DNA of 64,000 nt from Myxococcota bacterium. Its GTDB lineage: Bacteria > Myxococcota_A > SURF-8. The stretch is taken from contig OZ223209.1 of the NCBI GenBank assembly GCA_965140415.1, positions 544,001-608,000 on the forward strand, in the 5' to 3' direction. Shown here in pieces: positions 1 to 64,000 of this stretch (the first letter of the stretch is position 1; each line of letters opens with the position of its first letter). The translations under genes were made by a program, and so were the position numbers. The notes under the pieces were generated by a model, which saw only the letters and a program-made list of their open reading frames with translations, was not told the origin of the DNA and searched no databases.

Positions 1-172
1 AACGGCAGTGAAACGTTGTCGGGCGCTCGCCCTCCTGAAAGCAAAGGTGCTTCGGATCGTAAAGATAGTCGCTCTGGTAGCGTTCCAAGTCGCTGTGTTC
101 CGTATCGATAGCCGGATCGGCCATGGAAACGAGCGTGTATTCATGCATAGTTTTCACGCTTGAAATCGTCAT
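1..172 (-). CDS. Partial CDS (runs off left edge); phage tail-region protein, position typical of a tail assembly chaperone
   Basis: Not in ORF track; ATG at 172 preceded by TAAGGA, open to the edge (MTISSVKTMHEYTLVSMADPAIDTEHSDLERY...); directly follows tail tube gene. Confidence 0.6.
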   Translation of the reverse strand, partial: MTISSVKTMHEYTLVSMADPAIDTEHSDLERYQSDYLYDPKHLCFQEGERPTTFHCR

Positions 173-197
173 CGTAGAATCCTTATGTTATGGGAAG

Positions 198-1433
198 TTA
201 ACTTTGAGTAGTGCCGCAAAAAGCCAGGGTCCAGTCGCCAACGCCGTCTATATCGCAACAAACCGGAGCGAATCCGATTTCCATCCCCAACAGACCGTTG
301 ATCTTCTGCTCTTTAATCGAGCGCAGCTCGGCGGCTGGAGCATGAAATCCGATCCCGTTGGCGGCATTGCCTACAATCCAGGAGATGTCGACTTTATCCC
401 CGGATTGCAATCGCAGCATATGCTCGGCATCCCAGTACACCACCGCTTTTCCCTGTGTGGCGATGCGGGTCAGAGCGAAGCCGTGTCGTCCTGTAGCGGA
501 TGTAGCATCGACGATCTCTCCCCATTCGTTACCGATGGAAAGAGAAAAACTCTGATACGCCACCGGCAGTCCGTTGATTCTGAAATCGGCACTTAAGGCG
601 CGCAGATCAGCCGGGGAAACGGGCCAACTTGTCGCACCATCGGCTTTGGAAATTGTTGGTGATCCGGTCAAGGCGCTGTACTGATCGCCTTTCAGTTCGT
701 AGCCAAGCAGCACACGTTTTCCGGCGCTGCTGTCCTCGATCGAAAGATCGCCGACCAGGCCGGAATAGGTCCAGACCGGTTGCGAGCCGGAAACGGAAAG
801 CCCGCTGATTTGCAGGCAGCAGGAACCCGGCGAATCGCTGCCGGGTTGGCATTGCGTCGCGGCGTAGAGCAGGCCCTCGTCGGTCGGTGTATCGTCGAGC
901 TGCCAGTTGTCTCCGCCAAACCAATGCCCCGAGATACGGACATCGCGCTGGATGTTGTCGATAAAGGAAATCCAGCGTCCTTGAGCATTGTCGCTGCCAT
1001 CGGGATCGACAAACACCAGCCCACCCAAGGTAAGCGAATTACCGGGAAGGGCTTGTGCGACTCGCACGATATCGCTGCTTCCGGAAGCAATGTTTAGCCC
1101 GCTGTCCGACTGCACCTGACTGAAACAACAACGGGTGAGCTTGTCGAGTTCAGGGCAAAGCTCTGCCGTCATGCCGGATGCCGCAGCTATGCCGCCTCCG
1201 CGTGCAGGCAGCTTCATTTTAACGGAGCAGGAAGACGCACCCGGCAGACCGGCGGTATTTCCCAAATCGGCTCGGATCGTCTCCCGTTTCAGGAATTCTG
1301 TTTTTCCTTGATGGTCGAAGCCATCCTGCTCGGGTCGAATCTCCTGATAGGCGGATGCATCCGAGCGGAACTGGCCGTAAGTTGTTTCCGGCGCTACGAG
1401 CACTTCGTAGCGGTCGGCAATGTATGCACACAT
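198..1433 (-). CDS. Phage tail tube protein (putative)
   Basis: 411 aa; N-terminal VAPETTYG motif typical of tail tube proteins; beta-rich; follows head-tail genes. Confidence 0.65.
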   Translation of the reverse strand: MCAYIADRYEVLVAPETTYGQFRSDASAYQEIRPEQDGFDHQGKTEFLKRETIRADLGNTAGLPGASSCSVKMKLPARGGGIAAASGMTAELCPELDKLTRCCFSQVQSDSGLNIASGSSDIVRVAQALPGNSLTLGGLVFVDPDGSDNAQGRWISFIDNIQRDVRISGHWFGGDNWQLDDTPTDEGLLYAATQCQPGSDSPGSCCLQISGLSVSGSQPVWTYSGLVGDLSIEDSSAGKRVLLGYELKGDQYSALTGSPTISKADGATSWPVSPADLRALSADFRINGLPVAYQSFSLSIGNEWGEIVDATSATGRHGFALTRIATQGKAVVYWDAEHMLRLQSGDKVDISWIVGNAANGIGFHAPAAELRSIKEQKINGLLGMEIGFAPVCCDIDGVGDWTLAFCGTTQS

Positions 1434-1456
1434 CGAATAGTCTCCCTGATTCGTGG

Positions 1457-1909
1457 TTAAGCCGGTTCATCCACCAGCAGGTAAAAGCGATGCTGAAAGC
1501 GCAGGTAAGGTTCTTCCAAGGTGTCGATATCGGAATCCACATGCTGAACCAGTCGCACGAGTGGTGAGGCGTAATGTGCCGTGTCTTCCAATTCTTTGCG
1601 AAACAGATCACATTCCGCCGAGAAATATTGTTCCACCAGGTGTGTATGTGTGGACAACGGATACAACACACGGATCGTCAGTTTCACCTCAAAAGCGCGA
1701 AGTTCCGTCCCTGCTATGGCTGCGGGTTGCTGCTGCTGTATGGATATGGAAAAGCAGCGGAAATCCTGGGTGGAATGTGGCTGCTTCCCATTTTGAGCGG
1801 GTATCCGCTGATATCCACGGTTCCATGGTGAACGGGCGACATGTGAAAACGGAGTCAGGTTTTCAAGTTGCTGTGCCATACCCTGTACCTGATCGCTAAG
1901 CGTGCTCAT
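1457..1909 (-). CDS. Phage tail completion/terminator-like protein
   Basis: 150 aa between connector and tail tube, 4-nt overlap with upstream gene; assignment by position and size. Confidence 0.45.
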   Translation of the reverse strand: MSTLSDQVQGMAQQLENLTPFSHVARSPWNRGYQRIPAQNGKQPHSTQDFRCFSISIQQQQPAAIAGTELRAFEVKLTIRVLYPLSTHTHLVEQYFSAECDLFRKELEDTAHYASPLVRLVQHVDSDIDTLEEPYLRFQHRFYLLVDEPA

Positions 1910-2622
1910 GGCTGCAACCTCACTACCAGCTTGTTTTCGACTCCGTCATCAATGACATCGTTTTGATTGTGATCCATTTCCGAACGTGCCATCAATTCCT
2001 GAAAACCCTGTTCATACTGCTCTCGCCATTGTTGCTGCTTGTGCCAGTGACCGGAATCCTGCCCGGATGCCGACCGCAGATAAATCAAACTCAAGGTCAA
2101 CAGGCGGTGACAACGATCCAGCCCCGCCTTGTTACGTACCAAGCCCGGTGATACACCACGAGCGCGTAAGTGAAGCCGAATGTGTTCTTCCGCTTCGGCG
2201 ATCAATTCCTGAAAATCCGGTGAAAGTTGGTCGTCTTCATAAGACAGCGCCGGGGAAAGAGCCAGTAAATCTGCGCTCGTCAGTTGTGAGCGCCAGGGAT
2301 CGGCAAGCACATCGAAATAAAACACACGCCGGTATTGGCTTTGATCGACCGTAAAGGAAATCTCTGCTCGATAATTGCTGCCAATGGGCCATTGGTCAGT
2401 GTCGCTGGTGTCCAGCTCGATCTCGAACCGCTGCAAATCAGCGTTCCAGTTGGCCGATTGAGCACTTGCAACAAGAGAATTCCCACGTGGATTCCAAATA
2501 TCAAACTGGCCCTGTAACGGTGCTTCGGGATCGCTTTGTAATTCACGATTGTTTACGACAGGCCGGAAAAACAATTGTTCGGACGGAGATCCGCTGCGGA
2601 TTTCATCGGTATAGTAAAGCAT
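1906..2622 (-). CDS. Phage head-tail connector/adaptor-like protein with N-terminal beta domain
   Basis: 238 aa; C-terminal helical part (FQELIAEAEEHIRLHLRARG...LSLIY...QYEQ) resembles adaptor proteins; operon position. Confidence 0.55.
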   Translation of the reverse strand: MLYYTDEIRSGSPSEQLFFRPVVNNRELQSDPEAPLQGQFDIWNPRGNSLVASAQSANWNADLQRFEIELDTSDTDQWPIGSNYRAEISFTVDQSQYRRVFYFDVLADPWRSQLTSADLLALSPALSYEDDQLSPDFQELIAEAEEHIRLHLRARGVSPGLVRNKAGLDRCHRLLTLSLIYLRSASGQDSGHWHKQQQWREQYEQGFQELMARSEMDHNQNDVIDDGVENKLVVRLQP

Positions 2623-2645
2623 GGTGCGTCCTTTGTATAAGCAGG

Positions 2646-4100
2646 TTAGGGTAGCGATAGCACGTGGAGTACTGCTTTCCAGTTGATGCTAGTTGCCGCC
2701 GTACCGGTGACAAGTAGCTCGGCAGCCTGCTCGCTAGTATTGACACTAAGCGTTGCGTTCCAGTCTGCGTTGCTTTCCGATGCAAACATTGAGAGCGTAC
2801 TTCCCTGCTGGGTCACATCCGCACCGATTCCACGGTAAAACAAACCCTTTATGCAATAAACGGCGTGGTGGTCATCTCCCTGCTTGACAAGGATGCGGGC
2901 TTCTACGAGCTTGGTTTCTCCCTCGGCAAGGGCAACCGTGGCAAGAGCAGTAGCCGTTGCATCCGTCGTGGTGATCTCATGCGTAGAAATGCTGTCGAAG
3001 CCGTCTAGGCCATCGATTTCGGAATGTAGATGCATTGGAAATGGTACGCTGCAAATCGGAGATTGATCCGCGTCTAGATCGCCTGCGCCATCCCCTATGA
3101 TGTCACTGTAATCACGCTCGACAAGCGTTGTCGTCTGCCCGTGCTTGATTGGCCAGGTGGGAGTACCCAATAGGGCTACGGTTTCAAAACCGCTGCTTGA
3201 TTCGGGATATTCCGGTGCGCCGTAAACCATAGTCGTGGCTACAAGATAAAAATCGTTTGTGCGTGTGCTATCTTGTGTCCAGTTAACGCCGTCGCTGGAG
3301 TATTTGTAAATCGAGGAAAAGTCCGTTGGACTGGGAAGATCGCCACAACATACGCAACCGGGGCCGTCTACAACAATCCAAACCGATGCACCCGCAGCTA
3401 ACGGAATGTTCACGTAGAAGACATGTTCGCTACCCCGATCGTAGTAAAAACTGGCCCAGTCTTTATTAACGGTTGCAACCATGTTTTCAGACGTAGGCTC
3501 ATCGGGATTCGTCCCCGAGCCGCATGAATGCACACTGTAGGTTCCGTTGGCCCAGTTGTAATAATCTGGAGCCGCCCGAATACCGAGTGAAATAATATTT
3601 CGATCCGTATCCGTATTGTTTGTGAGCTTGAAGGCGCGGATCACATTGCACACGGGGGTTAGGTTGCTGAGCGGCGGAAGAGTGGAGTTGTTGATAAGTT
3701 CGGAGCTACCCCCAGAAACTTCCGATCCTTTCTTTACACGAGTAATGCCGCTGACTGGATCGTACTCCAGAATTCCGAGCGCTGCCATGCCCGAATTGAC
3801 GGGAAACGGTGCAGTGCTTTGCCAGGTGGCGGGAAGTTGCTCGTTTGCTATGCCGTTTACCGTGCCCGAGCAAAGATCGAAGCGCAAAGGGCCAAGATTT
3901 TGCAGGATAGGTTGAGCATGTTCCGGGTAAGCGCGTCCACGAATGTTACCATTCTGATCGCGCAAAAGAGGAACAGATGCATCGATCTGCATTGAAGCAA
4001 ACGGAACATGCTGAGCTACCAACGGAAAGCGATGACTGTCCAACGCTTTGCCGTGCGAGAAACCGTCGCATTTCTTTTCAAAACTGTTCAGTTGAGGCAT
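2646..4100 (-). CDS. Virion fibre/spike-like protein
   Basis: Start reassigned to ATG 4100 (MPQLNSF, AGGTG RBS, 7 nt after upstream stop); beta-rich; C-terminal TTTDATAT...VTGTAATSINWKA domain resembling phage fibre C-termini. Confidence 0.5.
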   Translation of the reverse strand: MPQLNSFEKKCDGFSHGKALDSHRFPLVAQHVPFASMQIDASVPLLRDQNGNIRGRAYPEHAQPILQNLGPLRFDLCSGTVNGIANEQLPATWQSTAPFPVNSGMAALGILEYDPVSGITRVKKGSEVSGGSSELINNSTLPPLSNLTPVCNVIRAFKLTNNTDTDRNIISLGIRAAPDYYNWANGTYSVHSCGSGTNPDEPTSENMVATVNKDWASFYYDRGSEHVFYVNIPLAAGASVWIVVDGPGCVCCGDLPSPTDFSSIYKYSSDGVNWTQDSTRTNDFYLVATTMVYGAPEYPESSSGFETVALLGTPTWPIKHGQTTTLVERDYSDIIGDGAGDLDADQSPICSVPFPMHLHSEIDGLDGFDSISTHEITTTDATATALATVALAEGETKLVEARILVKQGDDHHAVYCIKGLFYRGIGADVTQQGSTLSMFASESNADWNATLSVNTSEQAAELLVTGTAATSINWKAVLHVLSLP

Positions 4101-4107
4101 GGCGCAC

Positions 4108-4665
4108 CTATGCAATCGTATAAATGTTAAGCACAACGCCTTCACCGTTTTGTTCTGCATCGAGATACACACCTGCAAGATCGATTCGGCTACCGGCTGG
4201 ACAAGTAATGGTGTAGGATTCACCCGCTTCCAAAGGTGCAACTGGCAAACTGCTGTAGTGCACGGAGCTATTGCCGACAAATACCTTGCCGAGATTGTTC
4301 GACTTTGCGGTGATATCAACACGCCAGGTATAACTTGAACCGGCGGCTAGTGGTACCGGCGTTCCCGCGCTTGTGACCGTAACGGCTTGTGATGCAATGG
4401 AAAGTGTGGAGGCGTCCGGTGCAAGTTGTACGCTAGGTTGCGCAGCGATGGTTACGGCGGAAGTGTCGCAGAGAGTGACTTTGCCATCCAGCGAATCCAG
4501 CGCGCTACGGATATCCGGGGAATTGGTTTCATACACATGCAAATCGCCGTCTTCATCGACCTGCGCTCGGTGTTCGCCGCTTGCGTCTTTCAATTCGACT
4601 GCACCAAAGGAAACGTCGGCCATCTCCAATGTGATATCGGTATTCGGGTAGGTTTTTTCCGCCAT
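4108..4665 (-). CDS. Phage structural protein (head decoration/fibre base-like)
   Basis: Start at ATG 4665 with GGAGGT RBS; beta-rich C-terminal domain (ITAKSNNLGKVFVG...PLEAGES). Confidence 0.5.
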   Translation of the reverse strand: MAEKTYPNTDITLEMADVSFGAVELKDASGEHRAQVDEDGDLHVYETNSPDIRSALDSLDGKVTLCDTSAVTIAAQPSVQLAPDASTLSIASQAVTVTSAGTPVPLAAGSSYTWRVDITAKSNNLGKVFVGNSSVHYSSLPVAPLEAGESYTITCPAGSRIDLAGVYLDAEQNGEGVVLNIYTIA

Positions 4666-4667
4666 GC

Positions 4668-4946
4668 TTACCTCCAACTCATAGCGACGTTGACAGATGC
4701 GTCGGTCAAATCGCTGGCCACGGCGCGGACTTCATACCAACCGTAGTTTTCCAGGTTCACTTCACCGCTTTCACTCAAGGTTTCGATGTCGATCCAGTCC
4801 GCACCCGCCTGTCGTGCCTGAATGGCACAGCTTGCGCTTCCTGTTATGGCGACTGCAAACAGCATACGCTCATATAGCGCGGCAGGCTGTGCCGCACCTT
4901 CGGTGTCTTGCGTGCATTGCAAGATGGTTTTGGAGTGGTATCCCAT
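4668..4946 (-). CDS. Small phage structural protein
   Basis: 92 aa, AAAGGAA RBS, tightly coupled to next gene. Confidence 0.55.
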   Translation of the reverse strand: MGYHSKTILQCTQDTEGAAQPAALYERMLFAVAITGSASCAIQARQAGADWIDIETLSESGEVNLENYGWYEVRAVASDLTDASVNVAMSWR

Positions 4947-4975
4947 ATTCGTTCCTTTCCGTTCGTAAAGGTGGG

Positions 4976-5018
4976 GCGGTTAAGACCGGATACCCAAAGG
5001 AGATCCGGTCTTAACCGC
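4976..5018. other. Perfect 16-bp stem-loop inside the structural operon
   Basis: GCGGTTAAGACCGGAT-N11-ATCCGGTCTTAACCGC; no clear U-tract. Confidence 0.75.
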
Positions 5019-5047
5019 TGGGAGTCGATCCCTAAAGGAGAAGACTT

Positions 5048-5404
5048 TTAGCAGGAGAAAGAGAGCAGATAGGTGAAAGAGGGCGTGTCACTCCCTCCGA
5101 TGGTGGCGTCGTAGCGATAGTAGCGGTACTTCTGAGCACCGATGGCCGCCTGAATCTTTCCGCTATCCGTGATCTGCGGCAAAGACAGAATCTCGGTCCA
5201 GCTATCGCCGTCTTCAGAACCTTCAATAGCGATATCCAAAGTCGGCGAGGTGCCGCTTACATCGCTGACGAAGGCTTGCACCATGCAGGTTTCCGGCAAA
5301 CTGCCGAAGTCGTTGCTGTCACCGGTCGTGCTCGAGGTCTGCTCGCCCGCCGCTTTAAGCAGCAGCTCATCGTCGTAGCGGGAGCGCGTTCGTTGCTGGC
5401 TCAT
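5048..5404 (-). CDS. Capsid cement/decoration protein (putative)
   Basis: 118 aa all-beta protein immediately after major capsid; IEGSEDG..W and KYRYYR pattern reminiscent of Bbp16-like cement proteins. Confidence 0.55.
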   Translation of the reverse strand: MSQQRTRSRYDDELLLKAAGEQTSSTTGDSNDFGSLPETCMVQAFVSDVSGTSPTLDIAIEGSEDGDSWTEILSLPQITDSGKIQAAIGAQKYRYYRYDATIGGSDTPSFTYLLSFSC

Positions 5405-5419
5405 TATTGATTCTCCTTG

Positions 5420-6328
5420 TTAGCTGGTTTGGGTGACGCCCTGCAAGCGGGCCGCCGATTTGGGATGCAGAATGACGAACGAGGCCAGCCATTCGATTAC
5501 CGTCAGGTAGCGCAGGTCGCTTTGCAGACCCATGTCGATGACGTCCATCACGTGATCCTGCACGCCGCTGATATATTCCTCCGCTCCGAAGCGCACGGCG
5601 TAAATCGAACCGCAGGTGTCGCCGGAGCCGCAGCTTTCGTCGAAACCGAGGATGTCGTCGCCGCTCTGATCTTCTTCCACGATGCGGATGGGAACGCCGC
5701 CATACATTGTCACCTGGCGACCGAATGCGTCTTCGCCATAGGAAATGCGCCCGTCGGTTCGCAATAGCTTGGTGACTTCGCGCCGCATGGCTTTGCTCAT
5801 CAGCAGCATGTCCGGCATTCCGGCTACGGAATCGATCAGGTCGTCCAGCATGGCTACCGTCAACGCCGCACCGTTATCACCGGCGGTGATCACCTGGTTG
5901 CCGGTCAAGCGGGCGTTCAGTCCATCGAACTGGCGCGGATCGCTGTTGGAGTTTCCGTCAAAGAACATGCGGGTAAAAAACAGCGCCGCCGCTTTGGCTT
6001 TCAGGCGGTCGTGAATGGCGCGCAGTTCGCCCACCGTTTCGCCGCGTTCGCCGACCAGCGCGCGGTCAACCTGGGATTTGCCACCGAAGATCTTGGTGGT
6101 TTCCACGTTCTGCTGCAACACGCCGGTGGATTCGGTGTAATCCTCGTTGATGCCACGAAAGGCGATGCCAGGCAGAATTTCCTCGCGGTTGTATTTGAAT
6201 ACGCCGCCGGGCACGTTGATAAAGGGCATGGCCTCCAGAATGGGCGAGACCATGGGGAAGACTTCGACCACGTTTCGTTTGATGAAGTCGGTTTCCAGTT
6301 TGGCGGCTTCTAAAAGCGTTAACGCCAT
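5420..6328 (-). CDS. Major capsid protein (HK97 fold)
   Basis: 302 aa; MALTLLEAAKL, SPILEAMPF, FRGINEDYTESTG, FDGLNAR, SIYAVRFG, HPKSAARLQGV motifs; follows scaffold. Confidence 0.9.
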   Translation of the reverse strand: MALTLLEAAKLETDFIKRNVVEVFPMVSPILEAMPFINVPGGVFKYNREEILPGIAFRGINEDYTESTGVLQQNVETTKIFGGKSQVDRALVGERGETVGELRAIHDRLKAKAAALFFTRMFFDGNSNSDPRQFDGLNARLTGNQVITAGDNGAALTVAMLDDLIDSVAGMPDMLLMSKAMRREVTKLLRTDGRISYGEDAFGRQVTMYGGVPIRIVEEDQSGDDILGFDESCGSGDTCGSIYAVRFGAEEYISGVQDHVMDVIDMGLQSDLRYLTVIEWLASFVILHPKSAARLQGVTQTS

Positions 6329-6358
6329 GGGTAATTTCTCCTTGTGATGGGCGGTCCG

Positions 6359-6841
6359 TTACTGAGTTTTATAATTACGGGCCGCAAGTTGTTGCGTACT
6401 GGCTCCGGCGGTGTTCCGGCTGGCGGCCACCAGCGGAGCGCAAGGGATAGTCGCTGCCGCACCCTCCGGTGTGACAGTCGGGGAATTGAAGAAATAGGGA
6501 ACTTCGCTTTGAATCCGCTTGAACCATTCGTCAAGCTGTTCGGCATCGTCGGATTCTGGCAGACCTTTTCCGTTGATTGCAGTTATAAACGTGTCGATGT
6601 CTACGCAACCGGCTTGTTGCGCGCGCAATTCCAGTTTGTGTTTCACGTTCAGCGAATCCAGCGACTGCTGTAGCTGTGTGGCCTTCTGCTCGCTTTCTTC
6701 GCGTGCTGCGGCGGCTTTGCGCATGTCGGCTTTCAGACGTTTTACGTACTGCTTGTCTTCATCGGGCAGTCCGTTTTTCTGCATGTCGGCAAGTTGTTGT
6801 TCCAATTCTTCAATTCGTTGTAAGGCTTCAGATAGATCCAT
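6359..6841 (-). CDS. Capsid scaffolding protein
   Basis: Start at ATG 6841 with GGAGG RBS; coiled-coil, C-terminal PYFF motif; between portal and capsid. Confidence 0.75.
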   Translation of the reverse strand: MDLSEALQRIEELEQQLADMQKNGLPDEDKQYVKRLKADMRKAAAAREESEQKATQLQQSLDSLNVKHKLELRAQQAGCVDIDTFITAINGKGLPESDDAEQLDEWFKRIQSEVPYFFNSPTVTPEGAAATIPCAPLVAASRNTAGASTQQLAARNYKTQ

Positions 6842-6960
6842 GCTTCTCCTCCAAGAAACGGGGACAGAACGCACGCGGGCCTCCGCCCGGCGTACAGGGC
6901 AAAATGTGTTAGGAAATTATTGTTTCGATTGATTGATGGAAAACGGATATCGAACAGATA

Positions 6961-8400
6961 TCAGGGAGTGCTCGCAAGCATGCTGTCTTCACGATGGCGG
7001 CTATACAGTTCACGCGCCTGTTCCTGATCGATGCCAAGACGTTCGGATAGAATTTCCACCGGGGAGCGCAAACCAAGACTAATTTCGCGTTCCAGGTTTT
7101 TCAATTCTTCTTCTTTGGATAGTGGAATCACCTGTTCCGGGAAGGTTACGCTCAGATGCGTGTCTTTCAGATCGGAGGCGCCATCGAAGTCGCCCAGTAG
7201 CGCCAGTTCCCGCAGAATCGGCCACAGGTCTTCCTCTTCGATGGGCAGCAGCCGGTCGATCAGATCCTGGCGGTATTCGATTTCCGGCTGCTTGTCGTGA
7301 AATTTGGCCACGCCGGAAAGCAGTTCCACATCAAAGGTAAAAGCGGATGGTATGATCTCGTTGGACTGAGCAAACAGCTTCAGGAAAAAGAGCAGGTTCT
7401 GATTACGCTCCGCTTCGCGCGCTTGCACCGCCAGGGGTGTCAGCCGCTTGTCGTCATCTCCCAGGCAGATAATCGCTCCCGCACCGGTCGCTGGATTGGC
7501 TGTGCCCAGTTCTTCGGAGCTGCCATTAAAAACGTAAGCCGGAAAATCGGTCTGGCGCGAATTCATCGCGCCGCGTGTCAGTTCATGATCGAGCCAGTGA
7601 GCGGCGTGAAGCAGGCTGTGGGGCACGTCCGGAAAGAGTTCCGCACCGACCGGTTCATCTTTTCTCAATAGCACGAAAGGATAGCGATCCATACCGTTAT
7701 ACGCAGACCATTCCGCTGGCTGCGTCGTTAGCGGCACGAAGTTTTCATCCAGGCGTTCGACGTGCAGTCTGCGTCCGCCTTTCGGCTTGGGTTGCAGGCG
7801 ATAGCGCACGTAACCTACTGCTGTCCCGCCGCTTAAGGGCGAATCGGGTTTGTCGCCAAGCGGAATCATAATGCTATCCGCTTCCTGAAGGTTGGTCGGG
7901 TCCGTGCCGCTCTGCTCCACGATGAGTTGATGCGGAGGCAGTACGCTGATCACCGGGCAGTGTCGCCGGAAGTCGATTTGCACCCACAGCACCGAACAGT
8001 TGAGCAGTTCATATAATCGTAGCGCCCATTTCATGCGTGCATTCAGGCGGCATTGCCGCAGCAGGCGACGGGAAACGGCTTGTGCGGGATGGTCTTCCGG
8101 CAGTGGCGAACGTTCGGCGTCTAGCAGCATGCGTTTCGGTGGAATGCGATACAGCTTGGCCTTGGTATCCACCACCTTTCGCAGCAGGTTTACCGTCAAC
8201 AGATTCTGCGTCATCTGATCCGCGTTATTGGGATACAATCGGCGCAGGCGGCGGCGCAGGTCATCCATGCTGGAGTCGTTGTCTAAATAGCGATCCAGTA
8301 ATTCCTCGCAGTTGCTCGCCCATGCGCTATGGGCTGCGGCGCGGGCGCGTTGCTGATCCTGCGCAAACGTAGAGCGCCAGTCTTTTCCGAACAAGTGCAT
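6961..8400 (-). CDS. Phage portal protein
   Basis: 479 aa directly after terL; NLLRKVVDTKAKLY, LSGVA, VTFPEQVIP, C-terminal LGLRSPVEIL pattern of SPP1-like portals. Confidence 0.8.
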   Translation of the reverse strand: MHLFGKDWRSTFAQDQQRARAAAHSAWASNCEELLDRYLDNDSSMDDLRRRLRRLYPNNADQMTQNLLTVNLLRKVVDTKAKLYRIPPKRMLLDAERSPLPEDHPAQAVSRRLLRQCRLNARMKWALRLYELLNCSVLWVQIDFRRHCPVISVLPPHQLIVEQSGTDPTNLQEADSIMIPLGDKPDSPLSGGTAVGYVRYRLQPKPKGGRRLHVERLDENFVPLTTQPAEWSAYNGMDRYPFVLLRKDEPVGAELFPDVPHSLLHAAHWLDHELTRGAMNSRQTDFPAYVFNGSSEELGTANPATGAGAIICLGDDDKRLTPLAVQAREAERNQNLLFFLKLFAQSNEIIPSAFTFDVELLSGVAKFHDKQPEIEYRQDLIDRLLPIEEEDLWPILRELALLGDFDGASDLKDTHLSVTFPEQVIPLSKEEELKNLEREISLGLRSPVEILSERLGIDQEQARELYSRHREDSMLASTP

Positions 8401-8409
8401 CGTGCCTCC

Positions 8410-9741
8410 TTAGAGATAGGGAACGAGTTTAAGCCGTTCGCGGCTGAAGGGGTGTTCGTCGGCCACGTAGTAATCCAGCGCGTCGCCGCAGTGATCCAGC
8501 ACGAAACGCGGATCGCCGGGGTCGCGCACTTTTTCCTTTTCGAAACTGCCGGGTATGAAAAGCGACTGTTCCAGGCTGCGTATCAGGTATTTGCAGTGCG
8601 GCGCAATGAATAGACGGCTTTCTCCCAGGGTGTTCTTGAACAGAAAGTTCACGGCGTTGGTTCTGTCGCGGACGGACGGATTCGCCGAGCGCGCCTTCAC
8701 GCGGATTTTAAAATCCGGCAGATGGCCGAGCCGTTCGCGAATGATGGCATAGTCGCTGCCTTTGCCGCGATGATCGCGGGCGTAGCCGGTGGCGTCGCCG
8801 TGAATGCGCAATCCGGCGCGATGATCCCCGTATTTTCGTAGGATTTCATTGCATAGTTCCGCCGTGTCCGATCCGTGGCGCAGCACGATTTCGTCAACTA
8901 CCTCACAGCGGGTGGGACTGGGATTCTGCATGGCCAGCGCCACCATGAAATCGACGTTGAAATCGAAACTGAAATGCAGCGGTAATCCGGCCCGGTAACA
9001 AATGTTGCTATCCAAATGCCGCTCGCGATCGAAATTTCGGTACACGCGACCGCGAGAAATCGTTCCAGTGTGGCCCTCCAAATAGACCTGGGCGTACTCG
9101 TCATCGACAAGCTGCCGGATCGACTCGATATAGTCGGGTTTCTGCTCCAGTAAAAAGTGGTTTTCGCTGGTGGCTGCACGGATATAGCGAAAATTCGGCA
9201 ACACATTATCCGGCTCGATAAAGGTTCGATACAGATGACCGTAATGTTCTTCCGGGTTGCTGGTGATGAACATGCGGTAGCGCCGGGGAAGACGTTTGGA
9301 AATGCGTCGATAGTTACTGTGACGCAGGCGTGCCATCAGCGCGCGAAAGGTCGTCGCCGGTACTTGAGCGCCCTCTTCTACGTGAATCCAGTTGAACTCC
9401 ATGGAGCTAAGCCGTTGTGGTTGTGACAGGTGCCGGAACCAGATCTGCGAACCGTTTTTCAGTACAAGGTTGTCCGGGGAGCGGTTCCAGCGCTTGACCT
9501 GATCTTTTGGAACGAGTTCCCGCCAGCGCTCGCGGGTCGTGTCGTGCAGCAAAGTGTAGGTGGCTGCGCCAACAAGACCGCGACTGCCTGGATACAGGCG
9601 CGAGAGCAGATAACCCAATAGCACTCCGACCGTCGTCTTGCCGCTGCCCACTCCGCCTTGATACAGGGCGACATCGGTGGGAAGTTCGTGCGGCACCTCG
9701 ATCAGTGCCTTTTGAGATGGAAGCAGGCTAAAAGTCGTCAA
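8410..9741 (-). CDS. terL: Terminase large subunit
   Basis: Walker A GGVGSGKT, Walker B-like WIHVEE, coupling motif TSNP, nuclease motifs SFDFN and DHCGDALDY. Confidence 0.92.
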   Translation of the reverse strand: MTTFSLLPSQKALIEVPHELPTDVALYQGGVGSGKTTVGVLLGYLLSRLYPGSRGLVGAATYTLLHDTTRERWRELVPKDQVKRWNRSPDNLVLKNGSQIWFRHLSQPQRLSSMEFNWIHVEEGAQVPATTFRALMARLRHSNYRRISKRLPRRYRMFITSNPEEHYGHLYRTFIEPDNVLPNFRYIRAATSENHFLLEQKPDYIESIRQLVDDEYAQVYLEGHTGTISRGRVYRNFDRERHLDSNICYRAGLPLHFSFDFNVDFMVALAMQNPSPTRCEVVDEIVLRHGSDTAELCNEILRKYGDHRAGLRIHGDATGYARDHRGKGSDYAIIRERLGHLPDFKIRVKARSANPSVRDRTNAVNFLFKNTLGESRLFIAPHCKYLIRSLEQSLFIPGSFEKEKVRDPGDPRFVLDHCGDALDYYVADEHPFSRERLKLVPYL

Positions 9742-10171
9742 GGCTCAATCCTTCGATAGACAGGGTTTCGATGGGCGTCGGTTCTTCCAGATCCATAAGC
9801 TGTGACAGGCCCGCGTGAACGACCTTCAACACCGCAGCCTGTGCGGAAAGCGATTTCATGGTTTCGGTATGCAGGGGGGTATCCGGTGTGGATTCTTGCA
9901 GACCCTCCACCACGCGCCACCAAAGGCTGAGCAAGGTATGGCGCGCTTCTTCCGACTCGGGCAGAGCGAGGTTCGATTCCCGTTTCAAGAAACCGATTCG
10001 CTTGGGCCAATGTTGGCTGTGCTGTAAAAGCATCTGTTCATCCAGGCCGTAATAGCGGGCGAAGTCGCGCTTTCTCTGGAAGTGAGAGTTGTTCCAAAGA
10101 ACTCGCAATTGTGTTTCGGTCAGTTGTTGGTTGCCTATGAGAAAGGTCTTTTGATCGGTTGCGTCGTTCAT
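9728..10171 (-). CDS. Terminase small subunit-like protein
   Basis: Start at ATG 10171 with GAGGTG RBS; HTH-like segment KRDFARYYGLDEQML; overlaps terL start. Confidence 0.55.
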   Translation of the reverse strand: MNDATDQKTFLIGNQQLTETQLRVLWNNSHFQRKRDFARYYGLDEQMLLQHSQHWPKRIGFLKRESNLALPESEEARHTLLSLWWRVVEGLQESTPDTPLHTETMKSLSAQAAVLKVVHAGLSQLMDLEEPTPIETLSIEGLSLDDF

Positions 10172-10180
10172 GAGCACCTC

Positions 10181-10211
10181 AAAAAGAAACGGCCAGGACG
10201 AATCCTGGCCG
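10181..10211 (-). terminator. Intrinsic terminator immediately upstream of first structural gene
   Basis: Minus strand CGGCCAGGA-TTCG-TCCTGGCCG-TTTCTTTTT, abutting the RBS of the terS-like gene. Confidence 0.8.
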
Positions 10212-10387
10212 GGATTGGATACAGCTTGGCTTGGCTCTAATAGAACCACATTCTTCCGCCGAAAGAAAGACTCGTTTGGCAGTCTAGCGTTCTACGCGGG
10301 AGCGTCAGGCAGCGCGAAGCAGCATGAGAGTGCATTATCACGTAGGTGCAATCCAGTGGACCTTATTGTTGGAGCATGGCTCCAGCC

Positions 10388-11693
10388 CACAGCTGTCCCG
10401 CTAACTTCCAGGTTCAGCGCTACAACTACTTATTATTACAGATTGAATTTGTGATTATCAGGTGTCCGCGATAGTTTTTCTGCATTTCGAATAGTCAAGA
10501 AATGCAGGAGATCAAAATGACACAGACTGTCTTTTCGCAAGTGCTCGACTATTTGCCGGATCGCCATTTCCGCCGTTGTGTCAATCGCTATCAGGGGAAC
10601 AAGCGCATTCGTACCTTTTCCTGTATGGATCAATTCATTTGCATGGCATTTGCCCAGCTGGCCTACCGCGAAAGCCTGCGCGATATTGAAGCGACCTTGC
10701 GGGCTATTCAGCTGAAACTTTATCACATGGGTCTGCGTGGAAAAGTCTCTCGCAACACACTGGCCAGAGCGAATGAAAAACGCGACTGGCGCATTTACGC
10801 AGATCTCGCTCAGCCCCTGATACGGCGCGCCCGCGCGCTGTATGCGGACGAGAAGCTCGCCGTCGACCTAGACGCCACCACCTACGCGCTCGACACGACA
10901 GCGATTGATTTGAGTTTGTCGCTTTTTCCATGGGCCAAATTCACGCGATACAATGGATCATTGCGTCTTCACACGCAAATGGACCTTCGCGGACGGATTC
11001 CCGCCTTTATTTCCATTACGGACGGCAAGAGCCATGACAAGCGTTTACTGGATATTCTGCCTTTGGAAGCGGGCGCATTTTATATCATGGATCGCGGTTA
11101 TGTCGATTACGGACGCATGCATCGCATCCATCGGGCGGGAGCCTTCTTCATTCTTAGAGCCAGCAAGAACACCAGCACAAAGCGAATCTATTCACACCCC
11201 ATCGACAAGAGCTTGGGATTGCGCGCCGATCAGACCGTGAGCTTCGTGGACCGTGCTTCCATTCGACGCTATCCGGATCATGTGCGGCGAATCAACTACA
11301 TCGATCCAGAATCGAACACCCGATTTGTCTGGCTGACCAACAACTTTGATCTTTCTTCGGAAACGATTCCGGACTTGTACCGGCTGCGGTGGAGTATCGA
11401 AGTGTTTTTCAAATGGATCAAACAGAATCTGCGAATCAAGGCGTTTTACGGTCGCAGCGCCAATGCGGTAAAGACACAAGTGTGGATTTCGATTACGGTT
11501 TATCTGTTGGTTGCGATTCTGAAAAAGGATCTGAATCTCGAGCACAGTTTGATGACGATTCTACAGATTTTAAGCGTCACGCTTTTCGAGGAAAGCCCCA
11601 TTTTACAGGTGCTAAAGGCAAACGCCTCCCTGCCTACCAATATCCCTTTTGGTAAGCAGTTGGAATTATTCAATAGTTAACGGGACAGCTGTG
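10388..11693 (+). mobile_element. IS4-family insertion sequence (1306 bp)
   Basis: 19-bp terminal IRs CACAGCTGTCCCGCTAACT / AGTTAACGGGACAGCTGTG (1 mismatch); 10-bp target duplication GGCTCCAGCC at 10378-10387 and 11694-11703. Confidence 0.93.
10517..11680 (+). CDS. IS4-family DDE transposase
   Basis: LDTT, MDRGY and YRLRWSIEVFFKWIKQ (YREK signature) motifs; AGGAG RBS before ATG 10517; stop codon lies in right IR. Confidence 0.95.
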   Translation: MTQTVFSQVLDYLPDRHFRRCVNRYQGNKRIRTFSCMDQFICMAFAQLAYRESLRDIEATLRAIQLKLYHMGLRGKVSRNTLARANEKRDWRIYADLAQPLIRRARALYADEKLAVDLDATTYALDTTAIDLSLSLFPWAKFTRYNGSLRLHTQMDLRGRIPAFISITDGKSHDKRLLDILPLEAGAFYIMDRGYVDYGRMHRIHRAGAFFILRASKNTSTKRIYSHPIDKSLGLRADQTVSFVDRASIRRYPDHVRRINYIDPESNTRFVWLTNNFDLSSETIPDLYRLRWSIEVFFKWIKQNLRIKAFYGRSANAVKTQVWISITVYLLVAILKKDLNLEHSLMTILQILSVTLFEESPILQVLKANASLPTNIPFGKQLELFNS

Positions 11694-11794
11694 GGCTCCA
11701 GCCATGCTCCTCATGTTCATGCCGGATTCGTTATCAAAACAAACCGTTTTTTAACCGACTATCACCTTTTTCTTTTCTTCCGTCCTGGATAGGT

Positions 11795-11852
11795 GTCGGG
11801 TCAGGAGACCCGACCAAAACCTATGGAGCAGGGCAGGAGCCCATGCTCCAAC
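11795..11852. repeat. Composite REP-like repeat, copy 1
   Basis: Palindrome GTCGGGTC-AGGA-GACCCGAC (11795-11814) plus unit at 11825-11852 whose reverse complement matches 25755-25782 at 27/28 nt. Confidence 0.75.
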
Positions 11853-12099
11853 TAGGGAATATGTAATCCAGTCACGTAGCTTGGCAACGGTGTGGCCGAC
11901 AATTCATGATTTGCTTTGGGCGCACGTCTGCTTGGGTGAAATAAAAACAGATTCTTCTGCAAAAAGAAAGTAGCGAATCGGACTGCCTCGCCGCATGAGA
12001 GAGCGCCACGCAGCATGAAGGTGCAAGTCGCTTCGGAAAATCGCTGCGAACAGAATGTTACAGGCAGGTGTTGCGCTCTTTCACTACCACCGAGGATGA

Positions 12100-12954
12100 T
12101 TATTCCCCGTTGTCTTCATCCGTTTCCGGTTCGGCAGGTTGCTGGCCGTCGGCGATGGCTTGCAGTTGTTTGGCGCGTTGATAAGCCGCCGTGAAAGCGC
12201 GATGGAACACTTCTGGCGTTTCACTTGCTTTAAAAGAATTCAATGCTGCGGCGGTGGTGCCGCCTTTACTGGTGACGGAACGGCGCAGCTTCTGCGGTTC
12301 TTCGCCGGTTTCATGCCACAGATTCATCGCACCGCGAAAGGTCTGCTGCACCATGCGATGCGCCGCGCCGGAGGAAAAGCCCAGCATCACGGCGGACTTC
12401 ATCAGGTTTTCGGCGAAGTAGAAAATATAGGCTGGACCGGAACCGCTGATGGCGGTGGCGGCATCGATCAGGTCTTCTTCGTGCACTTGAATTTCGGTGC
12501 CGAAAGCCTGGAAAATCATTTTCACGATCATCTGGCTTTGATCCGAAACCTTCTCGCTGGCCATCCAGGCAGTCATGCCCTCGCCGATACGCGCGGGAAT
12601 GTTGGGCATCGCCCGCACCAGCAGATCGTGACCGGTGGCTTTGCCGATGGTCGTCAGGCCGACACCCGCCATAATCGACACCAGCACCTGGTCTTTTCGG
12701 AAATGACCTTTTAAAGTCGCCATCGCCGCAGGGGAATTCTGGGGTTTGACGCATAACAGCACGACATCAGCAAACTCCAGCAGCTTCTGGTTATCCATGG
12801 TGGTCTGGACTTCGTAGTCGCTCTCCATGGCGGTCAGGCGCGAAATGTCCAGATCGCTGATCATGATCTGATTGCGGGCGACAATCCGCTTTTTCAATAA
12901 CGACGACGTAATCACCTCGCCCATCGTACCTGCACCGATAATGCCGATCTTCAT
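12100..12954 (-). CDS. proC: Pyrroline-5-carboxylate reductase
   Basis: IGIIGAGTMG, CVKPQ, RAMPN, SGSGPAY, VTSKGGTT motifs. Confidence 0.97.
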   Translation of the reverse strand: MKIGIIGAGTMGEVITSSLLKKRIVARNQIMISDLDISRLTAMESDYEVQTTMDNQKLLEFADVVLLCVKPQNSPAAMATLKGHFRKDQVLVSIMAGVGLTTIGKATGHDLLVRAMPNIPARIGEGMTAWMASEKVSDQSQMIVKMIFQAFGTEIQVHEEDLIDAATAISGSGPAYIFYFAENLMKSAVMLGFSSGAAHRMVQQTFRGAMNLWHETGEEPQKLRRSVTSKGGTTAAALNSFKASETPEVFHRAFTAAYQRAKQLQAIADGQQPAEPETDEDNGE

Positions 12955-12989
12955 CTCTTCCCCTCTGTTCTTTCAAGAAAACACGTTGT

Positions 12990-13529
12990 TTATCGTAAAC
13001 GGGCTAGCAACTCTTCGGCCAGTTCCCGTAAATCGTCGTCATCTGCCATCATGGAAATGGAGTCCAGTTTTAAAATAAACTGCTGTTTGTGAGCCAGCGG
13101 TTGCTCGCGTTGGATGCGGTCGATCTGGCGCACGGCCAGTAACTGTACGTTTTCGTTCGGATGATCCAACACGCGCGCCAGCAGGTCGATATCATCCGGG
13201 AATTCGTCGTAACCAGCCAGGTATTCGTCTACGGACTTAGTCAGTTCGCTGGCACTGGTAGCGCGATGGATAGCTCCCAGCAGTTTCAGTTGGCCGGGGT
13301 CCGCATTGCTTTCGGCTTCCGGCATCATGTTTTTCAAATAGTCCGGAACGTCGCCGCCGGTAAACAACTTGTCCAGATCGCTTTTATAGTTCTGATACGC
13401 CGTGCTGTGCTGGCGTTTTTTTTCTCTTGGGGAATTGTCCTCGCGCGAGCGGTGCTGGCTGGAATCGCGACCGCGATCGATCTCGCGCCAGCTTTTCTTT
13501 TTGCGGTTGTCTTTGTCCCGATACGCCAT
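12990..13529 (-). CDS. Hypothetical protein (basic N-terminus, helical C-terminus)
   Basis: 179 aa ORF with AGGAG RBS, co-oriented in operon with acyP and proC. Confidence 0.75.
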   Translation of the reverse strand: MAYRDKDNRKKKSWREIDRGRDSSQHRSREDNSPREKKRQHSTAYQNYKSDLDKLFTGGDVPDYLKNMMPEAESNADPGQLKLLGAIHRATSASELTKSVDEYLAGYDEFPDDIDLLARVLDHPNENVQLLAVRQIDRIQREQPLAHKQQFILKLDSISMMADDDDLRELAEELLARLR

Positions 13530-13553
13530 TGTCTGCTCCTGCCGAAATTCACT

Positions 13554-13829
13554 TCAATATCGAATGCGAAACCCGCCGTACTCGCCGGTCGCAATCTGTT
13601 CCTGCTGTTCGATGTGGGTGACGCGCCCAGCCGGAGGCCCTTTGTAACACCATGACACGAAACGCTGTAGCGCAGCGTCTTCGCCTTCGGCCACTGCTTC
13701 CACTCGACCGTCGGCCAGGTTGCGCACCCAACCGCCGATGCCGCCGATGTCGTGGGCGGCCTGCTGCGCGTAAGCGCGATAGCAAACCCCCTGTACGCGA
13801 CCGGAAATCAATAAATGTAGCCGTTTCAT
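13554..13829 (-). CDS. acyP: Acylphosphatase
   Basis: ISGRVQGVCYR, GWVRNLADGRVE, GPP motifs; start at MKRLHL. Confidence 0.95.
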   Translation of the reverse strand: MKRLHLLISGRVQGVCYRAYAQQAAHDIGGIGGWVRNLADGRVEAVAEGEDAALQRFVSWCYKGPPAGRVTHIEQQEQIATGEYGGFRIRY

Positions 13830-13842
13830 GACCAGGCCCCGT

Positions 13843-14496
13843 TTACAGATCCAGATGCCCTGGAAGTTCATTCATCGCTTCCAGTATAACGTCCGGCTGC
13901 TGAAGAGCAAGCGCTTGTTTCTCGCCGATGCCAAACGTCACCGCCGCCGTGCGTACCCCGGCGTTATGACCGGCTTTGATATCCGAAATCGTATCGCCCA
14001 CCATCCAGGCCTGCTCGGCTGCAACCTTGAAATGTTGCAGTACGTGGTTAATGATAAAGGGGTCGGGCTTGGGTGGAAAATCGTCGGTGCCTTGAACAAG
14101 ACCGAACAGCGGAGCAATGTCCATCAGTTCCACCACGCGCTTGGCCATGTAGCTGCGCTTGGTCGTGGCGATCGCTAGCGGCACTTTCCCGGCCAGTTGT
14201 TGCAGGGTTTGTTTCACGCCATCGTATAAGCGGCTTTCGTCGGCACAGTGCTCGAAAAAGAAACTGCGATAGGCATCGCAGGCCGCCTCGGCGCGTTCGT
14301 CGTCGCCATCGCCGATCAGATCGAAAAAGATATCGAACAGAGGTCGCCCGATGTGACGCTCGGTTTCGCCGTTGCTCAGCGCGCAAACGCCCACCGAAAC
14401 GAGGCCGTGGTTGATGGCGCGCGCGATATCCCGCCGCGAATCAACCAGGGTGCCGTCCAGATCGAAGATAACCAGTTCAGTCTTTGCAGGTGCCAT
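13843..14496 (-). CDS. HAD-superfamily hydrolase (phosphoglycolate phosphatase-like)
   Basis: FDLDGTLVDS, KPDP, MVGDTISDIKAG motifs; start reassigned to ATG 14496. Confidence 0.9.
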   Translation of the reverse strand: MAPAKTELVIFDLDGTLVDSRRDIARAINHGLVSVGVCALSNGETERHIGRPLFDIFFDLIGDGDDERAEAACDAYRSFFFEHCADESRLYDGVKQTLQQLAGKVPLAIATTKRSYMAKRVVELMDIAPLFGLVQGTDDFPPKPDPFIINHVLQHFKVAAEQAWMVGDTISDIKAGHNAGVRTAAVTFGIGEKQALALQQPDVILEAMNELPGHLDL

Positions 14497-16456
14497 CGAT
14501 GTCGCATTCCGTGCAGCAGATGCCGCCGCTTCCCGGGAAGGCTTCGCAACAGATCGTGCCTTCGCAGCAGGGCGCGCCTTGCGGGTCCGCCGCAGCGCCG
14601 CAGGCGGCTTGTTCTTGCACGCAGGGAATGTCGCGACAGATGCCCTCTTCGCAGATGCGCCCCTCCGGGCAGGTGCCGGTGGGGTCCAGGGCGGAGCAGG
14701 TATAACAGATATTGGAGCATTGGTAGTCGGTGAGTTCCGAACAGCATTGCCAGCTCTCGCAGGGCGGGCATTCCGGTTCGTAGCAATAGCCGGTGTCCTG
14801 ATCGCAGATCCAGCGCTCATCGACGCAGCCTTCCGTGCGACAGTCCGGCGGTTCCACGCACACGCCGTTTTCGCAGGTGGCCGGCAGCGTGCAGGGAGGA
14901 TCGCAGGTGGTTGGTACACAGGAGCCGTCTACGCAGGTATTGCCGGATGTACAGGCCGGGATGCATAATTCCTCGCAGCGATGCGTGCTGGAATTGCAGT
15001 ATTCGTTTTCACCGCTGCAACTGGTGATTTCGCAGCCTTGATGACATTGGCCGTCCTGGCAGTAATGCCGCGAGGGGCAGTGGTCGTTGATCAGGCAGGT
15101 CACGCAGGTTCCGGCGTAGCAGATCTGACCGTCCGAACAGGGATTGCTGACGTCGTCGCAGCCTTGTGGCTGACAGATGCCCAGTCCCCAACTTTCGCTG
15201 TAAACACATGCCAGGCCTTCGCCGCAGGTGCTGCTTATCGCTTCCGGGTTGCAAACTTCCTGACAGGTGAAGCCGTAGCAGATCAGATCGGCACGACAGG
15301 GAGTCGCCTCGCCGCAGTAATCCTGGTTTTCCTGTCCATCCAATTCGGGCAGGCAGACCGAACCGCGTCCGCTGGCGGCATCGGTTAAAATAGCGCAGAC
15401 CGTGTCCGCAGTGCAATCCGCCTCGTAAGGATCGCAGAGCGTGCGACAATAGGAGGCGTGGCAGATATCGGTACTCAAGCATTGATCGTCGTATCCGCAG
15501 GGTTGACCGGTCGGAACGGCATAGCGGCATTCGTGAGTGCCGAAATCGCAGAGTTTGGTGCCGTCGCAGTCGGCATCTTTGAAGCAACCATCCGGAACGC
15601 AATAGTGTTCCACCAGCCCGCATCGACGCTCCGCGCTGCACTGCGCGTCCGTGCTACAGGTATCGCCGCGTTCGCAAAGCTGGTAGGCGTTGCAGAGTTT
15701 CTTGTCTTCACAATCCCAGTCGTTTTCGCACTCCGGTATGATTTCCACGCAAACGCCCTCTTCGCACAAATAACCGGCATCGCATTCTTCATGTTCGGTG
15801 CAGGGCGGCATGCAGCGGTTGCTGGAACGTTTGCACCACCAGTCTTCCCGGCAGTCTTCGTCGTTGCGGCAGTTGAATTCCTGGCAACTCGGCACTTCCT
15901 GACTGGATGTAATACATTCCTTATCGGGCGGGCAATCCTCATCTTTGCTGCAATAGTCACAGACATTGTCGATACAGACCTGGGGATCCGAGCAGTCATC
16001 GTCCGTATTGCAGCCGCCTTCGGGAGGCGGTTCCGTTTCGCAGAGATAGGTTTCGGTATCGCACAGTTCGCCTTCTTCGCAATCGCTGTCTTCACGGCAT
16101 TCCGGCGTTTCGCAGTTGCCATCGATAAGCACTTGATCTTCCCCGCATTCGGGAAGGGGATTGGTCGTTTGGGTGCAGGTAAGATTGCTGCTGCACACAT
16201 ATCCTTCTCCGCAATCGGCGTCGGTCGTGCAACGCAAAACGGCAGATACGCATTCTCCCAACAACAAATCGCAGAACGTTCCGCCCGGGCAATCCAGGTC
16301 TTTGCTACAGGTGGTCGTCTGGTCGTTGTCCAGATCGCCATCATTGCCCGGATTCGCCTCGTCCGAGCTGGAGGAACATCCGTGCATGGAGAGCAGCAGG
16401 ATCAACCACAAGGCAATAATGCCAAGTTTAACTGTAAGATATCGTTTCCGTTTCAT
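14477..16456 (-). CDS. Cys-rich lipoprotein with many C-x2-D-x-D-C repeats
   Basis: Signal peptide with MHGC lipobox-like site, GNDGD linker, repeated CxxDxDC-x5-C-x4/6-C modules. Confidence 0.85.
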   Translation of the reverse strand: MKRKRYLTVKLGIIALWLILLLSMHGCSSSSDEANPGNDGDLDNDQTTTCSKDLDCPGGTFCDLLLGECVSAVLRCTTDADCGEGYVCSSNLTCTQTTNPLPECGEDQVLIDGNCETPECREDSDCEEGELCDTETYLCETEPPPEGGCNTDDDCSDPQVCIDNVCDYCSKDEDCPPDKECITSSQEVPSCQEFNCRNDEDCREDWWCKRSSNRCMPPCTEHEECDAGYLCEEGVCVEIIPECENDWDCEDKKLCNAYQLCERGDTCSTDAQCSAERRCGLVEHYCVPDGCFKDADCDGTKLCDFGTHECRYAVPTGQPCGYDDQCLSTDICHASYCRTLCDPYEADCTADTVCAILTDAASGRGSVCLPELDGQENQDYCGEATPCRADLICYGFTCQEVCNPEAISSTCGEGLACVYSESWGLGICQPQGCDDVSNPCSDGQICYAGTCVTCLINDHCPSRHYCQDGQCHQGCEITSCSGENEYCNSSTHRCEELCIPACTSGNTCVDGSCVPTTCDPPCTLPATCENGVCVEPPDCRTEGCVDERWICDQDTGYCYEPECPPCESWQCCSELTDYQCSNICYTCSALDPTGTCPEGRICEEGICRDIPCVQEQAACGAAADPQGAPCCEGTICCEAFPGSGGICCTECDIDGTCKD

Positions 16457-16823
16457 GTACCCACTATCGCCTTTTCCGCAATCATCAATAAAAGGTCTCC
16501 CTGCTGGACCTCAAATCATCTTCCAATCTTACATTTTATATGGAGAACTGTCAATCACAACTGCCTGTGTAGGTTTCCAAAATGCTGGAAATTCTATGTG
16601 ATTTTAGCTAGGTATCGCCGTGCTTACTGAATATTTATGCGTTTGAAACTTACCTGAAGTTCCTTTGCCGACGCAGGCATGGATACCCATGATAGCGGTT
16701 GGTATGTGGTCAAACCTAGCGCAATGAAGTTTTTCTGTGTATGCAAGTTGGGTAATCAATTGTTTCGGATGAAGATTTAATCCGAAACTGGAACTATATG
16801 CTCATTGGGAAAAGCGGTTATCA

Positions 16824-18305
16824 TTATGGTATCGGTGTGTCGGCGTAGGGCAACGTGTCTGGGAGGATACTTACCCCGGTTGAGAACTTATATGGCAATT
16901 GCAACTCGGGATTGGGGAACTCCATCTCGATAACAAAAGCTGTCCATCCTTCTGGCGGTGCTTGTATATTGCTTCGATAAACTCCGTTTCCTTCACTTTC
17001 CAATGGGCTACTCTCGAAGGCTGAGCCGATTTCCTCCAAGCGGAAATCTCTCGCGTTTGGGTTAGTCGCTTGCCAAAGCGTAACCTTGCTCGGTTCACTC
17101 TCGCATTCGAGAACCAGATTGCCGTCGGACTCGATATGCCAGCTATATTCAGGTAGAGGTGTGTCATAGAGAATGGCATGATGAAACGATGCTAAGCCGA
17201 AGTAGGCATCCATATTCAAATTATGATCCGTGTTCGGGATATATCGTAGAAAATTTTCTCCAGGCAGGTCATTGTAATAGAATTTCCATGAATCCGGAGG
17301 GAAAAATTGATCCCCGGTTGAGTTAACGATGTATTTGGGCATGGTGTAGCGTTCCAAATAGCTGTAAGGATCAACAATCTCACACAGTGATTCAAATTCG
17401 GGCGTATCCAATTGCGAAAGTACACCCATATCCTCGTAATCGTGGGTGGCTGGTGCCCAGAACCCGTAAGATGAATAGTGATTATGCAAGGTTAAGCCCA
17501 CATTCAGCACGTCGATAACAGCCGGAACAATTGCGATTACACGTGTATCGACGGCAGCGGTTGTCCACGTCGTCCAACCGCGCTTAGACGCTCCCACGAT
17601 AACGAATTCCTCGATGTTTGGATATTCCCGCTGAACGATATCCATTGCCTTAACGGCTGCTTTGGTCATGGGAAGTCTGGGAAGCCAGGTCGGATCGGAC
17701 GTTGTTAAATACTTATCCCAGGCATAGGCGATAAGCTCATCTTCCGTACGTCCCTCTTCAATATATCTTTCATCGGATTCATCGGCGAATTTTAAGCGTT
17801 CGTTGGGAACCTGTCCTACCGACGCGATAATCGAATCGGTCATCGTTGCAACTAGCTTGATGGTATCATCCGGATCGGGGGCATCCCCATCACGATTGCT
17901 TCCACCATCGATAAGTAGCATAGCTCGCGTGGAATGCGCGTTCTTCGGCTCGAAAATCGTAAGCCAATGTTCCCATACGGTTCGATCAACCTCGCTTGCA
18001 TCGAGCCAGCTCTGGGAAAACATTTTAAATACGCTTGCTGTACCATCTCCGGATTCAACTAGTTTTTCCGGTTCCAATGAACAGGAAAAGCAATCGGTTG
18101 GGCTGGCAATATAGTCATCTAACGCAGTATGATAAGCTTGCTCCTCTGAATCAGAGTCTTGCTCATTTTCTGCAATTTCATTTTCTTCATCTCCATCCGT
18201 ATTTCCATTTGATGAATCGTCGGTGGATGAACAGGCTGGAATGCAAAAAACAAAAAAGACAATGATAATCAGCAAATAGGCCAAATGGTAGCGTATGCGT
18301 TTCAT
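16824..18305 (-). CDS. PhoPQ-activated pathogenicity-related (PqaA-like) alpha/beta hydrolase lipoprotein
   Basis: IPAC lipobox; GASKRGWTTW, VDPYSY, TGDQFF, PNTDH, WQATNPNARDFR motifs. Confidence 0.85.
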   Translation of the reverse strand: MKRIRYHLAYLLIIIVFFVFCIPACSSTDDSSNGNTDGDEENEIAENEQDSDSEEQAYHTALDDYIASPTDCFSCSLEPEKLVESGDGTASVFKMFSQSWLDASEVDRTVWEHWLTIFEPKNAHSTRAMLLIDGGSNRDGDAPDPDDTIKLVATMTDSIIASVGQVPNERLKFADESDERYIEEGRTEDELIAYAWDKYLTTSDPTWLPRLPMTKAAVKAMDIVQREYPNIEEFVIVGASKRGWTTWTTAAVDTRVIAIVPAVIDVLNVGLTLHNHYSSYGFWAPATHDYEDMGVLSQLDTPEFESLCEIVDPYSYLERYTMPKYIVNSTGDQFFPPDSWKFYYNDLPGENFLRYIPNTDHNLNMDAYFGLASFHHAILYDTPLPEYSWHIESDGNLVLECESEPSKVTLWQATNPNARDFRLEEIGSAFESSPLESEGNGVYRSNIQAPPEGWTAFVIEMEFPNPELQLPYKFSTGVSILPDTLPYADTPIP

Positions 18306-18445
18306 TACTCTCCCCTAAGAGTTGGAAAAATAAAGATTTGTTGACATTCTGCATTTTTAGAAAAGCATTTTTACTTCTATCATTCTTTCCTTATCAAATC
18401 AATTTAATATTCATTCAAAAGAACATTCACACCAAACAAACTGCC

Positions 18446-18479
18446 ATAAAAAGCAACTCCCCGCCTGAAGGCGGGGAGT
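18446..18479 (-). terminator. Intrinsic terminator
   Basis: ACTCCCCGCC-TTCA-GGCGGGGAGT followed by TGCTTTTT on minus strand, after stop at 18506. Confidence 0.75.
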
Positions 18480-18505
18480 GTAATGAATTCAATAAGTTGT
18501 CGATG

Positions 18506-20806
18506 TTACGGTTTGACGGGATCGTCGTCTTCTTTCAAGCCGCAGTCGCGCGGGCAATTGCATTTGCTTTCACCCGGACCACAGATCCGATCCCCGCAGT
18601 TCGTGCAGAAAAAGCCGTCGTTGCAGGGCAGGCAATTACCGAAAGCATCGGCTTCATCGCAGCCGATTTCGATCAGGCCGGTACAGCAGTTTACTTCGTT
18701 CGGGCCGTAGTACACACGTTGGCCTTCCCCGGCGCAGTCGGTTTGTCCATCGCAATCCTGTGGGCAGTTACACTTGTTCTCACCCGGACCACACAGGCCG
18801 TTGCCGCAATACGTACAATAGAAGAACTCATCGCAGCCGCCGTAACAGGAGCCGTTCAGGTTGGGTTCGTCACAACCGATGGCCACCAGCCCCTGGCAGC
18901 ATTCGCGCTGATCGGGACCGATTGCTTCCATTTCACCCTCGAAGACGCACTGGTTCGTGCCGTCGCAGTCGGTCGGGCAGTTGCACTGGTTTTCGTTTTC
19001 GCCGCATTGGCCGTTGCCGCAGCGCGTGCAGTAGTTCAGCACACCACATTCGATACAGACTTCATTGTCGGGATCGAAAAAATCACAGGGGATTTTGTAT
19101 AGACCCGAGCAGCAGTTAGGTGCACCGGTTGTATTGGGAACTTCTTCGCCTTCCTGTATGCAGGTGGAGCCGCTTTCGCAGTCCTCGGGGCAGTTACATT
19201 CGTTTTCGCGCGTATCGCAACTGCCGTTTCCGCAGTAGGTGCAGTAGAAAGATCCGGTGCATTCCTGGCAGCTTCCGGTACCGACGTCGTAGGTATCGCA
19301 ATCGATATGATCCAGTCCCTCGCAGCAGTCGGGATTACCTGCGCCTTCCGTTCCGGCTCGACCTTCCTGAATGCAGGGCGGCTCCAGCGGACAATCCTGC
19401 TCGCAATTGCAGTAGTTTTCACCGGGTCCACACTGGCCGTTTCCGCAGAGCGTACAGTAATTGTAGGCAAAACAGACTTCACATTGCTCGGTCTGTGGAT
19501 TCAACACGCTGCAATCGATTGCGGTCAATCCTTCGCAGCAATCACCCGTACCGGGCATGCCGGTCGTACCGCCTTCTTGGATGCAACTCGGACCATCTTC
19601 GCAATCCGCCGGACAATTGCATTCGTTTTCACCGGGACCGCATTCATCATTGCCGCAGCGCGAGCAGTAATAGGTGCCGGTGCATTCGCTGCATTCTGCC
19701 GGATCGCCCTCCGGTTCGGAACATCCTACCGATACCAGCCCATCGCAGCAATCCAGCGCGTTGGGACCGACGGTGCCGCTTTCTCCTTCTTCCACACACA
19801 ACAAAGGAGCTTCGCAGTCAGAGGAGCAATTGCAATAGGTTTCGCCGGGACCACATTCTCCATTTCCGCATTGAGTGCAGTAAAACGAGCCGGTGCAACC
19901 CTGGCAGATTCCCTGGGCGTTGGGGGCGTCGCAACCGATCTGGGTCAGTCCGTTGCAGCAGTCAGGAGCGTCGGCAGTGACTGCCCAGCTTCCACCATCT
20001 TCGATACAATCTTGAGCGAAATCGCAATCTTGCGGACAGTTACAGGGGTTTTCACCCGCTCCGCAGCTGTCATCGCCGCAGGCCGCGCAGAAAAAGGTGC
20101 CTTCGCACTCTTCGCATACGCTCTGGGCGTTGGGAGCATCACAGCTGATTTCTACCAGATCCCCGCAACAGGGAGGGGCATCGGGGGAAATCGCCGCCGA
20201 TTCCCCCGCTTCCAGGCAAAGACCGTCCACGTCCCAGTCACCATCCGGGGCATCGCCGTCGGGACCATCACCATCGGCAATATCGGGGTCGCCATCCACG
20301 ACGTCACCATCGGCAATATCGGGATCGCCGTCTACGACGTCACCATCGGCAATATCGGGATCGCCGTCTACGACATCGCCATCGGGAAGATCAGGGTCAC
20401 CATCGACTTTATCACCATCAGGGAGATCGGGGTCGCCGTCTACGACATCACCATCTGGAATATCGGGGTCGCCGTCTACGACGTCACCATCGGCAATATC
20501 GGGATCGCCGTCTACGACATCGCCATCGGGAAGATCAGGGTCACCATCGACTTTATCACCATCGGGCTGGTCGGTATCGCCATCGACTTTATCGCCATCG
20601 GGTAGATCGGGGTCGCCATCGACTTGATCGCCATCAGGCAGATCGGGATCGCCATCGACCTGATCGCCATCAGGTGTGTCTGGGTCGCCATCCACGACAT
20701 CGCCATCGGGAGTATCTCCGTCCGGTCCGTTGTCGGAGCCGGGACAGCCTGCAAGCGTCACGGCCAGCAGCCAAACGACCATCACCCACAACATTCCATA
20801 CTTCAT
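18506..20806 (-). CDS. Lipoprotein with long DGD-repeat stalk and eight 12-Cys repeats
   Basis: LAGC lipobox; start at MKYGML; twelve 12-aa DGD units, then eight approx. 70-aa repeats ending CGxGENxCNCPxDC. Confidence 0.88.
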   Translation of the reverse strand: MKYGMLWVMVVWLLAVTLAGCPGSDNGPDGDTPDGDVVDGDPDTPDGDQVDGDPDLPDGDQVDGDPDLPDGDKVDGDTDQPDGDKVDGDPDLPDGDVVDGDPDIADGDVVDGDPDIPDGDVVDGDPDLPDGDKVDGDPDLPDGDVVDGDPDIADGDVVDGDPDIADGDVVDGDPDIADGDGPDGDAPDGDWDVDGLCLEAGESAAISPDAPPCCGDLVEISCDAPNAQSVCEECEGTFFCAACGDDSCGAGENPCNCPQDCDFAQDCIEDGGSWAVTADAPDCCNGLTQIGCDAPNAQGICQGCTGSFYCTQCGNGECGPGETYCNCSSDCEAPLLCVEEGESGTVGPNALDCCDGLVSVGCSEPEGDPAECSECTGTYYCSRCGNDECGPGENECNCPADCEDGPSCIQEGGTTGMPGTGDCCEGLTAIDCSVLNPQTEQCEVCFAYNYCTLCGNGQCGPGENYCNCEQDCPLEPPCIQEGRAGTEGAGNPDCCEGLDHIDCDTYDVGTGSCQECTGSFYCTYCGNGSCDTRENECNCPEDCESGSTCIQEGEEVPNTTGAPNCCSGLYKIPCDFFDPDNEVCIECGVLNYCTRCGNGQCGENENQCNCPTDCDGTNQCVFEGEMEAIGPDQRECCQGLVAIGCDEPNLNGSCYGGCDEFFYCTYCGNGLCGPGENKCNCPQDCDGQTDCAGEGQRVYYGPNEVNCCTGLIEIGCDEADAFGNCLPCNDGFFCTNCGDRICGPGESKCNCPRDCGLKEDDDPVKP
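20236..20723 (-). repeat. Coding tandem repeat (36-nt / 12-aa DGDxVDGDPDxx)
   Basis: Twelve near-identical units visible in DNA and protein; boundaries approximate. Confidence 0.85.
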
Positions 20807-21164
20807 TGTGCCTTCTCCATTCCCATAACTAGCTTGACGGCCCAAGCGAGGGTTCCAGTTTCCTTATTATAGACGGTAAAAGCTGGAATTTCACATTTTT
20901 TTTCCCCAGTCTTTTGTATCTGGGAAATCAGGCGTTAAAGACGATATTCAAACGATTATTAAAAAAACGATTGCGACAAGCATATCTGGGCTGGTATCAC
21001 ATAGAAACAGGTTGAATCTCATTTCTATAAGGGGTCCGCCACCCCCTGAGCCGACAACGTTGTCGATGAGATCGCCACCGATCGGCAGGGATCGGAAAAC
21101 AGAGAGCGTGAACCGACGACCACTTCCTGACGGCTTTGCTTCGGTTCCATCATGGATAAACTTC

Positions 21165-22541
21165 ATGAAAGTGTTATTGATTTCGACGAATAAGCTGCAG
21201 ACACCCTACGCGGTGTATCCGATAGGTCTGGACTATGTAGTCGGAGCGATTTCTCCCTCTCATGATGTCCGGGTGCTGGATTTGTGTCATCGAGGCGGCA
21301 ACGACTGTGTTGGGGAGGAAATTCGCGACTTCCAGCCGGATGTGGTCGGGCTTTCGCTGCGCAATATCGACAATTCCGAAGTGAATAACCCTGAGCCATA
21401 TTATGAAGATTACCGGGATATCGTGGCGCGTATCCGGCAGAACAGCCAGGCTCCCATCGTGCTAGGTGGTGCGGGATTCAACATCATGCCGGATCGATTC
21501 ATGGAGGCATTGCAAACCGAATACGGTGTGGTCGGCGATGGCGGACGTCTGCGCTGGATTTTGCAGCAACTGGAAAACGGTGAACCCATTTCAGATGGTC
21601 CCGGCGTAATTACCCACAAATCGGTCGACAGCCCGCAAAACTGGTCGTTCGATACTTCCTGGACAGAGGAAACGCTCCGGGCTTTCGATCCAAAAGATCC
21701 GCGTGTCGCGTTTTATCTGAAAGATGGCGGCATGCTCAACCTGCAAACCACGCGCGGCTGTCCATTTCACTGTATTTACTGTACATATCCCAACCTAGGT
21801 GGCAAGCAGTTGCAGCGCTTCGAGCCCAAAACCGTGGCGGAAGTCGCTTTGCAGTTGCAGCAGGCGGGGGCGAAGTTTCTGTACGTAACCGACTCCTCTT
21901 TCAATGCCGATATCGCGCACAGTTTGGATGTCGCCGAGGCGCTGAAAGCGGCGGGAGTCACAATCCCCTGGGGAGCTTTCATCACGCCGATACGGATGCC
22001 GAAGGATTATTACAAGCGCCTGGCCGACTGCGGTTTCACGCACACCGAATTTGGCACCGATGTATTGAGCGTCGAGATGCTGAGAAACATGCAAAAGCCC
22101 TTTACCATCGAAACGGTCATGCAGAATCACGAACAAGCCGCCGAAGCGGGTTTGTATATCGCGCATTATTTCACCTTTGGCGGTCCGGGAGAAACGGAAG
22201 AAACACTCAAAGAAAGCCTGGATCACGCTGAAGAACTGACCGACAGTGTGCTCTCCTTCTTCTGCGGTATCCGCATTTATCCGCATACCCGCATCTATGA
22301 CATCGCCCTGCAACAGGGACAAGTAAGCGCCGATGATGATCTGCTGAAGCCGATCTTCTATCATAGCGCAGGGATTTCACCAGAAACCGTGGTGGAGCGC
22401 GTGAAAGAACGCGCCAAGGGTCGCTTTAACTGGACCATCGGTTCCGGTGACGAGCGCATGCTCAAGGCGAAACAGCGTATGTATAAGTATGGTTATACAG
22501 GACCGCTGTGGGAAAAGCTGATCCGCCCATCCTTCGGCTAG
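21165..22541 (+). CDS. B12-binding domain radical SAM protein (resembles the lipid-biosynthesis-associated family)
   Basis: MKVLLIS..PYAVYPIGLDY N-terminus, GLSLRNIDN, CPFHCIYC cluster motif, GGPGET. Confidence 0.88.
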   Translation: MKVLLISTNKLQTPYAVYPIGLDYVVGAISPSHDVRVLDLCHRGGNDCVGEEIRDFQPDVVGLSLRNIDNSEVNNPEPYYEDYRDIVARIRQNSQAPIVLGGAGFNIMPDRFMEALQTEYGVVGDGGRLRWILQQLENGEPISDGPGVITHKSVDSPQNWSFDTSWTEETLRAFDPKDPRVAFYLKDGGMLNLQTTRGCPFHCIYCTYPNLGGKQLQRFEPKTVAEVALQLQQAGAKFLYVTDSSFNADIAHSLDVAEALKAAGVTIPWGAFITPIRMPKDYYKRLADCGFTHTEFGTDVLSVEMLRNMQKPFTIETVMQNHEQAAEAGLYIAHYFTFGGPGETEETLKESLDHAEELTDSVLSFFCGIRIYPHTRIYDIALQQGQVSADDDLLKPIFYHSAGISPETVVERVKERAKGRFNWTIGSGDERMLKAKQRMYKYGYTGPLWEKLIRPSFG

Positions 22542-22643
22542 TTGTTGAAGTGCAACAACTTCCCTTCTGTTCGTGCAAGAGTTGCCTTTCTCTTTGATTC
22601 AATTTACTATTTCATGCAACAGATTCTTTAGAGAGGGGTTGCC

Positions 22644-25600
22644 ATGAAAAGATTTCTGTTTCTGCCGATCATTCTGGCGTTGGGTTTACTTTGCGCCTGT
22701 AACGAAGAGGACAATTCCAATCAGCCGGACGGTGATTGGAGCGTTCCCGCAGACGGCGACTCGGAATGGAGCTGGACGGAGTTGGATCTTCCGATCGAAG
22801 CTCCCAGCGGCCCCCGCTTACCCGACTGCCTCTCCGGCGATTCGCCCGAAGGTTGCGCGCAAGCGCCGCAACTGTCCTCTTGCCCCGCTGGCGTAACGGC
22901 CTTCGGCTGTCCGACGCCACCGGCACTTGAAAACTGGAACTGCCCGACCTCCTGGCGCAGCGTCGCTCTGTTCAGCAACGAAAACGGCGAGGCTGATCCA
23001 CCGCAAGAATTGTCCGGAGTGACCGCCTGCCAGCCGCCATCGGCACCGACGGATTGTCCCGCCGATCAGCGTGCGCAACTGGGCGAAACGGTTTGTGTGC
23101 CAATCGGCAGCGCCTGCCCGAGCGGCGATTTCCCCGAACCGCCCGCCAACACAGACGGAACCGTGAGGTACGTGCGCCAGGGTTCTACAAATGGCAACGG
23201 AACGCAGGCCGCTCCATATGCAAGCATCGCGCAAGCCATTAGCGCCGCAGCAGCAGGAGATGTCATCCTGATCGGGCCGGGAACCTACGTCGATCTGCTC
23301 CAGATCGACAAGCCGCTCACGCTGATCGGTGCCTGTGTGGCTAAAACCCGCCTGAAAGTTCCCCAGGGAAATGGAGATCTCGATACCGCCGCGATTCACA
23401 TTCAGGAAGCATCCGTTACCCTGAAAAATCTGGCGTTGATGGGGCAGCAAAACGGTTTGACCATCAAAGGAGAAAGCGCCGTGGTGACGGCCTCCGGTCT
23501 GTTGATCGAGGATGCCAGTGGCAGCGGCATTCGCATTTCTTCCGGCGTGCTGCGGCTGTCCGGTTCACGCATTGCAAATTCGATTTCATCTTACGCAGGT
23601 GGTACGGGACAAGGTATCACGGCGCTCGATGGTGCAACGCTAACGATTTCGGACAGCGTGCTCGAAGGCAATCGCGATGCAGCGATTTCACTGCGCGGTC
23701 AACGCGGTGACATTCCCAGCTCCGCAACCTTGAATAATGTGCTGCTGCGCAACACCCACAAAGGCGCGGCTTCTTACAGCGGTTTCGGTCTAGCGTTATA
23801 CGATGGCGCACAAGCGCGTCTGTCTGCCGTGTGGCTCGATCGAAATCATGGCGCGGGAATTCTTGCCACCGCTGCCACTCCCGGTTTGTTGCCTTATCTC
23901 GAATTGACGGATGTTGCTGTTACCGATACGCAGCCCAATGAAAGCGACGAATACGGGCGTGGCTTGCATGCGGACGGCGGCGCGAATATTTCGGCGCAAC
24001 GCCTGCTTCTCTCCGGCAATCACGAAATCGGCCTGTATTTATCCGATGTGGGAAGTAGCCTGGATGCAACGGATCTGTGGATCGTCGATTCATTACCCAG
24101 TCCCAACGGGGATCTGTCCAGCGCCTTGTGGCTGCAAAGCGGCGCGCAGGCTACCATAAAACGCGGTGTAATCGACCGAGCGGGCGGCGTTGGCGTTTTC
24201 GCCACCAGCGTGGCTTCTTCCACGGCGACCCAATTGACATTTTCCGATCTTGTGGTTCGCAACACCTTAGAAAACAGCAACGGTCGCCCGGACAGCGGCA
24301 TCCAGCTTCAGGCGGGAGCGACACTGTCACTTACACGCGCATTGCTGATCGGCAATCGCGATAGCGGCCTGTTGTGCTTGGGCAGCGAGCAAAGCGGACC
24401 GACGTTGGCTCAGCTCACCGATGTCACGGTACGTGATACCTGGTCCGCCGATTACAGTTCCAACGGACGCGGCATCTGGGTGCAGCAGGGAGCGCGTGTC
24501 GAACTTTCAAGGGGGCTGATCGCCAATAACCGCATGGCGGGACTCTATGTGTTCGATGAATACGACGACATGCCCATACACGAACCGAGTACGCTTATTG
24601 CCTCCGACGTGGTGGTCTGTGACACCGCTCCCAATCCAGGCGGCAAGGGTGGTCATGGGCTGAATATCGAAAATGGCGGTACCGTCGAATTGTCGCGGGT
24701 GCGCTTTGAAAGCAACACCGAGTTAGGAATTTTATTGAGCAATACCGGTGTAGCGCTGGCTTCCATGTTGACGGCAGAAGATCTTAGTGTGTTGGATACG
24801 CAGGCCAACGCAGAAGGTGATTATGGGCGCGGATTGGAAGTGCAGGATGGTTCCGTGGCGTCGGTGACCCGTTCCGTATTCGACAATAACCGCGATATTG
24901 CCGTATTTGCTAGCAGTTACCAGAGTCTCTCGCAAACCGAGTTGACGCTCGATCAAACCTTGATCCGCAATACGCAACTCAACAAGCTGGGCGGCTTCGG
25001 GCGCGGTCTGGCGGTGCAGCATGGAGCGTTGGCGGAAGTGCATCAACTTCGGTTGAGTGACAATCGAGATCACGCCATTTTCGCCTATGGCAATCGGAAG
25101 GAGCAGCAGCAGGAATACCAGACGTATCTTGAACTGTACGATGTCCTGGTAGAGGACACCACCTCCAATGCGGCAGGGCGTTTCGGGCGCGGGTTGACGT
25201 TGCGTGGTGAGGGGCGCGTGATTGTGGAACGCGGGCGTTTCAGTAGGAATCAGGAAGTGGGTGTGATGGTGCGCGGCCTGGAAAAGCCGGAAGAGGGCGA
25301 AGATACCCGGCAGCCGTCGACCATCGACTTAACGGACGTGATCATCGAAGACACCCGCTTCGCCACCTGTGGCGAAGAAGAGGATGGCACCTGCATCGTC
25401 AACGGTGTTAATTATGCTTCGGGTAACGGCCTCGTGGTGATTTCAGATGGACGTGCCACTTTGCAGAGTTTCATCATTTTCGGTTCGGACATGGCCGGGA
25501 TGCAGATCGAGCAGGATGGAATCGTGCAGGCCAATACCGGTATCATCACCGGAAATCGTATCGGGATGAACATCAACGATCCCAGTTACGATATGACACA

Positions 25601-25700
25601 ACTACAGGATGAAGTTTATAGTTACGGAAATTCCGAAGAAGATCTTTCCCAGGCAGCCATTCCCCTACCGGATACCGCCGATGCCGGAGGACACGAGTAG
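22644..25700 (+). CDS. Lipoprotein with Cys-rich N-terminus and right-handed parallel beta-helix repeats
   Basis: LCAC lipobox, PDGD..ADGD linker, YVRQG..GNGTQAAPYASIAQAI..GDVILIGPGTY, then repeated GRGL..N...G beta-helix turns. Confidence 0.85.
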   Translation: MKRFLFLPIILALGLLCACNEEDNSNQPDGDWSVPADGDSEWSWTELDLPIEAPSGPRLPDCLSGDSPEGCAQAPQLSSCPAGVTAFGCPTPPALENWNCPTSWRSVALFSNENGEADPPQELSGVTACQPPSAPTDCPADQRAQLGETVCVPIGSACPSGDFPEPPANTDGTVRYVRQGSTNGNGTQAAPYASIAQAISAAAAGDVILIGPGTYVDLLQIDKPLTLIGACVAKTRLKVPQGNGDLDTAAIHIQEASVTLKNLALMGQQNGLTIKGESAVVTASGLLIEDASGSGIRISSGVLRLSGSRIANSISSYAGGTGQGITALDGATLTISDSVLEGNRDAAISLRGQRGDIPSSATLNNVLLRNTHKGAASYSGFGLALYDGAQARLSAVWLDRNHGAGILATAATPGLLPYLELTDVAVTDTQPNESDEYGRGLHADGGANISAQRLLLSGNHEIGLYLSDVGSSLDATDLWIVDSLPSPNGDLSSALWLQSGAQATIKRGVIDRAGGVGVFATSVASSTATQLTFSDLVVRNTLENSNGRPDSGIQLQAGATLSLTRALLIGNRDSGLLCLGSEQSGPTLAQLTDVTVRDTWSADYSSNGRGIWVQQGARVELSRGLIANNRMAGLYVFDEYDDMPIHEPSTLIASDVVVCDTAPNPGGKGGHGLNIENGGTVELSRVRFESNTELGILLSNTGVALASMLTAEDLSVLDTQANAEGDYGRGLEVQDGSVASVTRSVFDNNRDIAVFASSYQSLSQTELTLDQTLIRNTQLNKLGGFGRGLAVQHGALAEVHQLRLSDNRDHAIFAYGNRKEQQQEYQTYLELYDVLVEDTTSNAAGRFGRGLTLRGEGRVIVERGRFSRNQEVGVMVRGLEKPEEGEDTRQPSTIDLTDVIIEDTRFATCGEEEDGTCIVNGVNYASGNGLVVISDGRATLQSFIIFGSDMAGMQIEQDGIVQANTGIITGNRIGMNINDPSYDMTQLQDEVYSYGNSEEDLSQAAIPLPDTADAGGHE

Positions 25701-25754
25701 AATAGGTATTATGCCAGTTCTTCACTACTGTCCAAAATAATCCTGATTCCTTCA

Positions 25755-25819
25755 GTTGGAGCATGGGCTTCTGCCCTGCTCCAAACGTTTGTCTTCTTGG
25801 TCGGGACAGGAGCCCTGAC
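25755..25819. repeat. Composite REP-like repeat, copy 2
   Basis: GTTGGAGCATGGGCTTCTGCCCTGCTCC plus GTCGGGACAGGAGCCCTGAC (17/20 to 11795-11814). Confidence 0.7.
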
Positions 25820-26015
25820 TGAAAATGAATGGTTCAAGACAGAGCCTTGAACCATCAAATCGAAGATCGCGGAAGGCTGTGGCTCTTCAACAAGTTACAC
25901 ACGGCCTCCCGGAATTTCCATTCCGTGAGACCATGGCACATCGTGATTACTCGATGGACAGAAATGAATGATATCTGCTCTAGTGCTACCATGAAGAAGG
26001 TCGCTCTTTCGAACA

Positions 26016-26063
26016 TTCTCTCCCCCATAAACGACTGGAAGCGGGCATTTCACCCGCTTCCAG
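26016..26063. repeat. Approx. 45-nt repeat with palindrome, copy 1 (pairs with 28891-28939)
   Basis: TTCTCTCCCCCATAAACGACTGGAAGCGGGCATTTCACCCGCTTC. Confidence 0.7.
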
Positions 26064-26094
26064 CTATTAAGCTAAGCGCTTATGCAACCATGCA

Positions 26095-28647
26095 CTACGG
26101 CGTGTCGGTGTAGCAATCCATCATCAACTGGTTACAGGGATGATTCGAATCGCTGGAAATATTGGATACGCAACTGTTCACATCAGCCGCGCCGCTGCAT
26201 TCATTAGCAACGCATTCGTTGAAATCAAGGTATAGCTGGCGTGCATCCGTGGTCGCTTCTCCAATGCAATCCCCATATAAGACGGGATACAGGTTCAGCG
26301 TCATGATCCCCGAGGTAACCGAACTCATGAAACAAGTGGAGACATCCCAGCAGGTTTCGTAGGTACAGGGCGCTCCGGTCACTTCGCATGATTCGGGCGG
26401 ATCGCCATAAGCTGCCCGGCCCGCTTCGTAACACGCACCGCCGGGGTAGTTATAGAAAATCAGTGCCATAAAGTCCTGTGTCTGACTCATGCAGGCAAGA
26501 TAGTTATCCAAGGCCAATATGGAACTTTCATCCGCTTGTTCCAGGCACGTGAAATAGGCTGCCAGATCGTAGGACAGGATCGAGTTGCTCAGACAATTAT
26601 ACAGGGTCAAGGCGTCGGTGCAGCCTGTTTGCGACTGCGCCGGATCGCAATATTCGGGATCGAAACACGTGGTGTATTCGCTCCCGCATACACCCTGCGG
26701 CAACATCATCGAAGCCGGATCGACCATTTGAGTTCCACCAATAACGTTGGTCACGCAGTCCATCAGATCTGTAGCCTGTGTCATGGCGTCTTCTGATACC
26801 AAGGACATGTCAATAGTCTGACCGGACATTTGAGCGCTCATGAGATCCCCGCAGGTAAGACAATTGGAGTACAACGTCGGATCGCAGGTCCAGTTCTGTG
26901 CGCAGTCCATCAACGCGTTATATTCCGTCTGGCACTCCGTCAGGTTCGCCGCACAGCCCAATCGCTCCATGCTGAATTGTTCGCCGGTGCAACCGTTTGC
27001 CACTGCGCAATCGTCCACATCCTGAACATATTGCAGCGCACGCGGTTCCGCCTGCGCCGTGCAATCATCCCGGCAGGCAGGGAAGGAGGCCGCATCGGTC
27101 GGACAGTTGCCTAAACATGTTACGAGACCGTAACAGGTAAGCCCTTGTTCCGGCAAATCCTCCGTGCAGATTCCATTGACGCAGGTTTCGTCGGGATCGG
27201 CACAGGTGCCGCAGCTTCCACCGCAACCATCGTCGCCGCATTCCAGCCCACTGCAATCGGGGACGCATACGACGTCGCCATCCACCACACTGTCGCCATC
27301 GACAATGCTGTCGCCGTCCACCACCGCATCACCATCGATTACTGCATCTCCATCCACTACCGAATCGCCATCGGCCTGACAATCCGTAATCGACGCGTCG
27401 TGGTCGTCGCAGTCGAGATTGTTGGTGCTGGTTCCGGTGGGCGCCTGTGCTCCGCTGCACCAGTCGGTCGAATGATCGCCCATATAGCCGTAGCCATCGT
27501 CGTCACGGTCGGGATACACAACCAGGATCTGCCAGACAGAGGCGTTCCAGTCGTTGCAGTCGCTTTCGCCGTTAAGTTGCTCGTACCAGTTGGGAGGTAG
27601 TGTGTCGCCCGTGCATACTTCGGAAGGACCATCGTCGTAATCCGCCGGATGGCCGTCCTGATCGTAATCGGGATAACCGTACAGGATCTGGTATACGCTG
27701 GAATCGTGGTCGTTGCAGTCCAGACCGGCGGCGCAATTGACGCCGTAGCCATCCTGATCGATATCTTCGCATGCACCGTCGCCGCTATCGCCATCGGGAC
27801 CGCTCTGGCCGCAATCGCAGTCGAAGACGCTGCTGTCGTGATCGTCGCAATCCTGATTGTTTTCGGATGTGCCGACGGGAGCCTGATCGCCACTGCACCA
27901 CTCGGTTAGATGGTCGCCGCAGTAGCCGTAGCCATCGCCATCACGATCGGGATAGACATCCAGAATGCGCCAGACGCTGCTGTCCCAGTCGTTGCAGTCG
28001 CTTTCGCCGTTCAACTGTTCTGCCCAGTTTGCAGGCAGCGAATCGCCGGTGCACAGCCGCGAGGGCCCGTCGTCGTAATCCGCCGGGTGACCATCCTGGT
28101 CGTAGTCGGGATAACCGAATAAGATGTTGAAGCGGCTGGAGTCGCTTTCGTCGCAGTCGGGACCGGCCTGGCAATCCACACCGTAGCTGTCCTGGTCGTA
28201 ATCCTGGCAGTTTCCGGATTGTCCTACCAGTTGGATCGGCGTCATGTAGCCGCCGTCGGAAATCACGTCGCCTTCGACGATCCAAATCGGTCCGGCGGCT
28301 TCGGGTTGGGTGGCTTGATCGGCATAACCGAAGATCCGCACACTCACCTCTGCGCCATCCGGAATTCTGGAAACCGCCGCCTTGGCTGTGCGGTCGGAGT
28401 TGATCTGCAATTGCTGCTTAACCGGCGCTTGCTGTCCAGGCCACGTGAGTTCCGCTACAAGTTCTGCGACCTGCTGCGGCGCGCGTTCGATCTGAAGGAA
28501 CACAGAGCCTTCATCAGTTGGCGTCGCCTGAAGTTCGCCGTCCAAACCCTCATAGGGCCAGACTGCCTCTTCTCCACTGTCCGTCGAGCAACCGATCACT
28601 CCCAAAGCGAACAGACCGACAGCCACACATGTCAGGAATTTTTTCAT
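26095..28647 (-). CDS. Lipoprotein with putative metal-binding (MopE-like DxDxDGYG...DCxD) repeats, DGD linker and Cys-rich helical repeats
   Basis: VIGC lipobox; start at MKKFL; duplicated block of DxDxDG(Y/H)..DC(N/D)D motifs; six DGD at 6-aa period; CVPDCSGLECGDDGCGGSCGTC module. Confidence 0.85.
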   Translation of the reverse strand: MKKFLTCVAVGLFALGVIGCSTDSGEEAVWPYEGLDGELQATPTDEGSVFLQIERAPQQVAELVAELTWPGQQAPVKQQLQINSDRTAKAAVSRIPDGAEVSVRIFGYADQATQPEAAGPIWIVEGDVISDGGYMTPIQLVGQSGNCQDYDQDSYGVDCQAGPDCDESDSSRFNILFGYPDYDQDGHPADYDDGPSRLCTGDSLPANWAEQLNGESDCNDWDSSVWRILDVYPDRDGDGYGYCGDHLTEWCSGDQAPVGTSENNQDCDDHDSSVFDCDCGQSGPDGDSGDGACEDIDQDGYGVNCAAGLDCNDHDSSVYQILYGYPDYDQDGHPADYDDGPSEVCTGDTLPPNWYEQLNGESDCNDWNASVWQILVVYPDRDDDGYGYMGDHSTDWCSGAQAPTGTSTNNLDCDDHDASITDCQADGDSVVDGDAVIDGDAVVDGDSIVDGDSVVDGDVVCVPDCSGLECGDDGCGGSCGTCADPDETCVNGICTEDLPEQGLTCYGLVTCLGNCPTDAASFPACRDDCTAQAEPRALQYVQDVDDCAVANGCTGEQFSMERLGCAANLTECQTEYNALMDCAQNWTCDPTLYSNCLTCGDLMSAQMSGQTIDMSLVSEDAMTQATDLMDCVTNVIGGTQMVDPASMMLPQGVCGSEYTTCFDPEYCDPAQSQTGCTDALTLYNCLSNSILSYDLAAYFTCLEQADESSILALDNYLACMSQTQDFMALIFYNYPGGACYEAGRAAYGDPPESCEVTGAPCTYETCWDVSTCFMSSVTSGIMTLNLYPVLYGDCIGEATTDARQLYLDFNECVANECSGAADVNSCVSNISSDSNHPCNQLMMDCYTDTP

Positions 28648-28890
28648 GACCGACTCCCTTTTTGTATTCGGCACCGATCCGACAACAGGTAGATACCCCT
28701 TTGCCCTCGGCAAAATCGACCGAATTTATCCCTCGAAACCACACTAAGTAGTAATCTTATAAGTTGCCTTAGAAAGATAAATGACCTGGCTGGGGATGTC
28801 AACTCCAAAATGGAAGTTTTAGAAGTATTAGGTAATTTAACAAAATATTCAATTATATTGAGTTAACTTGAGGTTGGCAGCATCCTGTTA

Positions 28891-28939
28891 TTTTCTCCCC
28901 TCATAAACGAGTTGAAGCGGGTGTTTTCACCCGCTTCAA
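28891..28939. repeat. Approx. 45-nt repeat with palindrome, copy 2
   Basis: TTTTCTCCCCTCATAAACGAGTTGAAGCGGGTGTTTTCACCCGCTTC. Confidence 0.7.
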
Positions 28940-29024
28940 ACAGAGACCCTCAATCCCGTTCCCCGCTGCAAATCCAATAATCCAAGTCGCGCCCACGATG
29001 CGCCGATTTAGCGGCGCGGCGCAA

Positions 29025-30233
29025 CTATATTTGTTTCAACAAGTCACCCAGAGTCTCAATCGCCGGAGCCAGATCCTCCAGCGACACCTGCGAGAAGGAC
29101 AACCTGAAGGTATTCTTTCCGGAGCCGTCCAAATAAAAAGGCGCACCGGCTACGAAGGCCACGTTATGATCGACCGCCAAATGCAACAATTCGGTGACGT
29201 CCTGATCTTCGGGCAGATGTACGAACAGGAAAAAACCGCCTAGAGGTCGATTCCAGCGCACGGTTTTCGGAAAATGGCGTTCCATCAATTCAAGGATGAC
29301 ATCGCGCTTGTTGCGATAGAAATCGCTGTTCTGCTTAATCTGCCGCTGCAAATAACCGCGCCGGATGAACTCCAGCGCTACATACTGCGCCAGCGAGTTC
29401 GTGCAGCAGTCCACGAATTGCTTGGCAATGGCCATCTTGCGAACGACTTCGGTTTCTCCCGCCAGCCAGGCCAGGCGCAGACCCGGCACGAAAATTTTAC
29501 TGAAGGAGTGCATGTGGATCACGCGCCCGACCGTATCCAGCGCTTTCAACGATGGTAGCGCCTCGCCTTCGAAACGCAGATCGCCATAGGGATCGTCTTC
29601 GAAGATCATCAGGTCGTGTTCCTCGGCCAGTTTCAGCATTCGCTTACGGCGCGTCAGACTTAAGGTCACACCGGTCGGATTCTGAAAATTCGGGATGACA
29701 TACACACCCTTGACGCGCTTACCCTGATCGTGCAGATTGTTAAGCGTTTGCGCCAGCAGATCGGTGTTCATGCCTTCATCATCCACCGGAACGCCCACCA
29801 TTTCGCCGCCTTGCGAACGCACCGCGCCGGAACCGCCGAAGTAGGTGGGCAGCCCGGCGATCACCACGTCGCCCGGTTCGATGAAAACCCGTGCAGCCAG
29901 ATCCATTCCCTGCTGCGAGCCGTGCAGGATCAGCATGTCATCGGGTTGACAATCAAAGCCCAAGTCGCGCTTGGCGATTTTGGACAATTCCTCCCGCAGA
30001 GCGGGAAGACCTTCGGTAGGGCCATATTGAAAGATTCGCTCAGGCTTGCTCTGCATGAGATCGGCTGTGATTTCCCGGATTTCCTCGGTGGGAAAAGTCG
30101 CCGGATCGGGCCAGCCGCCAGCCAGCGATTTCAAGCCGGGACGGTCGATCAGTTTGCAGATTTCCCGAATAGCGGAGGGCTGTGCGCCTTGTGCGATCGA
30201 GGTGAACAGGTGAGAGAATCGACCGGTAGACAT
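29025..30233 (-). CDS. PLP-dependent aminotransferase class I (2-aminoadipate/aromatic transaminase-like)
   Basis: SAIREI, SLAGGWP, QYGPTEG, PNFQNPTG, EDDPY, SFSKIFVPGLRL motifs. Confidence 0.92.
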   Translation of the reverse strand: MSTGRFSHLFTSIAQGAQPSAIREICKLIDRPGLKSLAGGWPDPATFPTEEIREITADLMQSKPERIFQYGPTEGLPALREELSKIAKRDLGFDCQPDDMLILHGSQQGMDLAARVFIEPGDVVIAGLPTYFGGSGAVRSQGGEMVGVPVDDEGMNTDLLAQTLNNLHDQGKRVKGVYVIPNFQNPTGVTLSLTRRKRMLKLAEEHDLMIFEDDPYGDLRFEGEALPSLKALDTVGRVIHMHSFSKIFVPGLRLAWLAGETEVVRKMAIAKQFVDCCTNSLAQYVALEFIRRGYLQRQIKQNSDFYRNKRDVILELMERHFPKTVRWNRPLGGFFLFVHLPEDQDVTELLHLAVDHNVAFVAGAPFYLDGSGKNTFRLSFSQVSLEDLAPAIETLGDLLKQI

Positions 30234-30289
30234 CAGGTACCTCCAATGTAAATCTCCCCGGCGGAAGATCCGCCGGAGAGTGAAAAAAC

Positions 30290-31549
30290 TCAGCGATGCA
30301 GATTCTTGGCGCAGACCACACCGATCCCGGCACGGGTCAGGGCATCGGCGGTCAGATTCAGCGAATGGTGCTTGTCGAGGTAGTTGAGTTGCAGTTTGTC
30401 CATCAAACCGGCTTCCACGATCTGCTCTTTGGGCAGGAAGTATTCCAGAATGTCGCTGGGATGTTCGCGGGTGACTTCGATGTCCGGTTCGCCGCCTTCA
30501 TGTTTGGCAGAAATATTGGGAACTTCCTTGGCGACTTCCACCAGTTCATCGCGGCGGTTGTAAGGCTGAACGACGATGGATTTATAGGTTTCGGTGATGT
30601 GATGCTCGAAGCGAACCACCTTTTCCAAACCCAGCGCTTTGCGCAATTTACTGGCCTGCCGGATGGTGTCGTTGTCTACCGAGTTACTGAAGTTGAAGCC
30701 GATCAGCGAGGTGGTGCCGTCTTCCCGCGCGAACAGGCGCGCCGCCATCAAGGTCCACAGCACCGCCATGGGATTGTCGTTGCCCATGTACACCGAAATC
30801 TTGAATTCGTTGTCGATGCCCATTTTGTGGATCAGGTAAGCGGCAAGAATAGTTCCCGCGTTGATATTGAGCACCTGCCGAATTCCGTAAGTAGTGTAAT
30901 AACGCAGGTATTCATCCACCCAGTCGAAGGGATGGCGATTGGGTTGGCCGATGCCGCCGAAATAACCGGTGATGGTGTCCGGTCCACCCAGATGCACGTT
31001 GGATCCGTCGGTGCCTTTGGTATCCAGCGTTTCGACGTAACTGGCGCCGATGATCTGCATGGCCGCCGCTACCGCCAGCGTGTCGCCGTTATCGGCCACT
31101 TGCTCTTGCATGTTACGCACGCGGATGATGCGCCCCGGCATCAGTTCGCGCTTTTCGATGGACTGCTTCGCCTGCGCAACCAGCCACGGGAAAAACTGTA
31201 ATGCGCTGATTTCCAACGTGACCGCGTTGTTTTCGTCGATGGACACATCCTTACCACCCAGCACCCGGTCGCGATAGTCGGCCACGGAAATAAAAGCGTT
31301 TTTATCCCGCTGTTCGGCCAGCCATTCGACATCCGCCAAGTAAGGCGAATTCATCTCCTTCAGCCGCCCCATCAAGCTATCCAACTGACGCGCGTCATTG
31401 GCTTTTTGGTTGATCGCGTCCGGGCCGCCATGACGCTCGACGACTTCCAGCAGGTCGTTGATGGTTTCATTATTTGGATCGGCCAACAGCGCATTGACTT
31501 CGTTCAATCGCTCGGCGGAAATGCTCAGTCGGTCGCGTAATTCACTCAT
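30290..31549 (-). CDS. Uncharacterised enzyme-like protein in panB operon
   Basis: 419 aa, strong coding bias; motifs TLDTKGTDGSNVHLGG, FEHHITE, SAKHEGG; no function recognised. Confidence 0.8.
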   Translation of the reverse strand: MSELRDRLSISAERLNEVNALLADPNNETINDLLEVVERHGGPDAINQKANDARQLDSLMGRLKEMNSPYLADVEWLAEQRDKNAFISVADYRDRVLGGKDVSIDENNAVTLEISALQFFPWLVAQAKQSIEKRELMPGRIIRVRNMQEQVADNGDTLAVAAAMQIIGASYVETLDTKGTDGSNVHLGGPDTITGYFGGIGQPNRHPFDWVDEYLRYYTTYGIRQVLNINAGTILAAYLIHKMGIDNEFKISVYMGNDNPMAVLWTLMAARLFAREDGTTSLIGFNFSNSVDNDTIRQASKLRKALGLEKVVRFEHHITETYKSIVVQPYNRRDELVEVAKEVPNISAKHEGGEPDIEVTREHPSDILEYFLPKEQIVEAGLMDKLQLNYLDKHHSLNLTADALTRAGIGVVCAKNLHR

Positions 31550-31614
31550 GTTTTTTTCTCCCACAAGGGTTGATGCTCGTTGGTTGTTGCGTTGGTTGTC
31601 GTTCTTAAACGGAA

Positions 31615-32469
31615 CTACTCGTATTTCTTGATCAATTCGGCGAACTTCTCGCCTTCGCCTTCGAGCATGTGGTAGCAGTGCTCATCCAGCGGGAAGGTTC
31701 CAGCGCGCACTTCATCGCCGTACGCTTTCAGTGCATCGGTTACGCTTTGCGCAACGTTGGCATATTTCTTGACGAATTTCGGTGTAAACGCCTGGAACTG
31801 ACCGATCACGTCGCTGACGATCAGCAGTTGACCATCGCAGTTCATGCCCGCGCCGATGCTCAGCACCGGAATGCGCAGCTTGCTCGCGATAAAGCCGCTG
31901 ACTTCCGGCGGAACCGCTTCCAGCAGCAACATATGAATGCCTGCTTCTTCCAGCGCCAAAGCGTCTTCGATCAGCGCCTGGGCCGACTCGACGGTGCGTC
32001 CCTGCGCCTTGTGGCCACCCAGTTGACCGGAGCTTTGCGGCGTAAGACCGATATGACCGATGACGACGATACCGGCATCCAGAATCGCCCTGATCTGCGG
32101 AATGACGCGCTTTCCGCCTTCCAGCTTGATGGCGTCGCAGGAGGCTTCCTTTAAAAAGCGTCCCGCGTTTTCCACGGCGACCATCGGGGTGGTCTGATAA
32201 CTCATGAAAGGCATATCGCCAACGACAAAGGTGTTGGGCGCGCCGCGATGAACGGCTTCGGAATGATAGATCATCTGATCCATCTTCACCGGCACGGTAG
32301 ACGGATACCCGTATACGCACATGCCCAGCGAATCTCCGACCAGGATCATGTCTACGCCAGCCGCTTCGGCGAACTGGGCCGTAGGATAATCGTAGGAAGT
32401 GATCCAAACGATCTTTTCGCCCTGGGCTTTCATACGGTAAAAATCGTGAATCATTTTCTTTTTCGCCAT
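31615..32469 (-). CDS. panB: 3-methyl-2-oxobutanoate hydroxymethyltransferase
   Basis: TSYDY, ILVGDSLGM, GDMPFMSY, KLEGG, GHIGLTPQ, IGAG..CDGQ motifs. Confidence 0.96.
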   Translation of the reverse strand: MAKKKMIHDFYRMKAQGEKIVWITSYDYPTAQFAEAAGVDMILVGDSLGMCVYGYPSTVPVKMDQMIYHSEAVHRGAPNTFVVGDMPFMSYQTTPMVAVENAGRFLKEASCDAIKLEGGKRVIPQIRAILDAGIVVIGHIGLTPQSSGQLGGHKAQGRTVESAQALIEDALALEEAGIHMLLLEAVPPEVSGFIASKLRIPVLSIGAGMNCDGQLLIVSDVIGQFQAFTPKFVKKYANVAQSVTDALKAYGDEVRAGTFPLDEHCYHMLEGEGEKFAELIKKYE

Positions 32470-32532
32470 GCCGTTCTCCTTATCGGTTTTATTTGTTTAC
32501 ATCCATCGTAAAAGCATAAAAACGCCGGTTGC

Positions 32533-33009
32533 TCAGATGTCCTCGCTTGTATCGTCGCCAATGGGCCAGCCGCAATCCGCCTTGACTTCGCTCAGTACGA
32601 GAAAGGTTTCCACGCGACCAATGCCGGGAATGGCGGCGATGTTCTCCTTGACCAGTTCGCCCCAGTGCTTCAAATCGCGTGCGGCGAGTTGTAACAGGTA
32701 GTCGAAACGGCCCGTGGTGTGATAGCAGGCGCGCACGAAAGACAGCTCGGTCACGCTCTGCTCGAAACTGCGGATGCAGTCTGCATCGTGCTGCACCAGG
32801 GCGACGGAAATGAATCCCTGCAACGGCAGGCCGATGCTCTCCGGGTCGACGTCGGCATGATAGCCGCGCAGTACGCCACGCTCTTCAAGGCGGCGAATGC
32901 GGTCGAGCATGGTCGAAGGCGCCACCCCGATTTCACGCGCCAGTTCGGCGTTGGTGCGGCGTCCGTTCTGTTGCAGGGCCTCGATGATTCGCAGGTCGGT
33001 TGTATCCAT
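32533..33009 (-). CDS. Lrp/AsnC family transcriptional regulator
   Basis: MDTTDLRIIEALQQNGR HTH, TGRFDYLL RAM domain. Confidence 0.95.
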   Translation of the reverse strand: MDTTDLRIIEALQQNGRRTNAELAREIGVAPSTMLDRIRRLEERGVLRGYHADVDPESIGLPLQGFISVALVQHDADCIRSFEQSVTELSFVRACYHTTGRFDYLLQLAARDLKHWGELVKENIAAIPGIGRVETFLVLSEVKADCGWPIGDDTSEDI

Positions 33010-33253
33010 GGCTCACCTGAATGATTGGAACTATAAAGACGATGATATTGGCGATTGTTCGATTGTCAAGCAATATCATCGAATGATTGCATCTGATTTC
33101 GACAATTACACCGAACATGCCAAATTGAAAACAATCGCAATTTCAACCACACGCTCCACCGGTTTCGAACGAATTGATTTGACTTGACATTCTCCAATTG
33201 GTACGTCACATTTCAAAGATTGACTGCTGCAAATACAAACCTATGAGGAACGG

Positions 33254-34453
33254 ATGGACCCGATTACACGACTGCTGGTTAAGCTCTTCACTCCCAATGT
33301 CGATGAGCTGTCTCCCGCCAAGAAAAAAGCCACACTGGGTTTGTTGGAAGGCTATGTCAGCCTGGTGGTCAATATCCTTTTGTCGGTAGCCAAGATCGCC
33401 ATCGGTGTGCTTTCCGGCAGCGTGGCGCTACTGGCCGATGCCGTTCATACCTTGACCGACTGCATCTCCTCGGGTGTGCTGATTGTCGGTGCCTATGTGG
33501 CACGCAAACCGGCGGACAAGGAACATCCTTTCGGGCATGGGCGCTCCGAACACATTGTCAGCATCGTGATTGCTATCCTATTGGGAGTGACCGCCATCGA
33601 GTTCGGCAAAGAGTCGATTTTCCGCATCATGGACCCCAAACCGATGCAGATCAGCGGCTTGATGATCGCAGCGGTGATCGGCACCATGGTCGTAAAATAC
33701 TGGAACAGCATCTTTGCGCGGGCGCTGGCCAAACAAAGCGGCTCGGGCGCGATCGAAGCGGATTTCTGGCACCATATGACGGATGTTTTCACGACCGGGT
33801 TGGCGCTGGTAGCGATCATCGCTGCCAATTTTTCCATTTTCTGGCTCGATGGCGTGATGGGTGTGGCCGTCAGTCTGGTGCTGTTGTGGGTAGCCTGGGA
33901 AATCGCCAAAGAGGCGGCTAGTCCGTTAATGGGAGCCGCACCGAGCGACGACGAACTTGTTGAAATCAAAGAGAAATCTCTAAGAATCGAAGAAGTTCGC
34001 GACATCCACGATGTGGTGGTGCATCACTATGGCGATGTGCGCCAGATCTCGTTACATGCCGAAGTAAGCGACAAATTGAGCGCGTTGGAAAGCCATGATA
34101 TTGCGGAGCGGTTACAGGCTGCCATCGCCGAAAACGAACACGGCTCGGTCGTGGTGCATATCGATCCGATCAACGACGATCACCCCTTATACGATCCGAT
34201 TCGGCAGCACCTGCTTGCCTTGATCGAAAACCTGCCGGGAGTGGATTCCTTCCACGACCTGCGCCTGGTGGGAGACGATCGCTCGGTTGCGGCAATTCTG
34301 GATGTCAAAGTCAATTGCGCCCCCAACGACAAGTTGCGAAGCGAACTGACCGAGGCCTTCCTCAATCACCTGAAACTGACGTTGCCGCAGGTGCAGGCAA
34401 TCACTTTAAACCTGGAACCGCTTTTCAATAATGCCGTAAATACTCCAAGATAA
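33254..34453 (+). CDS. Cation diffusion facilitator (FieF-like) transporter with duplicated C-terminal domain
   Basis: SVALLADAVHTLTD, PADKEHPFGHGR, HHMTD, VHIDP motifs. Confidence 0.93.
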   Translation: MDPITRLLVKLFTPNVDELSPAKKKATLGLLEGYVSLVVNILLSVAKIAIGVLSGSVALLADAVHTLTDCISSGVLIVGAYVARKPADKEHPFGHGRSEHIVSIVIAILLGVTAIEFGKESIFRIMDPKPMQISGLMIAAVIGTMVVKYWNSIFARALAKQSGSGAIEADFWHHMTDVFTTGLALVAIIAANFSIFWLDGVMGVAVSLVLLWVAWEIAKEAASPLMGAAPSDDELVEIKEKSLRIEEVRDIHDVVVHHYGDVRQISLHAEVSDKLSALESHDIAERLQAAIAENEHGSVVVHIDPINDDHPLYDPIRQHLLALIENLPGVDSFHDLRLVGDDRSVAAILDVKVNCAPNDKLRSELTEAFLNHLKLTLPQVQAITLNLEPLFNNAVNTPR

Positions 34454-34480
34454 CCGTGCTGCAGCATCATTAGAAGAGAT

Positions 34481-34535
34481 GGATCAGGATTGTATCCTGA
34501 TCCGAAACGTTGCGCGCGGGATGCAATCCCGCGCG
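34481..34535. repeat. Twin 23-nt palindromes between convergent genes
   Basis: GGATCAGGAT-TGT-ATCCTGATCC and CGCGCGGGAT-GCA-ATCCCGCGCG. Confidence 0.7.
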
Positions 34536-34578
34536 ATCATGAGGAAAAACAAATTATCCCGACATTTCCTACAATTTG

Positions 34579-34788
34579 TCAATCTTTTGATGATTCTTTA
34601 TCTGCGCGTTTTTCCAGAGCGACTGGGCAGTTGGCCTGATTGCAGCCGGAACAGGAGCCGGAGCAGTCTTTGGTGCAGGTCAACTCATCCTGTTCGCTCG
34701 GATGAAAGAAACGCCACAATTTCAGCGCCACCCACACCAGCGCCACACATGAAATTGCAAATACTACAATGACTTCAAGCAGTTGCAT
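34579..34788 (-). CDS. FeoB-associated Cys-rich small membrane protein
   Basis: N-terminal TM helix then CTKDCSGSCSGC..CP; directly after feoB. Confidence 0.8.
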   Translation of the reverse strand: MQLLEVIVVFAISCVALVWVALKLWRFFHPSEQDELTCTKDCSGSCSGCNQANCPVALEKRADKESSKD

Positions 34789-34815
34789 GATACTTACTTC
34801 ACTTCCGGCGAGCTG

Positions 34816-37041
34816 CTATAGCAACAGTCGCCCAATTTGATAAACCAGAGTGCTCAGCACCCAGGCCAACGCCGTCAATCCGCCGAACTGCAAAAATGCC
34901 CATTTCCAGGAACCGCTTTCCTTGCGCGTGGCGGCCAGCGTCGCCATGCAGGGTGTGGCGATCAGTAAAAAGAGCATCAGCGAAAAGGCGATTAACGGTG
35001 TGTATGCTTCCGCCAGGCGGTCGCGCAAAGAATCGGTGGAGCTTTCGTCGTCGCCCAGGGCAAAAACGATCCCCATCTGCGCCACGAAGACTTCCTTGGC
35101 GGCGAATGCGCCGATCAGCGCGGTACTGATGCGCCAGTCAAAGCCCATCGGCTTGGTGACCCATTCCATGATTTTGCCGATGCGTCCTGCGGCGGAATAC
35201 TCCAGGTTTTCCATTTGCTTGACGCGCTCCACCTGCTCGGGTAGCAGGATTTCCACGCCATCCGGCGCCAAGGCGCGTGCAGCGTACAACTGGCTTTCGA
35301 TGACCTTGTCGTGCTGCTCTTCCGGCATGTTTTCGGGCACCACCGGTTGCAACACCCGCGTTTTACCCCGTTCGATGTCGCGGTCGATTTGGTAGCTTTC
35401 CGGCTGCGGATAGGTGGAGAACAGCCACATCACAATAGAAATTCCAAGGATAATCGTTCCCGCTTTGCGCATATACAGCCAGCCGCGTTCGAACATTTTC
35501 CCTATAAGCGCCTTCAAGGTCGGCATGCGGTAGGGTGGCAGTTCCATCACAAAGGGCGTCTCTTCACCTTTCAATAAGGTGGAGCGCAATAGCCGCGCCA
35601 GCACGACTGCCAGCAGGATACCGATCATGTAAATCAGCCAGAGCATCGGCGCGCGCCATTGCTCCGGGAAAAAGGCCGGAATCAACAGCATCCAGATCGG
35701 CAGACGCGCCCCGCAACTCATCAACGGCAATACCAGCATGGTCGTTAATCGGTCGCGCTCGTTTTCCAGCGTGCGTGTAGCCAGAATGCCGGGAATGGTA
35801 CAGCCGAAACCGCTGATCATCGGAATGAAGCTCTTGCCATGCAAGCCGAACTTGTGCATCACACGATCAACCAGAAATGCCGCCCGCGAGAGATAACCGG
35901 TGTCCTCCAGAAAAGCCAGACCCAGAAAAAGTAGAAGGATATTGGGAAGAAAGACAATCACCCCGCCTACACCGGCGATGATACCGTCTACCAGTAACGA
36001 GCGTAGCGGTGAGGCGGACCCCTCCGGCCAGAATCCGCTGATGGTATCTCCCAGCCAGGAAAAACCGGCTTCGATCCAACCCATGGGATAATCGCCCAAG
36101 GTGAAGGTCAGATAGAACAGCAGGTACATCGCCGCAAGAAACGTAACCAGTCCCAACCTGCGACTACACAGAATCGCATCGATCTTATCGGACAATTGCC
36201 GCGCATTTTCACGCGCTTCGGAAAGTGTAACCTCTTTCAACAGCCCGAAAACAAAGCCGTATAACTGATCGGCCAAATAGGTGGCGATATCCAATTCGGT
36301 TTCGTATTCCAACTCCTCGCGAAGGCTCTGGGCTTTTTGTAGAATACGGTCGAACCGTTCGGGCATCCGCTTTCGCACCCATTGTTCCGTGGTCGGGTCG
36401 TCTTCGATCAGTTTCATGGCCAGCCAGCGCGGCGGTCGCGCATCGGGCCGGTCGTCGTGCAATAGCGGAGCCAATTGGCAGAGGGCGCCATCCAGACGAT
36501 CTCCCACCACCAACCTCGGTTTGGGCTTGGGATTCCGCCCTACCTGCTCGATTAAATCCTTTAAGCGATCGATTCCCGCAGGCTTGTGTCCAACTGTTTC
36601 AACCACTGGGAATCCCAACAGATTCTGCATCTGTTCCAGATCCAGTTGCTGCCCCGCCGCGTGGGCTTCGTCGCTCATATTCAGAGCCAGAATAATATTG
36701 GATTCGGCGAGCATAACCTGCGTCAACAGGTATAAATGACGCTTCAAGCTTGTGGAATCCACCACAACCACGATGACGTCGTAGCGACCGGAAAGAATTT
36801 CGCGCCGGGCAATACGTTCCTCGGGCGAATAATGCGTCAGGCTGTACGTGCCGGGCAGATCGTGGATTTCATATTGTTGATCCTGATAGCGATAGCGGCC
36901 TTGCTTCTTTTCAACCGTAACGCCTGGATAATTTCCGACTTTCTGATGTGCTCCGGTGAGGGCGTTGAAGAGGCTGGTTTTCCCTGCATTGGGATTTCCT
37001 GCCAGCGCGATGCGCACATCCGGTTTCTGCTGCTCACTCAT
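34816..37041 (-). CDS. feoB: Ferrous iron transport protein B
   Basis: GNPNAGKT, VGNYPGVTVE, DLPGTYSL, GFGC, MSCGARLP, MELPPY motifs. Confidence 0.97.
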   Translation of the reverse strand: MSEQQKPDVRIALAGNPNAGKTSLFNALTGAHQKVGNYPGVTVEKKQGRYRYQDQQYEIHDLPGTYSLTHYSPEERIARREILSGRYDVIVVVVDSTSLKRHLYLLTQVMLAESNIILALNMSDEAHAAGQQLDLEQMQNLLGFPVVETVGHKPAGIDRLKDLIEQVGRNPKPKPRLVVGDRLDGALCQLAPLLHDDRPDARPPRWLAMKLIEDDPTTEQWVRKRMPERFDRILQKAQSLREELEYETELDIATYLADQLYGFVFGLLKEVTLSEARENARQLSDKIDAILCSRRLGLVTFLAAMYLLFYLTFTLGDYPMGWIEAGFSWLGDTISGFWPEGSASPLRSLLVDGIIAGVGGVIVFLPNILLLFLGLAFLEDTGYLSRAAFLVDRVMHKFGLHGKSFIPMISGFGCTIPGILATRTLENERDRLTTMLVLPLMSCGARLPIWMLLIPAFFPEQWRAPMLWLIYMIGILLAVVLARLLRSTLLKGEETPFVMELPPYRMPTLKALIGKMFERGWLYMRKAGTIILGISIVMWLFSTYPQPESYQIDRDIERGKTRVLQPVVPENMPEEQHDKVIESQLYAARALAPDGVEILLPEQVERVKQMENLEYSAAGRIGKIMEWVTKPMGFDWRISTALIGAFAAKEVFVAQMGIVFALGDDESSTDSLRDRLAEAYTPLIAFSLMLFLLIATPCMATLAATRKESGSWKWAFLQFGGLTALAWVLSTLVYQIGRLLL

Positions 37042-37105
37042 GCGTATACTTCCCTAATAATATCAGATAAATGCACGGTTTGTCATATGTGCTGTCACAA
37101 GTGGA

Positions 37106-37840
37106 CTATGCTTGAAGGATGACCGCTTCCGCTTCCTTGCGTCGCAGGGAAAGTTGGAATCCCTGGCTCTTGATCCAGACCGGATCGCCGGATGGCGCGA
37201 AACGCTCCAAAATGACTTTGGTGTTGGGTAACAGCCCCATATCCAGCAATCGCTGGCGAATGGCGCCCTTGGCGCGAACCTGGGAGATGATTCCGGTTTC
37301 ACTCGGTTTCAAATCGGCCAAAGTGCGTGGATTTTCCATGCTCAAGCGCCGCAATTGTCCGGCGCGGCTGTTCTGATCGTAGCAGGTGCCCCGGCAAGTA
37401 TCGATTTCGGGGTTGACGGCTTTGCAGTGATGGAAATTGTCGATCAGAATGTGCTTTTCTTCCGGATGGCGATTCAAGAACTCGAAGAAACGAGTCAGCC
37501 GGTCCATGGCTTCATCGGAGAGGTGATGCTCCATCGCACAGGCGTTTTCGTCTGCCGCCTGCTCGTTCAAGTCCAGGATATCACGGAAGAAACGGAAAAG
37601 AATGTCGTGCCGGGCCAATACGCGCCGAGCCGCGATTTCCCCTTCCGGAGTTAAATCGATGTATTCGCGTTGGGAATAGTCGATCAATCCCATTTCCGCC
37701 AGACGGCGCATGGCGGTGGTCACGGAACTCATGCGCACATCACGTGCTTTGGCGATGTCTTTGACGCGCGCCACCTTGTTGTCGCGCACCAGCAGGTATA
37801 CCGTTTCCAGATAATCTTCCAGGGCTTTGGTCATGTCCAT
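37106..37840 (-). CDS. DtxR/MntR-family metal-dependent regulator with C-terminal FeoA domain
   Basis: LEDYLE, ACAMEH motifs; C-terminal RQRLLDMGLLP..APSGDP..LSLRRKEA FeoA domain. Confidence 0.93.
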   Translation of the reverse strand: MDMTKALEDYLETVYLLVRDNKVARVKDIAKARDVRMSSVTTAMRRLAEMGLIDYSQREYIDLTPEGEIAARRVLARHDILFRFFRDILDLNEQAADENACAMEHHLSDEAMDRLTRFFEFLNRHPEEKHILIDNFHHCKAVNPEIDTCRGTCYDQNSRAGQLRRLSMENPRTLADLKPSETGIISQVRAKGAIRQRLLDMGLLPNTKVILERFAPSGDPVWIKSQGFQLSLRRKEAEAVILQA

Positions 37841-37907
37841 GATCGCCTCGCAATGTAATAAGATCGCACGAAACTACGTATGTGACAGCACGACAGAGAA
37901 TAATTGC

Positions 37908-37937
37908 TATCACTGTTAGACAAGTCTAACAGTGATA
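37908..37937. promoter_or_regulatory. Putative DtxR-family operator
   Basis: Perfect palindrome TATCACTGTTAGAC-AA-GTCTAACAGTGATA with TTAG-N6-CTAA core, 67 nt upstream of the regulator start. Confidence 0.8.
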
Positions 37938-38089
37938 TGTTCATGTGTCAATGTCTTTTTTTCCTAAATGAAAAAAATATTGAGGGACTTTGACCCACCT
38001 GTTAAAAAGCCGGGAATGTTCAGAGACTTTTAACTATCCAGCATGTAAGAATGGTTGTGCTGCAGAATGATCTCTAAAGGAGCGAACGG

Positions 38090-38557
38090 TTGAAACTGAC
38101 AAAAGCATGTGATTACGCCTTCCGGCTCATGGTGAATCTGGCGGAAATGGATCAGGATTCGGTGATCAGCATTCGTGAAGCCAGTAAACGCATCAATATC
38201 CCGAAAAGTTTTCTTGGAAATATCGTACAGAAACTTTCAACAGCGGGTCTTGTAGAAACCACCAAAGGAGCAAAAGGCGGTCTACGATTAAAGAAAGACG
38301 CGTTCTCCATTACCGCCCTGGATGTTTACGTGGCGGTGGAAGGACCATTGGAACTGACGACCTGCCAGCATGAGGAAGGCTGTGTACACGAGAGCTACTG
38401 TCCGGTGAATCCTTTTATGGCGAAGCTGCGGGATCAGTTTGTGAAACTCTTCAGCGAAACGACCTTAATCGATATTATTGCCAATGGCAGCGGTCAATTG
38501 TGGGGAGGCCAGTCGCTATTCGAAGCTAAGTCAGCTCAAGAACCGTCCGTATCCTGA
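38090..38557 (+). CDS. Rrf2-family transcriptional regulator
   Basis: TTG start with AAGGAG RBS; KGAKGG wing, VEGP, three Cys (CQHEEGCVHESYC). Confidence 0.93.
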   Translation: MKLTKACDYAFRLMVNLAEMDQDSVISIREASKRINIPKSFLGNIVQKLSTAGLVETTKGAKGGLRLKKDAFSITALDVYVAVEGPLELTTCQHEEGCVHESYCPVNPFMAKLRDQFVKLFSETTLIDIIANGSGQLWGGQSLFEAKSAQEPSVS

Positions 38558-39365
38558 CAACTTCCGATAGGATGTCATCCAGCCGTTGCGGAGTAATCAT
38601 GCTGTCGGCATCGCAACGCGCGCAGGATGGATCGTCGTGAACTTCCAAAAAAAGTCCATCGACTCCAAACGCTGCTGCCGCCCGGCACAGCCCGGCCACG
38701 AATTCCGGCGTGCCGCCACTGCGGTCCTGTCCACCGGAAGGTTTCTGCACCGAGTGCGTACCGTCGAAAATCGTGCAGAGCCCCAAAGATCGTTGAATCG
38801 CCAGCGAGCGAAAATCCACCACCAGATCGTGATAACCGAAGAAGGTGCCTCGTTCTGTCGTGAATACGTTTCGATTCCCGGTGGACAGCACCTTCGCAAC
38901 GACATTCTTTAAATCCTCCGGCGCGACAAACTGCCCCTTTTTAATGTTGATGGCTTTGCCTGTCTCGCCCGCTGCAAGCAGCAGATCGGTCTGGCGACAG
39001 AGAAATGCCGGAATCTGCAATACATCCAGCACTTCGGCGGCGGGGTTAACCTGTTCGGGCAGGTGAATATCGGAGAGCAGCGGCAGATCTAATTCGGCTT
39101 TAACGCGCGTCAGGATGCGCAAGCCTTCATCCAGTCCCGGTCCCCGGTAACTGTCGATCGAGGTGCGGTTGGCCTTATCGAAAGAAGATTTATAGATCAA
39201 TGGCAACTTGTACTTTTCGGCGATCTGCTTTAACCGCTCGGCCATACGCAGGGCGTGCGATTCTCCCTCGATAACGCAGGGTCCGGCGATCAGCAGGAGC
39301 GGTTGCCCGTCCCCGATGCAAAGCGATTTGCCAATCGAAACCCTGCGTGTAGTTTCAGTTTGCAT
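38526..39365 (-). CDS. kdsA: KDO8P synthase
   Basis: IAGPCVIE, SFDKANRTS, QIPAFLCRQTDL, KKGQF, THSVQ motifs. Confidence 0.97.
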   Translation of the reverse strand: MQTETTRRVSIGKSLCIGDGQPLLLIAGPCVIEGESHALRMAERLKQIAEKYKLPLIYKSSFDKANRTSIDSYRGPGLDEGLRILTRVKAELDLPLLSDIHLPEQVNPAAEVLDVLQIPAFLCRQTDLLLAAGETGKAINIKKGQFVAPEDLKNVVAKVLSTGNRNVFTTERGTFFGYHDLVVDFRSLAIQRSLGLCTIFDGTHSVQKPSGGQDRSGGTPEFVAGLCRAAAAFGVDGLFLEVHDDPSCARCDADSMITPQRLDDILSEVVRIRTVLELT

Positions 39366-40110
39366 AGAGCCTCCTAGCCTGTTCCAGATCTTCGGGCGTA
39401 TTGACGTCGATTATACCGCTTCCATCGATTGTACTCACCTGAATTCCGAATCCGGCGTCCAGGGCACGCAACTGCTCCAGCGATTCGCGTTGCTCATTTT
39501 CAGAAACCGGCAGCTTGAGATAATCGAACAAGGCTTTCCGATGATACCCGTATGCACCGAGATGCCGTAGCAGCGAATGCTCCGGCAAGGAATGGCATAA
39601 GCGGCTGGCGTTTTCATAACTGCGCGTAAAGGTCAGCGCCTTACCCCGTCGATCGACCAGTGCTTTGACGACGTTTGGATTTTCCCGTTCTTCTTTGCTT
39701 ATAAGCACCGTACCCAACGTGCTGATAGCAATATCGTTCTGGTGTTGCAGTGGGTCGATCAGTGCCGTCAAAGAGGCAGCATCCAGGCCCAGACAATCCC
39801 CCTGCAAGTTCAGCACGATTTCGAATTCCGGCAGTGAGTCCGCCACTTCGGTCACACGCTCCGAACCATTGACATGCGTTGAAGAGGTCATCCGGGCTTC
39901 ATATCCTGCCGCCTGTACGGCAAGGAAGATGCGCTTGTCATCGGTAGCCACGATCACGCGGTCGATGAGCTTACAGGCTTGGGCCAATGCCGCTACGCGA
40001 ACGACAAGCGGAAACCCGGCGACATCGGCAAGCGGCTTACCCGGCAGGCGAGTCGAATCGTAACGGGCGGGAATCACCGCCAGCACAGGCAATGTTTTCT
40101 TCGTCACCAT
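39355..40110 (-). CDS. kdsB: CMP-KDO synthetase
   Basis: IPARYDSTRLPGKPL, NLQGD, ESLEQLRAL motifs. Confidence 0.95.
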   Translation of the reverse strand: MVTKKTLPVLAVIPARYDSTRLPGKPLADVAGFPLVVRVAALAQACKLIDRVIVATDDKRIFLAVQAAGYEARMTSSTHVNGSERVTEVADSLPEFEIVLNLQGDCLGLDAASLTALIDPLQHQNDIAISTLGTVLISKEERENPNVVKALVDRRGKALTFTRSYENASRLCHSLPEHSLLRHLGAYGYHRKALFDYLKLPVSENEQRESLEQLRALDAGFGIQVSTIDGSGIIDVNTPEDLEQARRLYAN

Positions 40111-40127
40111 AGCGATTGGCTTCTCTT

Positions 40128-40160
40128 AAAAAAACAAGCCGCATGAAACACCATGCGGCC
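40128..40160 (-). terminator. Intrinsic terminator
   Basis: GCCGCATG-N6-CATGCGGC followed by TTGTTTTTTT on minus strand after stop at 40193. Confidence 0.7.
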
Positions 40161-40192
40161 TGTTGCTGTCGTATAGAGTTTTAAAGGACGAT

Positions 40193-42121
40193 CTACAGGT
40201 CTCCGTCCGCCGCGTCGCCATCTTCCACAGCGCTGTCGCCGTCGGTTGCAGGCGTATCCCCATCGACAACCGCCGTGTCGCCGTCGGTTACCGCCGTGTC
40301 GCCATCGGTGACGGTCGTATCGCCATCGGTGGCAGTGGAGCCGTCGACCGGGAAGTGATCGGGATGCGGGTAGAAGATTTCGCCGGAGCGTAGAATCTCA
40401 CGGTGTGTGGGCTCGCCTTCCTGCGGATCGGGTTGTGCACCACCCGCGATCAGGATGGAGCCATCACGCAACATCGTTACGGTGTGACCCATGCGAGCCA
40501 GCGGCGTCACCACATTGGGAACCATACCCATCTGCACGACTTCGCCGTAGGGATTCTTCAGATCCGCGAAATTGGTGCGACCGCTGTACAGTTCGAAATC
40601 GCTGACGCCTTCACGCAGTTTGTAGTCGTACACGCCGCCGATCACTGCCACGCGATTATCCGGCATGACCGCCATTTTGTGGAAGGCGCGCTGGTTGTTC
40701 ATGTTGAACTGCTGCGAAGTCTTCGCGGTGAAATCGATGAATACCGCCGAAGCGACCGGATCGGTCAGTTTCTCGTCGGTTCCCTGAGCGGTCTTCTGCA
40801 TGCCACCGCTGATGATCACCTGCTGCCCGTCGCCGTAAATAGAAGCGGCGTGGTTGTAGAGATCCGGCCACAGGGTGTATCCGTCGATGTCGCTCAGCAA
40901 TTCCGTGTCGGCGCTTTCCGAAACGAATTTCTCTGCAACGTCTTCACCCGGCGTTACGCCGCCGTAGAACAGAATCTGCCCGTTGGACAGGCGCGTGGCA
41001 GTGTGCGAGGAACGCCCGGCTTTCAACTGGATGTCCAGCAGGCGGAATTCCGGCTTGGTCATCGCCGCAGCGGGATCGAAGGTCAGCATTTCCATGGTAG
41101 ACAAGCGACCGCCGTCGCCCCAGCCGCCGGCCACCAGAAAGCGCGTGGCTTGTGGCGGATCGGTGTCGATGGGAGTCACCGTGAAGAACGCGCGCTGCTG
41201 CTTCATGTTGATGACCAACTCGACACGACCGTTGCCGTCCGGGTTGTAGAGCACTGCCGTTTTGTGAATGTTGTTCAGATCCGCTTCCATGTAGGCGCGG
41301 CCATCCTGGCCATGCAGCATCCAAAGTTGATCCGCACCGCCGATGATCAGCACACGGCCATCGGCCAGCAGAATGGATTCATGCCCGGCGCGTTTCTGAT
41401 CCAGCGGCGTCATCTGCTTGAAGGAGCCGGTCTGCGCGTCGAAGAGAATGACCTGCTTGGTGGCAACACCCAGATCGCACTGTACCGAGCCGCCGAATTC
41501 TTCCGGGAAGCAGGCGTTTTCACGAATCTGGGACACGCCGCCGGTGATCAACACCGTCATGCCGTCGCGCAGCAGGGTCGCCGAATGGAACACACGCTCG
41601 ATTTCCATGCAGTTAAAGGCAAAGGTGATATCGCCCACACGTCGCATGTAAACGTTGACCGGAATGGCTTCGGTGGTGGGATTGACCTGCTCGGTGGTGA
41701 TATCCACGTTGTAGTTATGACCGATCCAAAGCAATTGTTTGCTGGCATCGTAAGCGTTGATTTGTAGATGCATGTTCTGCTGTAACGGCAGATCGAAAAG
41801 CGTGAAGGAACTGGAATCCGGCAGAATGCAGGTAACGGGATCGTCGCAGACGGAAGCGACGGTAACCTGCTTTTTATGCAGTTCGGTTCCCGATTGCGAA
41901 GAAACGATGAAATCCAGCGAAGCCACGTCGCTGGGCAGTTTGCCTTCGGTATAGTTCGTCTGGCTGCTTTCAAACTGCGTAACGGAACATCCGCTCGTCT
42001 GCTGCATGAACTTGATTCCGATTTGCGGCTGTTGCACGTCGCCTGCATTGTCGCTGCAAGCCGCCGCCATAAGCGTCAAGATGAGAATCGCGAACCACAC
42101 CAAGTACTTGCTTTTCGTCAT
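40193..42121 (-). CDS. Kelch-repeat beta-propeller lipoprotein with C-terminal DGD repeats
   Basis: AAAC lipobox; R.FHSAT.L.DG.VLI.GG Kelch repeats; seven DGD at approx. 7-aa period at C-terminus. Confidence 0.87.
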   Translation of the reverse strand: MTKSKYLVWFAILILTLMAAACSDNAGDVQQPQIGIKFMQQTSGCSVTQFESSQTNYTEGKLPSDVASLDFIVSSQSGTELHKKQVTVASVCDDPVTCILPDSSSFTLFDLPLQQNMHLQINAYDASKQLLWIGHNYNVDITTEQVNPTTEAIPVNVYMRRVGDITFAFNCMEIERVFHSATLLRDGMTVLITGGVSQIRENACFPEEFGGSVQCDLGVATKQVILFDAQTGSFKQMTPLDQKRAGHESILLADGRVLIIGGADQLWMLHGQDGRAYMEADLNNIHKTAVLYNPDGNGRVELVINMKQQRAFFTVTPIDTDPPQATRFLVAGGWGDGGRLSTMEMLTFDPAAAMTKPEFRLLDIQLKAGRSSHTATRLSNGQILFYGGVTPGEDVAEKFVSESADTELLSDIDGYTLWPDLYNHAASIYGDGQQVIISGGMQKTAQGTDEKLTDPVASAVFIDFTAKTSQQFNMNNQRAFHKMAVMPDNRVAVIGGVYDYKLREGVSDFELYSGRTNFADLKNPYGEVVQMGMVPNVVTPLARMGHTVTMLRDGSILIAGGAQPDPQEGEPTHREILRSGEIFYPHPDHFPVDGSTATDGDTTVTDGDTAVTDGDTAVVDGDTPATDGDSAVEDGDAADGDL

Positions 42122-42271
42122 GGTATTCCTCTGCCACTGTTCTATGAATTGCAACCGAAAACGGTACGCTTATCATATAGTAGATGCAGGACGTGTCAAG
42201 GTTTTCTTCACAGCCCCGCTTTCGTCCCCCTGCCATACCTGTGCTTCAATCGGGAATGTTATTCCCGGCGA

Positions 42272-43054
42272 TCAATCTGCCACGGCTTGCAGCAGAATTG
42301 CGGTGATATTGTCGTCGCCACCGCGCGAGTTGGCCAGATTCACAAAGAATCCCAACGTGGTTTCCGGATCTTTGTTGGTAGCGATGTTCAGAATCTCGGC
42401 TTCCGTGACGTAATTGGTCAAGCCATCGGAGCACAGCAGAAACCGATCTCCCGTTTTGCAGGGAACCAGATCGCTATCTACCAGGATGTCACGTTCGAAA
42501 CCGACCGAGCGGGTGATGATGTTTTTGTATTTACTGGTTTCCGCCTGCTCTTTCGTGATGAGCCCGGCATCAACCTGTTCCTGTACCAGGGAATGATCGG
42601 TGGAGACCTGATCGATCTGGTCGTCGTGAATGCGATACAGGCGGCTGTCGCCTACATGCGCGAAATACAACTTGTTTTCGTGGAAGAGCAGGCTACAGAC
42701 CGTGGTGCCCATGCCTGCCAGGTTGCGGTCCTCTTCGATTTTGTCCAGAATCGCTCCGCTCGCCGCACGCACGGCATCGGCCAGCATGGTTTCGACCGGA
42801 TCTTCCACCGAGAACATCATGCGCGTTCCCGTGGCGGGTTGCTGGGAATCGTTGGGGGTAAGCTGCGAGAGTTTCTCTCGAATCACCTCATCCATGACCT
42901 CCACCGCCGTACGGCTGGCGGTTTCTCCGGCGATATGTCCGCCCATGCCATCCGCCACGACATACAACCCGGTTTCGTCGTTGACGAGGTGGCTGTCTTC
43001 GTTGTGGTCCCGCTTTTTACCTACATCCGTTATCGCCCAGGATTCCATCCTCAT
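42272..43054 (-). CDS. PP2C-family Ser/Thr phosphatase (Stp1-like)
   Basis: NEDS, VADGMGGH, MGTT, HVGDSR, CSDGL, GGDDNIT motifs. Confidence 0.95.
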   Translation of the reverse strand: MRMESWAITDVGKKRDHNEDSHLVNDETGLYVVADGMGGHIAGETASRTAVEVMDEVIREKLSQLTPNDSQQPATGTRMMFSVEDPVETMLADAVRAASGAILDKIEEDRNLAGMGTTVCSLLFHENKLYFAHVGDSRLYRIHDDQIDQVSTDHSLVQEQVDAGLITKEQAETSKYKNIITRSVGFERDILVDSDLVPCKTGDRFLLCSDGLTNYVTEAEILNIATNKDPETTLGFFVNLANSRGGDDNITAILLQAVAD

Positions 43055-43168
43055 CGATTCAGCGCCTTCTTTTCCGGTGGTGGCCTACTAACCCCTTCCA
43101 ATTCTTATAGAATACCAGTTCATGCCCAAGTAGGCAAATCCTTTTTTACGCCTTTTGTCGAGTGATTT

Positions 43169-44935
43169 TCACGCGCTGGCTTTGATTTTGCGTCTTCGGG
43201 ATGTTTTCCCGGAACGTTTGGACACTTCATCCTGTTCCTGCTCAATGCGGCGCAACAATTCTTTAGCGGCCTGTTGGGCCGCGTCACCACCAGAGGAACC
43301 GGTCATCATGCGACCCAGTTCCATCTCTCGCGCCGACTGATCTTGAAGCGCCAGAACCTGGCTGTAGGTGCGCCCCTTGCGGGTCGATTTCATGACTTGA
43401 AGATGCTTGTCGCCGTAGGCAGCGATCTGTGGCAGATGGGTAATGCAGATCACCTGACGCTCGCGCGACAACTGCCGGATTTTACGCCCCACCATGGCGG
43501 CAATATCGCCTCCGATTCCGGCGTCCACTTCGTCAAATACCGATAATGCCACAGGATCTTTGGCCAATAACACGCATTTAGCCGCCAGCATCACACGCGA
43601 CAATTCCCCGCCGCTGGCGATGCGCGAAAGCGGGCGCAGATCTTCCCCGACGTTGGGAGAGATCAAAAAGCGGACTTCGTCCAGGCCGGTGCGCCCCAGC
43701 CGCTGTCCGTCCGTTTCGATGTCGTCCGTTTCTTTTTCGATGCGCGGTGTCACGGAAACGGCAAAACGGGTGCGCGTCATGCCCAGATCGGCCAGTTCCG
43801 CCTCGATGCGCGCTGCCAGCGTTTCGGCAGCCTGCATGCGTTTTTCGGATAACTCCCGCGCCAGGCTCAATGCCTGCGAACCAGCTTTCTCCACCGCCTG
43901 GTCCAACTGCTTCATCGACGCATCCACATCGCTCAGCCGTTCCACCTGTGCCCGCATCTGTTCCTGTTTTTCAAGAACGGCTTCCGTGGTTGAACCATGC
44001 TTGCGCATCAGCCGTCCCAATAGCGCCAGCCGATCCTCGATTTCGTCCAGCCGTCCCGGCTGCACCGTAGCTTGCCGATTCAGACCGTCCAGTGAAGCCG
44101 CGACATCCTCCAACTCCAGCCGAGCAGAGCGCAGCCGCTCCAAAAGCGGTCCCAGTTCCGGCAGCATCAGCGCGATGCGCTCCAGTTCCCGTTCGGCGCG
44201 ACTGCATTGCGATGCCACGGCGCGCTCGCCGTTCAATAGCGTCTCTGCCGCAGACAAGCCCGCCTGGATCGCCTCGGCATAACGCGCCCGGTCGCGCTCT
44301 TCGGCCAGTTCCCGCTCTTCACCGGGTTTGATTTGCGCCTGTTCCAGTTCCGCCAGTTGGAAGTTTAAAAAATCGATCTGTTCTTCCCGTTTGCTGGCGG
44401 CCTGTAACAGTTTCTCGCGCTCCTTTACAAGGTTCAATAGCGCTTCATAGCGTTTCGCCACCCGGTCGCGCACTCCTTCCAGATCGCCGCTACGGTCGAG
44501 CAGCAGTAAATGATTTTCTTCTTTTAACAGGCTCTGGTGCTGGTGCTGCCCTGAAATGTCCACCAGTGCTTCAGCCAGCTGACCCAAGGTCGCCACCGTC
44601 ACCGGGTGATCGTTCAACCAGGCACCTGAACGGCCCTCGCGCTGAATCTGGCGGCGCAGCACCAGCGGCTCTTTTACATCGATGCCCAACTGTTGCAGCC
44701 GTTCACGGATTCCGGTTTCCTCGGAAGGATCGAAGATGGCCGATATTTCGGCGGAATCGCAACCGGTGCGCACTGCATCGGAAGATGCTCGTCCGCCCAG
44801 CACGAGATGCAAAGCCCCCACGAGAATCGACTTTCCCGCGCCGGTTTCGCCGCTCAGCACCGTCAGGCCGTCGCCCAGTTCCAATTCCAACGCCTCGATA
44901 ATGGCGAAATTTCGAATCATCAACTTTCTGAGCAT
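43169..44935 (-). CDS. recN: DNA repair protein RecN
   Basis: GETGAGKS, GQHQHQ, ASGGELSR, FDEVDAGIGG, ITHLPQIA motifs. Confidence 0.97.
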   Translation of the reverse strand: MLRKLMIRNFAIIEALELELGDGLTVLSGETGAGKSILVGALHLVLGGRASSDAVRTGCDSAEISAIFDPSEETGIRERLQQLGIDVKEPLVLRRQIQREGRSGAWLNDHPVTVATLGQLAEALVDISGQHQHQSLLKEENHLLLLDRSGDLEGVRDRVAKRYEALLNLVKEREKLLQAASKREEQIDFLNFQLAELEQAQIKPGEERELAEERDRARYAEAIQAGLSAAETLLNGERAVASQCSRAERELERIALMLPELGPLLERLRSARLELEDVAASLDGLNRQATVQPGRLDEIEDRLALLGRLMRKHGSTTEAVLEKQEQMRAQVERLSDVDASMKQLDQAVEKAGSQALSLARELSEKRMQAAETLAARIEAELADLGMTRTRFAVSVTPRIEKETDDIETDGQRLGRTGLDEVRFLISPNVGEDLRPLSRIASGGELSRVMLAAKCVLLAKDPVALSVFDEVDAGIGGDIAAMVGRKIRQLSRERQVICITHLPQIAAYGDKHLQVMKSTRKGRTYSQVLALQDQSAREMELGRMMTGSSGGDAAQQAAKELLRRIEQEQDEVSKRSGKTSRRRKIKASA

Positions 44936-44937
44936 GG

Positions 44938-45792
44938 TCAGTTCTGGCCCCAACCTAATTTTTGACGAAGAATGTCGAAGTAGCTGTGTGTCGGAGATTG
45001 AATCAGTTTGACCGGAATGGAACTCTGCCGAATGCGCACCCGGTCGCCTTCGAGAATCTGCACGCCCTCCTGACCGTCCAAGGTTAAGTAGACTTCGCCG
45101 TTGGCTTCGGGCAGATCGATTTCCACTTCCTTGTCGCCTGCTACGACAACGGGCCGGTTGGCGAAGGTGTGCGGGCAGATCGGCGTCAACACGAAGGCGT
45201 TCAACGTCGGATAGAGCACCGGTCCTCCGGCGGCCATGTTGTACGCCGTCGATCCAGTAGGCGTAGACACGATCAGGCCGTCACCGCGATAGGACGTCAT
45301 GAATTGGCCGTTCAGATACGCTTCCAGGCGGATGATGCGCGCCAATGTCGCTTTGTTGATCACCACATCGTTCAATACGACTTCTTGCAGGTATTCCTTT
45401 TCGCCGCGAAACAGCGTCACGTTCAACATGCGCCGCTCGGTGACCTGATAATTGTCCTGTAAGATTTCTTTGAGCGCTTCGCAACAGTCCGCTTTCTGCA
45501 CTTCGGTCATGAATCCCAGCGTACCCAGGTTGATTCCCAGAACCGGAATGTCGCGCCCGTTTAGCAGATGCACTGCATGCAGCAGGGTGCCATCTCCACC
45601 AAGCACGACCACCAGATCCGCCTCGTTCATCATCTCTTCTTCCGGCAATACCTGCACCCGCCGGGAATGAGTCGGGTAGTCCTCGCTCAGATGAATGTAG
45701 CAGTTCTGGCTTAACAGCAGGCTCACGACGTTGTCGAGTGTTTCTCGCGCCGTGGCGTGTCCCCACTTACAAACGATTGCAACGGTCTTCAT
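44938..45792 (-). CDS. nadK: NAD kinase
   Basis: GGDGT, GTLGF, LND, DGLIVSTPTGSTAY motifs; upstream of recN. Confidence 0.97.
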   Translation of the reverse strand: MKTVAIVCKWGHATARETLDNVVSLLLSQNCYIHLSEDYPTHSRRVQVLPEEEMMNEADLVVVLGGDGTLLHAVHLLNGRDIPVLGINLGTLGFMTEVQKADCCEALKEILQDNYQVTERRMLNVTLFRGEKEYLQEVVLNDVVINKATLARIIRLEAYLNGQFMTSYRGDGLIVSTPTGSTAYNMAAGGPVLYPTLNAFVLTPICPHTFANRPVVVAGDKEVEIDLPEANGEVYLTLDGQEGVQILEGDRVRIRQSSIPVKLIQSPTHSYFDILRQKLGWGQN

Positions 45793-45866
45793 TCGTGCTC
45801 ATCCTTCAGGCCGATAGCCGCAGCCTGTTGCAAATTGCGTTTTTGTATTCCTAACATCTTCCTTGT

Positions 45867-47381
45867 TCATGGCAGACGCTCGGCTTTTTCCACTTGAACC
45901 GATCCCATCAAACCAGTCAGTTGCACCTGGGCTTCCATGCCGCCTTGTGTAAAGGCGAGATGCCCGGCATCCACCGGAAACTGTCCCCAGGAAGGATCGA
46001 TCGATACCCAGCGCCCCAGCCACACCTGCGCCCAGGCATGATAACCAAAGCCGCCCTGACTTTCGGAATAGACCAGCCCCATCACTTCCTGCGCGGGCAG
46101 ATTGGCCGCTCGGCACAAGGCCACGAACAGCACCGCGTGCTCGCCGCAGTCGCCGACCAGGCTACTCATCGTTTCCGACGCATTGGAAAACGTCGGCGTG
46201 TAGCGTTTTTCCACGTTGTCATACACCCAGCGCATGATGCGCCGGGCCAGCTCGCCGCTGGTTTTTACCCCTTCGGCCAGCTTGGCCGCCTGCTTCTGAA
46301 TGGCGGGATCATCCGTTTGAATGCGATGTGTGGCCTGTAATGTCAGATCGAACTGCTTGCGGTCGAAGGTATTTGGCGCAGGGGTTTTAGCCAGATCCAG
46401 CTTCTCGACAGTCACCGTCAGTTGCTGCCGCTTTGGGGTCAAGTTCTGCCAGTGTTGCCGCTCCGATTCGATGCGCAGCGACTCCGGAACACCGGAAAGC
46501 TCCAGCTTCACGCCCGCGGCGCTATCCAGATCGGAAAGCGCTTGCGGCGATTCAATCAAAGTCGCCCGCATGAAGTCCGCCTGGCTGATGCCGCTCTTTG
46601 CCTGCTTTTCCGTTTCCCAGCGAGCGGTCAGAAAACCGGCGACCAGCGTTTCGAGCATTTCGCCGTGATCGTCGTACCAACTCACCACCGACAATCCCAG
46701 CTCGGCGATACGCCCGTCCACACGAATCAGCTCCGTTTGCACACCGGCAATCAGGCGCGTTTCACGCTGCTTAACAATCAGATCTGTTGTCAGCGATTTC
46801 TGTACGGAGGCATCGAAGCTTCTGCTTTTCGTGGCGTATCCAGGTAAAGCTTTCCCCTGCCAGATTGCAGACTCGATCGCCAGCACGTCTTGCAGGGATT
46901 CCCCAGCGAAGGTGAGTTGCTGCTGGCTTTCGCGTCCGCCGGTGCTTTGGAAAAGCTGCAAGCGTTTTCCTTGCGCCACACCGGAAAGGCGAACGTCGCC
47001 GGTTGGACCGCTCATCGAATAGCGCAGGGCGGTCAACTGCCCGGTCTTGCTGCTGTAAATGCGCGTATCGAGCGATTTCATGCGGGTTTTTGCGCCACCC
47101 ACCGTTAATGTGAAATCCACTTCGTTGATCACCGACACGCTGCCCGGCTGGCTGCTGTCGAAACGCAATGACATCCAGCCGACCTTTTGTCCCTGAAAGT
47201 ACAAGCCGAAGTAGCGTGTTGCACTTTGCTGCTTCACGCGTTTGACCAGCGCGCCGACACTCATCGGTTTGGCGGTTGTTTTAAGGGCAGCGGCCTGCAC
47301 CGAGAACGACCAAAGCAATATAAGAGCGATCAGCAGACACAGGCAAAAAGCCTGTCGCTTCAGAAAAGCCAATTGACTCAT
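45867..47381 (-). CDS. Secreted transglutaminase-like (Cys-His-Asp) domain protein
   Basis: Signal peptide; GDCGEHA, YHAW, SIDPSW motifs. Confidence 0.88.
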   Translation of the reverse strand: MSQLAFLKRQAFCLCLLIALILLWSFSVQAAALKTTAKPMSVGALVKRVKQQSATRYFGLYFQGQKVGWMSLRFDSSQPGSVSVINEVDFTLTVGGAKTRMKSLDTRIYSSKTGQLTALRYSMSGPTGDVRLSGVAQGKRLQLFQSTGGRESQQQLTFAGESLQDVLAIESAIWQGKALPGYATKSRSFDASVQKSLTTDLIVKQRETRLIAGVQTELIRVDGRIAELGLSVVSWYDDHGEMLETLVAGFLTARWETEKQAKSGISQADFMRATLIESPQALSDLDSAAGVKLELSGVPESLRIESERQHWQNLTPKRQQLTVTVEKLDLAKTPAPNTFDRKQFDLTLQATHRIQTDDPAIQKQAAKLAEGVKTSGELARRIMRWVYDNVEKRYTPTFSNASETMSSLVGDCGEHAVLFVALCRAANLPAQEVMGLVYSESQGGFGYHAWAQVWLGRWVSIDPSWGQFPVDAGHLAFTQGGMEAQVQLTGLMGSVQVEKAERLP

Positions 47382-47722
47382 GACAGCATCGGCCCTAATG
47401 GACGACCGGCCATAATATGCATGTGCAGGTGAAAGACTTCCTGCCCGGCGTCTTTATTGGTGTTGACGATCAGACGGTAGCCGGATTCGTCGAAACCGTT
47501 GGCCTGTGCAATCAGCGCTGCCGCCACGTACATATGTCCGAGCAACTGCTCGTTTTCCGGGGTTGCCTCGTTTACGCTGGCGATATGCTCCTTCGGAATT
47601 ACCAGGATATGCACCGGTGCCGCCGGTTGGATGTCTTTAAACGCCAGCACCCAATCGTCCTGGTACACGATATCCGAGGGAATTTCCCCTTTGGCGATTT
47701 TGCAGAAAATGCAGTTGTCCAT
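47378..47722 (-). CDS. HIT family nucleotide-binding protein
   Basis: CIFCKI, AGQEVFHLHMH histidine triad. Confidence 0.95.
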   Translation of the reverse strand: MDNCIFCKIAKGEIPSDIVYQDDWVLAFKDIQPAAPVHILVIPKEHIASVNEATPENEQLLGHMYVAAALIAQANGFDESGYRLIVNTNKDAGQEVFHLHMHIMAGRPLGPMLS

Positions 47723-47907
47723 GCTCTCTCCTTTATCTTGAAACTGTGGTTCGCATGTTGTAGGGCATTATGCCTGCATCGCTTGCCGGAAGCAAGGGAA
47801 CAAGTTGGATCATGTTCGTCTTGTTGACACACTTGAACGAAGGTCGAAAAAAGGCGCGAACAAAATGTCCGCGCCATGAGGATCAATACATGATGAAAGT
47901 AACGAGC

Positions 47908-48864
47908 TTAGGCTTCGCCCTTTTCCTTTAGCACTTCGCCTACGGCGGCTACCGCGCCCAGCACACCGCTGGCTTCGTATGGGATAAAGACCTTGGCGCT
48001 GCGCGAATTGGCGATTTTCTCCAGCGTTTCCAGATACTTGATGGCGATTAGACCCTTGGTCGGGCGACCGTCGTGAATGCCCTGGAAGACCTGGCGGATG
48101 GCGTTGGCGTTGGCTTCGGCGACCTTTTCGATGGCATTGGCTTCCGCTTCCGCGCGCAGAATCTTGGCCTGCTTATCACCCTCGGCCTCGGCGATGGCGC
48201 TGTCGCGTTCACCCTCGGCTTTAAGAACGTTGGAGCGCTTGATACCTTCCGCCTCGGTAACGGTGGCGCGGCGCTCTCGTTCGGCCTTCATCTGCTTGGC
48301 CATGGCCTCTTCGATTTCGCGCGGCGGGTTGATGTTTTTCAATTCCACGCGCGTAACCTTGACGCCCCACTTGTCGGTGGCTTCATCCAGCACCAGGCGT
48401 AGTTTGCTGTTGACGGTTTCACGCGAAGTCAGGGTCTCGTCCAGATCCAGTTCACCCATCACGTTACGCATGTTGGTGATCGCCAACTGTCGGATCGCCA
48501 GGGAAAGATCTTCGATTTCATAGACCGACTTGACCGGATCGGAAATCTGATAGTAGATCACGCTGTCCACCTGCATGGTGACGTTGTCGTGCGTGATGAC
48601 CGGCTGCGGCGGGAAATCCATCACGTGTTCGCGCAAATCGATGCGCTTCCAGAAGCGGCCTTCCAGGCGGAACTGGCGCACGTTATCCAGCACCGGAACG
48701 ATGAAATGCAGGCCGCTGCCTGCGACCCGGTGAAATTTACCAAGCCGTTCCACTACGATGGCTTCCGACTGCTTTACAACGTAAATACCTTTTAGTAACA
48801 GGACAAATACGAACCCGATTATTGCCAGTACGACAATGCCGACCGCCCCTGCCATTCCTGCCAT
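47908..48864 (-). CDS. SPFH/band 7 (QmcA-like) membrane protein
   Basis: VERLGKF, ITHDNV, WGVKVTRVE, QMKAERERRA motifs. Confidence 0.95.
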   Translation of the reverse strand: MAGMAGAVGIVVLAIIGFVFVLLLKGIYVVKQSEAIVVERLGKFHRVAGSGLHFIVPVLDNVRQFRLEGRFWKRIDLREHVMDFPPQPVITHDNVTMQVDSVIYYQISDPVKSVYEIEDLSLAIRQLAITNMRNVMGELDLDETLTSRETVNSKLRLVLDEATDKWGVKVTRVELKNINPPREIEEAMAKQMKAERERRATVTEAEGIKRSNVLKAEGERDSAIAEAEGDKQAKILRAEAEANAIEKVAEANANAIRQVFQGIHDGRPTKGLIAIKYLETLEKIANSRSAKVFIPYEASGVLGAVAAVGEVLKEKGEA

Positions 48865-48946
48865 GATTTTCTCCTTTTATATGCTGCGAATCCGTTCTAT
48901 TACGTGTTTATTCATTCTACCAGGAAGCGAAAAACTGTTTTGGTTC

Positions 48947-49438
48947 TCACTCTTCCGGTTGCTTTTCTTGCGGCTTTTCCGCTGTGACGGTCAATGTTGC
49001 GCCGCTGACTTCGCTGACCCAAACGATGGCATCCTTTTCCAGGCGCAGCCCCTCCGCCGTGATCGCCGACCAGATTTCTCCGCCGACTTTAACCGAACCG
49101 CGCGTGATGCTGCCCTCGATGGGGTCCATTACTCTGGCCTGTTTCGCCACCAGGGCTTCGTAATTGGTTTTGATCTTCGCTCCCGCCTCGGAGGTGAAAT
49201 AGGTGCGTACCACGCGCTGAATCACGAACAGCATGATGACGCTGGTGATGCCGAAGCAGAGCAGTTGTGCGGTGATCGGCAGATCGAAGAATGCCAGTAG
49301 CGCCGTGACCAGCGCCGCCAACGCAAACGGCAACGCCAGGAAAGAGAAAGTCAAAATCTCGACGATCCCGAGAATAACTCCCAGAATCACCCAGTGGGCC
49401 CACCCAATCGTGTCAAACAGTTGCGCAAACCATTCCAC
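48947..49438 (-). CDS. NfeD-family membrane protein
   Basis: N-terminal TM helices, GSVKVGGEIWSA OB fold; paired with SPFH gene. Confidence 0.92.
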   Translation of the reverse strand: MEWFAQLFDTIGWAHWVILGVILGIVEILTFSFLALPFALAALVTALLAFFDLPITAQLLCFGITSVIMLFVIQRVVRTYFTSEAGAKIKTNYEALVAKQARVMDPIEGSITRGSVKVGGEIWSAITAEGLRLEKDAIVWVSEVSGATLTVTAEKPQEKQPEE

Positions 49439-49693
49439 GGCACACCCTCATCACTCATAAATGTTATCGTTCGTAAACCGTCAATTTTACTTAGCACAGC
49501 CCCGCAGTAATGACAAGCATAATCAAAGCGAACCGACTTCTGCCAAGTAGACTGGAATGAGCCCTGAATCAACACGAATTTTGCTGGAATTCACTTCCCT
49601 TCTCCATTATGCTGGATCATCAATCCGAAGCCGGGAAGTAATCCCGTCTTTTTTACTTGCTGTCACGAATGGTCAGTTATGAAAGGGTACGAA

Positions 49694-52675
49694 ATGCCGC
49701 GCTGTCTCGCTTTCCGTCAATCGCTGTTGATCCTGCTTCTTCTGCTTGTGTTATTCGTATCCGCTTGCTCCTCTGACAGTGACGACTGCCAGGATGACTC
49801 CAACACACCAGCAGACGTGCAATTGCCTGCAAGCTGGACGGTTTCCATTTCCGCCACTGCACCCGATCCGGTCGCTTGGACGGCAGAGGACGTTCGCAGC
49901 TACTTGGAACAAATGGGTTTGACGGTAACATTGCAACAAAGCGACGGCGAAATCAGTTGCACGAACAATCAAGGCCAGGTGGTTTTTGTAGGTGACGGTC
50001 TGGGCGAGGCGATCTTCGACTCGGAATCGGCCAGCGAACAGACCTTTCGCATGGAGGAAACCCGCTGTGAAAACGGCATCTTGGTGCAACTCTCCGGTGG
50101 TGGTCTGCTTGGGCGGCAATACGCCGGGTATGAATGGCTGCACAAACTAGGCGTGCGCTTTTTCCATCCCGAAGAGGAATACGTCCCGACCTCTCCGAAA
50201 TGGCCAGTTGAGCCGCTGGTTTACGAACATACGCCTGCTTTCACCTGGCGCAGCGTCAGTCTGCACCTGACGCACCCGCTGGAACTGGGCGACGCCTTCA
50301 AACTGGACCCGGAAAATCTTTACCCGGAAGCCAAGCGTTATATCGACTGGCAGATCAAAAACGGCGCGAGTAACGGCCATGGCGGCGTCGGTTCGGACGA
50401 ATGGTCCGATTACGGTTTGCAGCGTGGTTTCGCCACCAGTACCGGCTTTTCGCTTTACAATCAGCAGCAGGGCGGCAGTAGCCTGATCGATCCCGACGAT
50501 CCCCGCTCCTCCGAACAGCAAGTAACCGACGCCATCGACGAGAAGATGGGCGACGACCCGGAAAACTACCCGGACCTCTTCGGCTTTACGTTCAATCCCA
50601 CCGAATTTACCGAACGCGACGACCGCGAGGTGGTACAGATTCTGACCCTGATTTCCAATTATATGGCGGAAAACTACCCGGATACCATCGTGATGTGCAT
50701 CAACCACGGCACCTACGGCGAACCGACCGATTTTTACGGCGTCCGTTATTACGACCTGCCGCAGTTCGCGCCGGAAAATCTGGGCGTCAAAGTACATACG
50801 CTGATGTTCTACGACCTGTTCCGCCCAGCGCCGATGTATGGAAATGAAAACTTCAATTTCGCCTACGATTTCATGGCACAGGAATATACCAAGCGTCGCC
50901 TGTGGCATTTCCCGGAAGCCGCCTGGTGGTTGACGTTCGACATTGCCGTACCGCTGTACTTGCCGATCACCATCGAAGCGCGCGACGTGGACATTCAAGG
51001 CATCGCTTTCATGCTTAACGGTGGCTTGGACGGCCACCACGTTTTCGGCACCGGGCACGAATGGGGCTACTGGCAAAACGAATACTGCTCCTTCCGCATG
51101 GCTATGGATCTGGATTATCGCTACACCGATTGCCTGGCCGATATCGCCAGCCCCATGGGAACGGCGGCCAATGAGGTGCAGTCCGTTCTGGACGACATGA
51201 TTCGCAGCCAGCAACGTGATCTGATTTACGGCGATATTTTGAAATTCCTGGTCGGAACCGATCCGGAAACCGAAGTCGCTGCAAGCATCGGCGTCGAATT
51301 TCACCCGCTGCCCCCTGCGCCGCTGGAAATCATGAGTTGGGATCTGGATACCGTGAACAAGTGGGTCACGCGCTTCGAACCTGAACTGCATCAAATGGAA
51401 ACCGACTACATGGCGTTTCTGGATCGACTGGCGGCGGTGGAAGCACAAGTACCCGAAGGCGGCTTGCCTTGGTTCAACGAAATCCGGGACGGCATCGAAG
51501 TCAGTATGCTGCGCGCACGCCACGCCCGGCAGGTATACGGCGCGGTCATCACCTTGCGTCGCGCCCAGTTGACGGTCAACGCCGAAATGGAAACCCAGGC
51601 GACTGAATTACTTGAAGCCGCGAAGCAGAGCACGGCAGACGCCCTGGAAGTCATCGCGCGCCGTGAGCAGGGTTATCGCTATCAGCCGGTCAGCCGCAGT
51701 ATCGACGGTGGCGAAAACTGCGACAGCGACGAAAACTGGACGATTTACAAGTACCGTTATCTCTGCCGCACACATACCGGCTATTATTACACACGCATCG
51801 ACGGCCTGGTGGAAGAAGCCATGCAAGGTTCCAGCGATCCCGTCGCCGTGCAGGACGCGTTGTTGGGCGACGATGAAAAGCTGGTGCTAGATGTCATCGA
51901 TCCGGGGTTAAGCAATGTCAGTGTCGATCTGGGCGACGGCAACAGCGCCACGGGAACGCACATCGAACACGAGTACGCCGCTTCTGGCGTTTACGATCTT
52001 TCTTTGACGGCGGAAAAAGAGGGCTCGCCATACAAATTCACCGGTAGCATCGCCAAACTGAGTACGCAGTACATCACCGGTTTCAGTGGAAAAATCAAGG
52101 AACCCGCCGGGGTGTCGATCATCGAATCGGTATTGCCGGGGCTGGTTTTCGGACCCATCGACGGCGGCAAGCTGGCGCTGGGCTTTTCTCCCAATCGACA
52201 GAATACGGTTGGTTTGACCGAATGGATGAAGCTCAATTCATCCGCTGCGGACGTCCTGTTCGACAGCAACCCGGCGGATCTTTCGGTGCCGGTCATCAGC
52301 CGCAGTAACGGCACGATCCAAACCTACATCCTGGTTAAAGACGGAAAGCTCACCTTGGAGGATATCGACTCCAAAGCCGTGATCAACGGTTTACTGGGTG
52401 TGGAGGAAGTCGTACAGGCGGTGGTGGCCATCGGCGGATTCGAGGAAGAGGGCGCACGCGATATGGTCGCCGGATTTTTAGGCTACACCCCGGACACGCT
52501 GCCGGAGAGCGTCCCGTTTGAAATCGAATTCACCTTGCAAGGTCAGCAGGTCGAGCCCGACGGAGACACGGAAGACGGCGATGCGACTGATGGCGACAAC
52601 CCGGATGGAGATTCCGTTGACGGCGATACCGCCGACGGTGATGCAATCGATGGCGATCAGGAGATCGCAGGATAA
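49694..52675 (+). CDS. Large lipoprotein: glycoside-hydrolase-like N-terminal region, PKD domain, C-terminal DGD repeats
   Basis: VSAC lipobox; GRQYAGYEWLHKLGVRFFHP..HTPAFTWR pattern; VDLGDG..HEYAASGVY PKD; seven DGD at 5-aa period. Confidence 0.75.
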   Translation: MPRCLAFRQSLLILLLLLVLFVSACSSDSDDCQDDSNTPADVQLPASWTVSISATAPDPVAWTAEDVRSYLEQMGLTVTLQQSDGEISCTNNQGQVVFVGDGLGEAIFDSESASEQTFRMEETRCENGILVQLSGGGLLGRQYAGYEWLHKLGVRFFHPEEEYVPTSPKWPVEPLVYEHTPAFTWRSVSLHLTHPLELGDAFKLDPENLYPEAKRYIDWQIKNGASNGHGGVGSDEWSDYGLQRGFATSTGFSLYNQQQGGSSLIDPDDPRSSEQQVTDAIDEKMGDDPENYPDLFGFTFNPTEFTERDDREVVQILTLISNYMAENYPDTIVMCINHGTYGEPTDFYGVRYYDLPQFAPENLGVKVHTLMFYDLFRPAPMYGNENFNFAYDFMAQEYTKRRLWHFPEAAWWLTFDIAVPLYLPITIEARDVDIQGIAFMLNGGLDGHHVFGTGHEWGYWQNEYCSFRMAMDLDYRYTDCLADIASPMGTAANEVQSVLDDMIRSQQRDLIYGDILKFLVGTDPETEVAASIGVEFHPLPPAPLEIMSWDLDTVNKWVTRFEPELHQMETDYMAFLDRLAAVEAQVPEGGLPWFNEIRDGIEVSMLRARHARQVYGAVITLRRAQLTVNAEMETQATELLEAAKQSTADALEVIARREQGYRYQPVSRSIDGGENCDSDENWTIYKYRYLCRTHTGYYYTRIDGLVEEAMQGSSDPVAVQDALLGDDEKLVLDVIDPGLSNVSVDLGDGNSATGTHIEHEYAASGVYDLSLTAEKEGSPYKFTGSIAKLSTQYITGFSGKIKEPAGVSIIESVLPGLVFGPIDGGKLALGFSPNRQNTVGLTEWMKLNSSAADVLFDSNPADLSVPVISRSNGTIQTYILVKDGKLTLEDIDSKAVINGLLGVEEVVQAVVAIGGFEEEGARDMVAGFLGYTPDTLPESVPFEIEFTLQGQQVEPDGDTEDGDATDGDNPDGDSVDGDTADGDAIDGDQEIAG

Positions 52676-52684
52676 CCGGCAATA

Positions 52685-53530
52685 ATGAAGGGATTGCGCA
52701 TGACGTGTGTACGATGGATCAGGTTGACGGAGCTTTTGCTGCTTTTCGTGTTGCTCATGCCTGCCTCCATTTCCAGAGCGAGTTTGGAGAACGAAGCCCA
52801 GTCTCTGCCTGCGCCTCCGGCTACGCCGAGCATCGAACTTTATACCGACTGGCGCATCGCTCCGGTAGTCGAAGATGTGGCGCGCCCCTTGCGCAGTGCC
52901 GGTATGCTTAATGTCAACTTGCATTCCTCTTCCAGTCTGCTGGCTTTCAAGAAGGTGGAGAAAGATGCTGCACACGCGGATGTGTTGATCGTGCAAAGCT
53001 GGTCGGTCATGGAACTGGCGATCAAGGCCGGGCTTGTCAATCGGCAGGACGTCATCACGCTGGCCAGCGATCGCCTTATCATGGCAGTGCGAACGAGCGA
53101 AAAGATTACGATGAATCCCTTGGATTTGCTGAAGAACAGCAAACCGGGGCAGCTATCGATTTGCGATCCTTCCAGTTGCCTGGCTGGTTTGCATGCGGAA
53201 AATGCCTTGAAGCGCATCGGACTTTGGAAAAAAACCGGAGAACGCGCCAAGCGCTATCCCAGTGTCGTGTTAGCCATTCAGGCCGTGGAACGAGGTGACA
53301 GCGACGGCGCCATCGTCTATCGCAGCGACATCGCGGGACACGAAACACTCAAGCAGGGTATGTCCTTTCCGAAGAACGCCTATCTTCCGATTTTGTATTT
53401 CGCCGCGCCCATCGCGCAGAGCAAAGATAAAACCAGCACGATCTCTTTTATCCGCAAACTGGTCGGTAAGGATTCTGGCGAAATCTGGATGAAACACGGC
53501 TTCAGCCCACCACCGGAAGGCATGCCCTGA
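52685..53530 (+). CDS. ModA-like periplasmic binding protein (divergent)
   Basis: ICDPSSCLAG, VERGDSDGAIVYRSD, PILY, HGF motifs; canonical AAAS motif absent. Confidence 0.7.
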   Translation: MKGLRMTCVRWIRLTELLLLFVLLMPASISRASLENEAQSLPAPPATPSIELYTDWRIAPVVEDVARPLRSAGMLNVNLHSSSSLLAFKKVEKDAAHADVLIVQSWSVMELAIKAGLVNRQDVITLASDRLIMAVRTSEKITMNPLDLLKNSKPGQLSICDPSSCLAGLHAENALKRIGLWKKTGERAKRYPSVVLAIQAVERGDSDGAIVYRSDIAGHETLKQGMSFPKNAYLPILYFAAPIAQSKDKTSTISFIRKLVGKDSGEIWMKHGFSPPPEGMP

Positions 53531-53706
53531 AGAATTGGTGGAATTGTTTATCGGATTGTCAGTCATTGTCGAGTGAAAACAGCCTACTTTTGTTACGACT
53601 GTTGGCTGACAAGAAAGTTGCCTGACGTAGGCAGCCATGCTAGATTGACGATTATGCAGTTGATCGTGGTCGTTCCGTTTTTCTCTCCTGATTGGGTAGG
53701 TAGACT

Positions 53707-54222
53707 GTGAACCATACATTCCACACTTCTCGAAGCGTTCGACTGTTATTAATGGCAATCAGTCTCACTTTCCTTTGTACATGCGGAGACGGAAACTTGT
53801 CTTCAGAAGATATCGCCAGTGGGCTTGCCGATAGATTGACCCAAAATCTGACGTTCATCAAAGGAGAAAGCGTTGCTGGAGGTCCACCTCCTTACCATGA
53901 GGGCTCAGATTGGCCACAAGTTGAGTTTGTCGATCCTCCCCAGCAGACGGTTCGGCTAGGCGATAGCTTTGAAATGGATATTAAAGCCATTTTCGACTCG
54001 CCTCAGCAAATCGATGGGGCTATGGTCTGGGTAAAAGATTCCAACTTTCATATTGATATCCGAGATTCGGTGAATCTTGATACAATGAAACTACATCTTG
54101 AAGCGAAACTTCTTTCCGACCCCGAACTGGCAGGTAAGACTTTCGATCTCTACGTTTCACTTTACCTGGGTGCGGAAACCGGACTGCACGAAACATGGCG
54201 AATCGAGATTCCTGAAGAATAG
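53707..54222 (+). CDS. Hypothetical lipoprotein
   Basis: 171 aa, GTG start, hydrophobic stretch ending LCTC. Confidence 0.6.
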   Translation: MNHTFHTSRSVRLLLMAISLTFLCTCGDGNLSSEDIASGLADRLTQNLTFIKGESVAGGPPPYHEGSDWPQVEFVDPPQQTVRLGDSFEMDIKAIFDSPQQIDGAMVWVKDSNFHIDIRDSVNLDTMKLHLEAKLLSDPELAGKTFDLYVSLYLGAETGLHETWRIEIPEE

Positions 54223-54298
54223 GAGTCTTGTCTTAGGTATTTTGTCGGATGAAAATCACATAGCTTAACTGATTATTTTAATGTCAGTCGATGGGTTT

Positions 54299-54875
54299 AA
54301 ATCCCTCGCCTTTAGGCGAAACCTTGAGGTTTTTCAATTGAGCGTGATAATGTCTTTGTCATGGAGAAATATCGCACCAGTTCGCATTCGCGTTTCGACC
54401 TGAAGTATCACTTTGTTTGGATAACGAAGTATCGGAAACCCATTCTTTCCGGCGCGGTAGGCAAGCGACTAAGGGATTTGGTAATTGAAGTTTGCAAGGC
54501 GAATGAGATCGAAATACTGCAAGGGCATGTAGCCAAAGATCACGTTCATCTGTTCGTGTCGTGTCCTCCGAATTTGTCTCCAAGCAAGATCATGCAGAAG
54601 ATCAAAGGAAAATCGTCACGGAAACTGATGATGGAGTTCAAGCACGTGCAAAAAGCTTTCTGGGGTCGTCATTTGTGGGCGCGAGGCTACTTTGTTGCGA
54701 GCAGCGGTAATGTGACGGATGAGACGATTCAGGAATATATCCGATTGCAGGAAGAAGGGGAACCGCCGGACGGTGGAGCCAATTTCAGAGTTGAGGGCGA
54801 AGATGCGTGACGACTTGAGTCGTCACGCCGTTGAACGACCACCCATAAATCCTTCGCCTTTAGGCGAAGGTAGTT
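54299..54875 (+). mobile_element. IS200-like element (IS200/IS605 family, tnpA only)
   Basis: Subterminal hairpins TCGCC-TTTA-GGCGA at 54306-54319 and CCTTCGCC-TTTA-GGCGAAGG at 54851-54870, both preceded by AAATCC; exact ends uncertain. Confidence 0.85.
54361..54810 (+). CDS. tnpA: IS200/IS605 Y1 transposase
   Basis: YHFVWITKYRK, HUH motif DHVH, LWARGYF, catalytic Tyr in EYIRLQ. Confidence 0.96.
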   Translation: MEKYRTSSHSRFDLKYHFVWITKYRKPILSGAVGKRLRDLVIEVCKANEIEILQGHVAKDHVHLFVSCPPNLSPSKIMQKIKGKSSRKLMMEFKHVQKAFWGRHLWARGYFVASSGNVTDETIQEYIRLQEEGEPPDGGANFRVEGEDA

Positions 54876-54891
54876 TAATTCCTGCTCCTGC

Positions 54892-55686
54892 CTAAGAGTT
54901 CCTAGCATTTGCCCGCGCTTTTTGTCGTTCAAATACATTTCCGATAAATTTGACTGCAAGCAGGGCACCGATCAGTAGCATCACTCGGCCACATACAAAA
55001 AAAATAATGCTCCATTCCATGCTGCTGTCACTATAGCGTTTGGCGGCCCATTCGAAAATATTGGATATCAGCCAGAGTCCCCACATTATGGAAATGAATG
55101 TCGCTGCGTTTTTTCCGCTTTCCTTTTCTTTCGATGAATCCGCACCACTTTCATTCCAAATCATTTTCATGATGGTATACGGTCTGACCAGATTATAGAA
55201 CGGGATAAAAAACCAGGCGATAATCCACCCCGGTTTAATGGAAAAACTTTTATCCTGTAACGCATGAATATTCTTTGCCATGCGAAGGAGACACGACACG
55301 AAAAGGATGATGGAAGCTACCTGTAATAGATGATTGATCCAAAGAAATGCGAGAGTGCCGCTCTCGATACCCGTAGGATAATACTCGAGTGAAATTAGAG
55401 ACTCAAAGATTGGTCTGTTTTTATCAAGCAACAGGTAAATGATGATCGTCAGTAAATTTGTAGCGGCAAAGGCAAGTAAAATCCTTGTCGTCCATGCTTT
55501 TAACTTTGAAGGAATATAGAAGCGATAGGCTTTGGTGATTGTAACCTTGCCCTGGTTTTCCTCGCGTCGTTGAAGATAGCCAAGATAAATCAGAGACCAG
55601 CCTATGGTGATGCTCAGAATAAATAATATGCAGAGAACGACTTCGCCCAAAGTGAATCCTTCGCAATATGAAACGATTTCAGTCAT
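54892..55686 (-). CDS. Membrane protein (DUF4328-like)
   Basis: Multiple TM helices; PGWIIAWFFIPFYNLVRPY motif. Confidence 0.75.
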   Translation of the reverse strand: MTEIVSYCEGFTLGEVVLCILFILSITIGWSLIYLGYLQRREENQGKVTITKAYRFYIPSKLKAWTTRILLAFAATNLLTIIIYLLLDKNRPIFESLISLEYYPTGIESGTLAFLWINHLLQVASIILFVSCLLRMAKNIHALQDKSFSIKPGWIIAWFFIPFYNLVRPYTIMKMIWNESGADSSKEKESGKNAATFISIMWGLWLISNIFEWAAKRYSDSSMEWSIIFFVCGRVMLLIGALLAVKFIGNVFERQKARANARNS

Positions 55687-56968
55687 TGCTTTTCTTCTCC
55701 TCGGATTCACTGGCCAATTTGAAATTCAATAGAAATGTGGGCTCATTCCAGTAAGTAGGTTTTGCTTTGGCTATTCCTCCTTTATCCACCAAATCTTTTC
55801 CCACAGAGTAGAAGAGCTTTTCCCCCGGCTTGTACTTGAACGGTTGCCGGGTATACGGATCGAGTGGTAGTTCATCGAAATAATTCGGGACAAGATCGTT
55901 AAGACTATCAGGCAGGCGATGGTTATCCTCTGCATAGCAGCGCAGCGCAAGTTTCAGGAGGGCAGCTTCGGATAAGCCATTATTTCGAATTCTTACCCAC
56001 AGATAGTCTTTAAAAACATCAACAAAAAACTCGCGATCCCTTTCTGTGGACCAGTATAAGTTCTGCACGGTCAGTTCATCATGAAAAGGGAGGTGATCTA
56101 ATTCTTCATATTCCCAATCTACAGCCTCGATCAGATTTCTGAAACGGGTCGCCATTTCACGAACCATTTTGTTTTTAAATGGCGACAAGTAATAGATTTT
56201 CCAGATTATTCTGATTCTGGAATTCGTTTCTTCTGCAAGAAAGTGACATTGATCCAAACTGGATACATTAATCATGTATTCACCACGCAAGCCATTCCGA
56301 TAATGACCGATCCATCCATCGGGTCTTTGCAGAAGAGTATCAATCCTCTGTCTCGACTGACATGGGAAGCCCGGTTCGTCCATCAGATCGAGTAGAGCCG
56401 AAATCATGAATTTTTCCATTTGCTCGGCGATCATGACTTCGATCAGGCTCCCTTTAAGTGTAAGGATACGATTGGACAAGTCATGGATGCGACTGAGATC
56501 ATTGATTGCCTCATCCCAGTTACCATCGGAATAGTGAACGTAGGATCGAATCGCCAACAATCGTGCGAGTTGAATCCACCCGCTTTGATAGTAACTTTCA
56601 TAACTCATTTGAGGAGGATAGAACCGTTCTGCTTTTGGAAGGGTTAAAGCTCGATCAAGTTTCTGAAATAGTAGGTCATTCTCTGTAATTAAAGAAGAAG
56701 CCAGCTCGGAATTCCAATTCTCCGGATACGATCCAATCATAGATTCAAGAGTCTTTTCCAAGTGCTTCGGTGATGTTGCAGCTTTTCCAATCTCTACCAG
56801 AACTGGAAAAGCATTTTCATGTTGCGGGACATGGCCATACTCAAACCTGAGATCCGAATCGTCAACGGCTTCAAACGCGGCAAACTTGTAATAAAATAGA
56901 ATCGCCCCAACGATAATAAGGCAATTGAGAACCACAACCAGGATGGCAAATTTCCGGTATTTTCTCAT
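55679..56968 (-). CDS. Hypothetical membrane-anchored helical protein
   Basis: N-terminal TM; C-terminal LPDSLNDLVPNY..LPLDPY..YSVGKD pseudopilin-like segment. Confidence 0.75.
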   Translation of the reverse strand: MRKYRKFAILVVVLNCLIIVGAILFYYKFAAFEAVDDSDLRFEYGHVPQHENAFPVLVEIGKAATSPKHLEKTLESMIGSYPENWNSELASSLITENDLLFQKLDRALTLPKAERFYPPQMSYESYYQSGWIQLARLLAIRSYVHYSDGNWDEAINDLSRIHDLSNRILTLKGSLIEVMIAEQMEKFMISALLDLMDEPGFPCQSRQRIDTLLQRPDGWIGHYRNGLRGEYMINVSSLDQCHFLAEETNSRIRIIWKIYYLSPFKNKMVREMATRFRNLIEAVDWEYEELDHLPFHDELTVQNLYWSTERDREFFVDVFKDYLWVRIRNNGLSEAALLKLALRCYAEDNHRLPDSLNDLVPNYFDELPLDPYTRQPFKYKPGEKLFYSVGKDLVDKGGIAKAKPTYWNEPTFLLNFKLASESEEKKSND

Positions 56969-57354
56969 TGATTTCCTTTTATCATGTTGTTCCCGCGTCA
57001 ACTCTTCGTCATCAAATCGATATGTCGAGCTTCGTATGCCGGGTGTTCGTCACCCGAGCCCCAAAGTTACTATGGTTGTCTGTGCATAATTTATACGATC
57101 ATCCTACACATGGATTGAAAAGGGCACAAGAGAAAAGACCCGGCTTGCTTGGCTGGGTTTGCAAAGCGACCACAAGTCTCATTCACCCACTCGTTGCCAA
57201 CTTGCCAAGTTTTGATATTTAGGTTATACTTCGCAAATCGTACGTTCATGGTGCGAGGGGAAGCAGTATACCCAACTACATTATTGAGGGATGCAGCAGT
57301 CATGAAGTCATGACGGAGGTATCCTGTATCATTCCCGTTTTGAAGGAGGATGTT

Positions 57355-58248
57355 ATGATGAGAGCTCTGTTCATGGCGTTTGCGGTGGTGATGTCGTTGT
57401 CGCTGATCCTGTTTGCCTGTAGTTCCAGTTCCCGAAGCGATGAAGAACTCTGCCAGGACGTGGTGGAAGCCTACTGTAAAAAATCGGTCGAGTGCGGCTC
57501 GGGCGGTCTGATTTTCGGCGTAACGGACGCCTCACAATGCGCCGCCGTGGCGGTATCGGAATGCAAGGATGATGAAGGCGAAGACGGCGACGACAGCTCC
57601 CAAAATTGTTCGGTTCCCGCAGAATCGACCATCGATGCCTGTATCGCACAGATGGGCCAGACCGAGTGCTCCGAGTTTGCCAACCTGGTAAACGTTGAAG
57701 GCCCCTGCAAGCAAGCCTATGATGCAATTGCCTGCGACGAAGAAGACCTGGACGGCGATAGCACCACGACCGATGGCGATAACACCACGACTGACGGCGA
57801 TAATGCTACGACCGATGGCGACAGCACCACGACAGACGGTGATAACGTCACAACCGATGGTGATCTGCCGACAGTCAATACCGCAGCCTGCGTTGCGGCG
57901 ATCAACTCCAGTTGCGATGTGGGAGACGCCTGCGTGCAGAAGTTCCCGAATCTGCCTGCAAAAGTCACGGGTTTTGTGGACAACTGCGACACGACGTTGG
58001 CTTCCAAACAGGCGGAGATCGAAAGCGCCTGTCAGGATTATCTGCAAACGGGCTTGCAGGCGGGCGATCCGTTGGCTGCCAATTTGAATAGTGCCTCGGC
58101 TGCGGTGGTGGAAGCCTGCGCGGGTGACATTAGTTGCGACTTGACCTTCGCTTCGGATCTGGCCGATGCTTACACCAACTACACCACCTCGAATTCGTCG
58201 ACGGACATGGCCGCGCTGTTGGCGCTGTTGCTGGCGGAGTGTTTTTAA
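57355..58248 (+). CDS. Lipoprotein with two Cys-rich helical domains joined by a DGD repeat linker
   Basis: AAGGAGG RBS; LFAC lipobox; six DGD at 7-aa period. Confidence 0.85.
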   Translation: MMRALFMAFAVVMSLSLILFACSSSSRSDEELCQDVVEAYCKKSVECGSGGLIFGVTDASQCAAVAVSECKDDEGEDGDDSSQNCSVPAESTIDACIAQMGQTECSEFANLVNVEGPCKQAYDAIACDEEDLDGDSTTTDGDNTTTDGDNATTDGDSTTTDGDNVTTDGDLPTVNTAACVAAINSSCDVGDACVQKFPNLPAKVTGFVDNCDTTLASKQAEIESACQDYLQTGLQAGDPLAANLNSASAAVVEACAGDISCDLTFASDLADAYTNYTTSNSSTDMAALLALLLAECF

Positions 58249-58435
58249 AGAGCAGGGTTATCCACCCAGTGTGAATTGAATTGCGTCACAACAAAGGGTG
58301 CCACGGTTTTTCGCGAATGGCGAATGGCCGTGTAAACCAGAAGATTCCGGGCCATCGATTCATGCCGAATCGAAGACCCGGGCACCCATTTCCAATAGTT
58401 CAAATCAACTGATCGTGACTATACTCTCTAACCCC

Positions 58436-58479
58436 ATAAAGCAGCCGCGTCCCCGTCAATCGACGGAGACGCGGTTTTT
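58436..58479. terminator. Probable bidirectional terminator
   Basis: CCGCGTCCCCGTC-AATC-GACGGAGACGCGG with T-tract on plus and A-tract upstream; between convergent genes. Confidence 0.65.
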
Positions 58480-58547
58480 CTCTTTCTCTACTTATTGTGG
58501 AGACGCTACAAGGGGCAGATGATCACCAGTCGGCAGTTGGCGATCAC

Positions 58548-61277
58548 CTAGGGGGTTTCGAACGGAGTGCAAACCGGCGAACCGCAGACCGCACAGGTCG
58601 GGCAAGTCGGATCGGGAGGACAGGAATTACAGAAACTGTCCGCCGGGCAATCCGCATCGCTGGAACAGGGCAGCGCTTCGCATTCGCCATCGTAGTAAAT
58701 CTCCACACCCGCACAACGAGCTTCACAGGCGTTGCCGTAGGTTTGACCATCGGAGGCGCAAACCGGCTCGTAAACGTCGTCGCAGTTGCATACATCGACT
58801 ACACAAAGTCCTGCGCACTGCTGGATGCAGTGGTCCCAGCTTTCGCAACCCGGAGGCAGCAGGCATTCGCCTAATTCCAGCGAACAGATCATTCCCTCGG
58901 GGCAGACATTGGATCCGCTACTGAAGCAGTACATCCCGGAGTTGGGAATACACTCGCAGACTTCACAGCCGTTCGCCGTATTGGCGCAGTACAGATATTC
59001 CGTGCTGGTGTCGCATTCGGGAATGGCGATCGGGGGACAGGGCTCACATTCGCCTTCGTACAGAATCTCCGCGCCCGCGCATTGTGCGAAGCAGTCGTTG
59101 TCGTAGGTCTGACCGTCGGAGCCGCAAACCGGGGCATAGATTTCGTAGCAGGCGCAAGTGTCATCCGGCTGGCACAGGCCATTCACGCAGACTTCACCTG
59201 CCGCGCAATCCATGTTGGCGCTACAGGCATTCGGGTCATCGTAGCGACACGATCCGCCCTGGCAGCAGAAACCGGCGTCATCGCAGTATTCCCACAGTTC
59301 ACACCAGCCGCTGGAGCCACAATCGGAATCCACCTGGCATTCGAACCAGTCGCATTCGTTCCAGTATTCGCACTGGTTATTGATGCACTGCCAGTTGCCA
59401 CCTTCCGGGTGGGTGTCGTAGCAGTCTGCGTCGGTGCGGCATTCGACGTCGACCGGGACGCAGCAGAATCCACCCAATCCGCACAGCGGCTCGCCGAAAC
59501 CGAACACATCAACCGCTTCCCAGCCATCCGGGCAGACATCCGATTGACCGTAGAAGGGGAAGCATTCGCCGCCGATGTCGTAACACATTTCTTGAGGATC
59601 ATCATCCACACAGACTCCGCCTTCGGGCCACATGCCGGTATCCGGATCGGTGCTGCCATCCACAGGCGACTCGGTCGGATCGTCGGGATACACGATGAAT
59701 TCGCAGTGCTGACCCGCCGGGCATTCATCGTCGGAGTAGCAGGACTGTCCCTCGTCGCAGATGAACTGACAGGTGTTGTTGATGCAGTACACATTTCCTT
59801 CGCAGGGAGTGGCCATTTCGTAGATGGGGCAGTCGCTGTCGGTGTAGCATTCGATTTCCATCGGGACGCAGACGCCGCCTTCCCAGTAGGGCTCGCCGGT
59901 CTCAGGGTCCGTGGAAGTCGTTCCACCGTTCGGATCGGTCGGATCGCTCAGGAAATCACAGGTGTAACCAGCCGGGCATTCGTCGTCGGAGTAGCAGGGT
60001 TGTCCTTCGTCACAAATGAACTGGCAGGTGTAGTTGATGCAGTACATGCTTCCTTCGCAGGGAGTGGCCATTTCGTAAATGGGGCAGTCGCTGTCGGTGT
60101 AGCATTCGACTTCCATCGGGATGCAGACGCCGCCTTCCCAATAGGGCATACCGGTCGCCGGGTCCGTAGAGCTAGCATCGCCGTTCGGATCGGTCGGGTA
60201 GGCCAGATAATCGCAGATGTAACCCGCTGGGCAATCGCTGTCGTCCCAGCATTGAGGGTCGGTACAGTTGTACTCGTAGATGCACATATGGTTTTCGCAG
60301 TCAACAACGACGTCGCAGTAGGGATCCTCGGGCATACCGAGCAGGTAACAATCTTCGGGCACGTTGCATTCCCAGGGACGCGGTTCGCAAACGCCATCGG
60401 TGGGCATCGGCGGGAAATCGCCAACGCAGTAGCCGCCGCCGTAGCAGTCGAAACCATCGGCGCAGTCGACCAGTTCACACCACATACCTTCCGGGCAGTC
60501 GGCATCGCTCTGGCACTGGTAGTTTGGAGGAATCATGCCTTCGCCGTCTTCCGTCGTGCCGCTGCCGGAAGGAGCCACAGCGCCGTCGTCCATCGGATAG
60601 CTTTCCCACACGCACCAGTAGCCGTCCGGGCAGTCGCTGTCAGTTGTACAGGGCCAGTCTTCTTCGCAAGAGAACTGACACATGTCCTCGATGCAGGCCC
60701 AGTTTCCGACGCAATCGGGAGTGGGAAGGTCATAGTAGGGGCAATCGGCGGAGGTTTCGCACTGGGTGTCGCAGTCTTCGATGGTTACCCAGACTTCTCC
60801 GAATAACTGGGTTCTGAATTCATCGACCACTCGAATATGATAGGTGCGGTCGCGTTGCAGATTGTCGATCTCGGCCATCAGATCCATGTAGCACATGCAG
60901 TTGGTGGCTTCGTCGCTGGCGTTGATCTCGCGCAGTTCGAGTTCGGTGCCATCCGCTTCCAGAGCGAAAACGATTTCGGCGTTGCATTGATAGTGCGCAT
61001 CGTGATGAATCAGGGTCACGCTGTTATCGAAGTTGACGATCGCTTCGATCGGATTGTCCGCCGGAATAGCCTGATCGCTGCGGGCCAGCTTTGTGCCCGG
61101 CTGTTCTTTGCAGGCGCTTTGCACCGTGTTCCGAAGCCGGGGAGCGTCGGTATCATCGCCATCGGTAACGGTATCGCCGTCCGTATTCTCGGAAAAGTTC
61201 AGATCGCTGGCGGTACAGCTCATCAGCGCCACAGCCGCCAATGCCAGAAACATCCAAAGGCTTAGCTGTTTCATCAT
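58548..61277 (-). CDS. Cys-rich lipoprotein with two Kazal-type domains
   Basis: LMSC lipobox, TDGDTVTDGD linker; Kazal motifs CYEIYAPVCGSDGQTYDNDC and CDDVYEPVCASDGQTYGNAC; internal approx. 80-aa duplication. Confidence 0.87.
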   Translation of the reverse strand: MMKQLSLWMFLALAAVALMSCTASDLNFSENTDGDTVTDGDDTDAPRLRNTVQSACKEQPGTKLARSDQAIPADNPIEAIVNFDNSVTLIHHDAHYQCNAEIVFALEADGTELELREINASDEATNCMCYMDLMAEIDNLQRDRTYHIRVVDEFRTQLFGEVWVTIEDCDTQCETSADCPYYDLPTPDCVGNWACIEDMCQFSCEEDWPCTTDSDCPDGYWCVWESYPMDDGAVAPSGSGTTEDGEGMIPPNYQCQSDADCPEGMWCELVDCADGFDCYGGGYCVGDFPPMPTDGVCEPRPWECNVPEDCYLLGMPEDPYCDVVVDCENHMCIYEYNCTDPQCWDDSDCPAGYICDYLAYPTDPNGDASSTDPATGMPYWEGGVCIPMEVECYTDSDCPIYEMATPCEGSMYCINYTCQFICDEGQPCYSDDECPAGYTCDFLSDPTDPNGGTTSTDPETGEPYWEGGVCVPMEIECYTDSDCPIYEMATPCEGNVYCINNTCQFICDEGQSCYSDDECPAGQHCEFIVYPDDPTESPVDGSTDPDTGMWPEGGVCVDDDPQEMCYDIGGECFPFYGQSDVCPDGWEAVDVFGFGEPLCGLGGFCCVPVDVECRTDADCYDTHPEGGNWQCINNQCEYWNECDWFECQVDSDCGSSGWCELWEYCDDAGFCCQGGSCRYDDPNACSANMDCAAGEVCVNGLCQPDDTCACYEIYAPVCGSDGQTYDNDCFAQCAGAEILYEGECEPCPPIAIPECDTSTEYLYCANTANGCEVCECIPNSGMYCFSSGSNVCPEGMICSLELGECLLPPGCESWDHCIQQCAGLCVVDVCNCDDVYEPVCASDGQTYGNACEARCAGVEIYYDGECEALPCSSDADCPADSFCNSCPPDPTCPTCAVCGSPVCTPFETP

Positions 61278-61358
61278 CCCATCTCCTTTCAACAACTGAT
61301 CTCTTTTCATTAAACCCTCTTAAAACCTGATCACGTTCACGTGTGGGTTCAAAGCTGT

Positions 61359-61375
61359 TGCAGGGGTTGTGCCAA
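61359..61375 (-). promoter_or_regulatory. Putative sigma54 (-24/-12) promoter
   Basis: Minus strand TTGGCACAACCCCTGCA (GG-N10-GC) about 80 nt upstream of Kazal lipoprotein start. Confidence 0.7.
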
Positions 61376-61484
61376 TTTGCAGCAAACTCTCAGATGAAGT
61401 CGTAACTATTTGCGATTACACTATATTCCTGCGTTGATTCTCGTCTCGATTTTGCTGGACATCCGCGCTGTTGTCAAGAAGATT

Positions 61485-61546
61485 TGTCAGGCTGGACTGA
61501 CAACGGGACAGCGGCGTCGGAGAAACTGTGTCGCGAAGTCTTGACA
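61485..61546. promoter_or_regulatory. Two putative enhancer-binding-protein sites
   Basis: TGTC-N10-GACA at 61485-61502 and 61529-61546, 110-170 nt upstream of the sigma54 site. Confidence 0.55.
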
Positions 61547-61605
61547 GGTTGGGACTCAATCCAGCGAATATAGGAGATGCTATCCATTATTAGCAATGCT
61601 TTTTT

Positions 61606-61673
61606 TGTAGCGGCGAGGCGTAAGCCCGCCGAAAAACACATTTAAAATGGCGGGCTTACACCTCGCCGCTACA
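61606..61673. repeat. REPIN-like inverted REP doublet
   Basis: 25-nt arms TGTAGCGGCGAGGCGTAAGCCCGCC / GGCGGGCTTACACCTCGCCGCTACA (1 mismatch) with GTAG 5' tetranucleotide. Confidence 0.8.
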
Positions 61674-61726
61674 GGAAATCAAAAAACGAATCGCCAAAAA
61701 TGAATAAGAACCCGTCTAGCAGTCTA

Positions 61727-62515
61727 TCACCCAAGCTCCAGATGTTCCCGCACCCATTGCACCGCCTGGCGGTTGTCATCCGGCGTTTTTCCCTCTACCG
61801 TAACCGACCAGCACTGTTTTTGGCGCTGCACGAAATCGAGAAACGGGCGGTAATCGATGGAACAGCTTCCCGGCGGCAGGTGCAGATCTTCGCGGCCATG
61901 GTTGTCGTGCAGATGCATGTGGAAGAGTCGCCCGTCGAAATGCTGCAAATAGTCGCTCATGCTGAAATCAGCATCGTTTTTGAACATGTTGAAATGACCG
62001 ATGTCGAAACAGAAGCCCAATCGCGGGTGATTCAGTTCATCTATCACCTTGGCCAAAGGTTTCGGCGTGATATCGTAAATGTTCTCCAATACCAGCCGCA
62101 GGCGCTCGCCGGGTAACTCCTTCAACATGGCTTCATAAAAGCGAGCCGTCGCTTCGCTCCAATAATCGGCGCTGAAGCGATGGAAATAGGGGTTGTAGCT
62201 GGAATGCAAAACCAGCACTTCCGGGTCCAGAATCTCGGCAATTTCCAGACAGGTCAGTACACGCCGCCGGGCGATGTCGCGCAGGGCCACATCGTGGGAA
62301 GCGGGATCGAAACCGAAAATGGGACCGTGCAGAGAGAACGCCGGGATGGGGCCATCCTTCAGACGTTCGATCATGCGCCGGGTGTCGTTCTGCCGCCAGC
62401 CGTCCAGGGCTTCCCCGTGTAAACAGAATTCCAACGGCGCAGAGGCCGCCTCGTAGTATTCGATACCCGCTTCGAAGGTGCGGGTGGACAAATGCTGGTA
62501 AACCGGTTTTTCCAT
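61727..62515 (-). CDS. Sugar phosphate isomerase/epimerase (AP endonuclease 2 TIM barrel) family protein
   Basis: SLHGP, LENI, FCFDIGH, HLHDNHGREDLHLPPG motifs; start at MEKP with AGGAG RBS. Confidence 0.9.
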   Translation of the reverse strand: MEKPVYQHLSTRTFEAGIEYYEAASAPLEFCLHGEALDGWRQNDTRRMIERLKDGPIPAFSLHGPIFGFDPASHDVALRDIARRRVLTCLEIAEILDPEVLVLHSSYNPYFHRFSADYWSEATARFYEAMLKELPGERLRLVLENIYDITPKPLAKVIDELNHPRLGFCFDIGHFNMFKNDADFSMSDYLQHFDGRLFHMHLHDNHGREDLHLPPGSCSIDYRPFLDFVQRQKQCWSVTVEGKTPDDNRQAVQWVREHLELG

Positions 62516-62667
62516 TCTGATATTCTCCTGACGGCGAAACAGATCGCCAGTTCGCACTAACGGCTGCCATCATACGGTAGACATCCAATGCTGGCAAGTG
62601 GGGAGTATTCGATAAGACGTATTCTGTCCAGTGCTGCAAGTATAATGAAGGAAACTCTTTCACGTTT

Positions 62668-62683
62668 TGGCATGAGACTTGCT
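62668..62683 (+). promoter_or_regulatory. Putative sigma54 (-24/-12) promoter
   Basis: TGGCATGAGACTTGCT, near-consensus, about 70 nt upstream of ATG 62755. Confidence 0.7.
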
Positions 62684-62754
62684 GTTTTTTACGTCCTGTC
62701 AATCACGAATCAACAACGGGTAAAAACAGTAAAAGATACAAAACGGAGATAAAT

Positions 62755-64000
62755 ATGCGAAATTCATTACAAAATAAGCTCCAAGCAAGTCGTTATCGCC
62801 GCTGGCTTAACTTATTCTGCCTGGCATGCAGCCTGTGCATCTCTGCCATTTTTGTCACAGCTTGTTTTGAAGAAGAAGGAGGATTGAACGAAAACGAAGC
62901 CCATCCGGGCAATCAACCCACGGGAAACGAGATCGATACCGACGTCAGTTTAAGTGAAGACGGGCGCTACCTTGTGTTACGAGATACTGTAATCGGTGGA
63001 GAAGACGACCTTTATAGCATCGATCTGACGGCGCGCCGCATTTTCCATATGGATGCCTCCCAGGAAGTTGAACGCTTGCTCTTCGGCAATGGCGACCGGG
63101 CCTATTTGCTCGGTACAAGCTATGACTACAATGTCAGATGCGGTGGAGACGAGCAGCAGACCTTCCGTATTCGCTACAAGACCAGGGAAGAAGCCCAGGC
63201 GCGCATTCAAAGCTGGCCCTGGGACTGGGATGATGACGAGGAGGACGACTGGTGTGACGAATACGAGGACTCCTGGGTCGATGAAGTCTCCTTTATCGAG
63301 GAGGTTTCCTTGCAGACCGGGCGACTGCTGGGCACTTACAATTTGCCTTTTGCCGTCACCCTGATGACCATCGACAAGTACGCACATCGTCTCGCGGCCT
63401 GGAATGAAGAAGGCGAGAAATTGATCTGGGTGGATCTGGTTACGGATGAAGTGCATACCCTGAACACGCCCGATCCTATCGTCGATGTCAAATGGGCACC
63501 TAATAGCGGGGACTTAATGGTCGTAGGCGAGTACAGTTCCACCCGTACTTCGTTGATGTTCTTCAATCCGTGCAGTGGCAGGAAATGGACCCGAAAAGTT
63601 CCCAACTGCCCGAGTTCTTTGCAGATTTCTCCAAGCGGACGACTGGCCATGATGTCCCCCACCCATTGCAACGAAGATCCGGTTTCGGTCATCGATTTAG
63701 GCTCGCGGGAATTCTTGATGAACCTGCCCGGTTTCGGCCCGGTGGCCTTTGCAAAGGATGGCCGTTTTGCCCTGGCTTTTGCGCGGCGCAACGATCTGTA
63801 TAACCTGACCGGCATTCAAACGAGCACCGAGTACAGCCTGCTGTTTATCGAAGCTCCCAATTTCAATTATGAAGTCGTCGAATTCGGTGACAACCTGCCG
63901 ATTTATTCGGTTACTCCAAACGGCGAACTCGTGCTGCTCTATTCCGAGACCACCTATTCCTACGACTATCAGAACGTCGTGATTTTCGATACCAACACCC
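62755..64000 (+). CDS. Partial CDS (runs off right edge): beta-propeller lipoprotein
   Basis: Not in ORF track; GGAG RBS, MRNSLQNK...FVTAC lipobox, SLSEDGRYL, ISPSGRLA, AFAKDGRFA, VTPNGELV propeller blades; no stop to the edge. Confidence 0.85.
   Translation, partial: MRNSLQNKLQASRYRRWLNLFCLACSLCISAIFVTACFEEEGGLNENEAHPGNQPTGNEIDTDVSLSEDGRYLVLRDTVIGGEDDLYSIDLTARRIFHMDASQEVERLLFGNGDRAYLLGTSYDYNVRCGGDEQQTFRIRYKTREEAQARIQSWPWDWDDDEEDDWCDEYEDSWVDEVSFIEEVSLQTGRLLGTYNLPFAVTLMTIDKYAHRLAAWNEEGEKLIWVDLVTDEVHTLNTPDPIVDVKWAPNSGDLMVVGEYSSTRTSLMFFNPCSGRKWTRKVPNCPSSLQISPSGRLAMMSPTHCNEDPVSVIDLGSREFLMNLPGFGPVAFAKDGRFALAFARRNDLYNLTGIQTSTEYSLLFIEAPNFNYEVVEFGDNLPIYSVTPNGELVLLYSETTYSYDYQNVVIFDTNT

Follow-up and report, generated by a model that had tools for sequence, protein, structure and literature searches.

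A host-retained phage head-tail operon in a Myxococcota bacterium as a candidate gene transfer agent

The window, which is the whole 64,000-nucleotide stretch of DNA analyzed here, contains on its minus strand the head half of a phage-type operon, located in its first 10.2 kb as a co-directional series of genes at positions 1 to 10249. We consider it probable (roughly 0.6) that this operon is a domesticated phage remnant that is kept by its host and builds a tailed, DNA-packaging particle of the gene transfer agent (GTA; viriform) kind; the domesticated, particle-producing system proposed by an earlier sequence-only reading of this DNA is supported. The GTA criteria applied are those given in the excerpted text of PMC11841831. 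The term GTA is used here as a functional inference, which covers particle production, packaging of host DNA, transfer, and antitermination.

The full operon consists of 21 genes spanning 18.8 kb on the minus strand of the genome studied here (G000:535368-554171). The sequence-only reading had placed its left end outside the window, and the operon does continue for 8.6 kb beyond that edge, with 10 further genes found there. The genes follow the order terS-like, TerL, portal, scaffold, epsilon15 gp7-type capsid, connectors, tail tube candidate, tape measure candidate, and distal tail genes, and a small protein with one transmembrane segment is also encoded. The tight coupling described earlier is reflected in intergenic gaps, computed from the gene coordinates, of -14 to +30 nt, except for gaps of 86, 101, and 345 nt. 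All 21 open reading frames (ORFs) are intact at a host amino acid identity of ~55%; the apparent truncation of a 179-aa cluster gene was rejected, as it reflected a 1-nt assembly error. The features are as follows.

10278..10335, minus strand: short repeat array (GCTNC-like) with ~10-bp phasing, upstream of the promoter (autocorrelation)
10240..10268, minus strand: promoter-like site, -35 TTTCTT, 17-nt spacer, -10 TTCTAT (anchored comparison of 5 lineages)
10181..10211, minus strand: leader hairpin (9-bp stem, 7 G-C) with a T-run downstream, intrinsic-terminator-like, just before the terS ribosome-binding site
9728..10171, minus strand: terS-like gene, 147 aa from ATG 10171 (position before TerL)
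8410..9741, minus strand: TerL, large terminase, 443 aa (PF04466, PF03237, phrog_2)
6961..8400, minus strand: portal, 479 aa (predicted fold)
6359..6874, minus strand: scaffolding protein, 171 aa (PF06810 at 1.1e-9, phrog_194)
5420..6328, minus strand: major capsid protein, epsilon15 gp7 type, 302 aa (NF045672, PF20911, phrog_212)
5048..5404, minus strand: candidate head decoration or cement protein, 118 aa, adjoining the capsid gene (phrog_9522 only, at 1.2e-8)
4668..4946, minus strand: 92-aa conserved protein (orthologues in G001, G004, G006, and G003)
2646..4322, minus strand: 558-aa variable-slot protein, called "fibre" in the sequence-only reading (no family match)
1906..2622, minus strand: 238-aa conserved protein, candidate head-tail connector (position only)
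1457..1909, minus strand: 150-aa conserved protein, candidate head-tail connector (position only)
198..1433, minus strand: 411-aa candidate major tail (tube) protein (ESM Atlas, phrog_290)
1..172, minus strand: start of the gene for a 154-aa protein, candidate tail chaperone by position
Left of the window, after the 154-aa gene: proteins of 120, 242, 234, 239, 1037, 234, 326, ~240, and 83 aa

The assignments of TerL, scaffold, and capsid made from the sequence were confirmed by family matches. TerL matched PF04466 (1.6e-14), PF03237, and phrog_2 (1e-32); its nearest NCBIfam model, TIGR01547 of the PBSX family, gave 52.9 bits, under the cut-off of 105. The scaffolding protein matched PF06810, and the capsid protein is of the epsilon15 gp7 type, with 240.8 bits against NF045672 (cut-off, 75) over residues 4 to 298 and matches to PF20911 and phrog_212 (E value, 5.7e-69). 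It is 82%, 79%, 69%, and 72% identical to its orthologues in the related genomes G001, G004, G003, and G006, respectively, and the adjacent 118-aa protein is kept in G001, G004, G003, and G007. The portal had no Pfam match, and its assignment was upheld by its AF2 model (pLDDT, 76.3), which matched phage portals in Foldseek (best PDB match, E 3.6e-9); the top PDB matches listed were all portals or portal-containing complexes, except for one tail complex. Of 5.8 billion proteins, only 18 belong to the portal family, and these all lack a Pfam domain; a profile search of PDB sequences with alignments of the portal, tube, and 1037-aa proteins gave nothing below E 0.1. The terS-like protein had no match in Pfam, PHROG, or NCBIfam and shares 31% identity with its orthologues in G001 and G004. 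Its AF2 model, of low confidence overall (pLDDT, 53.5), contains three short helices at residues 19 to 52 (pLDDT, ~70 to 76), and an N-terminal three-helix domain, possibly a helix-turn-helix, may have been retained; known GTAs are reported to lack the TerS DNA-binding domain (PMC11841831, excerpted text).

The earlier labels "SPP1-like" (portal), "cement", "fibre", and "connector" are to be taken as provisional. Both candidate connectors are conserved and without family match: the 238-aa protein has orthologues in G001, G004, G003, G006, and G009, and the 150-aa protein gave tblastn matches in G001, G004, G003, and G006 and a blastp match to a syntenic 147-aa ORF in G009. The 558-aa gene is the sole variable slot of the cluster. 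It has no counterpart in G001, G004, or G003, and a stretch of 106 to 117 residues alone matches, in a 769-aa ORF of G006 and at the corresponding place of the G009 cluster. The 411-aa protein was assigned in the ESM Atlas, at 0.98, to viral clusters with PF18906 (Phage_tube_2) on 24 to 55% of the members and matched phrog_290 ("minor tail") at 2.2e-7; its designation as tail tube is a lead only. Two genes occupy the chaperone position, the 1037-aa protein is one of the distal tail proteins, and the 242-aa protein is a candidate short tape measure, which would imply a short, noncontractile tail.

The cluster is embedded in host DNA. Upstream of terS in G000 lie an insertion sequence (IS; DUF4372 plus DDE_Tnp_1), ~240 bp from terS, and then proC (P5CR), both of which had been noticed earlier; synteny with proC is specific to G000 and not conserved. 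To the left, the operon gives way to genes of the host, one for a Zn-ribbon/GYF protein and a giant ORF, and the reported absence of integrase, repressor, and replication genes and of an att repeat holds on that flank, which contains the 10 additional operon genes and then host genes, as well as at six related loci. Across these seven genome loci we found packaging and structural genes without replication or integration genes. PF00589 had 14 matches in G000, none within 24 kb of the cluster; among the matches listed, none lay within 400 kb of it in G001, G004, and G006, and none was on the G009 contig that bears it. No direct repeats of at least 14 nt were found to bracket the cluster. The scanned flanks consisted of host genes or ORFs without family match (among the host genes were proC, an acyltransferase, rpe, a sigma54 activator, an aminotransferase, pilMNOPQ, and larC-like genes), and two metagenome contigs carry homologues of G000 chromosomal genes upstream of the cluster. 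No lysis enzyme was identified inside or beside the cluster, which speaks against a GTA. None of the marks of a temperate prophage was seen at the locus, be it an integrase, a repressor, a replication or lysis module, or att repeats. An R- or F-type tailocin, which would have tail genes but no capsid, portal, or terminase genes, was ruled out, as the operon has conserved genes for TerL, portal, scaffold, and capsid. Capsid-forming satellites of the cf-PICI type carry integrase and primase/replication genes and capsid genes and are not known to carry tail genes; such a satellite was ruled out because no integrase or primase is nearby and a tail module is present. In a check of assembly contigs from two runs, in which rare excised forms cannot be seen, a G000 short-read contig covered positions 1 to 19513 of the 20-kb cluster stretch (L131) with no differing letters and no joints; its depth over the cluster was the same as over the flanks, and it ended at a multi-copy IS.

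The sequence-only reading had asked for the cluster in relatives, for purifying selection, and for a tree comparison with the host, and all three turned out in its favor. Of the 10 species genomes available for the host's class, 7 carry the cluster, each time between ordinary host genes; six hold a close match, and G007 holds a same-order copy at 22 to 33% identity. It was not found in G002, G005 (79% complete), and G008. With 20 G000 cluster proteins as queries, 19 found colinear counterparts in both G001 and G004; the 21st protein (83 aa) was matched separately. Both flanks are common to G001 and G004 and likewise to G006 and G009, which form two genus pairs. The cluster sits at different chromosomal positions in different clades. 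In G002, G003, G005, and G008, the conserved sigma54-activator block is present with neither the cluster nor the acyltransferase next to it, and the search there for a precise empty site found none; taken together, ancient mobility of the cluster is possible. Pseudogenization of the G009 copy was rejected, since flanking host genes are also split by frameshifts. The distal tail genes are missing from one metagenome copy (L128). Beyond the host's class, the capsid gene alone is shared, plus a weak portal match; pattern scans of IMG/VR with the portal and tube alignments, which can miss distant kin, gave no relative.

The cluster has been inherited vertically with the chromosome over the long term, has diverged along with its host, and is under purifying selection. 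On the 6 to 7 taxa with which co-divergence was assessed, the concatenated cluster tree resolved {G000,G001,G004}, G003, and {G006,G009} with support of 100/100, and the RpoB tree showed the same clades. Mean identity of host reciprocal best hits to G000 was 56.5% (G001), 54.5% (G004), and 45.2% (G006), and that of the cluster scaled with this divergence (~46%, ~46%, and ~36%, respectively), with tail proteins evolving faster than host genes. In G006 versus G009, the only usable pair, dN/dS was 0.10 to 0.17 in 4 cluster genes, at a dS of 1.3 to 2.6, which is near saturation; flanking genes had a similar dS (1.3 to 1.5). The GC content of the cluster (0.542 versus 0.524 for the genome) and its codon-usage distance (43rd percentile) are host-like.

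The region upstream of terS has a control architecture that is kept in six lineages, namely, 10-bp phased repeats, a promoter, a strong terminator hairpin, and then terS. (i) In five lineages, autocorrelation of the repeats placed shifts of 10/20 or 11/21 as the top two (z, 2.9 to 5.7); phasing was weakest in G000, where shifts 10 and 20 tied second (z, 2.0) behind shift 13 (z, 2.1). The array represents candidate activator-binding sites. (ii) The promoter spacer holds a conserved GGGG..AGA.TGTG-like motif, with the consensus TTga.t-tcGGGGggAGAtTGTG.-TT.aAT in the anchored comparison of 5 lineages; a generic sigma-70 scan did not pick up the site at 10240..10268. (iii) The leader hairpin (minimum free energy, -21.1 kcal/mol; z, -3.5) is the strongest terminator-like site on the minus strand of window positions 1 to 12200, and an equivalent hairpin with a U-run was present in 6/6 lineages folded. 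Because this conserved hairpin lies at 10190-10211, ATG 10171 is a likelier terS start than GTG 10249. A permissive Rfam scan of window positions 1 to 13000 gave no match, and a sigma-54 promoter upstream of the G006 cluster was dropped upon inspection by eye, as its spacing was off by one. In the Caulobacter GTA (CcGTA), GafYZ activation is combined with antitermination, and the binding element lies between -35 and -10 (PMC11150451, excerpted text); by analogy, the control region suggests activator and antitermination control here. It also offers a tangible starting point in the search for the regulator and for the inducing condition, the usual obstacle in validating candidate GTAs.

More tentatively, and with a confidence that falls somewhat short of even, we propose that the host's class has its own GTA, which evolved independently from a siphovirus with an epsilon15-type capsid and is switched on by a host factor that binds the phased repeats and the promoter spacer, with RNA polymerase then ignoring the leader terminator. 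In the main reading, too, a host-encoded factor would bind the 10-bp-phased repeats and the conserved motif between -35 and -10, and the same factor would activate the promoter and let RNA polymerase read through the terminator, which in its absence would stop transcription ~50 nt downstream of the promoter. After expression, the terminase would fill capsids with cellular DNA by headful for transfer, and particle release would need lysis functions, probably encoded elsewhere. If the proposal for the whole class is true, this would be the first GTA in Myxococcota and the third independent case of antitermination-gated GTA expression.

The same conservation evidence would fit a domesticated particle whose role is not gene transfer; it could be a PBSX-like defective-phage particle that packages DNA yet serves killing, competition, altruistic lysis, or signaling. 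That the nearest NCBIfam model of TerL is a PBSX terminase family speaks for such a particle, although the score is under the cut-off; so does the fact that the authors of FpGTA, in the excerpted text of PMC12946183, leave DNA delivery by such particles open. We regard this role as unlikely, since no PBSX-like repressor or lysis cassette was found beside the cluster and the conserved terS, TerL, and portal genes imply that DNA packaging itself is under selection.

A functionless, decaying cryptic prophage, conserved by chance or through recent independent acquisitions of related phages, would account for the IS close to terS, the absence from 3/10 class genomes, the deletion in L128, and the change of position between clades. 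It is very improbable in view of the 21/21 intact ORFs, the low dN/dS, the flanks shared across genera, the congruence with the host tree, and the lack of an IMG/VR relative with portal or tube queries. Least credible to us is that the cluster forms the late-gene half of a mobile element that is still active, either a split prophage or a satellite dependent on a helper phage to replicate and lyse. At ~1.15 to 1.16 Mb, G000 does contain another element, which encodes an AEP primase, a TerL-like ATPase, and a serine recombinase, but it lies 600 kb off and has no protein in common with the cluster; moreover, the short-read contig crosses the cluster at flank depth without a joint, rare excised forms being invisible to contigs, and the cluster carries tail genes, which capsid-forming satellites are not known to have.

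Few lineages have yielded experimental proof of a GTA, and bioinformatic searches for GTAs depend on resemblance to RcGTA (PMC11841831, excerpted text). In our literature searches we found no report of a myxobacterial GTA, as judged by title or abstract. The cluster bears the genomic hallmarks of domestication; it is not homologous to RcGTA and comes from a phylum for which these searches gave no such report. Like RcGTA and CcGTA, it is a stand-alone head-tail-packaging operon of ~15 to 19 kb among host genes, without replication or integration genes, and it shares with RcGTA-type systems a siphovirus-like order with a very large distal tail protein at the end. RcGTA has an HK97-type capsid with a protease, whereas the components here are nonhomologous, with an epsilon15 gp7-type capsid and a scaffold, and belong to another phylum; the difference from the RcGTA layout stressed by the sequence-only reading therefore stands. 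PF05065 (HK97-type capsid) had no match anywhere in G000, and RcGTA tail families (e.g., PF13550) had no Pfam or NCBIfam match among the cluster proteins scanned (19/21 against Pfam), so that membership in the RcGTA type (Rhodogtaviriformidae) was rejected; the only RcGTA-like trace was one Atlas lead (0.86) to a cluster with PF13550 and Rcc01698_C. Vertical inheritance and a lack of replication and integration genes are also described for RcGTA-type GTAs (PMC11841831, excerpted text).

Compared by description, FpGTA of Faecalibacterium and PBSX of Bacillus subtilis are likewise phage-derived DNA-packaging clusters of independent origin outside Alphaproteobacteria. PBSX encodes a repressor and lysis functions of its own, which were not seen at this cluster. 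FpGTA is podovirus-like and has two operons that include holin and endolysin, again not seen here (PMC12946183, excerpted text). Paenibacillus phage Tripp (NC_028930) has a 46% identical capsid and the same order TerL-portal-scaffold-MCP; it differs in its 963-aa tape measure (242-aa candidate here) and in its holin, endolysin, integrase, and repressor, none of which was found at the cluster, and thereby illustrates a complete phage related to it. No gene resembling Q, AlpA, or GafZ was identified, and antitermination is proposed here from the DNA architecture only. In that architecture, the promoter is followed by a terminator needing bypass, as in CcGTA, where the terminator lies after the first gene and not before it (PMC11150451, excerpted text). 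As with lambda Q, AlpA, and GafZ, a conserved element sits between -35 and -10, and the promoter is soon followed by an intrinsic terminator that would gate a long late operon (PMC11150451, excerpted text).

The sequence-only reading had described a head-tail operon whose left end lay outside the window; the operon was confirmed, and the source genome (G000, 5.98 Mb in one contig, C1, of which the window is 544001-608000) extended it by ten proteins beyond the tube gene. The main features are the following.

G000:535368-554171, minus strand: whole cluster of 21 co-directional genes, extending leftward past the window edge
Within the cluster, minus strand: TerL, with matches to PF04466, PF03237, and phrog_2
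Between TerL and scaffold, minus strand: 479-amino-acid (aa) protein, portal by predicted fold
Within the cluster, minus strand: scaffolding protein, with a match to PF06810
Within the cluster, minus strand: major capsid protein, with matches to PF20911 and phrog_212 (E value of 5.7e-69)
Window 10414-11700: IS with a DUF4372 + DDE_Tnp_1 transposase (ORF 10502-11680, plus strand)

The major capsid protein belongs to the epsilon15 gp7 type of NCBIfam (NF045672; 240.8 bits versus a cut-off of 75). The 479-aa protein had no match in the Pfam search, and a set of 5.8 billion proteins contained just 18 relatives, all devoid of Pfam domains. An AF2 model based on the alignment of 17 of these relatives (pLDDT of 76.3) was compared with the PDB using Foldseek, and since phage portals headed the resulting list (best E value of 3.6e-9), the protein is, by its predicted fold, a portal. 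This agrees with the portal proposed from the sequence; its designation as SPP1-like found no specific support. For the 411-aa protein at the left window edge, an Atlas score of 0.98 to viral clusters in which 24 to 55% of the members carry PF18906 (Phage_tube_2) provides a lead to a tail tube protein. The proteins encoded beyond the tube gene measure, in order, 154, 120, 242, 234, 239, 1037, 234, 326, 179, and 83 aa. A long glycine-rich hydrophobic segment makes the 242-aa protein a candidate short tape measure, the 1037-aa protein showed short PHROG matches to tail, tail-fibre, and baseplate proteins (all of its Atlas leads were below 0.9), and the 83-aa protein contains a single hydrophobic segment. 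The N-terminal stretches of the neighboring 234-aa and 239-aa tail proteins (L001:17162-18582, corresponding to G000:541162-542582) appeared alike by eye, and the two may be tandem paralogues.

According to the gene coordinates, intergenic distances range from -14 to +30 nt, except for three of 86, 101, and 345 nt. The 345-nt gap (window 4323-4667, minus strand) separates the 92-aa and 558-aa genes; a 189-aa ORF in another frame (4108-4677) overlaps and covers it, and the short-read contig contains no indel in this region. Possible causes of the gap are an additional small gene, a start codon placed wrongly, and a frameshift site. The penultimate gene is affected by an assembly error. At L131:904 (G000:535804) both short-read runs have one G more than the assembly, and the C-terminal 61 residues of the orthologues in two related genomes (G001 and G004) align in the next frame exactly at this position. 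The gene annotated with 179 aa is therefore one of about 240 aa, and its truncation is false, the assembly lacking one G.

The absence of an integrase, of early genes, and of att-like repeats noted in the window held for the full cluster. The PF00589 matches in G000, 14 in number, are all more than 24 kb away from it, and neither direct repeats of at least 14 nt bracketing the cluster nor paralogues of its proteins elsewhere in G000 were found. On the left, the cluster is followed by a Zn-ribbon/GYF protein and then by a 3742-aa ORF (G000:C1:521229-532457, plus strand), about 3 kb past its distal end; its right neighbors are the IS and proC. In run X1 the IS had a depth of about 340, compared with about 34 in the flanking DNA, and this tenfold difference indicates that it is multicopy in G000; short-read contigs end at its edge. 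G000 also harbors a separate small element (C1:1152530-1163597; L132:2530-13597) that encodes a 1116-aa AEP-TOTE primase-domain protein, a PRiA4_ORF3-like protein, a large serine recombinase, and a weak TerL-like ATPase (PF03237 at 1.3e-5); it has no protein in common with the cluster.

To determine the distribution of the cluster, its capsid profile was searched in the ten species genomes of the host's class in our collection (G000 to G009). Close matches were obtained in six of them (G000, G001, G003, G004, G006, and G009) and a distant match in G007, and there was no match in G002, G005 (79% complete), and G008. In G001 and G004, 19 of the 20 G000 cluster proteins queried matched colinearly, the exception being the 558-aa slot; the 83-aa gene, which was outside this query, was matched separately. 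G003, G006, and G009 have most cluster genes in common, and the G007 copy has the same gene order and near-identical gene sizes at 22 to 33% identity. Frameshifts in the G009 cluster are read as assembly errors because the flanking host genes are split as well. Among metagenome contigs, L129 carries a full copy directly preceded by a six-gene block, all six genes of which have consecutive homologues in G000. The copy in L128 has a deletion that begins midway through the 242-aa gene and reaches the 326-aa gene (L128:10246-10882), with loss of the 234-, 239-, 1037-, and 234-aa tail genes. Beyond the host's class, only the capsid gene (37 to 55% identity) and a weak portal match were in common, and IMG/VR pattern scans with portal and tube queries revealed no relative.

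The flanks scanned in the other genomes consisted throughout of host genes or genes without a family match: an acyltransferase, rpe or adenosine deaminase, a CarboxypepD_reg protein, and a sigma54 activator in G001 and G004; an aminotransferase, a ClpX-like protein, and an MFS/spermidine synthase protein in G006; and pilMNOPQ and a LarC-like protein in G007. Among the PF00589 matches listed, which were all but eight, none was closer than 400 kb to the cluster in G001, G004, and G006, and none was on the cluster contig in G009. The G006 genome has some 100 PF00589 tyrosine-recombinase matches, many of them identical copies that recur in twos or threes at a spacing of about 0.8 kb; this pattern points to a recombinase-bearing element that has been highly amplified.

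A number of data bear on vertical descent. (i) Both flanks are common to G001 and G004, which belong to different genera, and likewise to G006 and G009. (ii) Mean host identity to G000, from reciprocal best hits over 400 kb, was 56.5% for G001 (n=169), 54.5% for G004 (n=78), and 45.2% for G006 (n=111); mean cluster identity was about 46%, 46%, and 36%, respectively. (iii) The RpoB tree contains the clades {G000, G001, G002, G004}, {G003, G005}, and {G006, G009}, and the tree of six concatenated cluster proteins resolves {G000, G001, G004}, G003, and {G006, G009} with 100/100 support. Divergence rises jointly, RpoB identities of 96.7%, about 82%, and 71 to 75% corresponding to tube protein identities of 73.6%, about 49%, and about 29%. 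(iv) The cluster has a GC content of 0.542 versus 0.524 for the genome (80th percentile), and by codon-usage distance it ranks at the 43rd percentile among the blocks of the genome. (v) Purifying selection, which the sequence-only reading had named as a point to check, was seen between G006 and G009 in four cluster genes (dN/dS of 0.10 to 0.17), at dS values near saturation (1.3 to 2.6); two flank genes gave a dN/dS of 0.03 to 0.07 (dS of 1.3 to 1.5), and a fifth cluster gene yielded no dS. Strict site fixation is contradicted by the chromosomal position of the cluster, which differs between clades. In G001 and G004 the cluster adjoins a conserved sigma54-activator block; this block is present in G002, G003, G005, and G008 without the cluster beside it, and a search at the block revealed no precise empty site; gene order among the genomes compared is heavily scrambled.

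Three elements precede the first gene in G000, G001, G003, G004, L128, and a further lineage, L127. (i) Short repeats, the motif of which varies by lineage, showed their two highest autocorrelation peaks at shifts of 10/20 nt (11/21 in G003) in all lineages but G000 (z of 2.9 to 5.7 in these five); in G000 these shifts tied for second (z of 2.0). (ii) A promoter-like site has the five-lineage consensus TTga.t and TT.aAT, separated by a 17- to 18-nt spacer with GGGG..AGA.TGTG. (iii) A G+C-rich hairpin of 8 to 13 bp with 5 to 8 U ends 10 to 20 nt before the ribosome-binding site; the minimum free energy of the whole leader ranges from -14.6 to -27.1 kcal/mol across lineages. The G000 hairpin (window 10190-10211) is the top terminator-like site on its strand within window 1-12200. 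As it falls within the listed terS ORF, a start at ATG 10171 is more likely. The IS edge, at about window 10414, is upstream of this region, which is intact. No gene for a regulator of the region was identified. In G004, the entire unit of repeats, promoter, and hairpin is tandemly duplicated upstream of terS (L015:10468-10786, period of 187 nt).

The Fogg review gives structural and packaging genes only, together with vertical inheritance, as genomic hallmarks of gene transfer agents (GTAs) (PMC11841831), and the cluster has these genomic hallmarks. For the terS-like protein, an AF2 model of low confidence (pLDDT of 53.5) shows three short helices at residues 19-52 that may be an HTH; the TerS of known GTAs reportedly has no DNA-binding domain (PMC11841831). 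Given these hallmarks, and because of its differences from RcGTA and phage Tripp, we consider the locus to be, with a probability of roughly 0.6, an independently domesticated GTA-like particle system; the leading alternative is a particle of the PBSX kind that serves a role other than gene transfer. Judging by titles and abstracts, none of the papers retrieved by our literature search described a GTA from Myxococcota or myxobacteria. As the sequence-only reading had held for its layout, the cluster differs from RcGTA, to which a comparison of the components by Pfam and NCBIfam showed no homology. Paenibacillus phage Tripp, a complete phage whose capsid is related, possesses a 963-aa tape measure, a holin, an endolysin, an integrase, and a repressor, none of which was found in the present cluster. 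Antitermination in BaGTA has reportedly been described in a preprint (10.1101/2024.11.20.624540). In CcGTA, GafY and IHF activate and GafZ has the polymerase bypass a terminator; as with lambda Q and AlpA, the putative element for GafZ is in the spacer that separates -35 from -10 (PMC11150451). In its DNA architecture, the control region of the present cluster parallels that of CcGTA.
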